Below are positions 1 through 64,000 of a stretch of DNA of 64,000 nucleotides, piece by piece. Where the stretch lies: contig OY730476.1 in assembly GCA_963422735.1 (NCBI GenBank), positions 4,832,001 to 4,896,000 of the forward strand, given 5' to 3'. Position 1 is the stretch's first letter. Every line of letters starts with the position of its first letter. Made by a program: the position numbers and the translations under genes. This stretch comes from Candidatus Latescibacterota bacterium (GTDB lineage Bacteria; Latescibacterota; UBA2968; UBA8231). The notes under the pieces are model-generated. The model worked only from the letters and a program-made list of their open reading frames with translations, ran no database searches and was not told the DNA's origin.

Positions 1-1209
1 TCAGAAGCTGTGCGGTACGCCAAGCCGAAGAGGAGGATAATGGCGAGCGTGAAGGCGATTAGTTGCTGGGGGGCCGTGCCGTAATCCGAACTCAAGCGCC
101 ACAGTTCGAGGCCCCAGCGCGCTGGCTCGTGCGGGGCGCGTGCGAGGCGCTGGTGGTCCATGCGTTCGGCGTGGCAAGCTGCGGCGTCGCCGTCCAGGCC
201 TTGGGCTAGGAATTGGTGGTACAGGGCAGCATAGGTTAGGTCGAGGGCGGCAGCGTGGGCTGAGTCGGCTGAGGCGAGATGGCCTGCTAGCTGGGCCCAG
301 CGCACTTGGATGCGGCCGAAGCGCGGCTGGTGCAAGTAGAGTCGGCTGCCAGTGGCGAAGGTCGAATCCGCCCCGGCCGGCCGCAGGTCGAGCAGGGCGA
401 AGGCGGCGCGGCTCAGGTTGAGGGAGCGGTTGAAAAAAGCACCGAGGCGGATGACACGACCCTCGCTCTCGCTGAAGTCGGCCTCTTGGCGGAAATACGC
501 CCCATCAAAGCGGGCCTTGCCAAAGATCGCACTGCGAAAGCGCGCCGCCTTCGCGAACGTGAAGTCGGCAAAGGACGCCTCGCCGCTAAAATGCGCTCGG
601 TCAAAGGCGGCCTCCCCGTCGGCGCGTCCGCTGTCAAAGGACACCTCCTCGGCAAAGCGCGCATCCCAAAACAGCGCTCGGTCGGCGAAGCGTACGCCGG
701 CGAAGGAGAGGGGCTGCGCCCAAGCGGTTTCCTTGAAGGAGGTGATTCCGGCGAATGCGGCGTCGGTGAAGGTGGCAGGCGCGGCAAAGGCGGCCTGCTC
801 GAAATAGGCGGCGTTGTCGAATTGGCTTTGTGCGAAATTGGCGCTATGGCCCGCAAAGCGTGCGCCGACGAAAGAGGCGACTCCGGCGAAGCGGCTTGCC
901 GCTAGGTCGGCATCGCCGAAGAAGTGGGTTTTTTGGAAGGTCGCGTGCTTGACCAGATGGCTGGCGCACAGGGAGAAGGCGGCGGTAAAACGCGCTTCGG
1001 CAAAGGAGAGGCCACCGGCGAAGTGGGTGCGTTCAAAGCGCACCGGGGCGAGGAACGCTACTTGGCTGAAGGATACCTCGTCGAGAAAGTACATCAATGG
1101 GGAGCAGGGGAAGGGTTTGGCCGGCGATAGTGGTATCGGCCGCGGGCGTCTGGGCGCACAAGGCGGTGCTCAAGAAGAGCAAGGCAGCAGATAAGAGTTT
1201 TGGTAGCAT
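1..1209 (-). CDS. Pentapeptide-repeat protein with signal peptide and C-terminal membrane segment; runs off the left edge; +1 frameshift near 1110
   Basis: Not in the ORF track. Manual translation: ATG 1209 gives MLPKLLSAALLFLSTALCAQ (signal peptide). A shifted frame from ~1100 reads continuous xxFxxAxF repeats (ANFAQSQFDNAAYFEQAAFAAPATFTDAAF) and ends SDYGTAPQQLIAFTLAIILLFGLAY with no stop before position 1. Confidence 0.7.
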
Positions 1210-1429
1210 ACGGGCTGTTGAGTTTCAAAAGCGCAGCGTGGCAACGGCTGATAAGCGTCCTCTATGATTCGGTAGCCACCGCCGCTATCTATAACGAAGA
1301 AGTAGATTTACGCGACGCTGTGCAGGCGTTTAATGAACTCTCGCAGGAGGAGCGGGAACAGGTGGCTTTGAGCGAGGCCGACTACAAGAAGCTCGCACGC
1401 GGTGCCCGGGCGACAATTCGCAACGACGT

Positions 1430-2779
1430 GAGCAACTGGCCCGATTCAAACGCGCTCGGCTGATGGAGCTGTACATGGAGCGCGAGGTCGTTGCTAAAAT
1501 TGAGATCACCTCTGAGGAAATAGAGCGTCACTACCGAGAGAGCGGCCGGCACCGCGCCCTGCGCTTGGGCGGCATCATGGTCGAGCGCTTGGAGGAAGCA
1601 CGTGCGATCACCGACCAACTCGCCGCCGGGGCCGATTTTCACGCGCTGGCCAGCATACACTCGGTCCACTCGGAGACCGCCGCGCGGGGCGGCGACACCG
1701 GCATATACCTGACGCGCGACCAGATGTCGGCGGAGACGGTCGAGCAGGTGCTCAATCTGGCGATAGGGGACATTTCCGCTTCGGTGCGCGAAGTCTTCGG
1801 CCACGGGGATTTTTACGTGATCTACAAAGTCCTCGACGAGATTCCAGCGCCGCTGAGCGCGTCGGAGCGGATCATCGTCGAGGAGTTGACAATACAAAAG
1901 CGCCAAGAGCGATTGCAGGCACTCAGGGATTCGCTCGTGAAAGCGTACGCACCTGTGCCGCGCCCGGCTGCGATCCAACGGCTCGTCGAGAGTGGGGTCA
2001 TGGCAGATCAAGCCGAAGTTCTCTGCGCGTATCAGGGCGGGGATCTCACCGTAAGCGATTTCTTGGCAGCGTACGAGCGTCTCGCCGGCAGGAGCTTACA
2101 GGCGGCCGATAGTGCTCATGTGGCCGCGTTTTTGCACCGCCGGGTGCTGCCCGACCTGTTCGTGAGCGCCGAGATCGAGGCGGCTGGTCTAGCAGAGGAT
2201 GAGCGTTTCAAAGAGGCTGTGGCGTTTAAGAGCGAGGAGTTGATGCTCAGCGCATTGCGCCGGCGGGAGGTTGACCAGTACGCGAGTGTAACCGAAGAAG
2301 AAGTACACGGCTTCTACGACGCGCATCCCGAAAAATTCGCTCGGCCGGAGAACGCGACCATCGTCGAGATTTTGGTGGCGTCGGACTCGCTGGCTCAGCG
2401 CTTGGGGGATGAGCTGCGCGCGGGGGGCGATGCCGCAGAGCTAGCCAAGCGCCATACCCGGCGCGAGGGCAGCTTGCACCACGATGGCCAGATGCAGCTC
2501 AATGTCTATGTACAAGGGCTATTTCCCGTGTTGTCTGCTGCCGTGCAGGATGTCGCTGTCGGCGAGGTGGGTGGGCCGTTGAAGACCGAGCGGGGCTATT
2601 CGGTTTTCAAGGTGCTGGAGCGCACGCGCGAGCAGATCCCGTACAACGCCGAATCCTAGCGCCGTGCCCGGGCCTACGTGCGGATTGACAAGTCGAAAAG
2701 GGATTACGTGCGGTTCGTGCGCAATTTGTGGAATAAGTACCCGGTGAAAATCATCGAGGGTAGTTTGGAAAAGCTCTGA
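1430..2779 (+). pseudogene. PpiC/rotamase-type peptidyl-prolyl isomerase (SurA/PrsA-like), 5'-truncated, with premature TAG at 2657
   Basis: ORF 1463..2659 has two rotamase-like domains (GADFHALASIHS...GGDTG; VGGPLKTERGYSVFKV). The frame is open upstream (EQLARFKRARL) with no signal peptide. After the TAG it continues RRARAYVRIDK...EGSLEKL to TGA 2779, which matches the C-terminal pattern of the paralog at 13188. Confidence 0.7.
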
Positions 2780-2866
2780 GAATTGTCGGTTGGATCGTGC
2801 GTCCACCTGAGCAGCCCGGATATCAATTATATCCTGTTTAATCGCTTTCTTCTAAGCGCATCTCGC

Positions 2867-3685
2867 CTAGCCGCTCGACGCCGGTGCCATGCGCTGCCAC
2901 TCCATCCACTCCGTAAGCCCGCGCTGGGTTGCGTCGAAGCGGGAGCGCACCTTTGGTGGAAACACGTAGTGATTTATGTTGCCTTGATTGCCCGCCAGCA
3001 GTTCCCGCATCGCCGGGTTGTAGGTGGCGTCAATATAATTAAAATAGAGGTTCGTGCGACGGCGGGATGATTTCTTGGGTGCGCCGGTGTGAAGCAGTGT
3101 CTCCGATAACATGATCATGTCCCCCGCCTTGCCGGTGACCTGCACGGCCCCGGGCAAGGCGCGGCCCCGGTACTCGGCCATGGGCAGGTCAATTTCCGAC
3201 TTGTGCGCCCCGGGCACCACCGTTAGACAGCCGTCTTCCTCATCATTGTCCGTCAGAAAGTACACACAATTCAACATGCGCGTGCGGATCTGCCCTCTGC
3301 GCACGGTATAGTCATCCGGGTTTAACCCCCGGTGCCACCCACCCCAAGGCGTGCCCTCCGTCTTCTCGATGGCCCAGGTATTGACGAGTTGGGGATGCTG
3401 CATCCAGCGCCGCAGGCGCTCCACCACCGGCGGTAAGCTGATGACCTCGTCGAACGCTTCCGTCCACAGCGGCAGGCCGTTGATCCGCCGCTGGCCTTCG
3501 GTGATCTGGACCGTCGTCTGCCCACGAACCCCCTTGTGCAGCCAAGGGTCGTCGTACCGGCGTGCGAAAAGTCGTTCAAGCTCTTCGAGGAAGCGCCGGC
3601 AGCACTCGGCGCCAAAGACGTTCCGCAGCATGAGAAAGCCCTGTGCGTCGAACTGGAAATCCTCCGCCAGTGCGAGTTCGTCCAT
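2867..3685 (-). CDS. Phytanoyl-CoA dioxygenase (PhyH) family Fe(II)/2OG oxygenase
   Basis: FQFDAQGFLMLRNV, WH, DGCLTVVPGAHK, GKAGDMIMLSETLLH, RR motifs; GGAGG RBS. Confidence 0.85.
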   Translation of the reverse strand: MDELALAEDFQFDAQGFLMLRNVFGAECCRRFLEELERLFARRYDDPWLHKGVRGQTTVQITEGQRRINGLPLWTEAFDEVISLPPVVERLRRWMQHPQLVNTWAIEKTEGTPWGGWHRGLNPDDYTVRRGQIRTRMLNCVYFLTDNDEEDGCLTVVPGAHKSEIDLPMAEYRGRALPGAVQVTGKAGDMIMLSETLLHTGAPKKSSRRRTNLYFNYIDATYNPAMRELLAGNQGNINHYVFPPKVRSRFDATQRGLTEWMEWQRMAPASSG

Positions 3686-3705
3686 AATTATTCCTCCCCA
3701 GACTG

Positions 3706-3755
3706 TGGTTAGGGGTTAGTGGTCAGTGGTTAGTGGTCAGTGGTCAGTGGTTAGT
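3706..3755. repeat. Heptamer tandem array (GTGGTTA/GTGGTCA)
   Basis: Directly visible: gtggttag gggttagt ggtcagt ggttagt ggtcagt ggtcagt ggttagt. Confidence 0.85.
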
Positions 3756-3756
3756 C

Positions 3757-3896
3757 CCATCTGCCCCCTTGGCGACGGGCCCCCGGAACATTGACGCGGG
3801 GTACCGCGCTGGCCCGGACGAGTCTACGGGCAGGCCGAGTGAAACCGCCTACATGAGACCTGGATTCCCAACCGTACACTAGGAAATTCCGTCAAT
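3757..3896 (-). repeat. Dispersed ~140-bp intergenic element, copy 1 (MITE-like or structured RNA)
   Basis: Its reverse complement aligns with 40989..41107 (ATTGACGGAATTTCCTAGTGTACGGTTGGG...CCCGTCGCCAAGGGGGC.GATGG). Confidence 0.85.
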
Positions 3897-3990
3897 AAAT
3901 GAGCACTATTCACTAAGCTAATTCCGGGACGCGACATATAGCTCGCCATTCAAATGTAGATTTCAAGGTTGTCTTGCGTAAAAGAGAACT

Positions 3991-5010
3991 TTATTCCTCT
4001 TTTCCGAAAACGTCGTCGATGGCCCTTGCAATCGGCCACGCGCCTTCGGAAGTGTTCGAAAAAACCGCGTAGTCCAACTGCCGCTGACAGTCGATGGCAG
4101 ACTTGAAGGAGATACCGGTATCCGCTCCCATGATATAGTGCTGGAGAGTTCCGTCTGCGCGTCTGCGAATCCACATTCCATGTCCGTAGTGGAGACAGGA
4201 ATCGCCGCTGACACCGGAGAAAGGCGCACTGAAGGTTCGCACCAATTCCTCGGAGACGATCTCGCCGTTCCAAAACCCGTCCCAGAGAGCCGTGATGTCT
4301 GCCAGCGTCGAGAACAAACCGCCGTCCGAGGCACCGACGATGGGCAGGTTGTAGATGTTCGTCCGCCAGCTCTTTCCGTCTTCGATGTAGCCAAGGGCCG
4401 TGCATTCCGGTAGTTGGTTCATGGCAAAAAATCCAGAGCGATCCATTCTTGCTGGCCTGAGGATCTCCTCGGCGACGACGTCCTGAAAGTGCTCCCCTGT
4501 TACCTCTTCCACCACTACACCTAGCAGGATGTAACCGCTGTTGCAGTACGAGAAGCCTTCCCCTGGTGCAAACTTCATCTCCCGTTGTGGGAACACCGAC
4601 AGATAGTCTTTCGGACCTCTTAGCTCGTACCAAGGGATGTCGACGGTAAAATTGTCGAAGTCCTCGATGAGCTCTTCGTCGTAATAGTCGGGAATCCCAG
4701 AGGTGTGGGTAAGCAGATGCTGGACGGTGATTGCCTCTGAGTAATCCGGCAGCTCCACTGAGATACAGTCGCGCACTTGAGTAGTCAATGCCAGCCGACC
4801 CGCGTCGATGAGACGACCCACGGTCAATGCCGTCAGCAGCTTCGTTCCAGAAGCGATTCCAAAGCGCGTCTCTGCGGTGTTAGCGATGGAGTTGGCGCGA
4901 TCGGCAAACCCGGCAGATCTCTCGTACATCGGCTGGCCATGTCGCCGGACACTGACGACGCCGGAGAAAGCGCACTCCTCGACGAGCTCGTCTAGGGGAT
5001 CCCAGTGCAT
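3991..5010 (-). CDS. Serine hydrolase, beta-lactamase/AmpC-like family
   Basis: SGTK (SxxK), LLTHTSGI, YCN (YxN) motifs. Confidence 0.9.
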   Translation of the reverse strand: MHWDPLDELVEECAFSGVVSVRRHGQPMYERSAGFADRANSIANTAETRFGIASGTKLLTALTVGRLIDAGRLALTTQVRDCISVELPDYSEAITVQHLLTHTSGIPDYYDEELIEDFDNFTVDIPWYELRGPKDYLSVFPQREMKFAPGEGFSYCNSGYILLGVVVEEVTGEHFQDVVAEEILRPARMDRSGFFAMNQLPECTALGYIEDGKSWRTNIYNLPIVGASDGGLFSTLADITALWDGFWNGEIVSEELVRTFSAPFSGVSGDSCLHYGHGMWIRRRADGTLQHYIMGADTGISFKSAIDCQRQLDYAVFSNTSEGAWPIARAIDDVFGKEE

Positions 5011-5064
5011 AGGCTTACAAGATTGGCCGCCAAGCTCACGGCTCTGCTCCCGGGCCGGACAGAG

Positions 5065-5949
5065 CTACTCCGGCTCCTCGCCAATACTCGCCAGCCGAGC
5101 CTTTGCCTCCGCATAGAGATTCGCGGGCAATGGACCCGCTAGGGCCGCAGCGACATTGGACTGCATGTGTTCGAGGTTAGTCGTGCCGACAATCGTCGTG
5201 TGACACGCTGGATGCGCGAGAGTGAAGCGCAGGACAAACTCATGGCGACTCATCCCGCCGATGAGTTCGTCGAGGCCGGACCGCTCCCACTTCGACTGGC
5301 ACTCCTCATTGGCTCGGTGTCCGAGGCTAATGCCACCGCGAATGAGAATGCCAGCTCCGGCGTCGGCTGCTTGCTGAATCATCCTTTCGTGCTGGCGCTC
5401 AAGGGCAGAGTAGGGAATCTGGAAAGCGTCAAACGCACCCGACGCTACAAACGCAGCCAAGTGCGGCATTGTGGAAGACACGCCGATAAAACGAGTCTTT
5501 CCCGCTTGGCGGATATCCTCGAGAACATCGATCAGCCCTCCCAACTCGACCTCTTTCACGGTGGGATTGTGCATTTGTAGCAGATCTACGCAGTCGGTCT
5601 TCAGGCGGCGCAAGCTCTGATCGATATTGGTGTGCAGGCGCTCGGCCGTCCACAGGTGGCCCGGCTCCAGTCTATTGCCCTCCTCGTCGATGTTGCAGCC
5701 ACACTTGGTAGCTAGGAAAAACTCGTCGCGGCGATGGCTGAGGTATTGGCCGACCCGCGCCTCGCTCGCGCCGTAATCTGGGGCCGTGTCAACGAGGTTG
5801 ATCCCCGCATCGAGGGCCGCATTCAATACGCTACCGGCCTGATCGTCGTACTCCGCTTCATCTGGCAGGCCGCGCTCGGCCGCTCCGAAGCCGAGTTGTG
5901 TGACCTCGAGCCCCGTGCGACCGAGGGTGCGCTTAGTCAAATTTTCCAT
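5065..5949 (-). CDS. Aldo/keto reductase
   Basis: RTLGRTGLEVTQLGFG, DTAPDYG, TKCG, SLRRLKTDCVDLLQMH. Confidence 0.92.
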   Translation of the reverse strand: MENLTKRTLGRTGLEVTQLGFGAAERGLPDEAEYDDQAGSVLNAALDAGINLVDTAPDYGASEARVGQYLSHRRDEFFLATKCGCNIDEEGNRLEPGHLWTAERLHTNIDQSLRRLKTDCVDLLQMHNPTVKEVELGGLIDVLEDIRQAGKTRFIGVSSTMPHLAAFVASGAFDAFQIPYSALERQHERMIQQAADAGAGILIRGGISLGHRANEECQSKWERSGLDELIGGMSRHEFVLRFTLAHPACHTTIVGTTNLEHMQSNVAAALAGPLPANLYAEAKARLASIGEEPE

Positions 5950-6710
5950 TGTTCCTCTTCAAGTTGTGTTACTGTATCGTTCGATGAATTGAAGCGAATG
6001 ATCTTCTCCCACAAAATCTGTCCTTCCGAATCACAAAAATCTTGCATGAATTCCATCGTAAATTTGTTGACGGTCTTACTGTACTCTTGCAAAAACTGTT
6101 CATTTCTTTCTTTTGCTTTATGGCCAAGGGGACCAACAATTTTAGTATATAAAGACTCACTCCCCGAAATAAATGACCAAAACCCCTGTCCGCACAATTT
6201 GAGGTAATCCCCTTTGTCTGGCCGATTATTTTTACCATAGCAACATCCATTGACGGCGACTACCTTTACTGTAGAAGATACATTACTTCCCAGAATCCTT
6301 TTGGCCTTCCTAAAATTATCCTGCATCTTTTTAATTTGGCTGCTATTTCCCCAGTTTGGGCCAGATTTGATAGAGACGATATATTTTGTTTGATCTCTTT
6401 CAAACTCCAGATCAATCCCTTCTGCTGATGACTTTATTCCACCAAACACTTGAGCACATACGAAAACAGCCAGTTCTTCTAGGAATCCCCCAAACAATCC
6501 TTCTTCTGAAGAAGACAAAAATGCGTCTAGGATACTTTTGACGAGATCACCTGCGGTAGTGATGTTTTTGGCCTTGAATAGATAGGGATTCTTTCGCTTG
6601 AGAACATTTTCCAATTTTAGTGTCTCGAGTTTTTCCAAACGGCTTTGATGAAAATGATGGATATTTGCTTCAACGTACTCGGTGATTTCATGCTGTGTAA
6701 TGGGTTTCAT
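5937..6710 (-). CDS. Type II restriction endonuclease, EcoO109I/PmeII-like family
   Basis: KRKNPYLF, GIDLEF...IVSIKSGPNWGNSSQ (PD-(D/E)xK-like), CGQ.FW; adjacent to a methyltransferase; low GC. Confidence 0.8.
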   Translation of the reverse strand: MKPITQHEITEYVEANIHHFHQSRLEKLETLKLENVLKRKNPYLFKAKNITTAGDLVKSILDAFLSSSEEGLFGGFLEELAVFVCAQVFGGIKSSAEGIDLEFERDQTKYIVSIKSGPNWGNSSQIKKMQDNFRKAKRILGSNVSSTVKVVAVNGCCYGKNNRPDKGDYLKLCGQGFWSFISGSESLYTKIVGPLGHKAKERNEQFLQEYSKTVNKFTMEFMQDFCDSEGQILWEKIIRFNSSNDTVTQLEEEQWKI

Positions 6711-6739
6711 AGGGCACTTTTTTTTTCAAAAAGAGTGTG

Positions 6740-7588
6740 TTAGGCAGGATTGACATTTTCTAAAGCCAATTTATAGTTTTCCTCTAATACTTCAATTCCT
6801 ACCGAGTTTCTACCCATTTCACGAGCCACCTGACACGTAGTGCCTGAACCAACAAAAGGGTCGAGTACCCAGTCGTGTTCTTTTGTAAAGAGTTTAATAA
6901 ACCATTCGGGCAAAGTTTTGGGGAAAGCCGCACTGTGATTCTTATTTCCGCATTCTGTGGCTAAGTGGAGCACATTGGTTGGGTAAACCTTATCGCGGCT
7001 AACCCAGTTGGATACGTTTTTTCCAAAACCACTTTGGGCTTTGGATTCATCTCGGGTTTTATCAGTCTCACTTAATTTTCTCAAGCGCGATTCTGCCCAA
7101 TCGCCCATGGGCAACATGACCGCTTCTTGATACATGTTAAATTTCTTGTTTTTATTAAATTGTAAGCAGCGTTCCCAAGCATCGCGAAATCTATTAGGCC
7201 ATTTCCCGGGATAACAATTTTTTTTATGCCATATAAATTCTTCTGTCCAAAACCAGCCTTGTTTTCTCATGGCCAGAATCAACTCTAAGACATAAGTATG
7301 CCGCTCGCCGTTAACCGCTTTCTCTTTAATGTTTAAAATAAAAGTCCCGGTAGGCTTGAGAACTCTGAGCATCTCTTGCGTCATGGGCAAAAACCACTCG
7401 ACGTACTTATCCGGCTTAATTCCACCATAGGTCTTTGCTCGACTATCGGCATAAGGAGGAGAGGTAACAATCAAATCAAAGTGATCGTCTGGCATTTCTG
7501 AAAGCACATCTAGACAGTCTCCCAAACGAATATTTGCCTCAACTTTTTTCATAGCACCCTTGCTGAATTGCGCTTCTTCCCGGTTCAC
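6740..7588 (-). CDS. Site-specific DNA methyltransferase (N4/N6, beta class; SPPY suggests m4C)
   Basis: TSPPY near the N-terminus, HSAAFP, VLDPFVGSGTT near the C-terminus. Confidence 0.92.
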   Translation of the reverse strand: MNREEAQFSKGAMKKVEANIRLGDCLDVLSEMPDDHFDLIVTSPPYADSRAKTYGGIKPDKYVEWFLPMTQEMLRVLKPTGTFILNIKEKAVNGERHTYVLELILAMRKQGWFWTEEFIWHKKNCYPGKWPNRFRDAWERCLQFNKNKKFNMYQEAVMLPMGDWAESRLRKLSETDKTRDESKAQSGFGKNVSNWVSRDKVYPTNVLHLATECGNKNHSAAFPKTLPEWFIKLFTKEHDWVLDPFVGSGTTCQVAREMGRNSVGIEVLEENYKLALENVNPA

Positions 7589-7665
7589 TTAGAAACGATA
7601 GGAGTACATAGTATTAGGTAATTGGACTCGGAACAGCAAAAACGCTCCGCCCGAACTTTTGGGCA

Positions 7666-9624
7666 TCAGGTCCGGCTAGCCGCCCGATCCCGGACCATCT
7701 CGTGCCCTTCAAACAGATCCCGCGCCACCGTCCCCTGCGCTTGGCGCGGCGGCGCGGCCCCCAGTATCTGGCAGAAGGTGGGCACTACATCGGCGGCGTG
7801 GATGTACCCCAGTCTGTCCACCGGCCGCTCGTAGCCCCGCTTTACGCCTGGCCCGGCCAACAACCACGAGCCAAAGCTGGACGAGGTCTGGCTCTGAGTC
7901 GGCAGAAAACCTCCGTGGTGTGCCCCGAACACATTGGGCGCTCCAACACAGCCTCCGCCGGCAATGCCGCGCCACTGCCCGTAGTACCCGCTCACGTACC
8001 CGTGGTCCCAGGCAAAGACCACATCGCCGCACTGGTCTCCCCATTGGCCGAGGATGTACGCGTCTCGCCGCGGCAGAGCCACGGCCACTGGATTGCGCCC
8101 CACCTCCCGATCGACCCACGTGCGCAAGGCTAGCAGCAACTCGGCCTCAATGCGGTCGAATTTCGGCCCCGGATCAGCGTTGATGAAAATGTCGAACCCT
8201 TTGTCGTCCTTGAGATAGGCCCGGGTGCGCTCCCAGTCGATATCTTCCTCGCGCACTTGGTCGCGTATCAGTGCCTCTTCTCCCCCCTTGAGTGCTAGAA
8301 AGCCCTGATCGTGCAAAAACTGCCGGATATTGGCCACCCGCACATCGGGCGAGCACCCGTGGTCGGACACCACGCCCACGTACGTATGCTCATCTGCGTC
8401 TTCCCACAGCCGCCCCAAAATGCGGTCTCCCACCTGATAGGCGCGCCGAAAGTAGTCCAAGTACTGTTCAGCGCGCTCGGCTGCATACCCCGGGCACACC
8501 GGATCCACATCCCCGAGGTGGATGTGGTTGAGATAGTCGTACAAGTGCCAGTGGCAAATAAAAAAGGAACAGCCCCGCTCGCGCAGCATGTAGCGAGCGA
8601 CCTCGGCAAACCACATCCCCTGGTACTCGCATTCTTCCAAGGCCGTGTCAAAATCGGCCATCCCTGCGGTATAGGGCAACATGGAGGCGTGTTCCTGATA
8701 TGGGCCGAAGCGCTCCACCAACTTCCCGGCCAATTCGTCGGGCAGGGTGAAGCCATCGGTATAGGTCACCTGAGTGCGGTAGAGCTTGAGCCGGCTGCCA
8801 TCCGCTGCCAGTTCCATTAGCTTGAAGCGCACCGACGCCGGGCGTCTGTTCCCGTCGATGGCAAAGTTCTCCACCGCCCACTCGCTCCATTGGCCCACCC
8901 CAGCAACGGCCACGCAACGGGCTCCGTCCCGGTCTCGGCACACCAGCACTCGGTCGTACCCCCTCCCCGAACTGTCCACCGCCAGCAGGTGGAACGCGGT
9001 GACATCCCCACCCAACCGAGCTACCACCTCAATGCGGCTCTCCAGGGGCAGGGCATGACTTTCGGGTAGGTTCCGCCACCCCTGCGCCGACTTTAGCGGC
9101 GGGATTGGCTCGACGCTGCGCTGCGCCTGCCGCACGGCCGTGCCATCGTGGTCCATCTCGATGGCCTCCTCTAGCGCGGCATCCGTGGTATAGGCTTGGC
9201 AGGTGGCCACTTCAAAATCCGTGCTGCGGTGTCCGGGGTGGCCAAAACCATCGACCACAAAACCCGTCTCCACCCCGGAAGGATGAGCGGCCGGATAGTG
9301 GACGGCCACGCTCTGCATGCCCGCCCGCTCCAAGGCGTTCCAGATGCGCTCGGCATTGTTGGCCCGCCCGTCGAAACTGTCAATCCGCTGGCCCGGCGAG
9401 ACTTCCACCCGCCAGCGCGTCACCCCGTGCGTGCCCGTGTGCGCCCCGGTCGAAAGGGTGGCCCAGTTGGTCGGGGTCCACACCGGGAAAGAGGGCAAGG
9501 TCTGATTGACCGTCCCCTCTCGCAGCAAGCGCTCGAAGTGGGGCAAGGCCCCTTCTGCGGCGAATCTCTTCATCATCGGGACGATAAAGCCGTCCATGCC
9601 AAAGGCGTAGATTTTGCGCTCCAT
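7666..9624 (-). CDS. Alkaline phosphatase superfamily / type I phosphodiesterase-nucleotide pyrophosphatase
   Basis: GMDG, PVWTPTNWATLSTG, SDHG, ADVVPT motifs; GAGGAG RBS. Confidence 0.85.
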   Translation of the reverse strand: MERKIYAFGMDGFIVPMMKRFAAEGALPHFERLLREGTVNQTLPSFPVWTPTNWATLSTGAHTGTHGVTRWRVEVSPGQRIDSFDGRANNAERIWNALERAGMQSVAVHYPAAHPSGVETGFVVDGFGHPGHRSTDFEVATCQAYTTDAALEEAIEMDHDGTAVRQAQRSVEPIPPLKSAQGWRNLPESHALPLESRIEVVARLGGDVTAFHLLAVDSSGRGYDRVLVCRDRDGARCVAVAGVGQWSEWAVENFAIDGNRRPASVRFKLMELAADGSRLKLYRTQVTYTDGFTLPDELAGKLVERFGPYQEHASMLPYTAGMADFDTALEECEYQGMWFAEVARYMLRERGCSFFICHWHLYDYLNHIHLGDVDPVCPGYAAERAEQYLDYFRRAYQVGDRILGRLWEDADEHTYVGVVSDHGCSPDVRVANIRQFLHDQGFLALKGGEEALIRDQVREEDIDWERTRAYLKDDKGFDIFINADPGPKFDRIEAELLLALRTWVDREVGRNPVAVALPRRDAYILGQWGDQCGDVVFAWDHGYVSGYYGQWRGIAGGGCVGAPNVFGAHHGGFLPTQSQTSSSFGSWLLAGPGVKRGYERPVDRLGYIHAADVVPTFCQILGAAPPRQAQGTVARDLFEGHEMVRDRAASRT

Positions 9625-9808
9625 AGCTCCTCATTATGGTCAGTGGGGAGTTCCCATCCGCGTAGGGCACTATTCGCTATTCACTCGCCCCTAAGCATAG
9701 TTAGCGGCTTTTTTCCGCAGCCAGCAACAAGATCGCCGCTACCCCTTGCAGCGGAGTCAACCATTTATTGACGGCTATCTGCGGATTTGGCTACGTTACG
9801 CTGCGTTT

Positions 9809-9962
9809 TGTGGTCAGTGGCCTGTGGTCAGTGGCCTGTGGTCAGTGGCCTGTGGTCAGTGGCCTGTGGTCAGTGGCCTGTGGTCAGTGGCCTGTGGTCA
9901 GTGGCCTGTGGTCAGTGGCCTGTGGTCAGTGGCCTGTGGCCTGTGGCCTGTGGTCAGTGGCC
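9809..9962. repeat. Tandem repeat of TGTGGTCAGTGGCC (9 perfect copies, 2 TGTGGCC heptamers, 1 further copy)
   Basis: Directly visible; no unique spacers. Confidence 0.95.
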
Positions 9963-9985
9963 AATGTCTAGGAATGAGGCGGAAA

Positions 9986-10042
9986 CTGATCACTAACCAC
10001 TGATCACTGATCACTGATCACTAACCACTAACCACTAACCAC
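9986..10042. repeat. Heptamer array CTGATCA/CTAACCA, inverted relative to 9809..9962
   Basis: ctgatca ctaacca ctgatca ctgatca ctgatca ctaacca ctaacca ctaacca. Confidence 0.9.
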
Positions 10043-10052
10043 TACCCCCTCC

Positions 10053-11996
10053 ATGCCCCCAGCCCCCCAGCCCTTCCCCGCAATTCGCCTACCGGCGATG
10101 CTGACTGGCCTTGGGCTTTGCGCCCTGATCGCCGTGGGGTTGCCCTATGGGGAATTCGTAATCAAGGGCACCCGGCTGGGCCTGAGTTCATCGACGCCAG
10201 CGGCTTTTTTTGTGCTCTTCTGTTTGCTCGCGCTGGTGCAACCGCTGCTGGGGCTAGTGCGGCGGCACTGGGCGTTCAATCGCGCCGAACTGCTGCTGAT
10301 TACCGCGATGATGATGCTGGCAACGGCGATTCCATCGCGGGGCTTTACCGGAGCTGCGATCCCCGCCATTTCCAGTGTACTCTATTATGCGACCCCAGAA
10401 AATAACTGGATCGAGCTGCTGATGCCCCACATCCCCACTTGGATGGTCGTCCAAGACGAAGTAGCGATCAAGCAGTTTTACGAGGGGCTACCCCGTGGCG
10501 AATCCATCCCTTGGGGCGCTTGGGTCGAGCCGCTTTTTTGGTGGTTGCTCTTTATGGCCGCTTTCTACCTCGTGCTCATCTGCGCGATGGTGATTATGCG
10601 GCGGCAGTGGATGGACCACGAGCGGTTGCTCTACCCGCTGGTCCAGGTGCCCTTGGGGATGATCGAGGACGGCCCTCGGCCCACCCGCATAAAGCCCTTT
10701 TTGCGCAATCCAATAATGTGGGTTGGCTTTGCGGTGCCGGCGATCCTCAATACGATCAACTCCTTTAGCCACTACTACGAGTTCGCGCCGCGCGTCGATA
10801 TCAACCTGCCGCTAGCCTTGGGACACGACGCGGTTGTCTTGCGCCTGCGGCTCAACTACCTGATGATGGGCCTAGCCTATTTTATCAACACCGGCATCTC
10901 CGGCAGCTTGTGGTTTTTCTATCTGTTGGCCAAAGCCCAAGAATGGGCCTGCTCGACGCTGGGCGTCTTCACTACCGAACAGCTCGACGCCTTCAGTCAC
11001 GCCGGCCCCACCACGGGCATGTTGAGCCATCAGAGCATGGGCGCGATGATTATGCTGGTCGTCCTAGGGCTGTGGGCGGCACGCGGGCATCTAAAGGCCG
11101 TGTGGCAGCAGGCCCGAGCCGGCGGCAACGCAGCCGGGGAGTTGCTGTCCTACCGGACGGCCTTGATCGGCTTGGCGGGCGGCCTCGTGGTCATGGGCTT
11201 GTGGCTGTGGCAGACGGGATTGCCTTGGTGGGCGGTGGTGCTGTTTCTCGGCGCGGCATTCGCCCTCTTTTTCGCTCTCACTCGCGTGATTGTCGAAGCC
11301 GGTCTCTCGTCGGCTGTGGAGGGGCTTTCGGGCGCGGGCTTTGTGGTCTCGGGCGTCGGCTCGACAGCGCTGGGGGCGACGGGGATGATGGCGTTGGGCT
11401 TTACCCTCGCTTGGGCGGGCGATCTGCTGGTCTTTATGATGGCCCCCTGCGCCAACGGTATCCGCATGTTGCACGGCCTAAAGGTCGGGCGGCGCGTCTT
11501 GGCAATGCTAACGGCGGCGCTGGTCATCGGCCTTTTGGGTTCCATCTATGCGACCCTGAACTTGGGCTACCAGTACGGGGCGCTCAACCTGCACCGGCAG
11601 TATTTCTCCGGGCTTTTCGCCTTGGAGCCTTTTCGCTTTGCCGCTCGCTTCATCGAGACGCCGACCGGTCCCTACTGGCTAGGATGGCTCTGGAACGGGG
11701 TGGGGGCCGCGGTCATGGCGCTCTTGCTGTGGGCGCGCCACCACTTGTTGTGGTGGCCTTTGCATCCCATAGGCTACGTGGCCAGCGGCACTTGGATCCT
11801 CGGCAACATCTGGTTTAGCATCTTTCTCGCTTGGCTGATTAAGTCCTTCGTTTTGAAGTACATGGGGCCAAGCGGCTACCGCTCGACGCGCTGGTTCTTT
11901 TTGGGGGTAATTCTCGGGCAATTCGCTTCGGGCGGAGCGTGGCTGGTCGTGGATGGCTTCACCGGCATGACGGGCAACGTGATCCGCATGTATTAG
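10053..11996 (+). CDS. DUF6785/DUF6784-type polytopic membrane protein (putative OPT-like transporter)
   Basis: 647 aa with many TM segments; RRQWMDHERLLYPL and WWPLHPIGY motifs typical of the family. Confidence 0.75.
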   Translation: MPPAPQPFPAIRLPAMLTGLGLCALIAVGLPYGEFVIKGTRLGLSSSTPAAFFVLFCLLALVQPLLGLVRRHWAFNRAELLLITAMMMLATAIPSRGFTGAAIPAISSVLYYATPENNWIELLMPHIPTWMVVQDEVAIKQFYEGLPRGESIPWGAWVEPLFWWLLFMAAFYLVLICAMVIMRRQWMDHERLLYPLVQVPLGMIEDGPRPTRIKPFLRNPIMWVGFAVPAILNTINSFSHYYEFAPRVDINLPLALGHDAVVLRLRLNYLMMGLAYFINTGISGSLWFFYLLAKAQEWACSTLGVFTTEQLDAFSHAGPTTGMLSHQSMGAMIMLVVLGLWAARGHLKAVWQQARAGGNAAGELLSYRTALIGLAGGLVVMGLWLWQTGLPWWAVVLFLGAAFALFFALTRVIVEAGLSSAVEGLSGAGFVVSGVGSTALGATGMMALGFTLAWAGDLLVFMMAPCANGIRMLHGLKVGRRVLAMLTAALVIGLLGSIYATLNLGYQYGALNLHRQYFSGLFALEPFRFAARFIETPTGPYWLGWLWNGVGAAVMALLLWARHHLLWWPLHPIGYVASGTWILGNIWFSIFLAWLIKSFVLKYMGPSGYRSTRWFFLGVILGQFASGGAWLVVDGFTGMTGNVIRMY

Positions 11997-12020
11997 TAGG
12001 GGCGACCCTTGTGGTCGCCC
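11996..12020 (+). repeat. GTAG-family REP palindrome
   Basis: GTAG followed by GGGCGACC-CTTGT-GGTCGCCC hairpin. Confidence 0.75.
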
Positions 12021-12133
12021 GTTATTTAGACAAGCTCAGGCATGAGGAAACCAAAGAAAAGGAGCAAAAGCACTGGGAGGGATATGCCCGCAAGCCGGTT
12101 CAATCAGGCGAATTTAGCCCTTGGGAAGATTCT
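12021..12133 (+). pseudogene. 3' fragment of a small RHH/CopG-type antitoxin-like gene
   Basis: RYLDKLRHEETKEKEQKHWEGYARKPVQSGEFSPWED resembles C-termini of such antitoxins; no start codon. Confidence 0.35.
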
Positions 12134-12345
12134 TCAAGCGGAACAATTTTGCGAGGTATAGGCCGGGTTGACGGCGGCTACGATCCTACCAGCCTCTTCC
12201 GCTTTGTAGATCAAGCACTGCCGAAACTGCGACCATGCAGCATCGGAAATGGATTTGGCAAGGCAATGATTATGCACCATACCATTGATCGAAAGGCCTT
12301 CTACGGCAATCAGGCCGAAGCGATTGACCAGCCGACTTGGAGGCA
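12134..12345 (-). mobile_element. tnpB: IS200/IS605-family tnpB remnant (RuvC-II to start of zinc finger)
   Basis: LIAVEGLSINGMVHNHCLAKSISDAAWSQFRQCLIYKAEEAGRIVAAVNPAYTSQNCSA then stop; both ends missing. Confidence 0.85.
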
Positions 12346-12554
12346 ATTTTTTGAGGTTCGCTCCCATCGAGGTTTGCCCGCCAGATTGGGTAGTCCGGCC
12401 AGGCCCACCACCATATACGGTTCTCGTCTGCATCCAAGACAAAGGACGAAATACGTTTATTCATCGGAGCAGGAGCAATTTCTTCTTCTCCACTCCCGTC
12501 TAACCTTGCCCGCCAGACATCTGTCGATCTCCGGGTAGCTTGCAACATGTACAT
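12346..12554 (-). pseudogene. Fragment of an LDL-receptor class B (YWTD-like) beta-propeller protein
   Basis: Two W-RA(R/N)LDGS repeats with DADENRIWW between them; fused to the tnpB remnant. Confidence 0.6.
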
Positions 12555-12733
12555 CCAAGGTAAAACCCTCAGCTCGGATGCTTTGGTCTTCCGGGGCGGA
12601 ATATTAATGGCTCGATATTGATCCCGTCGAAGTTGGCTCGATACCGCTGAGACCGCTGAGCAAAGACTTCATAAGTCCATGAGGGTATAGAGCGTCCACA
12701 AGGGGAAGCCCTGGTGTCCCTACATCCCCGACG

Positions 12734-12987
12734 TTACTGGAGCTTATACAGAATCACGCCGATGGTCGACAGCCAACTGGTGAACAACAGGCCGAGAAAC
12801 CAATTCATGCGCCGGTCGAGGCTCTCGATTTTGCGTTCAACAGCGTCGATCTGGGCGGCGGTGTTTTTCTTCAAGCTCTCGATTTTGTATTCAACGATGT
12901 CAAAGCGGCGGTCATTTTGCTCAATGAGCGTTTCCAAGCGGGCTAAGGTGATGTCGGTTGGTGAACTTTGGTTTCAAACTCGTTCAT
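12734..12987 (-). CDS. Small coiled-coil protein with C-terminal TM anchor (DUF1640/CCDC90-like); probable 1-nt frameshift near 12957
   Basis: ORF 12734..12937 has heptads (KIESL twice) plus a hydrophobic tail. An upstream RBS+ATG at 12987 (MNEFETKVHQ) is one base out of frame. Confidence 0.55.
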
Positions 12988-13151
12988 CTACGTCCCCCTT
13001 TCGAGTGCACGGACGGGCCGATCTCGTCCGTCGGGAATATAAAAGCCGTGCTCCTCATGCCAAAGGGACGGCCCCTATATTCCCACAATACTCTACTAAA
13101 GCTGCAAATAAAACCAAGAATTACATACAGTTAGTCATGTTGGTAAAAAAC

Positions 13152-13180
13152 TTGACACTCGCCTAGCCGTTGATTAAATC
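13152..13180 (+). promoter_or_regulatory. Putative sigma-70 promoter for the envelope operon
   Basis: TTGACA, 16-17 bp, T(T)AAAT, with an AT-rich upstream tract. Confidence 0.45.
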
Positions 13181-13187
13181 AAACAGC

Positions 13188-14825
13188 ATGTTTATCGCTA
13201 CTCCCCGCTCCCTGTGGTGCGCTATCGCCCTCTTGGCCCTGTTTGGCTGCGAGCCAGACGACACCGTCGTGGCCCAAGTCGGCGATGTGGCCCTCACCAA
13301 GGCCGCGTATCTGCGCTTTGTCGAACGCTTGCCGCCCGGGTTGCAGAGCGAATCCGCGCGTGACCACCTACAGTCTCTCGTCGATCAGGAGTTGCTGCTG
13401 CAAGAGGCCCGCGCTAGGGGGATCGAGCAAGGCGACGCGGTCCGCTATCAGCTAAACGCTCTCGTCCGCAAGCAGCTCTCCCAGCGCTACCAAGCCGAAG
13501 TACTCGCTCCCCAAGTTGAGGTGACGCCAGAAGAAGTCGAGCGCACTTTCGTCGATATGGGCTTTGACCGCGAGCGGCTGTTTGCACGGATTCTGGTGCG
13601 GCAGCAGCCAGATGTGGACCGCGTATTACAGGCCCTGCACGCGGGCGAGCCTTTCGCCAAATTAGCGCAGCGCTTTGCGGCCAACGATCTTTTCGCCCAA
13701 CAGGGCGATGGAGTCGTCGGTTGGATTGGACGCACTCAAGCGCAGCGCTTTGCCATTCCGCCGCAGACCTTCCTCGCCCTACCGGTCGGCCAAATCGCCG
13801 AGCCGCTGCCGCTGGCGGGCGGCTGGCAGATCTATCGCTTTGTCGAAGACCGACCGGCCGACAAGACCGACTACGCGCAAGAAGCCGCCAGCGCAGCGCA
13901 CCGCGAAAAGTGGCAGAGTCTTCTGCAAATCGAAGTGGAAACTCTGAGCCGCTCCTTGGGCCTACAGCTAAACTGCGAAGGCCTGCAAGCCTTGCTGGCT
14001 GAGCCGAACCCCACCGGCCCGCGTGCCGCGCTTCCCCTCTACCGCTTTGATGGCGGGGCGATTTCTTTGGGCGAATACCTCTACAACCTGCGCTCGATCG
14101 GCTTCCGCGCCGCCCTGCAAGACAGCGCGCAGGTCGTCTCGTTGGCCCGCGCTTCGCTCTTGCCAGCCTATCTGATGGCGGCGGCGGCCCAGCGGCGCGG
14201 ATGGGATCAAGAGGCCGAATTTGCGGAGTGGCACGAGCGCAAGCGGAAAGCCCTCGTTTTGCAGCAACTCACCAAGGCAGAAACCGCGACAAAGGTCGCC
14301 CCCAGCGAAGCGGAAATCGCTGCGTACTACGAGGCAAACAAGACGCGCTTCCGCACGGCCGAATCCGTCCACATCAACCATCTCCTCGCGCCCACCCGCG
14401 AACAGGCCGAGGAGTTGCACAAAGCCCTCGCAAATGGCAGCACCGTCGCCGAGCTGTTGGCCCGGCCGGGCGTCGAAACGTTCCACTCGCCGACCGAGCG
14501 GTCGGGGACAACCCACGGCGATCCGCACGACGACGGAGCGCTGCACCTGCGCAAGGTGGTGCGGGCGCGCTACCCCCAGCTTGTGGACGCGGCCTTTGCT
14601 GCGGAGATTGGCGAATGGGACGGGCCAGTGGAGGTGCTGGACCGCTTTGCCGTGTTCCGAGTGCGCCACAAGGAAGGCGGCGACATCCAACCCTTCGCCC
14701 AAGCGCGAACGCAAGTGCGGGCCATCTTGGAATCAAGGCGTCGGGACGAGCTTATGGACGCACTCATACAACGCCTGCGTACCGAGCGCGGAAGCCAAGT
14801 CGCCTTATTCGCCGAGCGCCTGTAA
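13188..14825 (+). CDS. Peptidyl-prolyl cis-trans isomerase lipoprotein (SurA/PrsA-like, two PpiC domains)
   Basis: Lipobox LFGC, VVAQVG, L.SLVDQELLLQEA, GEPFAKLAQRF...G.VGWI, AEIAAYYEANKTRF. Confidence 0.85.
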   Translation: MFIATPRSLWCAIALLALFGCEPDDTVVAQVGDVALTKAAYLRFVERLPPGLQSESARDHLQSLVDQELLLQEARARGIEQGDAVRYQLNALVRKQLSQRYQAEVLAPQVEVTPEEVERTFVDMGFDRERLFARILVRQQPDVDRVLQALHAGEPFAKLAQRFAANDLFAQQGDGVVGWIGRTQAQRFAIPPQTFLALPVGQIAEPLPLAGGWQIYRFVEDRPADKTDYAQEAASAAHREKWQSLLQIEVETLSRSLGLQLNCEGLQALLAEPNPTGPRAALPLYRFDGGAISLGEYLYNLRSIGFRAALQDSAQVVSLARASLLPAYLMAAAAQRRGWDQEAEFAEWHERKRKALVLQQLTKAETATKVAPSEAEIAAYYEANKTRFRTAESVHINHLLAPTREQAEELHKALANGSTVAELLARPGVETFHSPTERSGTTHGDPHDDGALHLRKVVRARYPQLVDAAFAAEIGEWDGPVEVLDRFAVFRVRHKEGGDIQPFAQARTQVRAILESRRRDELMDALIQRLRTERGSQVALFAERL

Positions 14826-14837
14826 GGAGGTGCTATC

Positions 14838-17800
14838 GTGGTAAGAACCAGATGGGGTGTCCTCGCCTACTGCCTGTTGTGGGCATGGCTGCCGGCCAGC
14901 GCACAGCAAGGGTACGACATTGTCGATGACCGCATTGTCGTGGCCGGGCGCAGCCACTGGGAGCACTGGAAAAAACCCGAACACCTAACCGCTATCGACA
15001 GCGAGGGAGCGGTACGTCCGCGGCATCTGCGCTCGATCTACAACGTCCTCGCCGATCCCAGTATAGCCCGTCCGGTCGTGATCACCAACAAAGACCCGCG
15101 CATCCTCAATGTGGATAGCACTCTGAAAGTCGATGTGCTCGGCCAACCCGTCCAAGACGCCCAGAAAAAGTTCGTGTACGACTATCTGGTGCGGCCCGGA
15201 GTCAGCCGCGCCGGCTCCAACATCGAGATGGCGGCCCACATCGTCGACGGCGATCCGACCACCTTCTGGGAACCAGACCCGGACGACCCCATTGAGCGGT
15301 GGTGGGTCGAGGTCGATCTGGGCCGCGCCGTGCCCGTGGAGGGCATTTCCGTGCGCTTCGTCGAAGAGGGGCTGGGCGATCCGTTCTTCAAGTACCTCCT
15401 CCTCTTAGCACCCAATCAGACGCTATCGCTTACCGACGACCGCAAGGTCAACTTCGAGTTGTTCGTCCCCCACGAAGGCCCCAATACCCAGCAGCGCGCC
15501 TTCTTCTTTCAAAGTACAGCCGCAACCGGAGGTGCCACCCTTGCGACACCGGTCAACCCCGGCCTCGTGGTTGACTCCGGCGGCATTAGCAGTGTCAAGA
15601 AACTGCACCAAAACAGCGCCGACCCGGCCTGGACTGGCAAGATCATCGAAACCATCCGCATCGTAATAACCGACACGCGCGGCGGGCGGGCCGAGCAAAT
15701 TGACCAAGCTACGTGGGAGGTGCTGCCGGCGCATGAACGCGGCGACATCGTCCACTTCGTGCGCGACTTTGCCGGCCGCGAAGAGCCAGTGGACGCCGGG
15801 ACCTACGAATCCTTGGAGGAGGAGCGCCGCGGCCGCAGGGAATTCTACCGTAGGGAATTGCCGCGCTTGGCCGAGGTCGAGGCCTGGGGCTGGGGAGACA
15901 ACATCGGCCTCGGCCTAGTCGGCGGCGGCGGCTCCTTGGACCTGACCTCGGCTGGCAAGACGCCCGGGCCGGCCTTTGACGGGGACATCGGCAGCAGTTA
16001 TCAGCAACCCACCCAAGACCCCCTCAACCCAGGTGCCAACGTGCTGACTATCGACATTGGCGGCACAGTGTGGTTGGACCAGGTCCGCGTCATTGGCGGC
16101 AACATCCGCGGCTACCAGATGCGGTCGTCCACCGGGGAACGCGACGCCCAAGGCAAGCTGCGCTGGCGTGCGATCACCCCGCCGGAGCGGGTAACCAATG
16201 TCGATAACGGATTCTTTGGGTACCTCAACGATGTGCAGGATCCCGTGCGCAAGGTGCGCTTCCTCGACCTGTTGACGCTGGCCAACTTCATCGGCGACAC
16301 CCAAAACCGCACCGACCGCTTCTGGTCTCGCTTCAGCGAGCTGATGCTCCTTGCCGAAGGCGTGCCCGCGGAAATCGCGCTGGAGTCCGGCCTAATCGAG
16401 TTGCCCGGGCTGGTGACCTTGGGCGCAATTAGCTGGGAAGCCAACACGCCGCCGGGCACCAAAGTCGAGCTTCGCACCCGCACCGGCAGCCAGCTCATCC
16501 AGCAGGTGCGCTTCTACGACAGCAATGGCATCGAAAAGACTGCGGCCGAGCACAAGAAGCTCCTCGCCTTCCTCAAAGGGCCGATCGACACATCCTTCGC
16601 CATAGGCCCGGGCTGGAGTGCTTGGAGCCAGCAGTACCAGCAGTCCGGCGACCCAGTAACGTCGCCCAGCCTGCGCAGGTTCATGCAAATCCAGGCCCGC
16701 CTGCTCAGCGAGGACCGCCAGATCGAACCAGCGCTAGAGAGCATCTCCGTAGGGTTGCATACCCCCGTCGCCCTTGGGCTGCAAGCCGAAGTCTGGCCGC
16801 CCGAGGCCCAAGTGGGGGTGCTAGACACTTTCGAGGTCTTCGTCCAACCCCATTTCCTAGAACGGCCCTTCTCAATCCGCAGCCTCGGGTTCGACGAGAT
16901 GCTCATCAGTGCCGATCCAGGCCTCGATATGCAGCTTATTGATGTGGCAATAGGCACCGAGGAGCTGTTTGCATCTGGAAATGTCCAGCGACTTGCCGAC
17001 ATCGCGGGGGAGCAAGGCGACTCGCTCCTAGTGCGCCTCCCGGAGGTCGCCCACAGCGCTACCGACGAATTGCAGCAGCTATACTTCCGCACGGCTGCCG
17101 ATGGCGAGGAAGTGCCCACCAGCATCGACGGTCAGCTCCTGACGGCGACCTCGCACGCTTTGCTCCCAGACGCGGTGCGCGGCGCGGTGCGCTACTTCCG
17201 CAGTGCCGGAGAGGACCTAGTGGAAGTCGATCAAGCGGCCTACGAGGAGCTGCCACCCGAGTCCCAAGGGCCCGTGCGCTACTTCCGCAAGGTCGTCGGT
17301 TTGGGTAGCCAGACGCTTTTCGACGAGGCCGGCGACACGCTCAGCGCGGCCCAATACAACCGGCTGGGCCGCGCCAGAGGATGGGTCGTCGGTCGCGGCC
17401 GACTCGTGCGCCTGCGCTTTGCGTCCCAAGTCTTCCTCCACGGCACCAAGCTGAAGGTGGCGGTGCGCAACCAAGCGGCTAGCACGCCCTATCAGCCTGC
17501 TGATGCTGGCGACGCCACCGCGCTGCGACCGTCGCAAACTCTGTCGATCGCCGCGCTCGGTGCCCAGCAGATCGTCGCCAACCTCTCGGTCGCACCCAAT
17601 CCCTTCACGCCCAACGGCGACCTCGTAAACGACATCGCCCAAATCGAGTTTTCGCTGTTCAAAGTCTATGCCGAGCGGCCAGTCGCCGTCCGCATTTGGG
17701 CACTCGATGGCCGACCCATGCGCCGGCTAGAGGGCGCTGCCCAGGGCGGTCACCAGCGCTTTACTTGGGATGGGAAGGACGACCGCGGCCGCGTCGTGCC

Positions 17801-17894
17801 GCCCGGACTCTACATCTGCCAGGTCGACGTAGAAACCGACTTAGAAGACCGCGCCGGACAACGGCGATCCCACCTTATCGCGGTAGCCTATTAG
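14838..17894 (+). CDS. Secreted 1018-aa protein: discoidin/F5-8C-like domains plus C-terminal FlgD-Ig (NPFTPNGD) domain; paralog 1
   Basis: Signal peptide; VDGDPTTFW...WWVEVDLG; APNPFTPNGD..ND, WDGKDDRG.VVPPGLY; ends VAY; AAGGAGG RBS. Confidence 0.75.
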   Translation: MVRTRWGVLAYCLLWAWLPASAQQGYDIVDDRIVVAGRSHWEHWKKPEHLTAIDSEGAVRPRHLRSIYNVLADPSIARPVVITNKDPRILNVDSTLKVDVLGQPVQDAQKKFVYDYLVRPGVSRAGSNIEMAAHIVDGDPTTFWEPDPDDPIERWWVEVDLGRAVPVEGISVRFVEEGLGDPFFKYLLLLAPNQTLSLTDDRKVNFELFVPHEGPNTQQRAFFFQSTAATGGATLATPVNPGLVVDSGGISSVKKLHQNSADPAWTGKIIETIRIVITDTRGGRAEQIDQATWEVLPAHERGDIVHFVRDFAGREEPVDAGTYESLEEERRGRREFYRRELPRLAEVEAWGWGDNIGLGLVGGGGSLDLTSAGKTPGPAFDGDIGSSYQQPTQDPLNPGANVLTIDIGGTVWLDQVRVIGGNIRGYQMRSSTGERDAQGKLRWRAITPPERVTNVDNGFFGYLNDVQDPVRKVRFLDLLTLANFIGDTQNRTDRFWSRFSELMLLAEGVPAEIALESGLIELPGLVTLGAISWEANTPPGTKVELRTRTGSQLIQQVRFYDSNGIEKTAAEHKKLLAFLKGPIDTSFAIGPGWSAWSQQYQQSGDPVTSPSLRRFMQIQARLLSEDRQIEPALESISVGLHTPVALGLQAEVWPPEAQVGVLDTFEVFVQPHFLERPFSIRSLGFDEMLISADPGLDMQLIDVAIGTEELFASGNVQRLADIAGEQGDSLLVRLPEVAHSATDELQQLYFRTAADGEEVPTSIDGQLLTATSHALLPDAVRGAVRYFRSAGEDLVEVDQAAYEELPPESQGPVRYFRKVVGLGSQTLFDEAGDTLSAAQYNRLGRARGWVVGRGRLVRLRFASQVFLHGTKLKVAVRNQAASTPYQPADAGDATALRPSQTLSIAALGAQQIVANLSVAPNPFTPNGDLVNDIAQIEFSLFKVYAERPVAVRIWALDGRPMRRLEGAAQGGHQRFTWDGKDDRGRVVPPGLYICQVDVETDLEDRAGQRRSHLIAVAY

Positions 17895-17912
17895 GGGCGA
17901 AAAGAGAGTGCC

Positions 17913-20582
17913 ATGTACCCTGTTGCCATTAGAATGAGCATCGTTTTGCTACTCGTCGCCGCCGGAGCAGCCCAAGAGGCAGCCGGCCAAGTCGATTACA
18001 GCTCGCGCCTAGGGCTGCAACAGGGCGACGAGACTTCCTTTGCGCCCCAAGGGCCGGACGTCATGCTCGGCGTCCTCGATCCAGCGGTGCGCCGCTGGTA
18101 CGTGCCGCAGGAGCTGTACAAAGAGTACCACTGGCGCCAATGGCAGTACACCAACTACGCCCGCAACCCCTACCAGCGCTACGTCGATATTAGCCTCGAA
18201 GGCGACTATTTCTACGACCTGTACGGCAATTTTCTCACCCGGGGCTGGTTGATCTTCAACAACTCCCAGAGCAAGCCCCAGCAGTTCGGCAACTCGCTCC
18301 TCAAGTCCAACCGCTTCCAACAGTGGTTTTCCGACGTGGTCATCGCCTCAGACGCCAAGGGTCAATACTTCTACACCTTGACGACCAGCGCACAGATGCG
18401 CTCGGTGATCTCGCCGATGGTTTTTTCCAAGCCGCGCATGGACGGCGTGCAGTTCGACCTCGCCACCGACCACTATGAAGGGACGCTCATCTATTCGCGC
18501 TTGAGCAATCCAGGCGGCTCGACTACCGAAGACCAAGAAGTACTCCGCACCAACAACACCACGCTCTTCGGCGGGCGCTTCGCCTACCAGCTCAGCGACG
18601 CCTTGCAATTGGGCCTGCACGCGATCAATGCCCACCAGTCAAACACGCTTTCAGACCGCCTAGTGGGCAACCCGTTTTCCGGTGCCTTGACCGTGTCCCA
18701 AAACAAGACCGTATCGCTGATTCAGATCGTCCTGCGCGACGATTCCCCAGGCGACGAAACGGGCGGCGCCGCCTTCTTTGAGGCCGGCTCGGACATACTG
18801 ATCACCTATGAGGACGGCACCGTCGATGCCGGAAAAGACATCCAGTTTGAGCCGGTCATCGAGGGTGGCTTTGTCCAGCAGGGCTATATCGCCGCCAACG
18901 GCCCCGAGGAAATACGCCTGAGCTACGACTTAGGCAGCCCGGCCTTTGTCGATCGGGCCTCGTTTCCCAAAGAGGACATCGTCAAAGTCGAGTTCCGGCT
19001 GGTGCTAGGCAACGACTACCAGGTCTGGATGACGTCTGACCGCCAAGTCAACCGAGACGGGGAGGCCGTGCTGTTGCTCGTGGCCCAAGCCGACGGCAAC
19101 GTGCAAGACATCACCAATTTGCAGACCGTCCGCTTCGAGTACGGCCTACCGACGGCTACCCACATCTTCGGTGGCAACATCGAACTGCGCGACTACAAGG
19201 GCTTTGACCTGTACGCCGAATACGACCTGAGCGTGAGCTACCGCAAATATCCCAACGTCCTGCGCGACGAGCACCACACTGCATCTGGCATCGGCGGTCG
19301 CCGCCGGGCACCGGCTTGGATGGTGAACGCGTCCAAAAAGGCCGCCCCTTTCTTTGCCTTTGGCGAGGCGTACAGCATGGATCCGCTCTACAATACGCGG
19401 ACCTTCGTCACCACGGGCACGGGCGAAATCAACTACGACAGCGAGCGCGAGGGCATCGTCGAGCTCGTCGAAGACAACGACGACCAAGACCGCTTCCCCG
19501 ACACGGTGCGCTTTGACTGGCTCCAGGGCGATTCCCAAGTCTTCCCGGGCTGGGACCAAAACAACGACTTCGTGCCCGACATCAACCAAAACGACAACTT
19601 CGTGCGCTCCAACGCCGTGCCCGACTACGAAGAGCCTTTCCTCCGCTTCCATTCCGACCGCCCGGAATTCCTCTTCGGGATGGACATGAACAACAACTTC
19701 TGGATCGACCAATACGAAAACGACGAAGAGCCAGATTACCCCTACCGCCGCGACCACCGCGGTTACAATGTGTACGGCGGTGCAGACCTGACGCCGAGGC
19801 TCAAGGTAATGGTCGGTGCGCTGCGCGAGGAGCTCATCTCGTCGAACCAGCAAAACAAGAGTACCTACGCCCTTGTGACGTATGACAACAACTCCCCGCG
19901 CTTCGGGCGCTTGCGCTTCTTTGAAATGAGCAAATTGGTGGAGGACGACATCCCCAATTCTCTCTTGCAGTGGGCGCCGGACAACACCCTGCGCGGCGGC
20001 GAGTTGACCAAGGTCGAAGACCCCTTGCTGGCCCGCGACACCTGGGTCAACCAGCTCTTCGTAGGGCACAACCTGCAGTCGGCCTCCTATCGCGTGCAGA
20101 CCAAAGTGAACTACGTGCGCTTCCGCCAGCTAATGAGCGAAGCCCGCCGCCAGGCCCTAGAGCTAGACGAGCAAGATTTCTTCTTTGGGGTGATCAACAA
20201 GGTCAACTACCGCTATGCCTTGGGCCGGTTGAGCTTGGAACCGCGCTGGAAGAGCGAGTTCCGCAAGCAGTCGCGCAGCCTCTTCGCCCTAGAGCATTCC
20301 ACCAGCCTCTACGAGCTTTTTTCGGCCGTCGTCGAAACCCGCGTGCTGAGAGCCACTCGGATCCAGGCCGGCGTCGAGTACCTGATTTTTAACGATTTCG
20401 ACGTCGATGCCAACGATTTCAATTCCATCACCGGCGCGTTTCAGTTTACCAACCAGTCTCAGTACTTGGGGTACAGCCTCCACGCCCTAGCCGGGCTGCG
20501 CATCGAGCGCTATGACTTTAAAGAGGCTAAGGCGCGGATCACGAGTCAGACCTTTATAACGATCTACGCAGGGTTGGAATAG
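17913..20582 (+). CDS. Putative outer-membrane beta-barrel protein with Asp/Asn-rich insert; paralog 1
   Basis: Signal peptide; alternating aromatic/hydrophobic beta-strand pattern in the C-terminal third, ending TFITIYAGLE; highly similar to 26674..29286. Confidence 0.6.
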   Translation: MYPVAIRMSIVLLLVAAGAAQEAAGQVDYSSRLGLQQGDETSFAPQGPDVMLGVLDPAVRRWYVPQELYKEYHWRQWQYTNYARNPYQRYVDISLEGDYFYDLYGNFLTRGWLIFNNSQSKPQQFGNSLLKSNRFQQWFSDVVIASDAKGQYFYTLTTSAQMRSVISPMVFSKPRMDGVQFDLATDHYEGTLIYSRLSNPGGSTTEDQEVLRTNNTTLFGGRFAYQLSDALQLGLHAINAHQSNTLSDRLVGNPFSGALTVSQNKTVSLIQIVLRDDSPGDETGGAAFFEAGSDILITYEDGTVDAGKDIQFEPVIEGGFVQQGYIAANGPEEIRLSYDLGSPAFVDRASFPKEDIVKVEFRLVLGNDYQVWMTSDRQVNRDGEAVLLLVAQADGNVQDITNLQTVRFEYGLPTATHIFGGNIELRDYKGFDLYAEYDLSVSYRKYPNVLRDEHHTASGIGGRRRAPAWMVNASKKAAPFFAFGEAYSMDPLYNTRTFVTTGTGEINYDSEREGIVELVEDNDDQDRFPDTVRFDWLQGDSQVFPGWDQNNDFVPDINQNDNFVRSNAVPDYEEPFLRFHSDRPEFLFGMDMNNNFWIDQYENDEEPDYPYRRDHRGYNVYGGADLTPRLKVMVGALREELISSNQQNKSTYALVTYDNNSPRFGRLRFFEMSKLVEDDIPNSLLQWAPDNTLRGGELTKVEDPLLARDTWVNQLFVGHNLQSASYRVQTKVNYVRFRQLMSEARRQALELDEQDFFFGVINKVNYRYALGRLSLEPRWKSEFRKQSRSLFALEHSTSLYELFSAVVETRVLRATRIQAGVEYLIFNDFDVDANDFNSITGAFQFTNQSQYLGYSLHALAGLRIERYDFKEAKARITSQTFITIYAGLE

Positions 20583-20585
20583 CGC

Positions 20586-22529
20586 GTGATTTGGCGCAGC
20601 GACAACTTCGGCGCAGCTATCATCGGCATCGCGCTCATGGCCCTTTGGCCGCGCCTGACCTATCTCGATGAGGCCGAGCAAAATCCCTTCTTGGAGGTGC
20701 CGACCGCGGCGAGTACGCCCTATATCGAGGCCGCTAGGGGACCGGGGAGCGCAGCGGTTGCCAGCCCCTTGTACCCACTCTTTTTGCAGGGCCTCGTCGC
20801 CGCTGGGCTAGCGCCCCGATACGTCCAAGTCCTGCTAGGCGTGGCCAGTTGCGCGCTGTTGGCCCTAATCGGCCGCGCGCTCTGGGGACCGGGCACGGGC
20901 CTCGTCGCGGCTCTGGGCGCAGCCCTGTACGGGCCGTCTATCTATTTCACCGGCGCATTGCTGCCTCCGGTCCTCGCAGTATTTCTGGTGCTCTTGCTGT
21001 TGGCGGCGCTCTTGTGGGCCGATCAGCAAAGCGATGGGAGGGCGTTTTTAGGGGTCGGGCTTGTGCTGGGGCTTTGCTTGCTGGCCGCGCCGCAAGTTGC
21101 GCTCTTCGCGCCGGCCGTGCTGTGGTGGCTGTGGATAGGAGGAAGGCAGCGGGCGTGTTGGGCCTGTGCGCTGGGAACGGCTTGTGCGCTCGCGCTGTGG
21201 TACGTTGGGGGAGTGGCCACGGGTGCGGGCGGTTCGCCGGATCTCCTCGTGCGCGGCGGGGAGCACTTGCCCGCGCTGGATATGTACCACGCGCGGGGCG
21301 ACTCAGCCGTCCTAGCGGCCCTGCTGTGGAAATGGGGCCTCGCGTTTCCCTTCGGCTTGGTCATGCCGCTCGCGCTATTGGGCGTGGGGGTTGCCTTGTC
21401 GGCGCGGGAGCGAGGCACGTTGCTCGCACTACTATTTGTTGCAACCGGAGCGGTCGGAACCGCGCTCTACGGTGCCCATGCCGAGACGCGCATGGTGCTG
21501 GTACCCGTGCTCTTGCTCTTTGCGGTGAGTGGGGTCGGGCGACTGGCGCAGTTGTCCCGGGCGTGGAAAGGGGTAGCCGTGGCGGGTTTGGTCCTAGTCG
21601 CGGCATGGGTCAATGCCAGTACGCCCGCCATGGATCGGGCGGCACAAGCCTCGCAGCATGGCTATTTGGGTCGCGCCTACGAAGAATTGGGCATGACGGC
21701 CACGGCGATTGCCGCGTACGAAAAGGCCGTGGCCGCGGGCAGCCCCGACAAGGATGTGTATTGGGCCTTGGCGGCGCTCTACGACGCGAGCGGCAAACCC
21801 GAGCGGTCAATCGGCATTAGCCGAGCATTTGTCGCGCGTTGGCCCGCAGACGAGCGCGGGCAGCGGTCACTCGGAGATCGCTACATGGCGGCGGGCCGTC
21901 CCCAACAAGCGCGCACCATCTACCAACAGCTCGTCGCGGGCGACGGGCAGGAGGCCCTACTCGGGCGCTTGGGAGATGCACAACTGACGAGCGGTGCGCT
22001 CGACGAGGCCGCACAATCCTACGAGCGGCTGCTAACGTTGAGCCCGGACAGCAGCCGGGTGCGCTACCAACTGGCGCGCACCTACGCTGCGGGCGGGCGG
22101 TTTGCAGATGCCGAGCGATCCTATCGCCAGCTCCTAGACAGTCCGGCCTATGGCGTGCGGGCGCGGGTGGAAGCGGCCACACTCTTGCGGCACAACGGTC
22201 AGCTAGCAGCGGCCGAGCCGCTGCTCTCGCAAGCTCTGGCGCTAGCGCCAGACCACCGCGAGGGGTTGCTTCTACTCGGCGAGGTGCTCTTAGATCAGGG
22301 ACGGCCCGGCGAAGCCCGGTCCCATTGGCTGCGACTGGCCGAACTAGAGCCTCACAACTGGCGGGTCCAAGGCCACTTGAGCAGGGCGTACAGCGAGTTG
22401 GGGTGGGACGCCGAGGCGCGGGACGCACAGGTGCGCTACCAGCGGGAAAAGCGGCGTGCTCAGCTCCAGCAACGGATCGAGGTTGAGCAGAAGGTATTAG
22501 CAGAAAAAATTCGCGGGGAGAATTTATGA
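20586..22529 (+). CDS. Membrane protein (GT-C/PMT-ArnT-like N-terminus) with C-terminal TPR repeats
   Basis: PLYPLFL, TGLVAALGAALYGP.IYF.G.LL, multiple TMs; about 7 TPR-like units (LGRAYEELG, LGDRYMAAG, LARTYAAGG). Confidence 0.7.
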   Translation: MIWRSDNFGAAIIGIALMALWPRLTYLDEAEQNPFLEVPTAASTPYIEAARGPGSAAVASPLYPLFLQGLVAAGLAPRYVQVLLGVASCALLALIGRALWGPGTGLVAALGAALYGPSIYFTGALLPPVLAVFLVLLLLAALLWADQQSDGRAFLGVGLVLGLCLLAAPQVALFAPAVLWWLWIGGRQRACWACALGTACALALWYVGGVATGAGGSPDLLVRGGEHLPALDMYHARGDSAVLAALLWKWGLAFPFGLVMPLALLGVGVALSARERGTLLALLFVATGAVGTALYGAHAETRMVLVPVLLLFAVSGVGRLAQLSRAWKGVAVAGLVLVAAWVNASTPAMDRAAQASQHGYLGRAYEELGMTATAIAAYEKAVAAGSPDKDVYWALAALYDASGKPERSIGISRAFVARWPADERGQRSLGDRYMAAGRPQQARTIYQQLVAGDGQEALLGRLGDAQLTSGALDEAAQSYERLLTLSPDSSRVRYQLARTYAAGGRFADAERSYRQLLDSPAYGVRARVEAATLLRHNGQLAAAEPLLSQALALAPDHREGLLLLGEVLLDQGRPGEARSHWLRLAELEPHNWRVQGHLSRAYSELGWDAEARDAQVRYQREKRRAQLQQRIEVEQKVLAEKIRGENL

Positions 22530-24592
22530 AGCACTTGCTTCTCATAAGTGCAATGGTGCTTTTGCTCGTCGGTGATTTGCAGGGGCGTCAAGTATTGCTC
22601 GTCGGCCAAGACGGCCAGATTAGTTGGGAGGGAGAAGTGGAGGCTGGGGCCGCAGTGCAAACCATAGAACCAGAGTACCGATCCACCTTGGATCCCAACA
22701 TCACCGAAATCGGCGTCGCGCCGGTCAATCTCGTCGATTTCGCCAGCGCGGATTTTCCCACCAGCATCCTGCCCCGACGCGTGCAAGAAGGCCAAAACCT
22801 CGCCGCTGAAATCGTCGAGCGCGGCGGCAGCATCCGCGCTCCGACCGTTTTCGATCTCTCCGAGTCCCAGCTACAAAACATCCTTGCGCAGATCGCGTCG
22901 CCCGATCCCAGCGGCGGGGCCTTTGAGCGCAAGGGACGAGACGTGTTGGGCACCTTGCTCGTGCTCGATTTGGGTGCGCGCTTTGGCGTCAACCAAATCC
23001 GCTTCTTCCCGCGCAATACAGTCTTTCCGTCGCCATCGACGCCCTTTCAGGAGGATTTCCTCAAAAACTTCGAGTTGCAGGTCAACGACGGCCAAGTGTT
23101 GACCGAAGCCGGCAACCCCATATGGGAGACCTTTGCGGTGCGCACCAACAACACCGACCCGGTCGCCACCATCGAGATCGACCCGCCGCGCTTTTTGCGT
23201 TTCATCCGCCTGCGCGCCACTTCATCCATCCCCTTTGAGGTGGAGAAATTCCAAGTCTTCGGCGAGGGCTTCTTTCCCACCGTGCAGTACATTTCGCCGA
23301 TAATCGACATGGGCACCCCGGCCAATTGGGGGCGCTTGCGCTGGCTGGAGGAGATTGTCGGACAGGCGAGTGCCGTGCAGATGCACATCCGCACTCGCAG
23401 CGGCAGTGACCCGTCGCCTTTCGCCTATACGCGCAAGCGAGTGGGGCGGCAAGATGCCGAGGAGATCGCGTCCTCAGTCGATGATCTCGACCAGCCACTC
23501 TTGCGCGACGAGTACCTCGACCTGCCGGCCAAGGGAGGCCCCAGCGACGTGTGGGAGCGCGGCCCCGTGCGCGACGACTTGGCCAATTGGAGTCCGTGGA
23601 CCTCGCCCTATGATCCGGCCGTGGGCACCAGTAGCGAGGGCGCGTTAGTCCTGTCGCCCGGGCCGCGCCGCTATTTCCAGTTCCGGGTTGACTTCCAGTC
23701 CGACGAGCTAGAGTCGGCCAAAATCCTGCGGCAGTTTTCCTTTGACTTCACAACGCCGCCATTGGCCGATGTCCTCGTCGGCGAGGTTTTTCCGCGCGAA
23801 GTGCCCGCGGCCGCAGACATTTCCTTTATCTATGCCGTGCGCGCCGAAATGGAGAGCGAGAATTTGCAGGGCTTCGACGGATTTGAACTGGTCACCGGCA
23901 GCCGGATAGATCGCATCGAGCGCATTGAAATCATCGACGCGCAGGGCGAGTTCCTTCTAGCGCACGACTTTGCGGTGCAAGACGCGGTCGTCGATGAGGG
24001 CGACGTGGCCATCACCGCGCTCTCGGAGCGCAGCTTTGCGGTGCGCTTCCCGCGAGTGGCCGCGCACAATACCGTGTTGAAGATCCACTTCGTCAGCCGC
24101 ATCCTCTCGTACAGTACGGACTTTGCGGGCCGGGGATTGCTGTTGCAGGAAGACGCTTTTCAGAGCGTCCAAGCCGGGGACGCCACCGCGCTGGACGAAG
24201 GCGACATTTCGTTTAAATCAGGCACTACCGTCCTGAGCCCGACCGTCAACAGCGGCAGCTTGGTGGGCAGCTTTGACCTCGCCGCGTCCGTTATCACGCC
24301 CAATGGCGACGGAATCAACGACCTCTTGGATATGGAATGCGAAGTCCTCGCGGTCGGCGGGGCACAGATTGCGGTCAATATATACGACCTAGGGGGGCGC
24401 CGGGTGCGCCGCCTTTTCAACATGGAAGGGCAGAGCGGCGTTTACAACTCGGAAAGCCTGACCCAACTGCGGTGGGACGGGACCGACGATCAGGGTGAGC
24501 AAGTGGCCTCTGGCCTCTATCTAATCCAACTCAACATCGAAGGCGATGCGCGGGCGAGTGCCAGTACGCGCACCGTTGGTGTGGCGTACTAG
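22526..24592 (+). CDS. Secreted FlgD-Ig-tailed protein; paralog 2
   Basis: Signal peptide; LDLGARFGVNQIRFFPR, RTRSG, WSPW, SPGPRRYFQ, TPNGDGIND, WDGTD; ends VAY. Confidence 0.75.
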   Translation: MKHLLLISAMVLLLVGDLQGRQVLLVGQDGQISWEGEVEAGAAVQTIEPEYRSTLDPNITEIGVAPVNLVDFASADFPTSILPRRVQEGQNLAAEIVERGGSIRAPTVFDLSESQLQNILAQIASPDPSGGAFERKGRDVLGTLLVLDLGARFGVNQIRFFPRNTVFPSPSTPFQEDFLKNFELQVNDGQVLTEAGNPIWETFAVRTNNTDPVATIEIDPPRFLRFIRLRATSSIPFEVEKFQVFGEGFFPTVQYISPIIDMGTPANWGRLRWLEEIVGQASAVQMHIRTRSGSDPSPFAYTRKRVGRQDAEEIASSVDDLDQPLLRDEYLDLPAKGGPSDVWERGPVRDDLANWSPWTSPYDPAVGTSSEGALVLSPGPRRYFQFRVDFQSDELESAKILRQFSFDFTTPPLADVLVGEVFPREVPAAADISFIYAVRAEMESENLQGFDGFELVTGSRIDRIERIEIIDAQGEFLLAHDFAVQDAVVDEGDVAITALSERSFAVRFPRVAAHNTVLKIHFVSRILSYSTDFAGRGLLLQEDAFQSVQAGDATALDEGDISFKSGTTVLSPTVNSGSLVGSFDLAASVITPNGDGINDLLDMECEVLAVGGAQIAVNIYDLGGRRVRRLFNMEGQSGVYNSESLTQLRWDGTDDQGEQVASGLYLIQLNIEGDARASASTRTVGVAY

Positions 24593-24635
24593 GATTTATG
24601 TGATTTGCACCCCACCGCGTGGGGATTAAAAAGAA

Positions 24636-26666
24636 ATGAGGATCATGCTAGGGCGAAATCTATTGCGGGGTCTAAGTATAGCGGCTTGTTGCACCAGTGC
24701 CGCTTGGGGCCGGGCCGAATTTCACATCGGCGGGCCGACGGGTGCTTCTTGGCAGGGGCTGATCACCGACGAACAGACCGAGTATAACATCGTTGACGAC
24801 CAAGGCGAGGTCTTGGGTGCGCTTCCCATTGCCATCGGTGCGGAAGAAGCGGGCGTCGATACTATGATCACCTACGACGGCAACGCCATCCAGCCAATAT
24901 GGGTCGATCCGTCCGTCAACCTCGCGTTAGACGAGCATTTGGCCGAGCGTGGCGGCAACCTCTACACCAGCGTCTCTACCGGCTATACCCGCGAGGCGGC
25001 CAAAGAGGTCCAAGTGATGATCGACGGCGACCCGGAAACGGCGACCTTGCGGCAGGTCGATATCTCACCGCGCTTGGCTGGCCTCAATATCGGCTACGTA
25101 AAAAATACGGTCGTCAACTTGGGGGCCGAAATGCCGGTCAACCGCATCCGCTTCTATCCGCGCCCGGGCTTTGAGGAAAACTACTTGGCTTGGTACGAAA
25201 TCGGCGTGGCCGACAACGCCGCGCCTTTTATGGCCTCGCCCCAAGAGCGCGCCCCGGGCAAGCGCTGGTACCAAGATATCAGTCGCTCGCTCACCTCGAC
25301 CAATGACCCGGAATTCGACGTCCTAGAACGCAACGTTGAAAACCTCGACCACGTCGTGGATTTGCGCTTTCTCACGCGCGACTTGCGCTGGGTCGCCATT
25401 CGCCCGGTCAACCCCGAGCGCACTTGGGAGATCGCCGAAATGGAGGTGTACGGCGAGGGCTTCGTCACCAAGACCTCCTATCGCACGGGCGTGTTGGACT
25501 TTGGCCGCCCGGTGGCTTGGAGTAAGATCCGCTGGCAGGGCGAGGTGCCCGAAGGCACTCGGCTCGTGTTGCGCACGCGCACCGGCACCACGCCACAGCC
25601 CAATCTATTTTGGAAAATCGGCAGCACTGGCAACTTTGAGCGAGTGTCCAAAGACGAGTACACCACGACCTACCAAGTGGGTCGGTTCAACCAGATCCAA
25701 GCGACGTACGACGTAGAAAACTGGAGCTTCTGGTCAACGCCCTACGACTTTGCGGCCGGGCTGCACAACCCAGAGGCCGCAGGCTGGGAGGACGGAACAC
25801 CGCTCCTCTCGCCCGGACCCAGCCGCTACTTGCAGCTAGAGGTGGTCATGTTCTCGGACGGGGACAAAGCGCCGCGCATAGACGAGATGTCCCTGCTGTT
25901 TGCCGAAGATCCCGCGGCTCAAAGCGCGATCGCCGAGATCTGGCCGGTTGAGACCGAAAACTTTGAGCCGCAGACTTTCACCTATGTGGTGCGACCCGTG
26001 CTCGAAGAAGGTGACCGGGGCTTCGACCGGCTGGAGATCTTCACCCAAGTCCCGGCCGAAGCCGTACATTCGGTCGCGGTCGATGGCCGGGAAATCATCG
26101 ACCGCTTCCCGCCCAAGATAGAGAAAGACCGGATCGTCATTAGCTTTGAGCCATTTATTGCGCCGCGCGACAACGAGCGCCGCATCGAGGTCGTCTTCGA
26201 CGCCAAGGTGCTGCGCTTTGGCGCGGAATTCATCGGTTGGGTTTACGACAGCACCGAGCCCGAGCTAAAGCAGCAAGTCCGGCCCGGCAACTCGACTTTT
26301 CGCTTTGCTGGCGACGCCCTCTCGGTGCGCACGCCCGTCGGCGGCGAACTCGTGCGAAAAGTCACCGCGCATCCCACGACGCTCACGCCCAATGGCGACG
26401 GGATTAACGATCAGACCATGATTTCGTACGATCTGCGCAACATCGGCGCGCCGCGCCAGATCGCTTTGCGGATTTTCGACCTGTCCGGCCGGCTGGTGCG
26501 CGAGGTGATCTCCACGCCAGCCGTCAGCGGCAGCTTTGCAGCGGCTTGGGATGGCCGCCGCACAGAGGGAGATTTAGTCGCTCCGGGCGTGTACCTCTAC
26601 CAAGTCGATCTAACCACCGATAAGGGCCTCTCAGCAGCCGCGGGTACCGTAGCTGTGGCCTACTGA
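24636..26666 (+). CDS. Secreted FlgD-Ig-tailed protein; paralog 3
   Basis: Signal peptide; IDGDPET, NLGAEMPVNRIRFYPR, RTRTG, WSFWS, SPGPSRYLQ, TPNGDGIND, WDG; ends VAY. Confidence 0.75.
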   Translation: MRIMLGRNLLRGLSIAACCTSAAWGRAEFHIGGPTGASWQGLITDEQTEYNIVDDQGEVLGALPIAIGAEEAGVDTMITYDGNAIQPIWVDPSVNLALDEHLAERGGNLYTSVSTGYTREAAKEVQVMIDGDPETATLRQVDISPRLAGLNIGYVKNTVVNLGAEMPVNRIRFYPRPGFEENYLAWYEIGVADNAAPFMASPQERAPGKRWYQDISRSLTSTNDPEFDVLERNVENLDHVVDLRFLTRDLRWVAIRPVNPERTWEIAEMEVYGEGFVTKTSYRTGVLDFGRPVAWSKIRWQGEVPEGTRLVLRTRTGTTPQPNLFWKIGSTGNFERVSKDEYTTTYQVGRFNQIQATYDVENWSFWSTPYDFAAGLHNPEAAGWEDGTPLLSPGPSRYLQLEVVMFSDGDKAPRIDEMSLLFAEDPAAQSAIAEIWPVETENFEPQTFTYVVRPVLEEGDRGFDRLEIFTQVPAEAVHSVAVDGREIIDRFPPKIEKDRIVISFEPFIAPRDNERRIEVVFDAKVLRFGAEFIGWVYDSTEPELKQQVRPGNSTFRFAGDALSVRTPVGGELVRKVTAHPTTLTPNGDGINDQTMISYDLRNIGAPRQIALRIFDLSGRLVREVISTPAVSGSFAAAWDGRRTEGDLVAPGVYLYQVDLTTDKGLSAAAGTVAVAY

Positions 26667-26673
26667 GCGAGCA

Positions 26674-29286
26674 ATGGCAGAAACTGCGAAACGCATCTGC
26701 AAGGCCGCCCTACTTTTGTGGGTTATTAGCGGCGGCTCGGCCACAGCCCAAATCGGGCTGCAATCGCTGGCTTCTCCAGGCCCGGAAGCCCTCGACCCGG
26801 CGATGCGCCGCTGGTACGTACCCCAAGAGCTGGTCGCCGAACACCACTGGCGGCAGTGGAGTGCCACCAACTACGCACGCGCCCCCTATCAGCGGTATGT
26901 CAGTACCAGCATCGAAGGAGATTACTTCTACGACGCCTTTGGCAACTTCCTCAATCAGGGCTGGCTAATATATAATGTATCCCAGTCCAACCCCGAGGAG
27001 TTTGGCACCGTATTGTTCGAGGCCCAGCACTTCCGCAACTGGTTTTCCGAGGTTGCCGTGGCCTCTGAGCATAAAGGGCAATACGCCTACGCCCTGACCA
27101 TCAGCAGCGATCTGCGCACCACCTTGACGCCCATGGTGCTGTCCAAACCGCGCCTCGATGGTGTGCAGTTCGACTTTGCCATGGACAAGTACCGGGGCAC
27201 GTTCCTCTACGCACAGGCCAGTGCCCCGCGCGGCATCACCAATCAAGAGCTACGTCGCACCAATTCCACCACCTTGATCGGGGGGCGCTTTGAGGTGCAA
27301 ATCGGCGATTTTGTCGAGCTCGGCGTCCACAGCGCCAACGCCCATCAAGCCAACTCCCTCTCGGAAGAGGCCCTGTTGAGCAATTGGGTAACCGGGTCGC
27401 TGACTCAAGGCCAGAACCGAACCATCTCTCGCATCGAAATCGCGCTGCGCGACGACTCGCCCGACGATGGCGTGGGCGGCGCAGCGTATTTTCCGGCTGG
27501 CTCGGATATCTTCATCACCTATCGGGATGGCCGCGTGGATTCGGGCCGCGAGATCCGCTTTGAACCTGTGGTGGAGGGGGGCGCACCCCGCCCGGGCTTT
27601 GTCGAGGCCAACGGCAACGACGAAATCCGCCTCCGCTACGACTTCGACAGCGCGAGTTTCATCAACCGGGCCGCGGCCGACAAGACCGAAATCGTCAAGG
27701 TGGAATTCCGCCTAGTGGTCGCCAACGACTATCAGGTCTGGATGACCTCTGACCAGCAGACTAGCGCCGGCGAGCCCGTGTTCCTGCTAGTGACGCAAGC
27801 GCGGGGCAACATCAAGGACTTGTCCAACTTGCGCGTCATCAGCTTTGATGCCGGGCTGCCGACGGCGACCCACATTCTCGGTGGTACGGTGACGGCCAGC
27901 GATGTGATGGGCTTCGACCTGTACGGCGAGTACGACATCAATTGGAACTACCGCAAGTATCCCAACATCCTCGTCGAAGAACACCACACCTCAGCTGGCA
28001 TTGTCGGCGCGCGCAGAGCACCGGCCTATATGCTCAATCTGTCTCGCCAGTGGTCCCGCTTCTTCATCTACGGCGAAGCCTATCAGATGGACTCGCGCTA
28101 CAACACCCAAACTTTCGTCACTCAAGACGACGGCAGCATCGACTACCAAAACGATCGCAGCCTCATGGATCTCGTGGAAGACAACGACGATCAAGACCGG
28201 GTACCAGACACCTTTCGAGCCGACTGGGCCTTCCCAGACCGCCAAGTCTTTCCGGGCTGGGACCAGAACAACGACTTCGTACCCGACATCAACCAAAACG
28301 ACAGCCGAGTGCGCACCAATTCGATCCCGGACTACGAAGAGCCTTTCCTGCGCTTTGCAGTAGATCGGCCCGAATTCCTCTTCGGCGTTGACATGAACAA
28401 CAACTTCTGGACCGACCAATACGAAAACGACCAAGAGCCGGATTACCCCTACAAGCGCGACCATCAAGGTTACAACGCGTACGTCGGCACCTACTTGGCT
28501 CCGCAGCTAAAGATCATCGCCGGCCTCCTGCGCGAGACTCGCATCTCTTCCAACCAGAAAAACCACAGCGCGTACGCCCTCCTGCGGTTCGACCGGAGCT
28601 GGGCGCGCTACGGCGATTTTCGCCTCTTCGGCATGACCAAGCGCGTGGAGGACGACATTGCCGACCCGCTCTTGCAGTGGGCGCCCGACAACACGCTGCG
28701 CCTCGGCACGTTGACCGCAATCGACGATCCGCTGCTGGCCCGCGACACTTGGATCAACCAGCTCTTCCTCGGCCACAATGTGCGCGCCTTTTCGCTGAAC
28801 CTGCAGAGCAAGGTCAACTATGTGGTCTTTCACCAGCTCATGGACGCCGAGCGTCGGCAGCACTGGGGCCTAGCCGAGACGGATTTTTTCTTGGGGATGA
28901 TCAACAAGGCCCACTACCGCCATGCGCTCGGCCCCCTCTATTTAGAGCCGCGCTGGAAGAGCGAGTTCATCAAGCAGAGCCGCGACCTGTTCACGGACGA
29001 GCGCCGGACGAGTATAGCGGAACTCTTCTCGCTATTGGCAGGCACCGATGTCCTAGAGATCACTAAGCTACAAGCGGGTCTAGAGTACCTGATCTTCGAC
29101 GATTTCGACGTGGACGCCAACGACTTCACAGCGCTGACCGGCGGCATTCAGTTCAAGAACGAATCGGCCTACCAAGGCTACAAGCTACAGACCGTGATCG
29201 GGCTGGTGCTAGAGCGCAAAAATTTCAAGGATGCCCCATCGCGCACCGAGACCCAATCCTTCATTGCCGTTTACGCGGGGATTTAA
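26674..29286 (+). CDS. Putative outer-membrane beta-barrel protein with Asp/Asn-rich insert; paralog 2
   Basis: Shares LDPA.RRWYVPQEL, SKPR.DGVQFD, FPGWDQNNDFVPDINQND, LEPRWKSEF with 17913; ends SFIAVYAGI. Confidence 0.6.
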   Translation: MAETAKRICKAALLLWVISGGSATAQIGLQSLASPGPEALDPAMRRWYVPQELVAEHHWRQWSATNYARAPYQRYVSTSIEGDYFYDAFGNFLNQGWLIYNVSQSNPEEFGTVLFEAQHFRNWFSEVAVASEHKGQYAYALTISSDLRTTLTPMVLSKPRLDGVQFDFAMDKYRGTFLYAQASAPRGITNQELRRTNSTTLIGGRFEVQIGDFVELGVHSANAHQANSLSEEALLSNWVTGSLTQGQNRTISRIEIALRDDSPDDGVGGAAYFPAGSDIFITYRDGRVDSGREIRFEPVVEGGAPRPGFVEANGNDEIRLRYDFDSASFINRAAADKTEIVKVEFRLVVANDYQVWMTSDQQTSAGEPVFLLVTQARGNIKDLSNLRVISFDAGLPTATHILGGTVTASDVMGFDLYGEYDINWNYRKYPNILVEEHHTSAGIVGARRAPAYMLNLSRQWSRFFIYGEAYQMDSRYNTQTFVTQDDGSIDYQNDRSLMDLVEDNDDQDRVPDTFRADWAFPDRQVFPGWDQNNDFVPDINQNDSRVRTNSIPDYEEPFLRFAVDRPEFLFGVDMNNNFWTDQYENDQEPDYPYKRDHQGYNAYVGTYLAPQLKIIAGLLRETRISSNQKNHSAYALLRFDRSWARYGDFRLFGMTKRVEDDIADPLLQWAPDNTLRLGTLTAIDDPLLARDTWINQLFLGHNVRAFSLNLQSKVNYVVFHQLMDAERRQHWGLAETDFFLGMINKAHYRHALGPLYLEPRWKSEFIKQSRDLFTDERRTSIAELFSLLAGTDVLEITKLQAGLEYLIFDDFDVDANDFTALTGGIQFKNESAYQGYKLQTVIGLVLERKNFKDAPSRTETQSFIAVYAGI

Positions 29287-29289
29287 GCC

Positions 29290-29319
29290 TTGACGTACGC
29301 TTTTGCGGGCACGTATATT
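29290..29319 (+). promoter_or_regulatory. Putative sigma-70 promoter; its -10 part is duplicated at ~30361-30376
   Basis: TTGACG-18bp-TATATT; TGCGGGCACGTATATTG recurs upstream of the second paralog. Confidence 0.55.
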
Positions 29320-29420
29320 GGATTTTTTTATTTTGTTGCGGAACCAAGAAGGCGGCACGGGTTGCCGCGTTTTCTCTTTTTATTTCAATTTCACCCCTAT
29401 CTCGTGGAGGTAACTTCACC

Positions 29421-30314
29421 ATGAAAAAGATCTTCACCACCGCCTTTGCCTCGTTGGGCCTTGTGGTTGCCGCTCAAGCTCACGAGCCGCCTGGCGAGCT
29501 GTTGGTCGCCGTGAACTTTCCCGATGCCAACGTGCCCGTCATCGATGGCAACGCCGGCGAGTGGGCTCCCGTGCCCCTCGACCAGTACGGAATTTTTAGC
29601 GAGAGCCTGTATTCGCTTGAAGGTTTTGCCGGCGAGAACGTCGACCGCGGCGGGCTGGACGCTAGCTCGCTGCAGATCCGCCACATCGTCGGCTGGAACG
29701 ACGCGACCAACAACATCTATTTCACTACCCGCGTCTTCGACGATAGACACGTCACCCAGCGTCAGGATCCCGGCAGGTTCTACTGGGATGACAGCGTCGA
29801 ATACGAGGTCAATGCTCAGCATCAGGCCCCCGAGGACCAGAACCCCGGCGACGATGCCACTAACTTCAGCTACAAGTTCGCCTTCCCGGTTTTTCAGGAG
29901 ACCTTTGAGTGGTATCGCCCCAACCGCAACCTATCTTGGCTGACCAGCGGCTCGCAGTGGGTCGAGATCGCCCATAGCTTCACAGGAGACGAGTTTGGCG
30001 AGAGCACGTACGACTACGAGATCCGCATCCTGCCGATCGATCGGATGCCGCGCTCAGAGGAGGCTACCGAAGACCAGGTTGAAGTCCACGACCTGATCGA
30101 GGGCGAGGTCATCCACGTCACGGCAACAGTCAACGAAGTCGATGGGGGTGAAGGCGAAGGAGACAACCGCATCGGCCAGTGGAGCACCCACCCCCTTTCG
30201 TGCTGCCACGCTGGCCAAGACTTGCTGCTAACCCCGGCCGATCCCAACATCGACTGGGGCACGGCCACGGCCGTCGAGGCGAGTAGCTGGGGCCGGATCA
30301 AGGCCCAGTTCTAG
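29421..30314 (+). CDS. Secreted acidic protein, CBM9/DOMON-like sugar-binding fold, C-terminal TAVEASSWGRIK tail; copy A
   Basis: Signal peptide; PVIDGNAGEW, GWNDATNNIY, WDDSVE, YEIRI; GGAGGT RBS. Confidence 0.65.
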   Translation: MKKIFTTAFASLGLVVAAQAHEPPGELLVAVNFPDANVPVIDGNAGEWAPVPLDQYGIFSESLYSLEGFAGENVDRGGLDASSLQIRHIVGWNDATNNIYFTTRVFDDRHVTQRQDPGRFYWDDSVEYEVNAQHQAPEDQNPGDDATNFSYKFAFPVFQETFEWYRPNRNLSWLTSGSQWVEIAHSFTGDEFGESTYDYEIRILPIDRMPRSEEATEDQVEVHDLIEGEVIHVTATVNEVDGGEGEGDNRIGQWSTHPLSCCHAGQDLLLTPADPNIDWGTATAVEASSWGRIKAQF

Positions 30315-30472
30315 GCAGTTTCGTCTCAATCGCAGTACCATTCGGGCAGGTTGCGCTACGTGCGGGCACGTATATTGAATTTTTTCTTTTTGTTGCGAAA
30401 CCGAGAAAGTGGCCGGGTGGCCGCGCCTTCTCTGTCCTTTATTTTTCCCTATTTCTTGGAGGTAGTTTCACC

Positions 30473-31366
30473 ATGAAAAAGATCTTCACTACTGCCTTTG
30501 CCTCGTTGGGCCTTGTGGTTGCCGCCCAAGCTCACGAGCCGCCTGGCGAGCTGTTGGTCGCCGTGAACTTTCCCGATGCCAACGTGCCCGTCATCGATGG
30601 CAACGCCGGCGAGTGGGCTCCCGTGCCCCTCGACCAGTACGGGATTTTCAGCGAGTCTTTGTTCTCGATCCACGGCTTTGCCGGCGAGAACGTCGACCGC
30701 GGCGGGCTGGACGCCAGCTCAATGCAGATCCGCCACATCGTCGGCTGGAACGACGCGACCAACAACGTGTACATCACCAGTCGCGTCTTCGACAACATTC
30801 ACATTACTCAGCGCCAAGACCCGGGCAAATTCTTCTGGGATGACAGCGTCGAGTACGAGCTCAACGCTGCACACCAAGCCCGCGACGACCAGAATCCCGG
30901 CGACGATGCGACCGGCTTTAGCTACAAGTTCGCCTTCCCGGTTTTTCAGGAGACCTTTGAGTGGTATCGGCCGATCCTCAACCTGCCGTGGATGACCAGC
31001 GGCTCTCAGTATATCGAGATCGCCCATAGCTTCACAGGCGACGAGTTCGGCGAGAGCACGTACGACTACGAGGCCCGCATCCTGCCGATCGAGCGGATGC
31101 CGCGCTCGGATGAGGCCACCGAAGACCAGGTTGAGATCCACGACCTGGCCGAGGGCGAGGTCATTCACATCACGCTGACGGTCAACGACGTCGATGGCGG
31201 CGAAGGCGACGGCGACAACCGCATCGGCATGTGGAGTACCAACCCCATTTCGTGCTGCCACGCTGGCCAAGACTTGCTGCTAGCTCCGGCCGATCCCAAC
31301 ATCGACTGGGGCGCGGCCACGGCCGTCGAGGCGAGTAGCTGGGGCCGGATCAAGTCCCAGTTCTAG
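30473..31366 (+). CDS. Secreted acidic protein, CBM9/DOMON-like, WGRIK tail; copy B
   Basis: Same length (297 aa) and near-identical to copy A. Confidence 0.65.
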   Translation: MKKIFTTAFASLGLVVAAQAHEPPGELLVAVNFPDANVPVIDGNAGEWAPVPLDQYGIFSESLFSIHGFAGENVDRGGLDASSMQIRHIVGWNDATNNVYITSRVFDNIHITQRQDPGKFFWDDSVEYELNAAHQARDDQNPGDDATGFSYKFAFPVFQETFEWYRPILNLPWMTSGSQYIEIAHSFTGDEFGESTYDYEARILPIERMPRSDEATEDQVEIHDLAEGEVIHITLTVNDVDGGEGDGDNRIGMWSTNPISCCHAGQDLLLAPADPNIDWGAATAVEASSWGRIKSQF

Positions 31367-31395
31367 GCAGTTTTATCTCAATCGCAGTACCATTC

Positions 31396-31437
31396 CGGGC
31401 AGGTCCCGCCTAGGTGCGGGGCCTGCCCGAATATTTT
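31396..31437 (+). terminator. Hairpin, possible intrinsic terminator or processing stem
   Basis: CGGGCAGGTCCCGC-CTAGGT-GCGGGGCCTGCCCG followed by AATATTTT. Confidence 0.5.
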
Positions 31438-31447
31438 AGGAGGCTAT

Positions 31448-32314
31448 ATGCTCACCGAGGAACAGGTCGATTTCTACCGCGAGAATGGCTATCTCATCGT
31501 CGAGGATGTGTTGCATCCGGACGAGTTGGAGGAGGCACACGCGATTGTCGATGACTTCGTCGAGCAGTCGCGGCACGTCTCCGAGCAGAGCGGGCACTTC
31601 GACCTAGAGCCGGATCACACCCCGGAAAACCCCAAGGTGCGCCGCTTGAGTGCGCCGGCTAGTTATCACCCCTTCTTCGGCGGATTGATGCGCGACAGCC
31701 GCATTCTGGATAGGTTGACGCGACTGATCGGCAGTGCCATTCGCGCCCAAGGCGACAAGCTCAATATGAAACCTGCCGACGGCGGCAGCCCGGTCGAGTG
31801 GCACCAAGACTTTGCCCACTACCCACACACCAACGACGATTTGTGCGCCGTAGGCATTGCCCTAGACGACGCCACCCAAGAAAACGGCTGCATGATGGTA
31901 GTGCCCGGCTCGCACCGGGGACCGATCCTCGATCACCACCAAGATGACTACTTCATCGGGGCCATCAGCCCGGACCGTGACCATATTGACCTCTCGTCGG
32001 CCGTGCCCCTAGCGATGAAGGCTGGTTCCATCTCCATCCACCACGCCCGCACCTTGCACGGCTCGTCACTCAACCGCTCGGGTAGGTCCCGGCGGCTCTT
32101 GCTGTATCAGTACGCGGCCGTCGATGCTTGGCCCTTAGCAGGGGTGAGTAATTGGGATGCCTTTAACGCCAACATTCTGCGCGGCGCACCCACCTACGAT
32201 TTTCGCCTCGTGTCGCTGACGGCTCGCACTCGCCTACCAGCCGGACAGCGCAGCGGCGGCGGCATCTACGAACTGCAACAGCCGCTGCGCGAAAAACTAT
32301 TCGCCGCTAGCTAG
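31448..32314 (+). CDS. Phytanoyl-CoA dioxygenase (PhyH) family
   Basis: FYRENGYLIV, WHQD, ALDDATQENGCMMVVPGSH, HHARTLHGS. Confidence 0.92.
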   Translation: MLTEEQVDFYRENGYLIVEDVLHPDELEEAHAIVDDFVEQSRHVSEQSGHFDLEPDHTPENPKVRRLSAPASYHPFFGGLMRDSRILDRLTRLIGSAIRAQGDKLNMKPADGGSPVEWHQDFAHYPHTNDDLCAVGIALDDATQENGCMMVVPGSHRGPILDHHQDDYFIGAISPDRDHIDLSSAVPLAMKAGSISIHHARTLHGSSLNRSGRSRRLLLYQYAAVDAWPLAGVSNWDAFNANILRGAPTYDFRLVSLTARTRLPAGQRSGGGIYELQQPLREKLFAAS

Positions 32315-32322
32315 GGGCTGCA

Positions 32323-33609
32323 TTGCCCTTACTCCGCATCGGGATCATTGCCGCGCTGGCCGTTGGGGCACTCTGGGGCGTCCTCTCCATTCACTGGTAC
32401 CCGGCCGAAGAGGTGCTGACCATGTGGGTATATGGCTCGCCGCAAGAGGCCGAGCTGTACCGCAATGTCGCGGCCGAGTATCGCCAGCAGCACCCGGAAG
32501 TCCGCCTGCGTCTAGAGGTCGTGCCCGGCCGCAGCGTCGTGCAAAAGCTGCTGACGGGCATGGACGCTGGGCACGCCCCGGACATCTGCGTATTGCACTG
32601 GCGACAGATGCCCCAAGTAGCTAGCACCGGGCAGCTTTTGCCGCTCGACGACTTGGTGCGGCGCGACCAGATTGACACCGACGATTACTATCCGGTGGGC
32701 CTCCAGGGTTATACCTACCACGACGTGCTCTACGGCATTCCGGTCAAAGGCAGCACCATTACCTGCTTTTACAACAAGGACCTCTTCGACCGCTATGGGG
32801 TCAGCTATCCCACCGACGATTGGACGCTCGACGATCTCCTAGCCAAGGCCCAGGCCCTGACCATTGACGAAGACCAAGATGGCCTGCCGGACATCTATGG
32901 CTGCACCCCGTACGACATTGCCAGCTATGTGTGGAGCATGGGTGGGGACTTCTTGCGATGGGAAAACGGGCGCTACGTCTCTAACCTCGACGATCCGCGA
33001 GTAGCCCAAGCAGTGCAGTTCTACGTCGATCTCTATTTCAAGTACAAGGTCAGCCCGCCCCGGCCCGGGGTGCGCAACGACAACGCCATGAGCACCTTCA
33101 CCTTTGAGGCCGGCCGCATCGCCATCGGCATCATGGGGCCGTGGATGCTGCCGACTTTTCAGCTTTTGGATCGCTTCGAGTGGGACGCGGCGCTCTTTCC
33201 CAAGGGGCCGGCCGGCCGGCAGACGCGCTATGCCAGCGTTGGTTTTACAATCTGGAAGGGGACGCGCGAGCCAGAAGCGGCTTGGGATGTACTCAAGCAC
33301 ATGGTCTCGGCCAAGGCGACGACCAAGATGGCCAAGTTGGGCAGCGACCTGCCGCCGCAGCGCTCGGTGGCCCGCAGCACCTATCCACGGGCGGCAACGC
33401 CCTACGAAGAAGAGGTCTTCGTGCGCTCAATGGACTACAATGTCCGGCTCTTCCCCCAGGAACTGTGGTGGGAGGACCTCTACCGCCGGATGCTCGACGA
33501 ACTCGACGCAGCACTCACCGGCCGCGAGAGCGTCGCCGAAGCCCTCGCCGAAGCCCACCAAGTAACCAATGCCTATCTGCAGCGCATCTACGCCGAAGAA
33601 ATCCCCTAA
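32323..33609 (+). CDS. Carbohydrate ABC transporter substrate-binding protein
   Basis: APDI, LLPLDD, LYGIP, FYNKDLFD, WT.DDL, GPW. Confidence 0.88.
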   Translation: MPLLRIGIIAALAVGALWGVLSIHWYPAEEVLTMWVYGSPQEAELYRNVAAEYRQQHPEVRLRLEVVPGRSVVQKLLTGMDAGHAPDICVLHWRQMPQVASTGQLLPLDDLVRRDQIDTDDYYPVGLQGYTYHDVLYGIPVKGSTITCFYNKDLFDRYGVSYPTDDWTLDDLLAKAQALTIDEDQDGLPDIYGCTPYDIASYVWSMGGDFLRWENGRYVSNLDDPRVAQAVQFYVDLYFKYKVSPPRPGVRNDNAMSTFTFEAGRIAIGIMGPWMLPTFQLLDRFEWDAALFPKGPAGRQTRYASVGFTIWKGTREPEAAWDVLKHMVSAKATTKMAKLGSDLPPQRSVARSTYPRAATPYEEEVFVRSMDYNVRLFPQELWWEDLYRRMLDELDAALTGRESVAEALAEAHQVTNAYLQRIYAEEIP

Positions 33610-34553
33610 TGAAGAACCAAAACAAAGCAGCCTTCTTCTTTCTGCTGCCCAATTTCGTCGGCTTTCTCATTTTTGCGCTTGGTCCGGTCGTAGTGGCTGC
33701 GGGCATGGGCTTCTATCGCTATCAGCTCGCCTCGGGCGCACCCGTCTTCATCGGGCTAGATAACTTTGCGGATATGGTGCTCTTCAAAAAGGTCAACGGC
33801 GCATGGGTGGCGCGCGACCCATACTTTTGGAAGTACCTCGGCAACACGCTCTTTTTGATGCTCAATATCCCGCTCTCCATGGTCGGCTCCCTGCTCTTGG
33901 CCGTGCTGTTAAACAAAGAACTGCCCGGCCGCATCTTCTTTCGCACCCTATTCTTTATTCCACACCTGTGTACTGGCATCGCCATTTATATGGTCTGGAA
34001 GATGCTCCTGACCTACGAGCCAAACGTCGGCATCATAAACGGACTTTTGTGGCAGGTCTTTGGGGTGTTGGGGATTGCGCCCGAGCGAGCCGCCGCGCTC
34101 CTGCCGGGGTGGCTAATCGACGCGACTTGGGCCAAGCCGGCGTTGATCATCATGTTTATCTGGGCCAGCGTCGGCGGCTACAACATGGTTCTCTACTTGG
34201 CCGGCTTGCAAAACATCCCGCTCGAACTCTACGAGGCCGCTGAAATGGACGGAGCTGGCTGGTGGTCGCAGCTTTTGCACATCACCGTGCCCCAGCTAGC
34301 GCCGACGACGTTTTTCATCCTCGTCACCAGCGTAATCGGCGGCCTGCAAGGCGGCTTTGAAGCCGCTTATGTAATGACCGGAGGCGGCCCCGAGGGATCG
34401 ACGACCACCATGAGCTATTACATCTACACCCAAGCTTACGAGCAGCTAGAAGTAGGGTACGCAGCGGCGATTTCAATGGTGCTCTTCGCGCTGATTTTTG
34501 CGGCGACTTTGCTCAACTGGCGCTACGGCGGCAAGCGGCTGGAGGCCGTCTAA
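33609..34553 (+). CDS. Carbohydrate ABC transporter permease
   Basis: Starts MKNQNKAAFFFLLP; LAGLQNIPLELYEAAEMDGA (EAA loop). Confidence 0.9.
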   Translation: MKNQNKAAFFFLLPNFVGFLIFALGPVVVAAGMGFYRYQLASGAPVFIGLDNFADMVLFKKVNGAWVARDPYFWKYLGNTLFLMLNIPLSMVGSLLLAVLLNKELPGRIFFRTLFFIPHLCTGIAIYMVWKMLLTYEPNVGIINGLLWQVFGVLGIAPERAAALLPGWLIDATWAKPALIIMFIWASVGGYNMVLYLAGLQNIPLELYEAAEMDGAGWWSQLLHITVPQLAPTTFFILVTSVIGGLQGGFEAAYVMTGGGPEGSTTTMSYYIYTQAYEQLEVGYAAAISMVLFALIFAATLLNWRYGGKRLEAV

Positions 34554-35455
34554 TGGCGCGCTGGCGTCAGTACCAATCAACCGCCTTAATCTATGCGATC
34601 TTGCTACTCGTGCTCAGCGGCATGGTGGTGCCGCTGGTGTGGACTTTGCTCACTTCCTTCAAGTACAACGTCGATGTGACGCTCGGGTGGATTCCGCCGC
34701 GCTGGACAACGGACAATTACGCCGGCGTATTTCGCGCCTTTTCCTTCCTCCGCTACTACGCCAACTCGCTGCTCATCGCCACCACAGTTACTGCGGTCCA
34801 AGTTGCCACTAGCGCGCTGGCGGCTTACGCCTTTGCCCGATTGCAGTTCCGGGGCCGCGATGTGCTCTTTCTCGGCTATCTATCGACTATGATGATTCCG
34901 GCCGACGTGCTGATGATCCCGCAATTCGTGTTGATGAAGAAGATTCCCGAATGGCTAAACGTGGTGTTATCAACGGATTTTTTTAGCGGTTTCCTCTACT
35001 TAGGGAGGCACTACATCGGCCATCCAGTGGGGTTAGACAGTTTTTTCGCACTCATCGCGCCAGGATGTTTTAGCGCGTATGGGACGTTCATGCTGCGGCA
35101 GTTTTTGCTGAGTATTTCGCGCGAGATCGAGGAAGCAGCGCTCATCGACGGATGTTCGGCGTGGGGCGTGTTTTGGCACGTGGTGGTGCCGCTGGCCAAG
35201 CCGGCGTTGGGGGCCTTGGCGATTTTTACCTTTCTCGGGCGTTGGCGGGCCTTTCTCTGGCCGCTGATTATGACGGATTCGGATTCGATAATGGTACTGC
35301 CGGTGGGATTGGCCAAGCTGTCGGACCTGTACGTCAACGACTACGGGCTGATTTGCGCGGGGTCGGTGTTGATGCTTTTGCCGATGATCGCGGTATTCGT
35401 CTTTTTTCAGCGGTGGTTTATCAGCGGGATTCAGCTAGGGGCGGTGAAGGGATAA
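34553..35455 (+). CDS. Carbohydrate ABC transporter permease
   Basis: EIEEAALIDGCS, FQRWFISGIQLGAVKG. Confidence 0.9.
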   Translation: MARWRQYQSTALIYAILLLVLSGMVVPLVWTLLTSFKYNVDVTLGWIPPRWTTDNYAGVFRAFSFLRYYANSLLIATTVTAVQVATSALAAYAFARLQFRGRDVLFLGYLSTMMIPADVLMIPQFVLMKKIPEWLNVVLSTDFFSGFLYLGRHYIGHPVGLDSFFALIAPGCFSAYGTFMLRQFLLSISREIEEAALIDGCSAWGVFWHVVVPLAKPALGALAIFTFLGRWRAFLWPLIMTDSDSIMVLPVGLAKLSDLYVNDYGLICAGSVLMLLPMIAVFVFFQRWFISGIQLGAVKG

Positions 35456-35494
35456 GCAATCCCAGTTGCCGCCTTATGTCGTACGCACGGGATA

Positions 35495-35715
35495 GGTTTG
35501 GCTCGGTCCTACGGGATGATTTTGATCCGGTTCGCAGCGACGTGGATGTGCTAGTAGAATTTCTACTTGGCCGTACCCCGGGCTGGGAATTTTTTATATG
35601 GCATGAAGAGTTAGAGGCCATCTTGGGACACAAGGTCGATCTGTTTTTAGGACTGAATCGGTGGCTAGAACCCCTTGTCCGTCAGGAGATGCTGCCGCTC
35701 TATGAGCAAGCGTGA
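35495..35715 (+). pseudogene. MNT (minimal nucleotidyltransferase) antitoxin, 5'-truncated
   Basis: FGSVLRDDF...SDVDVLVEF...LGHKVDL. Confidence 0.75.
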
Positions 35716-36105
35716 TTATCGGGTTACGCTGCGGCAAATAGAGGAATATGCCGGTCGGGCACAGGAGATTGGTGCGGGCAAAACCCTGGATGAACTGGTG
35801 GGCGAGAACGGCTCTGGCAAGACGACTTTTGTAAAGCTGCTGACCCGGCTCTAGCCCTCGATGCCCACGCCAAATACGACATTTTTCAGCGCTTCCTCGA
35901 ACTAACCGCCGGCAAGACCACCATCCTCATATCGCACCGCTTTTCGACCGTCCGCATGGCGGATACGATCTACGTGTTTCAGCAGGGGCGAATCGTCGAG
36001 CGCGGCAGCCACCGAGCGTTGATGGCCCAAGACGGACTCTACGCCGAACTGTTCAATATGCGGGCCGAAGGCTTTTTGCTGGATAGCCAACGGGCTGCCG
36101 GGTGA
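35702..36105 (+). pseudogene. Chimeric remnant: HEPN/DUF86 toxin N-terminus fused to two fragments of an ABC exporter ATPase
   Basis: MSKRDYRVTLRQIEEYAGRAQE...ELV joined to GENGSGKTTFVKLLTRL, then in another frame ALDAHA...KTTILISHRFSTVRMAD...GLYAELF. Confidence 0.7.
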
Positions 36106-36497
36106 GAAACATCGAAGTGCTAGACGAGATTTGTTGTATGCCAGTAGCCCTCGGTACCTGAATCTCGATCCCCCAAGACAGAGTGGAGAATCTAGTCGTC
36201 TCTACAAAGAGACCTAGATTGCGAAGGTAGCCGACGGACGCATCGATGTGCCAAAAAAAATCTTCTTCGATGGCGGCTACTGTAGAGTCGTCGCCAAGGG
36301 AAGGGTAGTGTCAATCAAAAATCTCTCTTCCTATGCGCTTTCCAACGTCATACGTGGCAGCATCCTGTAGAGATCTACGTGGCTACTTCTCATCTCCATC
36401 ATCCTTCTCACAGCGTCTTCGAGTAACACTCAAAAACGACCCTCCTGACAGGGCGGACACTGTCAATACTCCTCACATTGGGTCGTTGAGCTCAACC

Positions 36498-37325
36498 CTA
36501 GTTGGGAACGGGAAGGATGTCTCGTTCAACTTCCCGAACTTTACCGGGAAAAGTCCGTCCTCGTACCCACATGATTGGCTGGCCTCTGCCAGCTTTTTCT
36601 CGATCAGACCATTCGGCTTGCGCGCTTAAGTAATGCGATACATAGCTGCGTCTAAATCGCTGGCTATGGTTATTGGTGCTTCTGTGCAACAGGTGAGAGT
36701 GAAACCAGATGACCGCACCGGGTGAGACTTCCACGGCAATGCCGTCCTCATCGCGGGCATTGCGGGCTAGTTTGAATTCCTTTTGCTGTGACCCCTCAAT
36801 GTCGTCGTGCTCGGAAATGGCCTGTTTGTGGCTGCCGGGGACCACGTATAGGCACCCGTTTTCGCAGTCTGCGGGATCAATTGCCGTCCAAGTGCCGACG
36901 GTAGTGGCGGTTTTGAACCGTTTGCCAAAGTAAAACTTGTCTTGGTGCCAAGGAAATCCCAATCCAATTTCGGGTGCTTTCCAAATGAAGAGGTTGTTGA
37001 TGCCCAGAATGTCTGGGCCAAGAATATCAAGAAGCGGATCTGTCAGGCGCGGATCCCGCACGCGGGCGAGGAACTCCGGGATGTAGCAACTGGGGTGATG
37101 AATCTTGTGCATACCATAGATACTAGGTCGCACGTTTTTGCCGTCCCGGACCAGGGCATTGCGGTCGATGTGGGCCATTGGCATTTTTCGCTTTCCCGCG
37201 ACAATGTCTTCGGCCACTTGCCGCAGATGATCGTTTTCCTCGTGTGAAAAGACGCTTTCGCGCACAAAATATCCATCGCGTTCCCAACGCTGGATTTCGT
37301 CGGGGATCATGCGGAAGGCATTCAT
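36498..37325 (-). CDS. Phytanoyl-CoA dioxygenase (PhyH) family
   Basis: WERDGYFV, WHQD, ENGCLYVVPGSH, FHSHLLHRS. Confidence 0.92.
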   Translation of the reverse strand: MNAFRMIPDEIQRWERDGYFVRESVFSHEENDHLRQVAEDIVAGKRKMPMAHIDRNALVRDGKNVRPSIYGMHKIHHPSCYIPEFLARVRDPRLTDPLLDILGPDILGINNLFIWKAPEIGLGFPWHQDKFYFGKRFKTATTVGTWTAIDPADCENGCLYVVPGSHKQAISEHDDIEGSQQKEFKLARNARDEDGIAVEVSPGAVIWFHSHLLHRSTNNHSQRFRRSYVSHYLSAQAEWSDREKAGRGQPIMWVRGRTFPGKVREVERDILPVPN

Positions 37326-37351
37326 TGGGTGAATCTCCTAATAGTCTTGCT

Positions 37352-37380
37352 TTGACAGAGCTTGTAAACATGTATAGTCT
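37352..37380 (+). promoter_or_regulatory. Putative sigma-70 promoter
   Basis: TTGACA-17bp-TAGTCT in an AT-rich divergent intergenic region. Confidence 0.45.
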
Positions 37381-37412
37381 AAATAGGATATTAGCAGTCC
37401 ACCAAACAGCGC

Positions 37413-39167
37413 ATGAAGCGCATGAGCCTCAGTCCCTTCAAACCGTTCGCCTCTTACCTCCGCCCCTACCGCTGGGCCTTGATCGTCGGCTTGGCTTTTT
37501 TGTTGGGGGAACAGCTCGTTTCCGTCTCTATCCCCCTCCTCCTCGAACGCGCCATTAACCAAGCCCGAACCAGTCTAGATCAAGCCGCACCGGATCTGAC
37601 CTTTCTAACGTACTACGCCGCCCTTATCGTCGGCTTGGGCTTAGCGCAGTGGAGCATGGCCTTTGGTATGCGCTGGCACTTGGCCGCCACCTCGTACCGC
37701 GTCGAGCGCGACATCCGCCAGCGCTATTTCGCCCACCTGCTCACCTTGCCGTTGGGCTATTTCCAACAAGCCCGCACCGGCGATTTGATGGCCCGGGCGA
37801 CCAACGACGTCGAGGCCGTGCAGCGCTACCTCAGCCACGGCTTCCGCATGTTCCTAAGTGCCCTGTTCGGCTTCAGCTTCAGCATGGTAGCCATGTGTCT
37901 GTACGACTGGGAACTGACCCTCTACGCGCTGCTGCCCATGCCCATTATGACCGTGATCCTGCGCTTGGTGGGAGGCAAAGTGCGCGAGCGCTATCGCTTG
38001 GTCCAAGAACAGTTTGCCGCCATTAGCACCTGCTTGCAGGAAAACCTCTCGGGCGTGCGCGTGGTCAAGGCATTTGCCCGTCGCCTCGGAGAGATCGACC
38101 GCTTCACCCGACTCAATGATGAGTACGTCGAGCGCAATCGCCGCCTGATCTACATCTACAGCACGTTTTTCCCCTTCACCTTCCTCATCAGCGGCCTGTC
38201 CATGGTGTTTATTCTGTGGCTGGGTGGCATCCGCGTCGTCGAAGGGACGCTCACCTTGGGGGCCTTTGTCGCCTTCAACGCCTACTTGATCCGCATAAGC
38301 CGCCCAATGATGATGATGGGCCGCATCGTCGATGAATACCAACGCTCCATGGCTTCCATACTGCGCATTGAGTCCGTACTCAAAGAAAAGCCCCAAGCCG
38401 ACCAGCACTCAGACGACGACTTAGCAATCAAAGGCGAAATCGAATTCCGCCGCGCCTCCTTTGCGTACAACGGTCAAGTCGTGCTGCGCGATCTAGATGT
38501 CCACATTCCGGCCGGCAGCACCCTCGCTATCGTTGGCCGGGTCGGCTCGGGCAAGAGCACGCTGGCCCGGCTCATCCCCCGCCTCATCCAGGCCGGCGAG
38601 GGCCAAATCCTCATTGACGGCAAACCGATTGAACAAATGCCACTGCGCGCCTTCCGCGACGCCATCGGCTATGTGCCGCAGGACACCTTCCTCTTTTCCG
38701 AAAGCATCCGCGACAACATCGCCCTCGACTTGGCCGCCCCGGACGAGGTCGAACGCGCCATCGAGGTGGCCCAACTAGCCGCGGACCTCAAGACCTTTCC
38801 CCAAGGGTTGGAAACCATAGTCGGCGAGCGCGGCGTCACCTTGTCGGGCGGGCAGAAGCAGCGCGCGGCTTTGGCCCGCTCGGTTGTGCGACAACCAAAA
38901 ATCCTCATCCTCGACGACGCCTTGGCCAGCGTCGATACCCGCACCGAAGAGCAAATCCTCAAGCGTCTGCGCGACATCATGGCCGATCGCACTACCATCC
39001 TCATCGCCCATCGCCTCTCCACCGTTATGGCCGCGGATCACATCATTGTGCTCGACGAAGGGCACATTGTCGAAGAGGGCACCCACGACCAATTGCTCGC
39101 AGGCGATGGCCTGTACGCCGAGATGTACCGCCGCCAGCACCTGACCGAGGAATTGAGCGGTCTCTAA
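37413..39167 (+). CDS. Heterodimeric ABC exporter subunit (MdlA/YheI-like)
   Basis: TM domain, GRVGSGKS, LSGGQKQR, degenerate Walker B ILDD. Confidence 0.9.
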   Translation: MKRMSLSPFKPFASYLRPYRWALIVGLAFLLGEQLVSVSIPLLLERAINQARTSLDQAAPDLTFLTYYAALIVGLGLAQWSMAFGMRWHLAATSYRVERDIRQRYFAHLLTLPLGYFQQARTGDLMARATNDVEAVQRYLSHGFRMFLSALFGFSFSMVAMCLYDWELTLYALLPMPIMTVILRLVGGKVRERYRLVQEQFAAISTCLQENLSGVRVVKAFARRLGEIDRFTRLNDEYVERNRRLIYIYSTFFPFTFLISGLSMVFILWLGGIRVVEGTLTLGAFVAFNAYLIRISRPMMMMGRIVDEYQRSMASILRIESVLKEKPQADQHSDDDLAIKGEIEFRRASFAYNGQVVLRDLDVHIPAGSTLAIVGRVGSGKSTLARLIPRLIQAGEGQILIDGKPIEQMPLRAFRDAIGYVPQDTFLFSESIRDNIALDLAAPDEVERAIEVAQLAADLKTFPQGLETIVGERGVTLSGGQKQRAALARSVVRQPKILILDDALASVDTRTEEQILKRLRDIMADRTTILIAHRLSTVMAADHIIVLDEGHIVEEGTHDQLLAGDGLYAEMYRRQHLTEELSGL

Positions 39168-40945
39168 TGCCGCCGATGATCCGCGACGAGCAGGAAATAG
39201 ACCAAAAGTCCATCGATCTCCGCCTAGTGGCGAGGCTGTTGGGTTTCTTGCGGCCCTACTGGCCTTGGGCCGTCTCGACTTTATTGCTCATCCTCGCCGC
39301 CTCACTGGCTCGCCAGGCCGGTCCTGTGCTGACCAAAATAGCCGTTGACGACCACATCGTGCCCGGCGATCTGGACGGCCTAGGCCCCCTCGTCCTGCTT
39401 TTTGCCGCGCTGTTGGTAGCTCAATTTGCCATTGGCTATGCCCAAAGCTGGATCACCAGTATAGTCGGCCAGTGGACCATGCGCGACGTGCGCTTGAACA
39501 TTTTCACCTGCCTACAGCACCTGCCGCTCAAATTCTTCGATCGCACCCCCATCGGCCGGCTGATGGCGCGCAATACCAGCGATGTCGATGCACTCAACGA
39601 ATTCTTCACCTACGGCGCGGTCTCCCTAGTGACGGAAGCCGTCACCATCGCCTCTATTCTGTTTTACATCTTCTACTATCTCGATGTCGAGTTGGGCCTG
39701 CTCACCTGCGCCTTTTTGCCGGTGGCCTTTGCCGCCACCCTGTGGCTGCAAAACCGCACTTACCGGGCCTTTCGCCAAGCCCGCACCCGCTTTGCCCGCT
39801 TCAGTGCCGATTTGCAGGAAACCCTGTCGGGTATAGAGGTAGTAAAACTGTTCAACTGCGAGCCGCGCAGTGCCCGCCGCTTTAACGAGGGCACCGACGA
39901 ATACCTCGACGCCCGCTTGGTCCGCACCCTGTACCACTCGGCCTATTTCCCCTTTATGGAATTATGCGGTGCTGCCCTGATGGCTCTGGTGCTGTGGTAC
40001 GGTGTCGGCCAAGTGCTGCGCGAGGAAATCGCCTGGGGCGTTTTGGTGGCCATGCTGCAATACGTGCCTCGCTTCTTCATGCCCATCCGCAACCTAGCCG
40101 AGGAATACGCCACCGTGCAGGTGGCCATGGCCTCTTCCGAGCGCATCTTTGAACTGATTGACGCCGAGCCAGAGCCGGTCGGCGGTTCTGTACGCCGGGA
40201 GCGCATCGCCGGTGCTATCGAATTCCGCCACGTGTGGTTTGCTTATGAAGGGAAAGAATGGGTCCTGCGCGATGTTTCTTTTTGCGCCGCACCGGGCCAG
40301 AGCTTGGCACTAGTCGGAGCTACCGGCTCGGGCAAGACTACTATCGTCAGCTTGCTGTGCCGCTTTTACGAGATTCAACGAGGGCAAATTTTGGTTGACG
40401 GCATCGACATCCTCGAGTGGGATGTGGAAGCGCTGCGGCGGCGCTTAGGTCTAGTGCAGCAGGATGTCTTTCTCTTTGCCGGCGACATTGCCAGCAATAT
40501 CCGCCTCGGTGCTCCCGAGCTGTCGGACGAAGCGGTCGCACAGGCGGCCCGCTATGTCAACGCCGACCGCTTTATCGACCGCCTGCCCAACACCTACCAG
40601 CACGAGGTACAAGAGCGCGGAGCGGCCCTGTCTGCCGGCCAGCGTCAGCTTTTGTCCTTTGCCCGCGCCCTAGCTGCGGACCCGGACATTCTGGTGCTGG
40701 ACGAAGCCACTGCCCACATCGACACCGAGACCGAAGGCTGGATCCAAGAGGCCGTGAAAAAACTGATGCGCGACCGCACCTCCATTGTCATTGCCCATCG
40801 CCTGTCCACCATCCGCAGCGCCGACAAAATCCTCGTGCTGCACCGAGGTCAGTTGCGCGAAGAGGGTCGCCACGAAGAACTTCTAGCCCAAGACGGCATT
40901 TACGCCCGCCTGCATCAATTGCAATACAACGAAGCCCTTACCTAG
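39167..40945 (+). CDS. Heterodimeric ABC exporter subunit (MdlB/YheH-like)
   Basis: GATGSGKT, LSAGQRQ, VLDEAT. Confidence 0.9.
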   Translation: MPPMIRDEQEIDQKSIDLRLVARLLGFLRPYWPWAVSTLLLILAASLARQAGPVLTKIAVDDHIVPGDLDGLGPLVLLFAALLVAQFAIGYAQSWITSIVGQWTMRDVRLNIFTCLQHLPLKFFDRTPIGRLMARNTSDVDALNEFFTYGAVSLVTEAVTIASILFYIFYYLDVELGLLTCAFLPVAFAATLWLQNRTYRAFRQARTRFARFSADLQETLSGIEVVKLFNCEPRSARRFNEGTDEYLDARLVRTLYHSAYFPFMELCGAALMALVLWYGVGQVLREEIAWGVLVAMLQYVPRFFMPIRNLAEEYATVQVAMASSERIFELIDAEPEPVGGSVRRERIAGAIEFRHVWFAYEGKEWVLRDVSFCAAPGQSLALVGATGSGKTTIVSLLCRFYEIQRGQILVDGIDILEWDVEALRRRLGLVQQDVFLFAGDIASNIRLGAPELSDEAVAQAARYVNADRFIDRLPNTYQHEVQERGAALSAGQRQLLSFARALAADPDILVLDEATAHIDTETEGWIQEAVKKLMRDRTSIVIAHRLSTIRSADKILVLHRGQLREEGRHEELLAQDGIYARLHQLQYNEALT

Positions 40946-40988
40946 CGAGCGCAACTCTCCGGCCAAACGCGTCCTATTTACCGCTATA

Positions 40989-41107
40989 ATTGACGGAATT
41001 TCCTAGTGTACGGTTGGGGATTCCGGTTTCATGTAGGCGGTATCACTCGGCTGGCCCGTAGCCCTCGTCCGGGCCAGCGTGGTCCCCGTCGCCAAGGGGG
41101 CGGATGG
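40989..41107 (+). repeat. Dispersed ~120-140-bp element, copy 2
   Basis: Matches the reverse complement of 3757..3896 with an internal ~20-nt deletion. Confidence 0.85.
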
Positions 41108-41414
41108 AACGGATCACTAACCACGGATCACTAACCACTAACTAGGGGAACTGACCCTCCTTCAATGTGGATCTTAGTCAAAACCGCGTCGCCAAGGGGG
41201 CGGATGGAACGGACCACTAACCACGGATCACTAACCACTAACTAGGGGAACTGACCCTCCTTCAATGTGGATCTTAGTCAAAACCGCGTCGCCAAGGGGG
41301 CGGATGGAACGGACCACTAACCACGGATCACTAACCACTAACCACTGATTAAACAGTCCTTATTCTAGGATAATAGGGGAACTGACCCTCCTTCAATGTG
41401 GATCTTAGTCAAAA
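41087..41414 (+). repeat. 100-bp direct tandem repeat (two full units plus a third containing an extra ~31 bp)
   Basis: CGTCGCCAAGGGGG at 41087, 41187 and 41287; AGGGGAACTGACCCTCCTTCAATGTGGATCTTAGTCAAAA occurs three times. Confidence 0.92.
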
Positions 41415-41472
41415 GACCTCGAGAAGATCCTCCTCGCCCGACGCCCAACCTAGCTGCCAACGAGGAAAACCT

Positions 41473-41982
41473 ATGGCCACTTACTATCCCTCCATAACCG
41501 ACGACCAAGCCGCGCTGATCCGCAACGCGTCGTTGTTTTTCGTCGCCTCCGCCGATCCCGCGCTCGCGACTGGCCCCGAAGGCATCGGTCCGGTCAATCT
41601 CTCGCCCAAGGGTGGCGTACCGCTGCACGTGATTGATCCCAACCAAGTGGCCTTCCTCGACTACTTGGGCAGCGGCAACGAAACAGCGCGGCACGTGGTG
41701 TCCGGCGGCCCTATTACCGTCATGGTTTGCTCTTTTGAAGGAGCAGACGCCGGCATCATTCGCCTCTACGGCAAAGCCACCGTCACCTCGCTCGAAGAAT
41801 CGCCCCACGCCGCGTTGCTGCTACAAACGGAGTCCGAACACCTGCGGACCAAACGCCAAGTAATCGAAGTCGAAGTCGAACTGACCGGTACTAGTTGTGG
41901 CTATGGCGTCCCGGTAATGGAATTAGTGCGCGAGCGCCGCGTCGAAGACCGAGGCCGCCGCTACAAGGACCGCAAAAAGTAA
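41473..41982 (+). CDS. Pyridoxamine 5'-phosphate oxidase-like FMN-binding protein
   Basis: FFVASA, VNLSPKG, LDYLGSGNETARH, TSCGYGVP. Confidence 0.88.
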   Translation: MATYYPSITDDQAALIRNASLFFVASADPALATGPEGIGPVNLSPKGGVPLHVIDPNQVAFLDYLGSGNETARHVVSGGPITVMVCSFEGADAGIIRLYGKATVTSLEESPHAALLLQTESEHLRTKRQVIEVEVELTGTSCGYGVPVMELVRERRVEDRGRRYKDRKK

Positions 41983-42046
41983 ACCGACGCGACGGGAAAA
42001 GTCCTAGAAGCCGTCTGGAAATTGACATACCATAACCGATCTTGAT

Positions 42047-42328
42047 ATGTGGAGTATTCTCGAACACCGAAGGGTGGATAAGCAGGTACAATCCATGCCC
42101 CAAGAAGTCCTCAAGCATTACGAAAAGTGGAAGGATATCGTCGTGATCTCTGGTCCCGAAGGCTTGAGGCTCATCAAAGGGTTCCACGACGAAGCACTGC
42201 GGGGCCAATAGAAAGGATGTAGGTCGTCTCGTCTCGGCCTTCACTATCGCGTCATATACAAAATTGAAGCCAGCGAAATCCTCGTGCAAGTTGCGAGTCT
42301 GACAGCACCCTATTACCGGAGACCATGA
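42047..42328 (+). pseudogene. RelE/HigB-family toxin with in-frame TAG at 42209
   Basis: Manual translation: MWSILEHRRVDK...YEKWKDIV...GFHDEALRGQ*KGCRSSRLGLHYRVIY. Confidence 0.8.
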
Positions 42329-42329
42329 A

Positions 42330-42590
42330 ATGGAAAATTACCGTCGTGCCAAGAAGCAGATTGAGGTATCTGTAGGTGAGTCCGTCCGCATTATCCGCGA
42401 GCTGCAGGAGCTGAGCCAGAATGAACTCGCCCGACGCACTGGCATTCCCCAATCTACTATTTCGGCCATCGAAAACAACCGCATACAGCTTGGGGTTGAG
42501 CGCGCCAAAGTGCTGGCGCAAGCCTTGCAGTGCCCTCCCGCTGTTTTGGTCTTCCCCGGTTGGGAGATCAAACAGAACACAGCCGCCTGA
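42330..42590 (+). CDS. XRE-family HTH antitoxin (HigA-like)
   Basis: GESVRIIRELQELSQNELARRTGIPQSTISAIEN; directly follows the toxin. Confidence 0.85.
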   Translation: MENYRRAKKQIEVSVGESVRIIRELQELSQNELARRTGIPQSTISAIENNRIQLGVERAKVLAQALQCPPAVLVFPGWEIKQNTAA

Positions 42591-42614
42591 GCGAAAGTCC
42601 GTTCCCACAGATCT

Positions 42615-43247
42615 TCAACGCGGCTCAACGTACTCCAAGCCCAGTAATGACAGACACCTCTGTGCCAGCTCATCCACATTGGCTGCATTTACGCCTACAC
42701 TGACCAGCCCATGCTGCCTAATTGCATCCTTCATTTGCGCGTTGTAGCTCAGGCTGCGTGCCAGAAACTTATCCACCATCCTTTTTTCGCGCTGGGGCTT
42801 CGTTCGATACTGACTTGCAGCGCGAATCCTCTGTTCAAAGACGGCGTCACTTGCCGTAAGCCAAATAGCAGCAAGGTTGGCAACATCTAGAGTCGCCACA
42901 AATTCTGGCCACAGAGCGGATCCCTCCACTATTATCGGCTCCTTAGAGGTATCGGTCGAGATCGCCGCGACGAGCGCCTCAACTTGCGGCCATACATTGA
43001 CCTTGTAGTGATGGAGCACATCCTCAATCAATTCGCGTACCGACAGCGATAGATAGTGCTCGGCTATGTGGTCGGGCACCTGCTCAGGTTCCAGTCTCCA
43101 TGGACGACCGGGGTGGCGGGCGAGTTTGTCCGTGGAGATTTGGCTCCACCCCAGCTTTGCTGCCAGCGCGTCGGCCAGGGTCGATTTTCCGACGTGGGAT
43201 GAACCGCCGATGAGGATCACTCTCAAGTCAGCAGGTGCTTTATGCAT
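42615..43247 (-). CDS. P-loop kinase (2-phosphoglycerate kinase-like)
   Basis: VILIGGSSHVGKST, ISTD, IIVEG. Confidence 0.7.
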   Translation of the reverse strand: MHKAPADLRVILIGGSSHVGKSTLADALAAKLGWSQISTDKLARHPGRPWRLEPEQVPDHIAEHYLSLSVRELIEDVLHHYKVNVWPQVEALVAAISTDTSKEPIIVEGSALWPEFVATLDVANLAAIWLTASDAVFEQRIRAASQYRTKPQREKRMVDKFLARSLSYNAQMKDAIRQHGLVSVGVNAANVDELAQRCLSLLGLEYVEPR

Positions 43248-43656
43248 TCTCGTTGAGGACAGTGATGGTGCAGAAGATCAGGAGGACCGCTATGCCGTAC
43301 TGTAGGGTCAGGAGCAGAATCAGGACCTCCACCATGACGGCGCCTAGCACCGTCGCCGCAGTACTCAACAGCACCGACTCGCTCAGAAGTTGGCCAATGA
43401 GCTGGCCGCGATGAGTGCCAAGGGTTTTGCGGACACCGATCTCGTGGGTCCGCCGCCCCGCTCGCGCCGTCGCTAAGTTCACGTGGTTGACCCCGGCGAT
43501 AGTCAGAATTACCACGGCTAAGATGGGGCACAGTGCCAAGTACATGGGGTTGCTACCCGGACCGAGGTTGTTGGGCACTTCCGCCTCGAAGCGGATCGCT
43601 TCGAGGGGCTGTAGCATGTAGGAAGAATCGGGCGGTTCGCGAACCGCCCCTACCAT
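43240..43656 (-). pseudogene. Internal remnant of an FtsX/MacB-type ABC permease
   Basis: LQPL.AI, VNHVNLATARAGRRTHEIGVRKTLG, QLLSES; only 138 aa against ~800 expected. Confidence 0.8.
43630..43653 (-). repeat. GTAG-family REP palindrome
   Basis: GTAG-GGGCGGTTCGCGAACCGCCC directly after the permease ATG. Confidence 0.75.
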
Positions 43657-43686
43657 GGTGCGCCGCTTGTCGGCTTGGTTTGCCGC

Positions 43687-44418
43687 TTACGCTTCTTGGA
43701 CCCGCTCGATGTTCTCGCTCACGATCCTGCCGTCAAACAGGTGAATGATCCGGTGTGCAAAGTCGGCGTAGGCCGGCGAGTGCGTCACCATCACCACCGT
43801 CGTGCCGTTGCGGTTCATCTCGGTGAGCATCTCCATGACCTCGTCGCCGTGACGCGAGTCGAGGTTGCCGGTCGGCTCATCCGCCAGCACCAGCTTCGGC
43901 TCCGAGACCAAGGCCCGCGCCACGGCCACGCGCTGCTGCTGGCCGCCGGAAAGCTGGAGCGGGAAGTGCTTCTCGCGGTGGGTGATCTGCATGTGGTCGA
44001 GGATCGACCGCACCCGCTGCTTGCGCTCCTTGACCGGAATGCCCATGTAGAGCAGGGGTAGCTCGACGTTCTCGTGGACCGTCAATTCGTTGATCAAGTT
44101 GAACGACTGGAAGACAAAGCCAATCGTCCCCTTGCGCAGGTTCGCCCGCAGGCGCTCCGAGTAGGTGGCCACCTCCTCATCGAGCAGGTAGTATGCCCCC
44201 TCGGTCGGGTTGTCGAGCAGGCCGAGCAGATTGAGCAGCGTTGACTTGCCGCAGCCCGACGGCCCCATAATGGCGGCAAATTCGCCTTCGGCGATTTCTA
44301 GGTTGACGTTGTCCAAGGCGGTCGTCTCCACCGCCTCGGTCGTGTACAGCTTGCACAGTCCGACGGTGCGGATCAGGGGTGCCCGGCCGTTTTCAGCGTT
44401 CGATGGGTGCTCAGTCAT
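43687..44418 (-). CDS. MacB/LolD-type ABC transporter ATP-binding protein
   Basis: [36 protein letters not shown]. Confidence 0.93.
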
Positions 44419-44431
44419 GATTTTCGCTCCT

Positions 44432-44505
44432 TAGTTAGTAGTGGTTAGTGGCCCGGTTCTGATCACTGATCACTGGCCACTGGCCACTGGCCACTGGCCA
44501 CTGAT
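44432..44505. repeat. Heptamer arrays in inverted arrangement (GTGGTTA... / CTGATCA, CTGGCCA)
   Basis: gtggttagtggccc...ctgatca ctgatca ctggcca ctggcca ctggcca ctggcca ctgatc. Confidence 0.8.
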
Positions 44506-44510
44506 CCTTG

Positions 44511-45847
44511 CTAGCGCAACACCAACACGTCCATGTTTTCGCCAAAGGTCTCGTAACTCGAAGTAATTACCTGCTCCCCCGGCTCAAGCCCCTCCAGCAC
44601 CTCGTACACGCGGGGATTCTGGCGTCCCAGTGCGATAGAGCGCCGCGTGGCCCGCTCGCCAGCAGCGTCGAGCACATAGGCCCAGTGGCCCCCGGTCGCC
44701 TGATAGAACCCGCCCCGCGTCACTTGCACTGCTTCATCCAGATCGCCCAACTCCAAGCGGACATGCAGGGTTTGACCGCGCCGGATGCCCTCGGGTGATT
44801 CTCCCTCAAACACCAGGTCAACCTCAAAACGGCCCTCCTTTACCTCTGGATAGACCTTGCGGATTACCACGCTGTAGGGCTCGTCGCCGCTCTGGCCGCG
44901 CTGCCCCCGGCCCACGCGGTCAATGTAGTGCTCGTCGATGGCGGCGCGCACCTTGAAGCCGTCGATCCTGTCGATCTGGCCGAGGCGCCCGCCCCTTTGC
45001 TCTCGCCGACTTCCGCTTCTAGCATGGTTAGCTGCCCGGACACCGGGGCCTGCACCGTTAGGTTGTCGAGCCGGCCGCGGACGATTTTTAGATTGCGCTC
45101 CATGCGCTCGACCGCCGAGATGAGCTGCACCACCTTGCTCGCCGCCAGTAGCGAGTCTTGGGTCTGGGTTTCCTCGGTCAGGGCCATGCGGCGGACGCTG
45201 TACTGGTACTCGTCGCGCAGCCGCTCATATTCTTGGCGCGACAGAATGGCTGTCAAATCTTCCGCCGACAGGCTCTCGTAGCGCTCGAAGTTGCGCTTGT
45301 TGATGGCTAGCTGGTACTCGATTTCCATCAGTGCCTTCCGCGAGCGCAGCAGTTCCTGCTCCATGGTCAACCGACCATTGCGCAACGCCTCTCGGCTGCG
45401 CTCGAGTTCGGCTTCCTGTTGCAGGACGGTCAGCTCCAAATCGGGATTGGCCAGGCGCAGCAGCGGATCGCCCTCGGCCACGGCGGCCCCCTCTTCGGCG
45501 AACACCTGCTCTACTTGGCCACTCTCGAGGGCGTCGAGGTACACGGTGTGCAGCGGCAGCACGGTGCCGCGCACCGAGATGTACTCCTGAAACGGGCCGA
45601 ACTCGACCGTCGAGATCGCCAACCGGTCGCGCTCCACATTCAGCTTGCGCACCCCGAAATCCGCCAGCAGGGCGTATCCGCACAGCCCGCCCAACAGCAA
45701 AGCAGCCGCTCCTAGGGCGATGCGCTTGGGCGTGAATCGCGGCTTTTTGATTTTGCGGTCCATGCCAACTCCGCCGCCGGGACGGGTGCCATCGGGGCTG
45801 GGTTCGGGGGGGTGCTCTTTGGAGAGAACTTGGATGTTTGCGGGCAT
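44511..45847 (-). pseudogene. HlyD/MacA-type periplasmic adaptor (efflux RND MFP), frameshifted near 44990
   Basis: ORFs 44864..45847 and 44511..44951 join as EVGESK..G|RLGQID...FKVRAAIDEHYI...KVYPEV; likely start MDRKIKK at 45763. Confidence 0.85.
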
Positions 45848-45890
45848 GATTACTTATGGCCTTGTCTTGTTATGGCCTTATCTCCGAAAT

Positions 45891-46010
45891 AGCAAGAGAT
45901 ATGCCACATTTTATAGGCTATTGAAAAACAATAAGATGAGTTAAATCAGCCTCTTGGCCGACCCAAGATAGTTGTCCGCTGGTGATACAGGGGTGTCCGC
46001 TGGCGATACA
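45891..46010 (-). promoter_or_regulatory. Sigma-54 promoter, IHF-like tract and tandem enhancer (UAS) pair; cassette 1
   Basis: TGGCAT-N5-TTGCT (rc of 45891-45906); TGTCCGCTGGTGATACA at 45973 and TGTCCGCTGGCGATACA at 45994 (21-bp spacing). Confidence 0.85.
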
Positions 46011-46368
46011 CTTAGGGAGCGGCTTTCTTTTGATGGGTCGGGTCTTCAAATACGCGCTTGCCGGCATAATAACGGCTCGCGGGGCCGATATGGACGGGAC
46101 ACCAATAGCCGTGCCGGATATGTGCCCGCGTGGATCGGCCCAACCAAAATCCGCTAGGGTGCATCTACTTTCTTTAATCTTATGATCTGATGTTACGCAT
46201 TGTCCGGCCAGCGAGCTAGGCACTGGCCGCTATAGAGATGCTAGCGTTGTCCTTGCCTGTAGCAGAAGCGGAGTCGAAGCATCTTATACCTAGGTGCCCG
46301 TGCGTAACGTCAGTTGTGATTCATAGCGACCAATCTGGCAAACTGCGGCACCACTCGTCTAGCCCGCA

Positions 46369-47670
46369 CTATACTGGCAGGACCTCGTTCCTTGGCATCC
46401 TCGTCCATTCTTCGCCCTGTAACTCCATAGCGTGCTCCATGCCTTGGATTATATTGTCCTCAATAGAGCAATACGTCCAAGCGCCATAGCGGCCGATGCT
46501 GCTGACGCCGAAGTGCCCCAACTCGCTCCTCTGCCTAGCGGATTCTCGTTGCGCCAAAGGGGTTATATGGACGTACGCCGGTGCCATGACCACCGAATGC
46601 CAATCTACTAATTGGTGCCCTCTGATTATACCGCACCCCTCCAATTCGCTTAGTACCCGGTCTAGCGTCCTCTTCACTACCGGCTCGTCAACGCGGGCCG
46701 CCATAGGCAATCCTATCTCCACATAGAGGCTCATCTTGTCGGAGGCGAAAAGATTGTCGTAGAAACCAACCCGATAAAAGGAAAGATCGACTTGCGGGAA
46801 ATACACCCAATGAATGCCCTCCCGGCCCTTGCAGTCGAAGCCCAAGTTAAAAACCAGTACCTTGCCGCAGGTATAAGCCTCCGGGTCGTAGTCCCGACCG
46901 CAGACATCGAGGAACCGGGGTAGCGGGATTGTGTTGACCAACCTGCCGTAGGACAACCTTCTTTTGTTGGTCACTATGGTTTTCTTGGGGATATCGACTT
47001 CTAAAACCTGTTCGTTGACACAGATATTCCCGGCGGGAATCTCCCATGCCAAGGCTTTCACGTACTCAAGGGCCCCGCCCGCCGGGTAGGTGAATTCAGC
47101 ATTGTAACTGGTGTCCTTGCCATGGCTGCGAAAATTCTGGACGATTTCTTCTATACTGACATGGGGAAAGAATCTTCCCATCGCCTCGGGGTCCAAACGG
47201 TCTAGATCCACCGAATAGACCTTTTCATTGTAGGGGATCAGGAATTTTTCCGCGATCGAGTGCCCGTAATGGGCGATGAGCATGTCCTTGAAGGTGTGTA
47301 CAGCGCGATTCTCGCGGAAAAACAGGTCGTACAGACACGCTAGGCAATCTGCCTTTTTGAGCTGATGTATATTCTTTTAGAACGGATAATCCACCAATTG
47401 GTATATATAGCACCGCTTGGACCCTCTGTAGATGCGCTGCGGCTCCATGCGCGAGAAGAGGTATTGCTCGATTTCCTTCCTTTGGAAATGAAAAAAATGG
47501 CCGGAGTAGTCCCAAGTATAGCCATTGCGCCGAATCGTTTTGCAGTATCCCCCTATTTCCGGCTCCCTCTCGATGATTACGTACGAATCATCGGGGAGCC
47601 AATTCGCCAGTGCCAGTCCAGTAATGCCTCCGCCGATTATCACATAGTCTCTATGCTCTGTATCGCGCAT
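46369..47670 (-). pseudogene. FAD-dependent oxidoreductase (protoporphyrinogen oxidase/UDP-galactopyranose mutase-like) with in-frame TAA at 47377
   Basis: IIGGGITGL, DYSGHFFH, YPF*KNIHQL reads in frame into PYNEK...GRYGAWTY. Confidence 0.8.
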
Positions 47671-47686
47671 AACAGTATCTCTCTTA

Positions 47687-48520
47687 TTAAAAGAATGTGG
47701 ACCTGACCCCCGAAGCGATCCGACGAATGGCGGCGTTTTGATGGGGATCGGTCCTTGCTACTGGGCGGTTCCAGTACGGCGGACAGGAAACGCTCCACTG
47801 ATCGCCATTGCGTCCCTGTCGCTAGCGGCCTTTATTGCGCCTAGTATCGACGTAAACTACTGCGGCATGAACCTCGTCTGTGTTATCGGCAAGCCTACCG
47901 TGCTTTTCCAGATCTTGGAGCAACTGGGATTTCACTCTGTGCCCCAACATATCTACTTCGGGTTCTGTCTCTATCTCTTTGACTAGATCCGCAGTCTTTT
48001 GCCATGCTCGTCCTTGGCGGATCATCCCGACTATCTTGCGTTTGCGGTTCAAGGTCTTGAGATACTTGCCTATGGAATCGACCGGGTCTATCATCCAGAC
48101 CGTCTTGACGAGCGGGCTTTCCTCGGCGAGCCAGATCGCCATATTCGCCCCTAGTCTGCAACCGACTATGGTCAAGCGTGAGGTATCGGTATGGCCGCAT
48201 TCCCGCAGCAGGTAATTGAGGCCAACCTGATAATCCCGGCGCAGTTCATCGAGATTTGCAGACGCTATTTCGCCGCCTGTATTCCCGTGTCCCTGCGGTT
48301 CTACCCGGACAACGGACATCCCCAACTGCGCCATGGCCCGGCACAAATCAACCGACCATGTGTAGCTGGCATAGAATTCGGTTAGCAAGGGATGCAGGTA
48401 GAGTACCGGCCGGCTCTGGACGCAGGGGTCGCTTTTGGACTGGTAGTGCGCGTAGTACAACCGACCATCGAGTACGCCCTGCATCTCTGGGCATTTTTCG
48501 CCCAATTCAACCCTCTGCAT
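47687..48520 (-). pseudogene. Alpha/beta hydrolase, exosortase-A-associated hydrolase-2-like (no nucleophile: GCRLG); TAG at 47822 probably premature
   Basis: PLLTE, GHGNTGG, GCRLGAN; the frame continues past the TAG to PPYW and stops at 47687, just before the next RBS. Confidence 0.6.
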
Positions 48521-49643
48521 CGCAAACCTCCCAGTACACTTCCTTGTATCTGTCACACATTGCGTTGAAGTTCCAACGGGCGACCCCTTTGCGCGCTCGC
48601 TCTCCCATCTGTTCGAGTCGTCCGCGGTCGGCAAGTAGGCGAACGACTGCCGCCGTTCCTCCTTCTATATCGCCCCGCTCGATCAGAATACCAGCCCTTG
48701 TCTCTTCAATGATTTCAATACACCCATTGACGCGGGTGGACACTACGGGGACGCCCGCAGCCATAGCTTCCAAGACTACAAGGGGAAATCCCTCGTGTGC
48801 CGACATCAGCACAAACGCGTCCATCGCCGCCATGATAGCGGGCACATCGCGCCGCCAACCCAACAGGCGGATGCTCTCTTCCAAGCCCCCGCGGTCTATT
48901 TGGCGTTGAATTTCCTGCCGCAACTCCCCGTCGCCGACCACTATTGCCCTTATACCGGGGATCACGCTCCGGATCCGCTTACACACTTCCACAAAATCCC
49001 CGACCCGTTTGCCGGATTTCATACAACTCACAGTACCGATCACGACACCCTCGACTGGCAGGCCAAGCGCGGCTCTGGCTTGCCTACGAGTCGGCAGCTT
49101 GGCGAACCGACGAGCGTCGAATCCCCCGGAAATCACCCTCACTTTCCCATCCGGCGCGAGACCGTGCTCTATGCAGGTCTTTCTCAACCCTTCCGAAACC
49201 ATGACTTGGGCCACCGACCGCTTTGCGGCCAACCGCTCGCAGACCAGATAGACCTTTTCGACCAGACTCATCGCCGCAACGTCGCAACCTATACCGTGGA
49301 CCGTATGGATGCACGGAATGCGAAGCAACCGCGCAGCTGCTCTGCCGATCAACCCGGCCTTCGGCGTATGGGTATGGACGATGTCCGGTTTGAAACTATT
49401 GAGTAGGTTCATTATCCGTACCAACGCCAAGAGATCTTTGAGAGGCGTTATTTTTCTCCGCAGCGCCGCTACCGTGATTACTTCCACCCCCCGTATTCCT
49501 TGGAGATCTTGCAGCAGCAGTCCGCGCTCGTTGGTTATGACGCAGACTTCCCAATTGGACTGCGCCAACCGGCCGGCCAACTCAATGACTATGCGCTGCG
49601 CCCCGCCAAGCTGTAGTTCGGTTATCATCAAAGCTATTTTCAC
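48507..49643 (-). CDS. Glycosyltransferase family 4 (GT-B)
   Basis: LGGAQ, HTHTPKAG, HTVHG, VGDGELR, EGFPLVVLEAMAAGVPVV. Confidence 0.92.
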   Translation of the reverse strand: MKIALMITELQLGGAQRIVIELAGRLAQSNWEVCVITNERGLLLQDLQGIRGVEVITVAALRRKITPLKDLLALVRIMNLLNSFKPDIVHTHTPKAGLIGRAAARLLRIPCIHTVHGIGCDVAAMSLVEKVYLVCERLAAKRSVAQVMVSEGLRKTCIEHGLAPDGKVRVISGGFDARRFAKLPTRRQARAALGLPVEGVVIGTVSCMKSGKRVGDFVEVCKRIRSVIPGIRAIVVGDGELRQEIQRQIDRGGLEESIRLLGWRRDVPAIMAAMDAFVLMSAHEGFPLVVLEAMAAGVPVVSTRVNGCIEIIEETRAGILIERGDIEGGTAAVVRLLADRGRLEQMGERARKGVARWNFNAMCDRYKEVYWEVCDAEG

Positions 49644-49664
49644 GATTTCTCTCCTGTCATCGGC

Positions 49665-50225
49665 CTAACTATGATGACAGGGCAACCTAGAGAGCCGGTC
49701 GCCTAGGAAAAGCATCAACCCAACCAAGATGCCAGCGCATATCCACGTGTAGCTTTGGGCTTGTCCGAAGACGAGCACGGCCAAGATGCCCAGCAAACCT
49801 GTACCGGCGACGGCGACTAACACCAGTTGGACGCAGGTAAGGCCGACGGCCCTCAACCGATGCGCCAGATGGTCGCGACTCCCCTGCATGATCGGTATTC
49901 CGCGACGCCACCTGCACAGCGAAACTAGCAGCACATCTAGCATGGGCACGGCCAAGACGAGACCGGCTGCAGCCCAGTCTTCTATACGGTTAGTCCCCAC
50001 GCCCAACTTGATGCACAGTACGCCCAGCATGAAACCGAGGAAAAGGCTCCCGCCATCCCCCAAGAACATCCGAGCCCGAGGAAAGTTGAAAAGCAGAAAC
50101 GCAAATGCGGCACCAACAAGCGCGGTGCCAGCCAGCGCAACGGCTACGTTGCCCGCATAAAACCCGAGCAAAGCGATAAACGCGGCGGCAGTGGAGGCAA
50201 CCGAGGCGGCTAGACCATTGGCTAC
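49665..50225 (-). pseudogene. MraY/WecA-family polyprenyl-phosphate sugar-1-phosphate transferase, C-terminal half only
   Basis: NGLAA...FNFPRARMFLGDGGS...DHLAHRL; the N-terminal half and start codon are absent. Confidence 0.8.
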
Positions 50226-50226
50226 A

Positions 50227-50772
50227 TCAGATTAGGGCTGCGGTTTCATACGCGAGTTGCCAAGCCAATTTGAACGGATTCTCTGCAGATTTGCCAAAAC
50301 CAAGCTCTGGGGCCAATCGCCACGATGCCTGTTGCACTGCAATTCCTTTCGACGAAAAAGTTGCCGCCGTGCGCAACAGATGCAGTGGGTACGTGACGAC
50401 GATCGCTTCTTTCCAGTCCTGGTTGCGGAAAACTCGTTCTAGGGTTCTAGCCTCGCCGTACGTCCCGCCCGGATGTGAGGCTAGAACCGAAACCGTACTG
50501 CCTCGGGGTATGCCAGCGGCCTCTGATTCCCGCAGAGAGGCGAATGCCACTACTTTAGGGGCCATCCCCTGCTCGAAGAGTTCGGCGGCGCAAGCCAACG
50601 CACGGGCGGTCTCTACGCTCGGTCCTCTCGGTACAACTATAGCGTCGGCTCGACCTCCGATGTGCGGTACGTAAAAGGCGCACTGCACGATCCAAGCGGC
50701 GAGTGCCATCAGAATGCCCAAGCTGACAGCCAATAAGCCTATAGCTGCTTTTGTATAATAATTGTATCCCAT
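50227..50772 (-). CDS. YdcF/DUF218 (SanA/ElyC-like) protein
   Basis: N-terminal TM, ADAIVV, TYGEA, IVVTYPLHLLR, YE; AAGGAG RBS. Confidence 0.7.
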   Translation of the reverse strand: MGYNYYTKAAIGLLAVSLGILMALAAWIVQCAFYVPHIGGRADAIVVPRGPSVETARALACAAELFEQGMAPKVVAFASLRESEAAGIPRGSTVSVLASHPGGTYGEARTLERVFRNQDWKEAIVVTYPLHLLRTAATFSSKGIAVQQASWRLAPELGFGKSAENPFKLAWQLAYETAALI

Positions 50773-50816
50773 CGCGTATCTCCTTCTCGGTTTAGTTTCC
50801 GACTCTACCCATGCTC

Positions 50817-51623
50817 TTACTTCAACTTCCTGATTGCCCGTACTAACTGCGGGCAACTCCCTTCCAGTTTTTCGGACAACTGGATATGGCGCACCCAAGC
50901 CGACGACACCCAATTGTGCAGCCGGTCCCCTTTTCCCCTCAACTTCGCTGTTGCGCCTTGAAAATCGTCGTGGTCGTACAACTCCCGCCGCTTGAGGAAA
51001 TACGGATCCGACCGATTCGTGTTGGTCCCCGCGACCGTGCCGCACGCCCCGGCATAACCGCACTCGACCACTACGCGCCGTACACGTGCCGTCGCTAGCC
51101 CTCGCGGGTACGCGAAATACCGCACCGCTTTGCCGAGGTGATCCTCAATCCTGCGCTTTGAATCGCCTACTTCGCGGTAAATCCCGGCGAGACCGAGTTG
51201 GGTGAGCATGGCGTGGGTTGCGGTGTGCGAACCAATTTCGACTCCCGCTTCGGACAGGGCCGCAATGTCCCTCCATCCCAGCAACTTCCTTCCTTCCAGC
51301 CGGCACCCGACGAGATCGCTGATGACGAAGACGGTCGCTTTGAATCCGAAACGCTCCAACAGTGGCATGACCTCGGTCAACACGCTCGCATAGCCGTCGT
51401 CGAAAGTGATGGCGATTTCCCGATCAACCGAGTGGTTCCCCCATCTGTAAAGCCTATTCACCGACCTATCGAGTGAAGTGGGGGCATAGCCCAAGCTGCT
51501 AATGGCCTCGAGATGCTCTGCGAACCTCTTCGGTGGCACGCTCAACGGACCGTCTCCGTCCTCTATCGCGTGATAGGTCAGGATAGGGAGGGTTCTGCGT
51601 CTTTGCGTTTTTTCTTTAGGCAT
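50817..51623 (-). CDS. Polysaccharide deacetylase (CE4)
   Basis: PILTYH, ITFDDGY, EIGSHTATH, FAYPRG. Confidence 0.92.
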   Translation of the reverse strand: MPKEKTQRRRTLPILTYHAIEDGDGPLSVPPKRFAEHLEAISSLGYAPTSLDRSVNRLYRWGNHSVDREIAITFDDGYASVLTEVMPLLERFGFKATVFVISDLVGCRLEGRKLLGWRDIAALSEAGVEIGSHTATHAMLTQLGLAGIYREVGDSKRRIEDHLGKAVRYFAYPRGLATARVRRVVVECGYAGACGTVAGTNTNRSDPYFLKRRELYDHDDFQGATAKLRGKGDRLHNWVSSAWVRHIQLSEKLEGSCPQLVRAIRKLK

Positions 51624-52485
51624 AGCAGTGATCTGGTTGTGTTGCACTTCGGGTTTTTGTACCGCTTGCTCGTCTGACCGCCGGGCTGGACGCGGAAAGC
51701 CAATCCACCGTCATCTGCACGACCTCCTGTACTTTATCATGCGAACGGTAGGAGTGATCGGTGTCTTCGACTATTCTCGTCTCGTACGATATGCCGCCGA
51801 TAAAGCGGCACAGAGCCTCATAGTCGCGGGCGCACCCGCGGCTGGATGGGTCGCCAGAGGGGTAGATGCCGAGCGCGTGGACGGTTGCGCCGAAGCGATC
51901 TTTGGTCAAGAGGTTTTCGATGGGTATGTGACCGAGACTCTTCTCTTCAGGAGCGTCCACATCCCTCGGACTAGTGAATTGGTTCTTGGCCTCGGCGTAC
52001 AAACCCCAAAACTCCACGACAGCGGCTTTCAGGTACTTGGAGGACCGGCGAATGTCCATGGACCGTTTATCGGCCAGTTCGGTGGGACTCCACATCACTA
52101 ATTTTTGCCAGTTCACCGCCGCCGTTGCAGTACAGTACAGCGCCACCCAAGCACCAAAGCATTGGGCCACGCACGAGACTGCATCGATATTCGCTTCGCT
52201 TTCCAAGAAGCGTGCGCTCTCCACGCAATCGCCAACCGGAGTGAATTTGCCGCCGGCTTCGCTGTTGCCCCGTCCCCCGAAATCGAACCGGAGGCAGTGG
52301 AAGCCGGCACGCGCTAGTTGGCGCGCACCGCACGCGTACATACTATGGTCTCCGAACAGATGATCCGGTTCGCCGGGGACGAAGAGTACGCCGTGCCGCA
52401 AGTCGCGCCCGGGACTGGGCCGGTGCCATACGCCGAGGAGTTGGCTGTTTTCTCCTCGATAGACAACTACTTGCTCGTTGGTCAT
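51616..52485 (-). CDS. Alpha/beta hydrolase, exosortase-A-associated hydrolase-1-like (Cys at the nucleophile elbow)
   Basis: LLGVWHRP, LRFDFGGRGNSE, AQCFG, D, DHSY. Confidence 0.7.
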   Translation of the reverse strand: MTNEQVVVYRGENSQLLGVWHRPSPGRDLRHGVLFVPGEPDHLFGDHSMYACGARQLARAGFHCLRFDFGGRGNSEAGGKFTPVGDCVESARFLESEANIDAVSCVAQCFGAWVALYCTATAAVNWQKLVMWSPTELADKRSMDIRRSSKYLKAAVVEFWGLYAEAKNQFTSPRDVDAPEEKSLGHIPIENLLTKDRFGATVHALGIYPSGDPSSRGCARDYEALCRFIGGISYETRIVEDTDHSYRSHDKVQEVVQMTVDWLSASSPAVRRASGTKTRSATQPDHCYA

Positions 52486-52557
52486 GGGTTGCCCCTTTGC
52501 TGAGGTGATTTTTACCGAAAAATTTCCCGTCTTTCTTCGGTCCTCCCCTGGTCTTTC

Positions 52558-55042
52558 CTACTCGCTCTGCAAGTCTTTAGTGAGGGGTTTCCTCATAAGG
52601 GCCACCGTGTGCAACAATACACCCGCACAGGCCGTGGCCGCTGCGGCCAAACTTTCCAATCCTAGGAACACCCACCCATCGTCTATCCGCTGCGAGAAAT
52701 GGTTTAGCCACTCTTCGATGCCCAAGTACGCCAAGGGTCCTATCAGTAGGCACCCAGCCAGCACCAGCCACAGCAACCGCCGCGCCAACAGGCTAGCCAC
52801 ATGCCGACCCTGTGCGCCCAAGGTCCGCATGAAGGCGATATTATGCCGCTGATGGGACACTGTGATCGCCGTCAGGCCATAGGCTCCCAGCGCAGCGATG
52901 AACACGGCCAAGAAGGCTGACCCGCATACGATCTGTAGCCAGATCAGGTCGTCTCGGTAGTACGCGGCCAAGTGGTCTTCGAGCCACGACAGATACAGCA
53001 CATCGTCGGGGGCTATGGCTTGCCACTCGCGCTCAATGTGCTCAAGCACCTCTTTGCCTGCCTTGGGGTCGAGGCGCACAAAGAGCAACTCGTGCTGATT
53101 CATAGAGGAGTCGAGCAAGAGCACACCCGGCTCTTCAGAGTTGCTTTTCAGCGAATAGAAGTAATAGTCGCTCAGTACGCCTACAACGCGGCCTTGTCCA
53201 TTGGGCATCTGACGGGCTAGGCGTTTCTCAAACTGCACGGTTTGGCCGATGGGTTGGTCCCATCCGGCTCGGGCGACAAAGGTCTCATTGACCAGAATGC
53301 CCGCTTGATCCGGCCCCAAATCCACGCCTTGTACGAGTTGGAGGCCGAGCGTCTCGACAAAATGCGGATCCACGCCTAGGCAACGCGCCTCGATGGTGTG
53401 GTCCTCACTGGGCAACATCGTCTTTTTTATCCAAGGTACTCCGCCCAATTCTTTCTCCAAGAAATGATCCTTACTCGTAGCCACCGACTTGATTCCACTA
53501 TGGGCGAGCAGTCGCTCCTTGAGTAGCTGCCGATGTCTGCTATCGATGTACTGCGGCAACTCCCTTATTCTGAGTACCAGCACTTCGGCGGGCACAAAGC
53601 CCAGATCGAATGCCTGCAAGTGGTGCAGTTGACGAACCATCACCAAGCTCGTGCCCGCCAGCCCAGCATAGGCGGCGAACTGCACCACCACTAAGGCACT
53701 GCCTAGCGCCGACCGGCGGCTGAGCAGACTGTCGCCACGCACCGCCTCGCTGGGGTTGGTCCGCGCTAGAATCAAGCCGGGGTACGCAGCGGCCAACAGG
53801 CTGGTGAGCACTAACAGGACCAGCTCGCCAACGATAAAGTGGATTGGTATAGTTGAGACGCGGGTCTTGACCCAGCACCGCGTTGAACGCCGGCAGCAGG
53901 GCTTCGCCGAGGGCCAAGCCTATCACCAGCGATACGCTACACACCACTACCGTTTCCATCCAGAACTGCACCGGCAGTTGCCAGCGCGTGGCACCGAGGG
54001 CGACGCGCACCCCGACTTCTAGTCCACGTGTACTCGCCTGAGCCGTAGCCAGGTTGACGTAATTGACCACGGCTACGGCCAGCAGGAGCAAGGCGATAGC
54101 CAAGACGATATAGGTTTCCAACGGGTCGTGCGGCGGGGCGATACTTTCGTATCCTTTCCACTGCGTCACGTCGGTGTCCGTGCGCAGGGCCGACAGGGGT
54201 TGCAATTCCACCTTAAAATCCACCCCACGGGCTGCCTCGTCGCTGAAATCGGGTGCGTTTTCAAGCACCAACTGCCGCATCAGTTCTTCGGCTTGCTTCA
54301 AATCGCCATCGTTGGCGTCCTCCCGCAACTGGACGAATAGGACACTGTCTCGATCCCAAAAGTCATCAATCCAGCGCCATAGGAACTCCGAGTTGTGAAA
54401 GGGCAACAGTATGTTCAACTGGATCGACGAGTTCGCCGGCGGCGGGGCGACCACTGCTTGGATGGTGTATTCCTTGTGCTCGGATTTGGGCCATGCCACA
54501 TCGATCTGTACTATCCGACCCACCGCTGGCTCGTCGCCGAAGTAGCGGCGGGCGAAATCGCTGCTGACGACGATGCCGTCCTTTACCCCTAGAGCCGTCC
54601 GCGGATTGCCTACTTCAAGGGGGAAGGTGAACACCTTGAAGAAATTCTCGTCAACCAGTAAAAACGGCTCGTCGTTCCACGTATCGCCCGATCGGACGCG
54701 GATCCGCTGACCTTCCAATGACGCGTCGCGACTGGAAACCAACCGGACCGTTTCTTCAACTTGGGGCACGGCGTTCTGGATAGCCTCGGCCATGGCGACC
54801 GGAGTGTGATCCCCCATTTTCCTACTATCATAGCCCGGGGCTTTGGCGTTGAACACCACTCGGTATAGGTGAGCCCCGTTCTCGTGGAAGCTATCGTAGC
54901 TCCACTCGCGCGATACCAGCGCGTAAGTTAGAATGCAGAAGCCAAACGCCAGCGACAGACTGCCCACTTCAATGACGCTCAGCAGCTTGTGCCGTCGCAG
55001 GATGCGCACGGCGATCTGCAAGTAATTACCAATCATTCTCAT
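52558..55042 (-). pseudogene. FtsX/MacB-type ABC permease (~800 aa), frameshifted near 53840
   Basis: IGNYLQIAVRIL, SYDSFH, NYVNLATA...EVGVRVALGA in ORF 53540..55141; continues as LLAAAYP...LVVVQF in ORF 52558..53811. Confidence 0.85.
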
Positions 55043-55188
55043 GGTGCTTGCTCCTGTCGTATATCTACTTTCCTTACTAGCATCGCTGTAATCATACCGA
55101 GGAGACGAAGGGGCTTGGTTGGTTTGAGAGAGCTTAGCCAATACGGCTAGTTAGGTGGACCTATCCTCGGTCCGTTTATGGGACACGG

Positions 55189-55365
55189 CTAGTCGGGATC
55201 GCAGCATTTCCCTGTCGTGTATATGCAGGTGTACGTTCCACTGAACAGCCCTTCCTGTATCCAGCGGCTGGAGTAGTTGGACCGCTGCTCTGGCGTACAC
55301 TCGGCGTGATAACCGAAAACGACCTTCCGGTTGTGCTTCCGGTTTCTCTTCGTCAGCTTTTTCAT
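55189..55365 (-). CDS. 58-aa peptide with basic leader and Cys/Ser/Thr/Tyr-rich C-terminus; candidate precursor peptide
   Basis: AAGGAGGT 5 nt before ATG; own sigma-54 promoter; MKKLTKRNRKHNRKVVFGYHAECTPEQRSNYSSRWIQEGLFSGTYTCIYTTGKCCDPD. Confidence 0.75.
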   Translation of the reverse strand: MKKLTKRNRKHNRKVVFGYHAECTPEQRSNYSSRWIQEGLFSGTYTCIYTTGKCCDPD

Positions 55366-55519
55366 AATGCACCTCCTTCTTCGGAGAAGTAGGCCCCTCG
55401 GTCTCCTCAGCATGATGCCCAACAGTTGGTCTAATTTTTCGCCTCCTTTCCGACAAGTTAGATATCTGAAGCATATCTCTTTCGGCCTTATCTTGTCATG
55501 GCCTTTCATCCAGAAGAAA

Positions 55520-55639
55520 TGCAAGATGTGTGCCATATTACTTAACCTATTGAGAGACAATAAGATGAGTCGAATCGACTTCCTCAATCGTCCCATGATC
55601 ACTGTCCGCTGGTGATACACAGGTGTCCGTTGACGAACA
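55520..55639 (-). promoter_or_regulatory. Sigma-54 promoter, IHF-like tract and tandem enhancer pair; cassette 2
   Basis: TGGCAC-N5-TTGCA (rc of 55520-55535); TGTCCGCTGGTGATACA at 55603 and TGTCCGTTGACGAACA at 55624; geometry matches cassette 1. Confidence 0.88.
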
Positions 55640-55747
55640 CTCGCTATGCTCACTTGACGAAAACCAGCACGCCCCAATACCTCGCTTAGACCTAATACGC
55701 AGACGCCCCCGTGCTCCGAGATGCGTTTCAATCGCGATTTCATGGCA

Positions 55748-56029
55748 CTATACCGAGATGGCCCTCGATACGAATTCTGCTAGGGATCGCAAGCTACTCA
55801 GCACTTCGGGGTTGAGGTCGTCGTCGTCAAACTCAAAGCCGAATCGCTCTTCTATTTCCTGCACATACGTCAGAATTTCAGCCGAATCCATCCCGAGGTT
55901 GCCGTCGAGCAGAGCTTCGTCTAAGTCGATCAAATCCGGATCTATATCCATCTCCGTCACCTCTAAGAGCAGCACCCGTAACTCGTATAGGATGCGTTCC
56001 ATTTGACTCTCTTCGAATTGTATCGCCAT
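55748..56029 (-). CDS. Acyl carrier protein
   Basis: 93 aa, acidic, LGMDS phosphopantetheine site, EIEERFG; AGGAGG RBS. Confidence 0.9.
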   Translation of the reverse strand: MAIQFEESQMERILYELRVLLLEVTEMDIDPDLIDLDEALLDGNLGMDSAEILTYVQEIEERFGFEFDDDDLNPEVLSSLRSLAEFVSRAISV

Positions 56030-56075
56030 TGTCTGTTTCCTCCTACTAGTATGGCCGCGCCTCAGCCTAAATGGC

Positions 56076-57821
56076 TTATCCCGCAGCCGCCGCGAAGTGT
56101 CTGCGACCTTGTATCTCCTCTTTCTCGTTCGGAGCAAAAAACTGCCGAAAGTACTTCCCCTTTCTCTTCATTTCTGACGGAGTACCCTCTTCAACTACCC
56201 TTCCGTTCTCAATGCAGAAAACCCAGTCCATTCTTTCTATGACTTCTGCGTTGTGGCTTACTACTATAGTGAACATGTTTTTTCGGGTTTCCAGCAGTTC
56301 TAAAACCGATTCCTCCATCTGCCCATCTACCATCGAAGTGCCCTCGTCTATGACTAGGATATCGGGGTCAGACATCAGCGCTCTCGCTATGCACACCCTC
56401 TGCCGTTGCCCGCCCGACAACCACGCCCCATTATCACCTATTGTCGCGCCTCTAGCCCTCTCGGTGACGAGTTTGGGTATCCTAAGAGAGCACAGTATTC
56501 TATCTGGACAGGCGACCTCCCCTCGTTTCCCGTAAAACACGTTCTCCAATACGGACCTGTTGAAAAGCAACGTTTCCTGCGGCACCATGCCGATATTTAG
56601 CTCCTTCAACCTCGTACTGTTTTTGCCAACCGCCCCATGGACGGCTATCTCTCCGTCCATGGGATCCAAAAGCCCACACACTATATTGACCAAAGTCGTC
56701 TTTCCGCTCCCGTTCTCGCCCACGAGCGCATAGCGTAGGCCTCGTTCGAGGTCGAGATCAATGTCGTGTAGCACCAACTCTCCGTGATAGCCTGCTGAGA
56801 TTTTCTCATTGTTATCCGCGAGCACTCGGGCCGAATTCGTCTTTCTCCAGCTAGCTCTATAGTGCCTTTTCGATGCAGGTTTTCCAGTTCCTCGATCCGC
56901 TTTAACGAGACGCTGCCCTCTACCAAGGTCGTATATACTTCCCCTAATTTTTTAATAGGTTCCACGAGCCAGTTGATGTACTGGCCAAATGCAACAAGGG
57001 ATCCGATGGTCATCTCCCCGCCTAGCACATCATGGGCACCGACGAGTAGGACCAAGATCGGTCCTAAGCCGAGGAGAAACGAGGAGCAGGAATGTCTGGT
57101 AGAGCTAAAAACCGTGCGCTTTACCTCGAGATCTCCGAGATCACCTACTTCTTTTTTGATACCCTTGCTGGTATTGGCCCCTTGGGCAAAGGCTTGCACT
57201 ACCTTCAAGTTTTGGTAAGTCTCCACGAAACAGGCTGTGAGGCGACTTCTGCGCTCGGTGGCCATTTGGGTGTATTCTAAGAGCTTGGCTTGGGTAAATT
57301 TTGCTATTGCATAAAAAAAAGGGAGTCCAACCACGCAGATAAAGAACAGCTTCAGATTCATCCATCCCAGAATGCCCACAATAATCGCCAATCGCAACCC
57401 ATTTCTTACTACATTTAACAACGTTTGGGTCAGGACCTTCTGAACATTGCCGCAGTCTGTCATCGTCCGGTACGAAAGGTCAGCGGCGTTAAAGTCGCGT
57501 AGATTGAAGTACGGTATCTCTATTTTTTTTTGCGAGTTCGCCGCGCAACTTCAGCATGATGTTTCTGCCAATATGGGCACTCAGCAGGCGAGAGAGTACG
57601 GATAGCACCAACCGCACTACCATCAGACCGAACATGCAGAATACGATCCAGACCAGTAGCTCGCCATTGCGCTCTAGAAGTACCTTGTCAATCAGCGCCT
57701 TGGTTAATAGAGGCGAAACGAGTACCGCTGCTATAGACATGCAACTGAGGGTCAAGGCCAAGAGCTGGAGCTGCCACTCCCAGCCGATGTACTTGAAGTA
57801 CGGGGTTAGCACGCTGAGCAA
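56076..57821 (-). pseudogene. ABC exporter (TMD+NBD, no C39 peptidase domain) split by two homopolymer frameshifts
   Basis: Three consecutive ORFs; removing one A from the run at ~57523-57531 and adding one A at ~56802 restores a single frame; GENGSGKT, LSGGQRQR, IDEGT. Confidence 0.85.
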
Positions 57822-57908
57822 GTTCGCGTTTTTCTTAAACTTTATGGCATAGCCCCGTGTGGTACTTCTTTCACCAATCGCACACTATTATCGTGCGGGT
57901 TGTAGCAG

Positions 57909-58808
57909 TCAGATCCGTTCTGAGGCGGGGCAGGATGAGATACCAGAGAAAGTCTTATACGTAAAAAGCTCAAATAATATCCCACACAGCGCATAATGGT
58001 CCGTTTCTTGGGTGAATTGATCAAACCGCAAAATCTGCTCAACAGGCGCATAGGCAGGACTGAACTTCCCCGTTTTGTACTCTTTCTCCGCTGGGTGGGG
58101 ATCTCCAGCCGTTACCGTCGTCTCGAAATCGACAAGCGTTACCCCTAGCTCGCTCAGACCAACAGAAAACGGATTTCGTGGACACACCATGACATTGCCG
58201 GGGTTAAGATCGAGAAAGACCTTGCCCTTAGCGTGTAACAAGCGGAGAGCCTCCGTCAGCTTGGCCGCTACCCACAACTTCATATCGAGGGTCAGTTCTT
58301 GCGGATACTGGTCTCTGCTAGGTATCAGATAGAACTTATGCAGGGACTTGCCTTCGACGAATTCGTACACGTAATACTGGATCTTGTAGCGAGTAGGGAC
58401 TATGCCTTTGCAATAGTACTTAACCGCCACCCCCTTTTCGACGGGTTTCGCGAAACTTTCGTGTTCCAAGTCTCGGGCGACATTGAACTCATTGTCGCAA
58501 AAGGCCCTGTCGGCCAGCCGAGTCCGCGAACCTACTCTGTCCCCACTTTCTGTCTCTATATCGCCTAGGAGGCCGATATCTTGGCCCGGCAGGACGTATT
58601 TTACGAATACCTGCTTTCCCGTCAGGATATCTCGGGCCGCGAGGATATTAGAACGGCTTGGAGAAGGCCGCTCGGGAGAGAGCCTGTATTTCCCGATCCG
58701 GCGAATTGGACGCCTCCTTGCTGGCACGACTCTCGGCTCGAGGACGCAGATAGGCATGCTGCGGAAAATCCACTTTGCACATTGGCGGATGTACCTGCTG
58801 ATTTCCAT
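57909..58808 (-). CDS. Protein kinase-like (Hanks-type fold), possibly C-terminally truncated
   Basis: VFVK, NE, YEFVEG, FLDLNPGNV, LVDFE, YAPVEQ, TDHYAL; GAGGAGG RBS. Confidence 0.8.
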   Translation of the reverse strand: MEISRYIRQCAKWIFRSMPICVLEPRVVPARRRPIRRIGKYRLSPERPSPSRSNILAARDILTGKQVFVKYVLPGQDIGLLGDIETESGDRVGSRTRLADRAFCDNEFNVARDLEHESFAKPVEKGVAVKYYCKGIVPTRYKIQYYVYEFVEGKSLHKFYLIPSRDQYPQELTLDMKLWVAAKLTEALRLLHAKGKVFLDLNPGNVMVCPRNPFSVGLSELGVTLVDFETTVTAGDPHPAEKEYKTGKFSPAYAPVEQILRFDQFTQETDHYALCGILFELFTYKTFSGISSCPASERI

Positions 58809-58855
58809 GTTAGCCTCCTCTATGGGCAATCGCAGTAAGTTCTTGCGTGCATCCG

Positions 58856-59536
58856 TTAGCGCGACGCATCAGCGACCACTCTTTTCGATGCACAGCCAGC
58901 CAAGAAACGGCGACGGCTCTCCTCTAGATCGTCGGCGTCTTGCTCGACCATCAAATCGCCGATGTACCCCGAACTATCGACGCAGAGCATGACACCATAG
59001 ATTTCCCTCGATCCGAGCAATTGTAGTAACGATTCCGGCACGTGCTTCTTTTCTACCGTGACAGGTTTTCTTTTCGGAGCGTACGAGTTGCTTATTTCGA
59101 GCACCTTGATCAGGCTCTCTTCCCCTTCAAATGCGCCGATGTAGAGTGGCTCGTTCCCAATCCCCATATCGCTTTGCCCCGCGTACCAGTATCCAAACAT
59201 ATCGGCATAACAAGCACTGCATTTCGCCTTGTCGTCGAATAGCATAATTATATCGCCGTCTCGCTGGATAAAATCTCCTAGGCGAACTACCTCTATTCCC
59301 TGTCGAATAGGCAACTCGCCCAAAGCTAGTCCCAGTACCTGCTCGCCCGCGATTGCTAAGGCGACTTCCCTCTTTAACCCCTCAATCTCGTGCCGGCGCT
59401 CGTCCCTACCTTGGTTCTTGCCAACGAAGAAAGACATCCCTATGGCCAAGGTCGCTAGCAGCACAACGGCCAACCGTCTGATATGTCTCATAACTCGCTC
59501 CTTGTTGTTAGAATTAACCATTGTTCGCGATCCCAA
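58856..59536 (-). CDS. Membrane-anchored thioredoxin/redoxin-like protein (CxxC)
   Basis: N-terminal TM; IIMLFDDKAKCSAC; MLCVDSSGYI. Confidence 0.5.
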   Translation of the reverse strand: MGSRTMVNSNNKERVMRHIRRLAVVLLATLAIGMSFFVGKNQGRDERRHEIEGLKREVALAIAGEQVLGLALGELPIRQGIEVVRLGDFIQRDGDIIMLFDDKAKCSACYADMFGYWYAGQSDMGIGNEPLYIGAFEGEESLIKVLEISNSYAPKRKPVTVEKKHVPESLLQLLGSREIYGVMLCVDSSGYIGDLMVEQDADDLEESRRRFLAGCASKRVVADASR

Positions 59537-59545
59537 ATCGCACTG

Positions 59546-59776
59546 TTAGGCATCCGAGACTGCGATTCTGTACACCTTTACGACTGGATCGGCTAGGTTG
59601 CCAGAATCGTCGATGTAGGGCTTTTGCCGCATATAGAGCAGACCTTCGTCAGCAATGCCTACCAACCAGCCATAATCGGGATCAATGCGGCCGATTCGTC
59701 TGAATTGGTCGTCATATACCAGATAATAGCCGAATCCCTCACCTTCCTCCTTCATCTCTTCAGTCTCAGGAGCCAC
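59546..59776 (-). pseudogene. C-terminal fragment of a probable 6-bladed beta-propeller protein
   Basis: YYLVYDDQFRRIGRI...GLLY...DPVVKVYRI resembles the last blade of such proteins; abuts enhancer cassette 3 with no RBS. Confidence 0.45.
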
Positions 59777-59777
59777 G

Positions 59778-59890
59778 ACGAGTACGAATTACCTTCCCGA
59801 CAGGCCCGTCGCTACTGTCCGCTGATGATACAGAGGTGTCCGCTGGCGTACACCGGAGAGCGGCTTCTGCGTCTGCTGAGGCTGTCCGCC
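59778..59890. promoter_or_regulatory. Enhancer cassette 3 (promoter part deleted)
   Basis: TGTCCGCTGATGATACA at 59816 and TGTCCGCTGGCGTACA at 59837, followed by CCGGAGAGCGGCTTC..GTCTGCTGAGGC. Confidence 0.75.
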
Positions 59891-60027
59891 ATTATCGGTC
59901 GCGTACGCCCACAGCCGCGCGCCCTAGGCTCTATGGGATGTGTACGCCAACACTCTGAACAGGAGACAACACCCTGCTAGATTTATTGACTTTAGGGTAC
60001 GGACTGGTTATCAGTCTATCAGACAGA

Positions 60028-60096
60028 ATGAGTCGAATTGCCATCCTCGCCGGCCCAGTGCTACTATCCGCTGGTGATACCCTACCGTCCGCTGGC
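60028..60096. promoter_or_regulatory. Degenerate enhancer cassette 4
   Basis: ATGAGTCGAAT...CTACTATCCGCTGGTGATACCCTACCGTCCGCTGGC. Confidence 0.6.
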
Positions 60097-60181
60097 TTTG
60101 GAGGATGGTTAGCGAGAGCTAATGCCCGGATATGATGTTGCTAATGAACCGGAACTACTATATCGTATCAGGATATCGCGG

Positions 60182-60346
60182 GTGAGGCATCCAAAGAAGG
60201 AAATTGAGGAGGTGCTAGTAAGCGCAGAATCGGTAGGATGGACGGTCACGACTACAAAATCTGGTCATCGGTGGGGTGTGATGCGATGTGCGGAATCCAG
60301 TCGTCCAGGATGTCAGTACTCTATCTGGTCCACACTTGGTGCGTAA
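60182..60346 (+). pseudogene. Truncated HicA-like toxin
   Basis: HPKKEIEEVL..AESVGW...GHRWG...C...C.YSIWST, then an early stop. Confidence 0.5.
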
Positions 60347-60383
60347 ATGCCCGCACAGGAGTAAGCCGTAAGGAGAACGCGAG

Positions 60384-60728
60384 ATGCAAATCTACCACTT
60401 TACGCCGATTGTCGAGGGGCCCGACATGCAGGATGAGGTCGTGATCGATGCGCTCTTCGAGAATGGCTGTGACGACGGAACGGTCGGCCGATCAGATGAT
60501 GTTCAGTTTATCGTTTTCGACCGCGAAGCGGCGAGTCTTGTCGAGGCGGTGCGGTCGGCGATCGACGACATTGAGCTAAAGGTCGTTCAGACTGCCGGCA
60601 CCGACTTGACTTCCAGTTGCGGCCTTACGGATCGCATCGAAGCAGAGCATTCCGAGATACATCGGTTCATAGCATCTACTAATGCGACCAGCGAAAAAAA
60701 GACGACCGGTGCCTCTGTGGAACACTAG
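60384..60728 (+). CDS. Putative antitoxin/DNA-binding protein (HicB-like N-domain), C-terminus probably decayed
   Basis: DALFENGCDDGT...FDREAASLVEAVRSAIDDIE; AAGGAG RBS. Confidence 0.5.
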   Translation: MQIYHFTPIVEGPDMQDEVVIDALFENGCDDGTVGRSDDVQFIVFDREAASLVEAVRSAIDDIELKVVQTAGTDLTSSCGLTDRIEAEHSEIHRFIASTNATSEKKTTGASVEH

Positions 60729-60851
60729 GCCGAGTTCAAGCCTTCGACCGGGCCGATCTATTGTACAAATCTGTCAATCGCAGCGAACGAATCAACTCCT
60801 TAGCCGGCCCAGCACTACGGCCTGTCGGCGATATACCGGAGAGCAGCTCCC

Positions 60852-62227
60852 ATGTCTGCTGAGGCCGCCCGCATCCTCGTCGTGGACGACGACCAAGACA
60901 TCCTCGTCGCCGTACGCTTGCTCCTCAAGCAGCAGGGCTACCAAGTCCGCACCGAGACCGATCCCCAGGCCATTCCGAGTGCCCTCAAGCAGGAGTCGCC
61001 GGCAGTCGTCCTCCTCGACATGAACTTCACTCAAGAGGCAACCAGCGGCCGGGAGGGCTTCTACTGGCTCCAGCAAGTTCGCGAGCTGGACCCGACCGCC
61101 GTCGTCTTGCTGATCACCGCATACGGCGATGTCGAGATGGCCGTGCGCGCCATCAAGGAGGGGGCCGTCGATTTTGTGCTCAAACCCTGGCAAAACGAGA
61201 AGCTGCTGGCCACGCTGTCCGCGGCCATGGAATTGCACCGCTCGCGCCGGGAAGCCCACCGCCTGCGCTCCCGCCAGCAGCGGCTGTCCGCGGACCTCGA
61301 CCAGCCCTTTGGCGACCTCATCGGCGAGGCCCCAGTCCTACAGGAGGTTTTCCAGGCGACGGTCAAGGTGGCCGCCACCGACGCCAGCGTCCTCATCCTC
61401 GGCGAGAACGGCACGGGCAAAGAGCTGGTGGCGCGCGAGATACACCGCCGCTCGGCGCGCACCGGCGAAGTCTTCATCGCCGTCGATATGGGATCCCTGA
61501 GCGAGACCCTGTTTGAGAGCGAACTCTTCGGCCACGTCAAAGGGGCCTTCACCGACGCCCGCAGCGACCGCGCTGGCCGCTTTGAAATTGCCTCCGGGGG
61601 CACCCTGTTCCTCGACGAGATTGGCAACCTGCCCCTAGCCTTGCAAGTCAAGCTGCTCGCGGCCCTGCAAAACCAGCAGGTCGTCCGCGTCGGTGCCAAC
61701 CAACCCGTGCCCGTGGATGTGCGCCTTATATGCGCCACCAACCAACCCATCCACGAAATGGCCACAGCCGGCACCTTCCGCCAAGACCTCCTCTACCGCA
61801 TCAACACCGTGGAAATCCACCTGCCCCCCTGCGCGAGCGCCCCGAGGATATCGCGCTGTTGGCGCGTCACTTCCTCGACTTATACCGGACCAAGTACCGC
61901 AAGGCCCTGACCGGCCTGGCCGCCGAGACCCTCGCCCACTTGCGCGCATACGCTTGGCCGGGCAATGTGCGAGAATTGCAGCACGCAGTGGAGCGCGCCG
62001 TCATCATGAGCGAAGGGAACCGACTGACTGCCGACGATTTTCCCCTGACCGCGGCCCCAGCGTCTGGAGAAGCTATCGGCTTTGACAGCTATAACCTCGA
62101 AGACGTTGAGCGCGAGGTCATCGCTCGGGTGCTGCACAAGCGGCAAGGCAACGTCAGCCAAACCGCACGGGAACTCGGACTGACTCGCACGGCCCCCTAC
62201 CGCCGCATGGAGAAATATGGACTGTGA
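60852..62227 (+). CDS. Sigma-54-dependent NtrC/Fis-family response regulator; 1-nt frameshift in the C-run at ~61824-61829
   Basis: REC domain (VVDDD, LLDMN, KPW), GENGTGKE, ESELFGHVKGAFTDA, LFLDEIG, FRQDLLYR, then WPGNVRELQH and a Fis HTH in the next frame. Confidence 0.92.
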
Positions 62228-62440
62228 GAAGCCTTCCCGGTGGGAAGCAACAGCCCTTGGAGGTAGAAATCGCACGTCCGAACTTTTTAGCGGAACTCGC
62301 CCTCTTTCTATTCGGCAGATCGGGGCATTGAGAGTACATTTGGGCATTCCAGCGGATTTACTGCTGGGCCTTTCAGCGTAATCAACGGCTGCAACTCGAA
62401 AATCCCGCACAGTCCTCTACCGCCGCATGGAGAAATATGG
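62197..62440 (+). repeat. 24-bp direct repeat (3' end of the regulator gene) flanking ~196 bp
   Basis: CTACCGCCGCATGGAGAAATATGG at 62197 and 62417. Confidence 0.9.
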
Positions 62441-63801
62441 CCTTTAAGGGCGTTCTACATCGCCTAATACAAGGCGCTCGCGCCTTCCGCACGCGGGTCG
62501 TGCTGCGCGTTGTTTTTCTTGGCATCACCTTGTGGCTGCTGCTTTACATCATAATAGCAAAAGGAATAAACCATCCGGCTGTTCTCATCGTCGTCGGCCT
62601 CGTCCTGCTCTACCAACTCTACGCCCTCGTGCATTACGTCGAGCGCACCAATCGCGATCTAGTGCGCTTTTTGAACGCCATCCGCTACGCCGATTTCTCG
62701 CAGACCTTTGTCTCCGGTGGCTTTGGCTCCTCTTTCGACGAACTCAAAACCGCGTTCAACGAGGTCCTTGACGCCTTTCGCCAAGCGCGGGCCGAAAAGG
62801 AAGAACAAGCGCGCTACCTGCAAACCGTGGTGCAGCACATTGGCGTCGGCTTGATCGCGTTCGACAACGCTGGCGAGGTGTCGCTGATCAACAACGCGGC
62901 TAAGCGCCTTTTTAGGGTGCCCCGCCTCGGCCACATCGCCGACCTCGACCGCGTCAATCCCATCCTAGCCACCACCCTACGAAGCCTCGGTCCCCGGGAC
63001 CGCGATCTAGTGAGTTTGGAAGAGGTCCGACTCGCCCTGCACGCATCGGTGTTCCGTCTAGGCGACCGCAAGCACACCCTAGTAGCACTCTACGACATTG
63101 GCCCCGATCTCGACGAAAAGGAAATGGAGGCTTGGCAAAACCTGATCCGCGTACTCACCCACGAGATCATGAATTCCATCACCCCCATCGCTTCGCTGGC
63201 TGCCACCGCGGATGGAATGCTAAAAGACGACGCCCTCGATGCCGAAACCACCGAAGACGTCCGCATCGCGGTGAGCACCATCCAGCGCCGCAGCGAGGGC
63301 CTGCTGCACTTTGTCGAGGCCTACCGCGACCTCACCCGCGTACCAGCGCCCTCCTTTGGGATTGTCTCGGTGGCCGGTCTGTTCGCCCGAGTGGAACAGC
63401 TACTGCGGCCCCAGTTCGCCGAGTCCGCGGTCGAGTTGTACATCCAAGTCGATCCACCCAGCCTCGAACTGACCGCCGACCCCGAGCAAGTCGAGCAGAT
63501 TCTCATCAATCTATTGAGTAATGCCCGCGAAGCCACCGCCGGCTGCGCCGGAGCCCGCGTTGATTTGACCGCTCATCTAGAGCACGACAAGGTCGTCGTC
63601 GAGGTCGCGGACAATGGGTCCGGCATCGTCGAAGAAGCACTCGGCAAGGTGTTCATTCCCTTTTTCACGACCAAGCGGGACGGCTCCGGCATTGGGCTGA
63701 GCCTGTGCCGCCAGATCATGCGGCTCCACCGAGGGTCCATCTCCGCTCGCTCGGAGCCGGGGGTGCGGACGGTATTTGCCTTGCGGTTTAGAAAGGATTA
63801 G
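62437..63801 (+). CDS. NtrY-like sensor histidine kinase (2 TM, PAS, HisKA, HATPase)
   Basis: LTHEIMNS, QILINLLSNA, DNGSG, FIPFFTTK..GSGIGL. Confidence 0.93.
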   Translation: MAFKGVLHRLIQGARAFRTRVVLRVVFLGITLWLLLYIIIAKGINHPAVLIVVGLVLLYQLYALVHYVERTNRDLVRFLNAIRYADFSQTFVSGGFGSSFDELKTAFNEVLDAFRQARAEKEEQARYLQTVVQHIGVGLIAFDNAGEVSLINNAAKRLFRVPRLGHIADLDRVNPILATTLRSLGPRDRDLVSLEEVRLALHASVFRLGDRKHTLVALYDIGPDLDEKEMEAWQNLIRVLTHEIMNSITPIASLAATADGMLKDDALDAETTEDVRIAVSTIQRRSEGLLHFVEAYRDLTRVPAPSFGIVSVAGLFARVEQLLRPQFAESAVELYIQVDPPSLELTADPEQVEQILINLLSNAREATAGCAGARVDLTAHLEHDKVVVEVADNGSGIVEEALGKVFIPFFTTKRDGSGIGLSLCRQIMRLHRGSISARSEPGVRTVFALRFRKD

Positions 63802-64000
63802 CGAGTGTGGTCGTAGAGTATTGTAGTTCTACTTCGCTGCGAATTGACCGTTGGATTATGGGCGAGGATATCGGAGAGTATCAGTTAGTCTGGTTCTCGA
63901 CCGTCGCCATTGGGTCCCTAGGCTGATAGCACTCGACCTTGATCCGGGATCCGGCATTCGCCTCTGCGCGCTTGCGCCAAATCGTACGAGATCTGCTAAC

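Follow-up and report, generated by a model that had tools for sequence, protein, structure and literature searches.

A probable decayed peptide cluster of the CLI_3235 type without a radical SAM gene in a bacterial sigma-54 regulon

Gene content of the block

The window, by which we mean the whole analysed stretch of 64,000 nucleotides, contains a block of genes that all lie on the (-) strand. Within the block is an intact gene for a 58-aa peptide (55189..55365), whose product consists of a basic 19-aa leader ending in GY, MKKLTKRNRKHNRKVVFGY, and a 39-aa core of the form H-A-E-C...C...CC with four Cys and nine Ser/Thr. The preliminary description had picked out this ORF as nested in a longer one and preceded by a strong ribosome-binding site. 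Indeed, it is in frame within a 184-aa ORF (55743..55189) and follows an AAGGAGG (55372..55378). Farther upstream are a sigma-54 -24/-12 site, TGGCAC-N5-TTGCA (55520..55535), and a repeated element, CCAGCGGACA (55603..55632), a putative activator-binding site.

Upstream of the peptide gene lies an intact acyl carrier protein (ACP; 55748..56029) with a DSA motif, which matched PF00550 (E 5e-8) and, weakly, TIGR04069 (E 0.02, 15 bits vs a cut-off of 70). Farther upstream come an ABC exporter without a peptidase domain (56076..57821), broken into three pieces by frameshifts near 57524 and 56801 (its counterparts in the related genomes G003 and G046 have 590 aa), and a stand-alone Hanks-type kinase (57909..58808), truncated at its C-terminus by a 158-bp deletion at 57952 (full length 374 aa). 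The CxxC redoxin of the preliminary description (58856..59491) is intact and membrane-anchored; it had no HMM match, but has a thioredoxin fold with CSAC. The 3' remnant of a gene for a six-bladed beta-propeller lipoprotein (59546..59787; 349 aa in G007) closes this side. Downstream of the peptide gene are an FtsX/MacB-type (ADOP-like) permease (52558..55042; frameshifted at 53850, full length 828 aa), an intact hydrolase-1-like alpha/beta-hydrolase with a nucleophile-elbow Cys (AQCFG; 51616..52485), an intact CE4 polysaccharide deacetylase (50817..51647), a DUF218 protein with its C-terminus clipped (50227..50772; 532-bp deletion at 50229), a WecA/MraY-like transferase with its N-terminal half deleted (49665..50229; 334-348 aa when intact), an intact GT4 glycosyltransferase (48507..49643), a hydrolase-2-like alpha/beta-hydrolase with a GCRLG elbow (47822..48634; premature TAG at 47824-47822) and an FAD-dependent oxidoreductase (46369..47670; nonsense TAA at 47379-47377, 436 aa when intact).

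Pfam and NCBIfam agreed with the initial naming of the kinase, ABC, ACP, FtsX/MacB, CE4, DUF218, WecA-like and GT4 proteins. The FAD enzyme was a weak profile match in the window and a clear one in an intact orthologue. The two hydrolases also kept their names, with TIGR03100 (68-73 bits vs 168) and TIGR03101 (44-55 bits vs 203) as best models, both below cut-off; we rejected them as exosortase A/PEP-CTERM hydrolases, and no exosortase gene was seen in related loci. As had been noticed, the block is less GC-rich (54.6%) than its left (59.3%) and right (61.2%) flanks and the genome (59.5%).

The precursor family and intact clusters in related genomes

Overall, 23 homologues of the 58-aa peptide were obtained from 23 candidates. 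For the 22 of the 24 family sequences used for these figures, the mean pairwise identity was 86% in the leader and 37% in the core (231 pairs), and all 22 kept the frame C-x(14-30)-C-x(3-10)-CC. The conserved leader and variable core bear out the earlier claim of a RiPP-type precursor; together with a linked protease and exporter, they are the general marks of such a gene. A Glu at Y+3 (the Y-x-x-E junction) is present in all 24 precursors, even in those with two residues deleted, and in both precursors encoded in a plasmid cluster of Bacillus mycoides, which has the same S8-DUF1611 fusion, ACP and ABC genes beside them. Among 20 candidate precursors picked by regular expression at other fusion loci, Glu stood at +3 in eight and within +1..+4 in twelve, counts without a shuffled control. 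Profile scans of the 58-aa peptide against Pfam and NCBIfam gave no match, and a G006 match (E 0.005, two stops) was discarded as chance. Between the window and G046, the core codons differ by 2 synonymous and 11 non-synonymous changes, which are too few for calling diversifying selection. Judged by its sequence family, the 58-aa ORF genuinely encodes the precursor of a small Cys-rich peptide, predicted to be exported.

Nearly or fully intact clusters were found in three genomes of the same genus (G003, G007 and G046). Syntenic clusters without a comparable small ORF, which would have spoken against the initial proposal, were not among them: all three carry two to four such ORFs, and one of those of G046 stands, with its promoter, directly ahead of hydrolase-1. 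Beyond the window's genes, these clusters carry the beta-propeller lipoprotein at full length and a subtilisin (S8)-TIGR04066/DUF1611 fusion, which precedes the propeller, redoxin, kinase, ABC and ACP genes that they share with the window. The preliminary description had noted that no C39 peptidase is visible; the peptidase lost from the window is of the S8 type. Its statement that radical SAM enzymes are absent held up, the CxxxCxxC motif occurring in 0/8 loci of related clusters. Of the 31 genomes of the genus, the same four have orthologues of the peptide, kinase and GT4; they are kin and represent one acquisition. A contig scan of genomes using one protein returned only two close loci.

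In intact relatives, both halves of the fusion match Pfam above cut-off (PF00082 for the S8 domain, PF07755 for the C-domain), and TIGR04066 matches with E 3e-17 and 62 bits (cut-off 200). The subtilisin triad D26/H60/S204 and the P-loop motif G-T-x4-Q-G-K-x-T are present in 41/41 family members. The oxyanion-hole Asn is present in 39/41 and is Asp in 5/5 members of the window's clade, so protease activity there may be weak or altered. DgcN, an N-acetyltransferase, uses acetyl-CoA on D-Glu. In a structure model of the fusion (pLDDT 86), the C-domain resembles the DUF1611 structures 2g0t and 2obn (Z 30.4 and 29.8) and DgcN 7xrj (Z 25.8, rmsd 3.7, 307 aligned) over the whole two-domain fold, with 307-317 residues aligned and a shared G-K-x-T P-loop. 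This resemblance is at the fold level, with about 20% identity, and unlike DgcN the protein is fused to a protease and has a presumed peptide substrate. The DgcN fold is a structural lead, and the DgcN-DgcA pathway has been named (PMC10845958).

The sigma-54 regulon and decay of the window's copy

Counting both strands, the 4.95 Mb genome has 13 matches to the strict TGGCAC-N5-TTGCA pattern, and homologous sites precede the precursors in G046 and G007. The CCAGCGGACA element is found also ahead of an HlyD gene, where it was present in 10/10 relatives examined. In the window, this ancestral element and its sigma-54 site (45891..46005, (-)) precede an HlyD adaptor, with a 4-bp deletion at 44996, and a MacB-type ATPase (43687..45847, (-)). 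On the other side, a sigma-54 response regulator, with a 1-bp deletion at 61826, and a sensor kinase (60852..63801, (+)) are divergent from the cluster. The regulator directly adjoins HlyD, with a single such promoter, in 8/10 relatives examined. The peptide gene does have a consensus sigma-54 site, and its promoter is a duplicate of that of the neighbouring HlyD/MacB operon. The host site carries other cargo elsewhere, namely a GT2/GT-transglutaminase/TPR set in G006 and a lone FtsX in G018. As read from the DNA, the block is inserted in a sigma-54 HlyD/MacB/FtsX regulon that belongs to a single genus of bacteria.

Decay goes further than the broken genes first noticed: besides the deleted fusion, nine other genes within the block or next to it are broken. 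A deletion junction with an orphaned upstream element (59787..59848, (-)) marks the loss of about 2.9 kb. Gone with it are a -24/-12 site, the gene for the S8-TIGR04066/DUF1611 fusion and the greater part of the propeller gene. The loss of the fusion and its promoter, at junction 59787/59806, is invisible from the letters of the window alone. We rejected assembly error as the cause after comparison with other contigs. One contig of X2, which may be the source sample, spans 44474-62500 without a gap and with two differing letters, and contigs of X6 and X10, from other studies, bridge 53850, 57952, 47822, 44996 and the 59787 junction (the last by X10) unchanged. Lesions 50229 and 57524 were not bridged by 31 letters among the pieces listed. 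The window's cluster is no longer capable in cis of the proposed leader removal, acylation, phosphorylation or the export and disulfide steps.

Relation to CLI_3235-type systems and a proposed mechanism

CLI_3235-type clusters are described as comprising a TIGR04065 precursor, TIGR04066, a TIGR04069 ACP, the TIGR04068 radical SAM protein CcpM, a subtilase and an ABC exporter (PMC10731318, PMC4573289). The SacP23 cluster of Paenibacillus polymyxa is one of them, with precursor, ABC, TIGR04066, ACP and subtilase, and its product resisted Edman sequencing (PMC10731318). The suspected relatedness was borne out by the intact copies, which share the subtilase, TIGR04066-like domain, ACP and ABC exporter, a basic M-[KR]-K-L-x-K-R leader whose last residue is aromatic and a Cys-rich core. 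Since the intact copies contain this S8, TIGR04066/DUF1611, ACP and ABC core, the pathway is not the free-standing undescribed one that had been proposed. In the window itself, the subtilase is deleted and the exporter frameshifted. What appears new relative to CLI_3235-type systems is the absence of radical SAM, with an orphan Hanks kinase, a CxxC redoxin and a hydrolase-1/2 glycan module instead, the fusion of subtilase to TIGR04066, the added propeller lipoprotein and FtsX, control by duplicated promoters within the sigma-54 HlyD/MacB regulon, and the Y-x-x-E junction, the SacP23 precursor being without the Y+3 Glu. The proposed HMM check was negative: TIGR04065 matched 0/23 family peptides (E<=5) and was above cut-off in 0/5 genomes in a six-frame search. 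It also missed all 11 candidate precursors taken from other loci with the fusion, so the model is narrow. TIGR04068 was above cut-off in 0/5 genomes, with one distant partial match in each, elsewhere.

The TIGR04066/ACP/S8 peptide system is widespread, the fusion (293 proteins listed) being present in 85/168 genomes of the phylum. Other clusters with the fusion and ACP share the ABC and leader type, with radical SAM (33/80), BtrH-like (about 20/80) or DUF692 genes; the hydrolase pair occurs at 1/80. A literature search, with subscription literature largely outside it, returned no paper assigning a chemistry to TIGR04066 or its ACP, and a variant without radical SAM isolates the role of the shared core. 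The 24 precursors form a natural library with one fixed junction motif, G-Y-x-x-E, and the B. mycoides cluster with the same motif is a culturable test system.

Glycocins such as sublancin are small disulfide-bonded exported peptides whose genes lie near those for a thiol-disulfide oxidoreductase and a glycosyltransferase. Unlike them, the peptide here has a leader ending in GY and not in double glycine, a 590-aa ABC without C39 peptidase and no GT2, and the sugar enzymes are GT4 and WecA only, of the lipid-carrier type. The S8 domain's best NCBIfam match was the QhpE model NF049966 (94 bits, below the 165-bit cut-off). QhpE is a cytoplasmic subtilisin-like protease that cuts the N-terminal leader off a Cys-rich peptide before ABC export, its substrate, unlike here, being an enzyme subunit cross-linked by a radical SAM enzyme (PMC7876137).

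We consider it probable that the block is a decayed CLI_3235-type (S8/TIGR04066/ACP/ABC) RiPP cluster without radical SAM in a sigma-54 regulon. The precursor family, the gene content of intact copies, the insertion site and the decay are its firm part, as far as sequence goes. The product of an intact copy is likely a leader-cleaved, perhaps N-acylated, disulfide-bonded exported peptide; phosphorylation of the peptide and any link between it and the glycan genes are what we infer beyond that. In such a copy, the two-component system would switch on several duplicated sigma-54 promoters, and the cytoplasmic subtilisin domain would very probably cut the basic leader at or near G-Y|x-x-E. More tentatively, the fused DUF1611 domain and ACP might acylate the freed N-terminus, with the invariant Glu as recognition or acceptor residue; a cut-and-acylate enzyme, if true, would open a new way of making acylated RiPPs. 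Equally tentative is phosphorylation of core Thr/Ser by the kinase, which would be unusual for a stand-alone Hanks kinase. The ABC exporter would then, with good probability, secrete the peptide, and the redoxin would set two disulfides in place of the thioethers of radical SAM members. Chances seem even that the propeller lipoprotein and FtsX permeases serve immunity or sensing and that the hydrolase/glycan module makes an accessory acylated surface glycan. The Thr richness of the core (17.5% of residues) is also compatible with a beta-hairpin.

The kinase had no match in PDB by sequence. A fold search matched general Hanks kinases (PknB Z 23.9) and no peptide-specific class, with no lanthipeptide kinase among the 50 matches listed, a result that leaves room for kinship with such kinases. 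We rejected a class III/IV lanthipeptide enzyme, since the 374 aa of the protein make up one kinase domain and nothing else; the LanL and LanKC models align just with the kinase part (50 and 37 bits vs 650 and 575), and no lyase or LanC gene was seen in related loci. Considering this general fold and the lack of a homologue at the other fusion loci (0/80), the kinase may be regulatory. That is part of an unlikely alternative, in which one promoter system serves two modules that are otherwise unrelated: the peptide would only be cleaved, oxidised and exported as an unmodified disulfide bacteriocin or signal, and the ACP, hydrolase-1/2, deacetylase, WecA, GT4 and FAD enzyme would make an unlinked acylated surface glycan. 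The glycan genes do resemble recruited surface-polysaccharide genes and may have no action on the peptide. The FAD enzyme's best plasmid relatives (50%) are in ordinary capsule/EPS loci, hydrolase-1/2 and GT4 score best with exosortase/PEP-CTERM models, the regulon site accepts the other cargo of G006 and G018, and no oligosaccharyltransferase was seen in the cluster. Nevertheless, the ACP lies beside the fusion in many glycan-free loci (18/80, by tblastn with the window ACP) and in B. mycoides, suggesting that it belongs to the peptide core. Moreover, an unrelated locus, L085, unites ACP, fusion, hydrolase-2 and hydrolase-1, and close hydrolase-1 orthologues are confined to 5/168 genomes, namely the four peptide genomes and one remnant. 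Two further weak hydrolase-1 matches lie near 31% among the 168 genomes, plasmids gave no match, and a word search gave 11 proteins, all 81% or more identical.

BtrH moves acyl groups from ACP to an amino sugar. An improbable reading builds on this: DUF1611 would load the ACP, and the hydrolase pair, in place of BtrH-like acyltransferases, would transfer that load, which might be the peptide, to the amine of an undecaprenyl-linked sugar freed of its N-acetyl group; the result would be a peptide-glycolipid anchored at the surface. BtrH-like genes are absent here and the hydrolase pair is present here and at L085; CE4 would provide the free amino sugar and WecA/GT4 the lipid-linked acceptor; and the position of the G046 precursor ahead of hydrolase-1 would fit. 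However, we found no precedent, the cluster has no acyl-activating enzyme, the title given to the one DUF1611 protein that has been characterised is N-acetyltransferase, not ligase, and just one clade is known to have the glycan module. A long shot of the same order is a hybrid, in which a marine-invertebrate-associated bacterium would display a hypervariable, disulfide-stapled, phosphorylated peptide, with one protease-acyltransferase fusion cutting the leader and acylating the Y-x-x-E junction and the ACP and hydrolase pair tying the peptide to a lipid-linked amino sugar. Finally, that the small ORF is incidental to an ordinary polysaccharide or transport locus would fit its lack of profile matches and the absence of the exact peptide from the protein collection searched, but is refuted, to a very small residual chance, by the conservation of the 24-member family in leader, Cys frame, ribosome-binding site and promoter, with 2-4 copies per cluster.

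Under the probable reading of a decayed CLI_3235-type cluster, the window's copy is dead and its chief value is as a pointer to intact copies. Its genome holds two other fusions (C1:1218190 and C1:2846615; 35-37% identity to the lost one), and rescue of the window's peptide in trans by these is possible. The fusion at C1:2846615 has its own Ala/Gly-rich precursor.

Precursor family and promoter

Translation recovers, at 55365..55189 on the minus strand, the 58-aa ORF proposed in the preliminary description, and the ribosome-binding site (55378-55372) and sigma-54 promoter claimed for it are also present. The strict promoter site lies at 55535-55520, and its pattern occurs 13 times in the whole genome. 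The identities assigned to the neighboring genes and the lower GC content of the block (54.6% vs 59.5% genome-wide) were likewise confirmed. A repeated element, CCAGCGGACA, precedes the 58-aa ORF and is also found upstream of the HlyD gene, at 46005-45973.

Sequence comparison indicates that the 58-aa peptide is a member of a real peptide family. The peptide was located in four of the 31 genomes of the genus (six-frame search, one chance match removed) and in 4/168 genomes of the phylum, and a profile search identified all 23 of 23 candidates as its homologues. Mean identity was 86% for the leader vs 37% for the core, with 22 of the 24 family sequences compared. The C..C..CC frame was kept in 22/22 precursor sequences compared, and a Glu stands three positions after the Tyr at the leader's end in all 24 precursors, including short variants that have lost two residues there. 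Comparable small ORFs, which the preliminary description had proposed to look for in syntenic clusters, were found in three same-genus genomes: four precursor genes (three distinct) in G003, two (identical) in G046 and two in G007. A copy of the promoter precedes the precursor genes wherever upstream DNA was examined.

Insertion site and decay

In eight of the ten relatives examined, the sigma-54 regulator directly adjoins the HlyD/MacB/FtsX operon, and a single promoter of the cluster's type is present; of the other two, one has a lone cluster-type FtsX at that site, and one has no regulator nearby. In addition, a deep contig from X6, a sample from another study, skips 45822-59802. From the empty site in relatives and this contig, we conclude that the cluster was inserted here and that the promoter of the host regulon was duplicated in the process. 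Another genome of the genus, G006, retains a cluster remnant only, without the peptide.

The preliminary description suspected that the window's copy is decaying, and comparison with intact relatives bears this out. About 2.9 kb, comprising a promoter, the subtilisin fusion and most of a propeller gene, has been deleted. The kinase gene has lost 158 bp, and a further deletion of 532 bp spans DUF218 and WecA. Frameshifts affect the ABC (two), FtsX, HlyD and regulator genes, and premature stops affect hydrolase-2 and the FAD enzyme. The redoxin, ACP, precursor, hydrolase-1, CE4 and GT4 genes are still intact. Short-read contigs reproduce the window haplotype, and five lesions were seen even when the study from which the assembly may derive was set aside.

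At the same regulon site, G006 (L125:6441-11252) encodes a TPR protein, a GT2 and an 824-aa protein that contains a transglutaminase domain; paralogues lie in the window's own genome (contig C1) near 351-413 kb and 1.93 Mb. In relatives (L128-L136), FtsX/MacB permeases of the host regulon form arrays downstream of HlyD, with up to four or more members; in the window this array is cut down to a fragment, 43240-43656. Between cluster and regulator, at 60122-60728, a small gene pair resembles by eye a HicA/HicB-type toxin-antitoxin module, without HMM support.

The fusion core and its distribution

In G003, G007 and G046, a 646-649-aa fusion of an S8 subtilisin and a TIGR04066/DUF1611 domain, together with a beta-propeller lipoprotein, is encoded upstream of the redoxin; the ABC gene of G007 is also split, and the intact clusters are those at G003:C42 and G046:C13. 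In the structure model of the fusion (pLDDT 86), the N-domain matches subtilisins by fold comparison and the C-domain matches DUF1611 structures, among them that of the N-acetyltransferase DgcN (7xrj; Z 25.8, rmsd 3.7, 307 aligned). The catalytic triad and the P-loop are invariant in 41/41 aligned members, and the oxyanion-hole Asn is changed to Asp in all five fusions of the window's clade. Related records are labelled as Latescibacterota or Gemmatimonadetes MAGs, and some runs sharing a small part of the stretch bear a sponge metagenome label, a run label that does not establish habitat.

Homologue counts indicate that the fusion/ACP core is widespread, whereas the kinase and hydrolase-pair accessories are not. 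A search with the fusion gave 293 homologues; 85 of the 168 phylum genomes encode it, and there are two more copies in the window's own genome. Among metagenome fusion loci (the best 80 of 236, only 44 of them at least 9 kb), an ABC exporter was present in 47, a radical SAM-like gene in 33, a BtrH-like putative acyltransferase gene in about 20, an ACP in at least 18 and the hydrolase-1/2 pair in one, with no kinase homologue in any of the 80; many contain small ORFs with a basic leader. Only two of 338 matches to the cluster kinase reach 1e-30, both 88% identical and both clade members. By sequence the kinase is an orphan, and its structure model folds as a plain Hanks kinase.

The two intact copies in the window's genome (C1:1218190-1220073 and C1:2846615-2848498; L033, L034) are accompanied by ACP, ABC and BtrH-like genes. 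Near C1:2851.5-2851.9 kb, the second copy is joined by a long precursor that is rich in Ala and Gly and whose leader is similar. There is also a short remnant, at C1:2478281-2478478. An unrelated locus (L085:8510-16674) combines an ACP, two radical SAM genes, the fusion, hydrolase-2, hydrolase-1 and an asparagine-synthetase-like gene; no precursor gene was found near it.

A plasmid search matched six Bacillus plasmids. The cluster on Bacillus mycoides plasmid NZ_CP035996 (L140:4861-10662) contains an ABC, an ACP, two 44-aa precursors, the fusion and a DUF692 gene. Both precursor leaders end T-L-Y|M-G-E, so the Y-x-x-E motif is matched out of sample. This cluster is culturable, and it joins the fusion core to a multinuclear iron enzyme family (DUF692).

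Proposed chemistry and related systems

The analysis shows gene content, conservation and folds; every chemical step proposed here for the intact system is an inference. Most likely, the S8 domain would cut the leader, and the DUF1611 domain with the ACP would acylate the freed N-terminus. Thr/Ser residues of the peptide may be phosphorylated, and the peptide would most likely be exported and its two disulfides closed. The 3' module (hydrolase-1/2, CE4, DUF218, WecA-like, GT4 and FAD enzyme) looks like surface-glycan genes by origin, and the main rival is a disulfide peptide without modification beside an independent glycan module. The module occurs with the peptide in the same 4/31 genus genomes, which amounts to one event since the carriers are kin. 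A conjugate of peptide and glycolipid would be the boldest interpretation.

The published relative is the CLI_3235-type cluster, and the proposed system would work like it. SacP23, of the CLI_3235 type, has a blocked N-terminus and a leader similar to that of our family, but without the Glu of Y-x-x-E (PMC10731318). However, the window-type precursors do not score on the CLI_3235-type precursor model, and the clusters lack the radical SAM gene of that type; we therefore file the system as a variant, not a member. The literature searched held no description of the fusion core combined with kinase, redoxin and glycan module, and no account of TIGR04066 chemistry.

Elsewhere in the window, a low-GC pair at 5937-7588 resembles, by eye, a DNA methyltransferase and a restriction endonuclease. 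Two tandem, near-identical 297-aa secreted proteins with a WGRIK-type motif at the end (29421-31366) follow a series of large secreted proteins (14838-29286).
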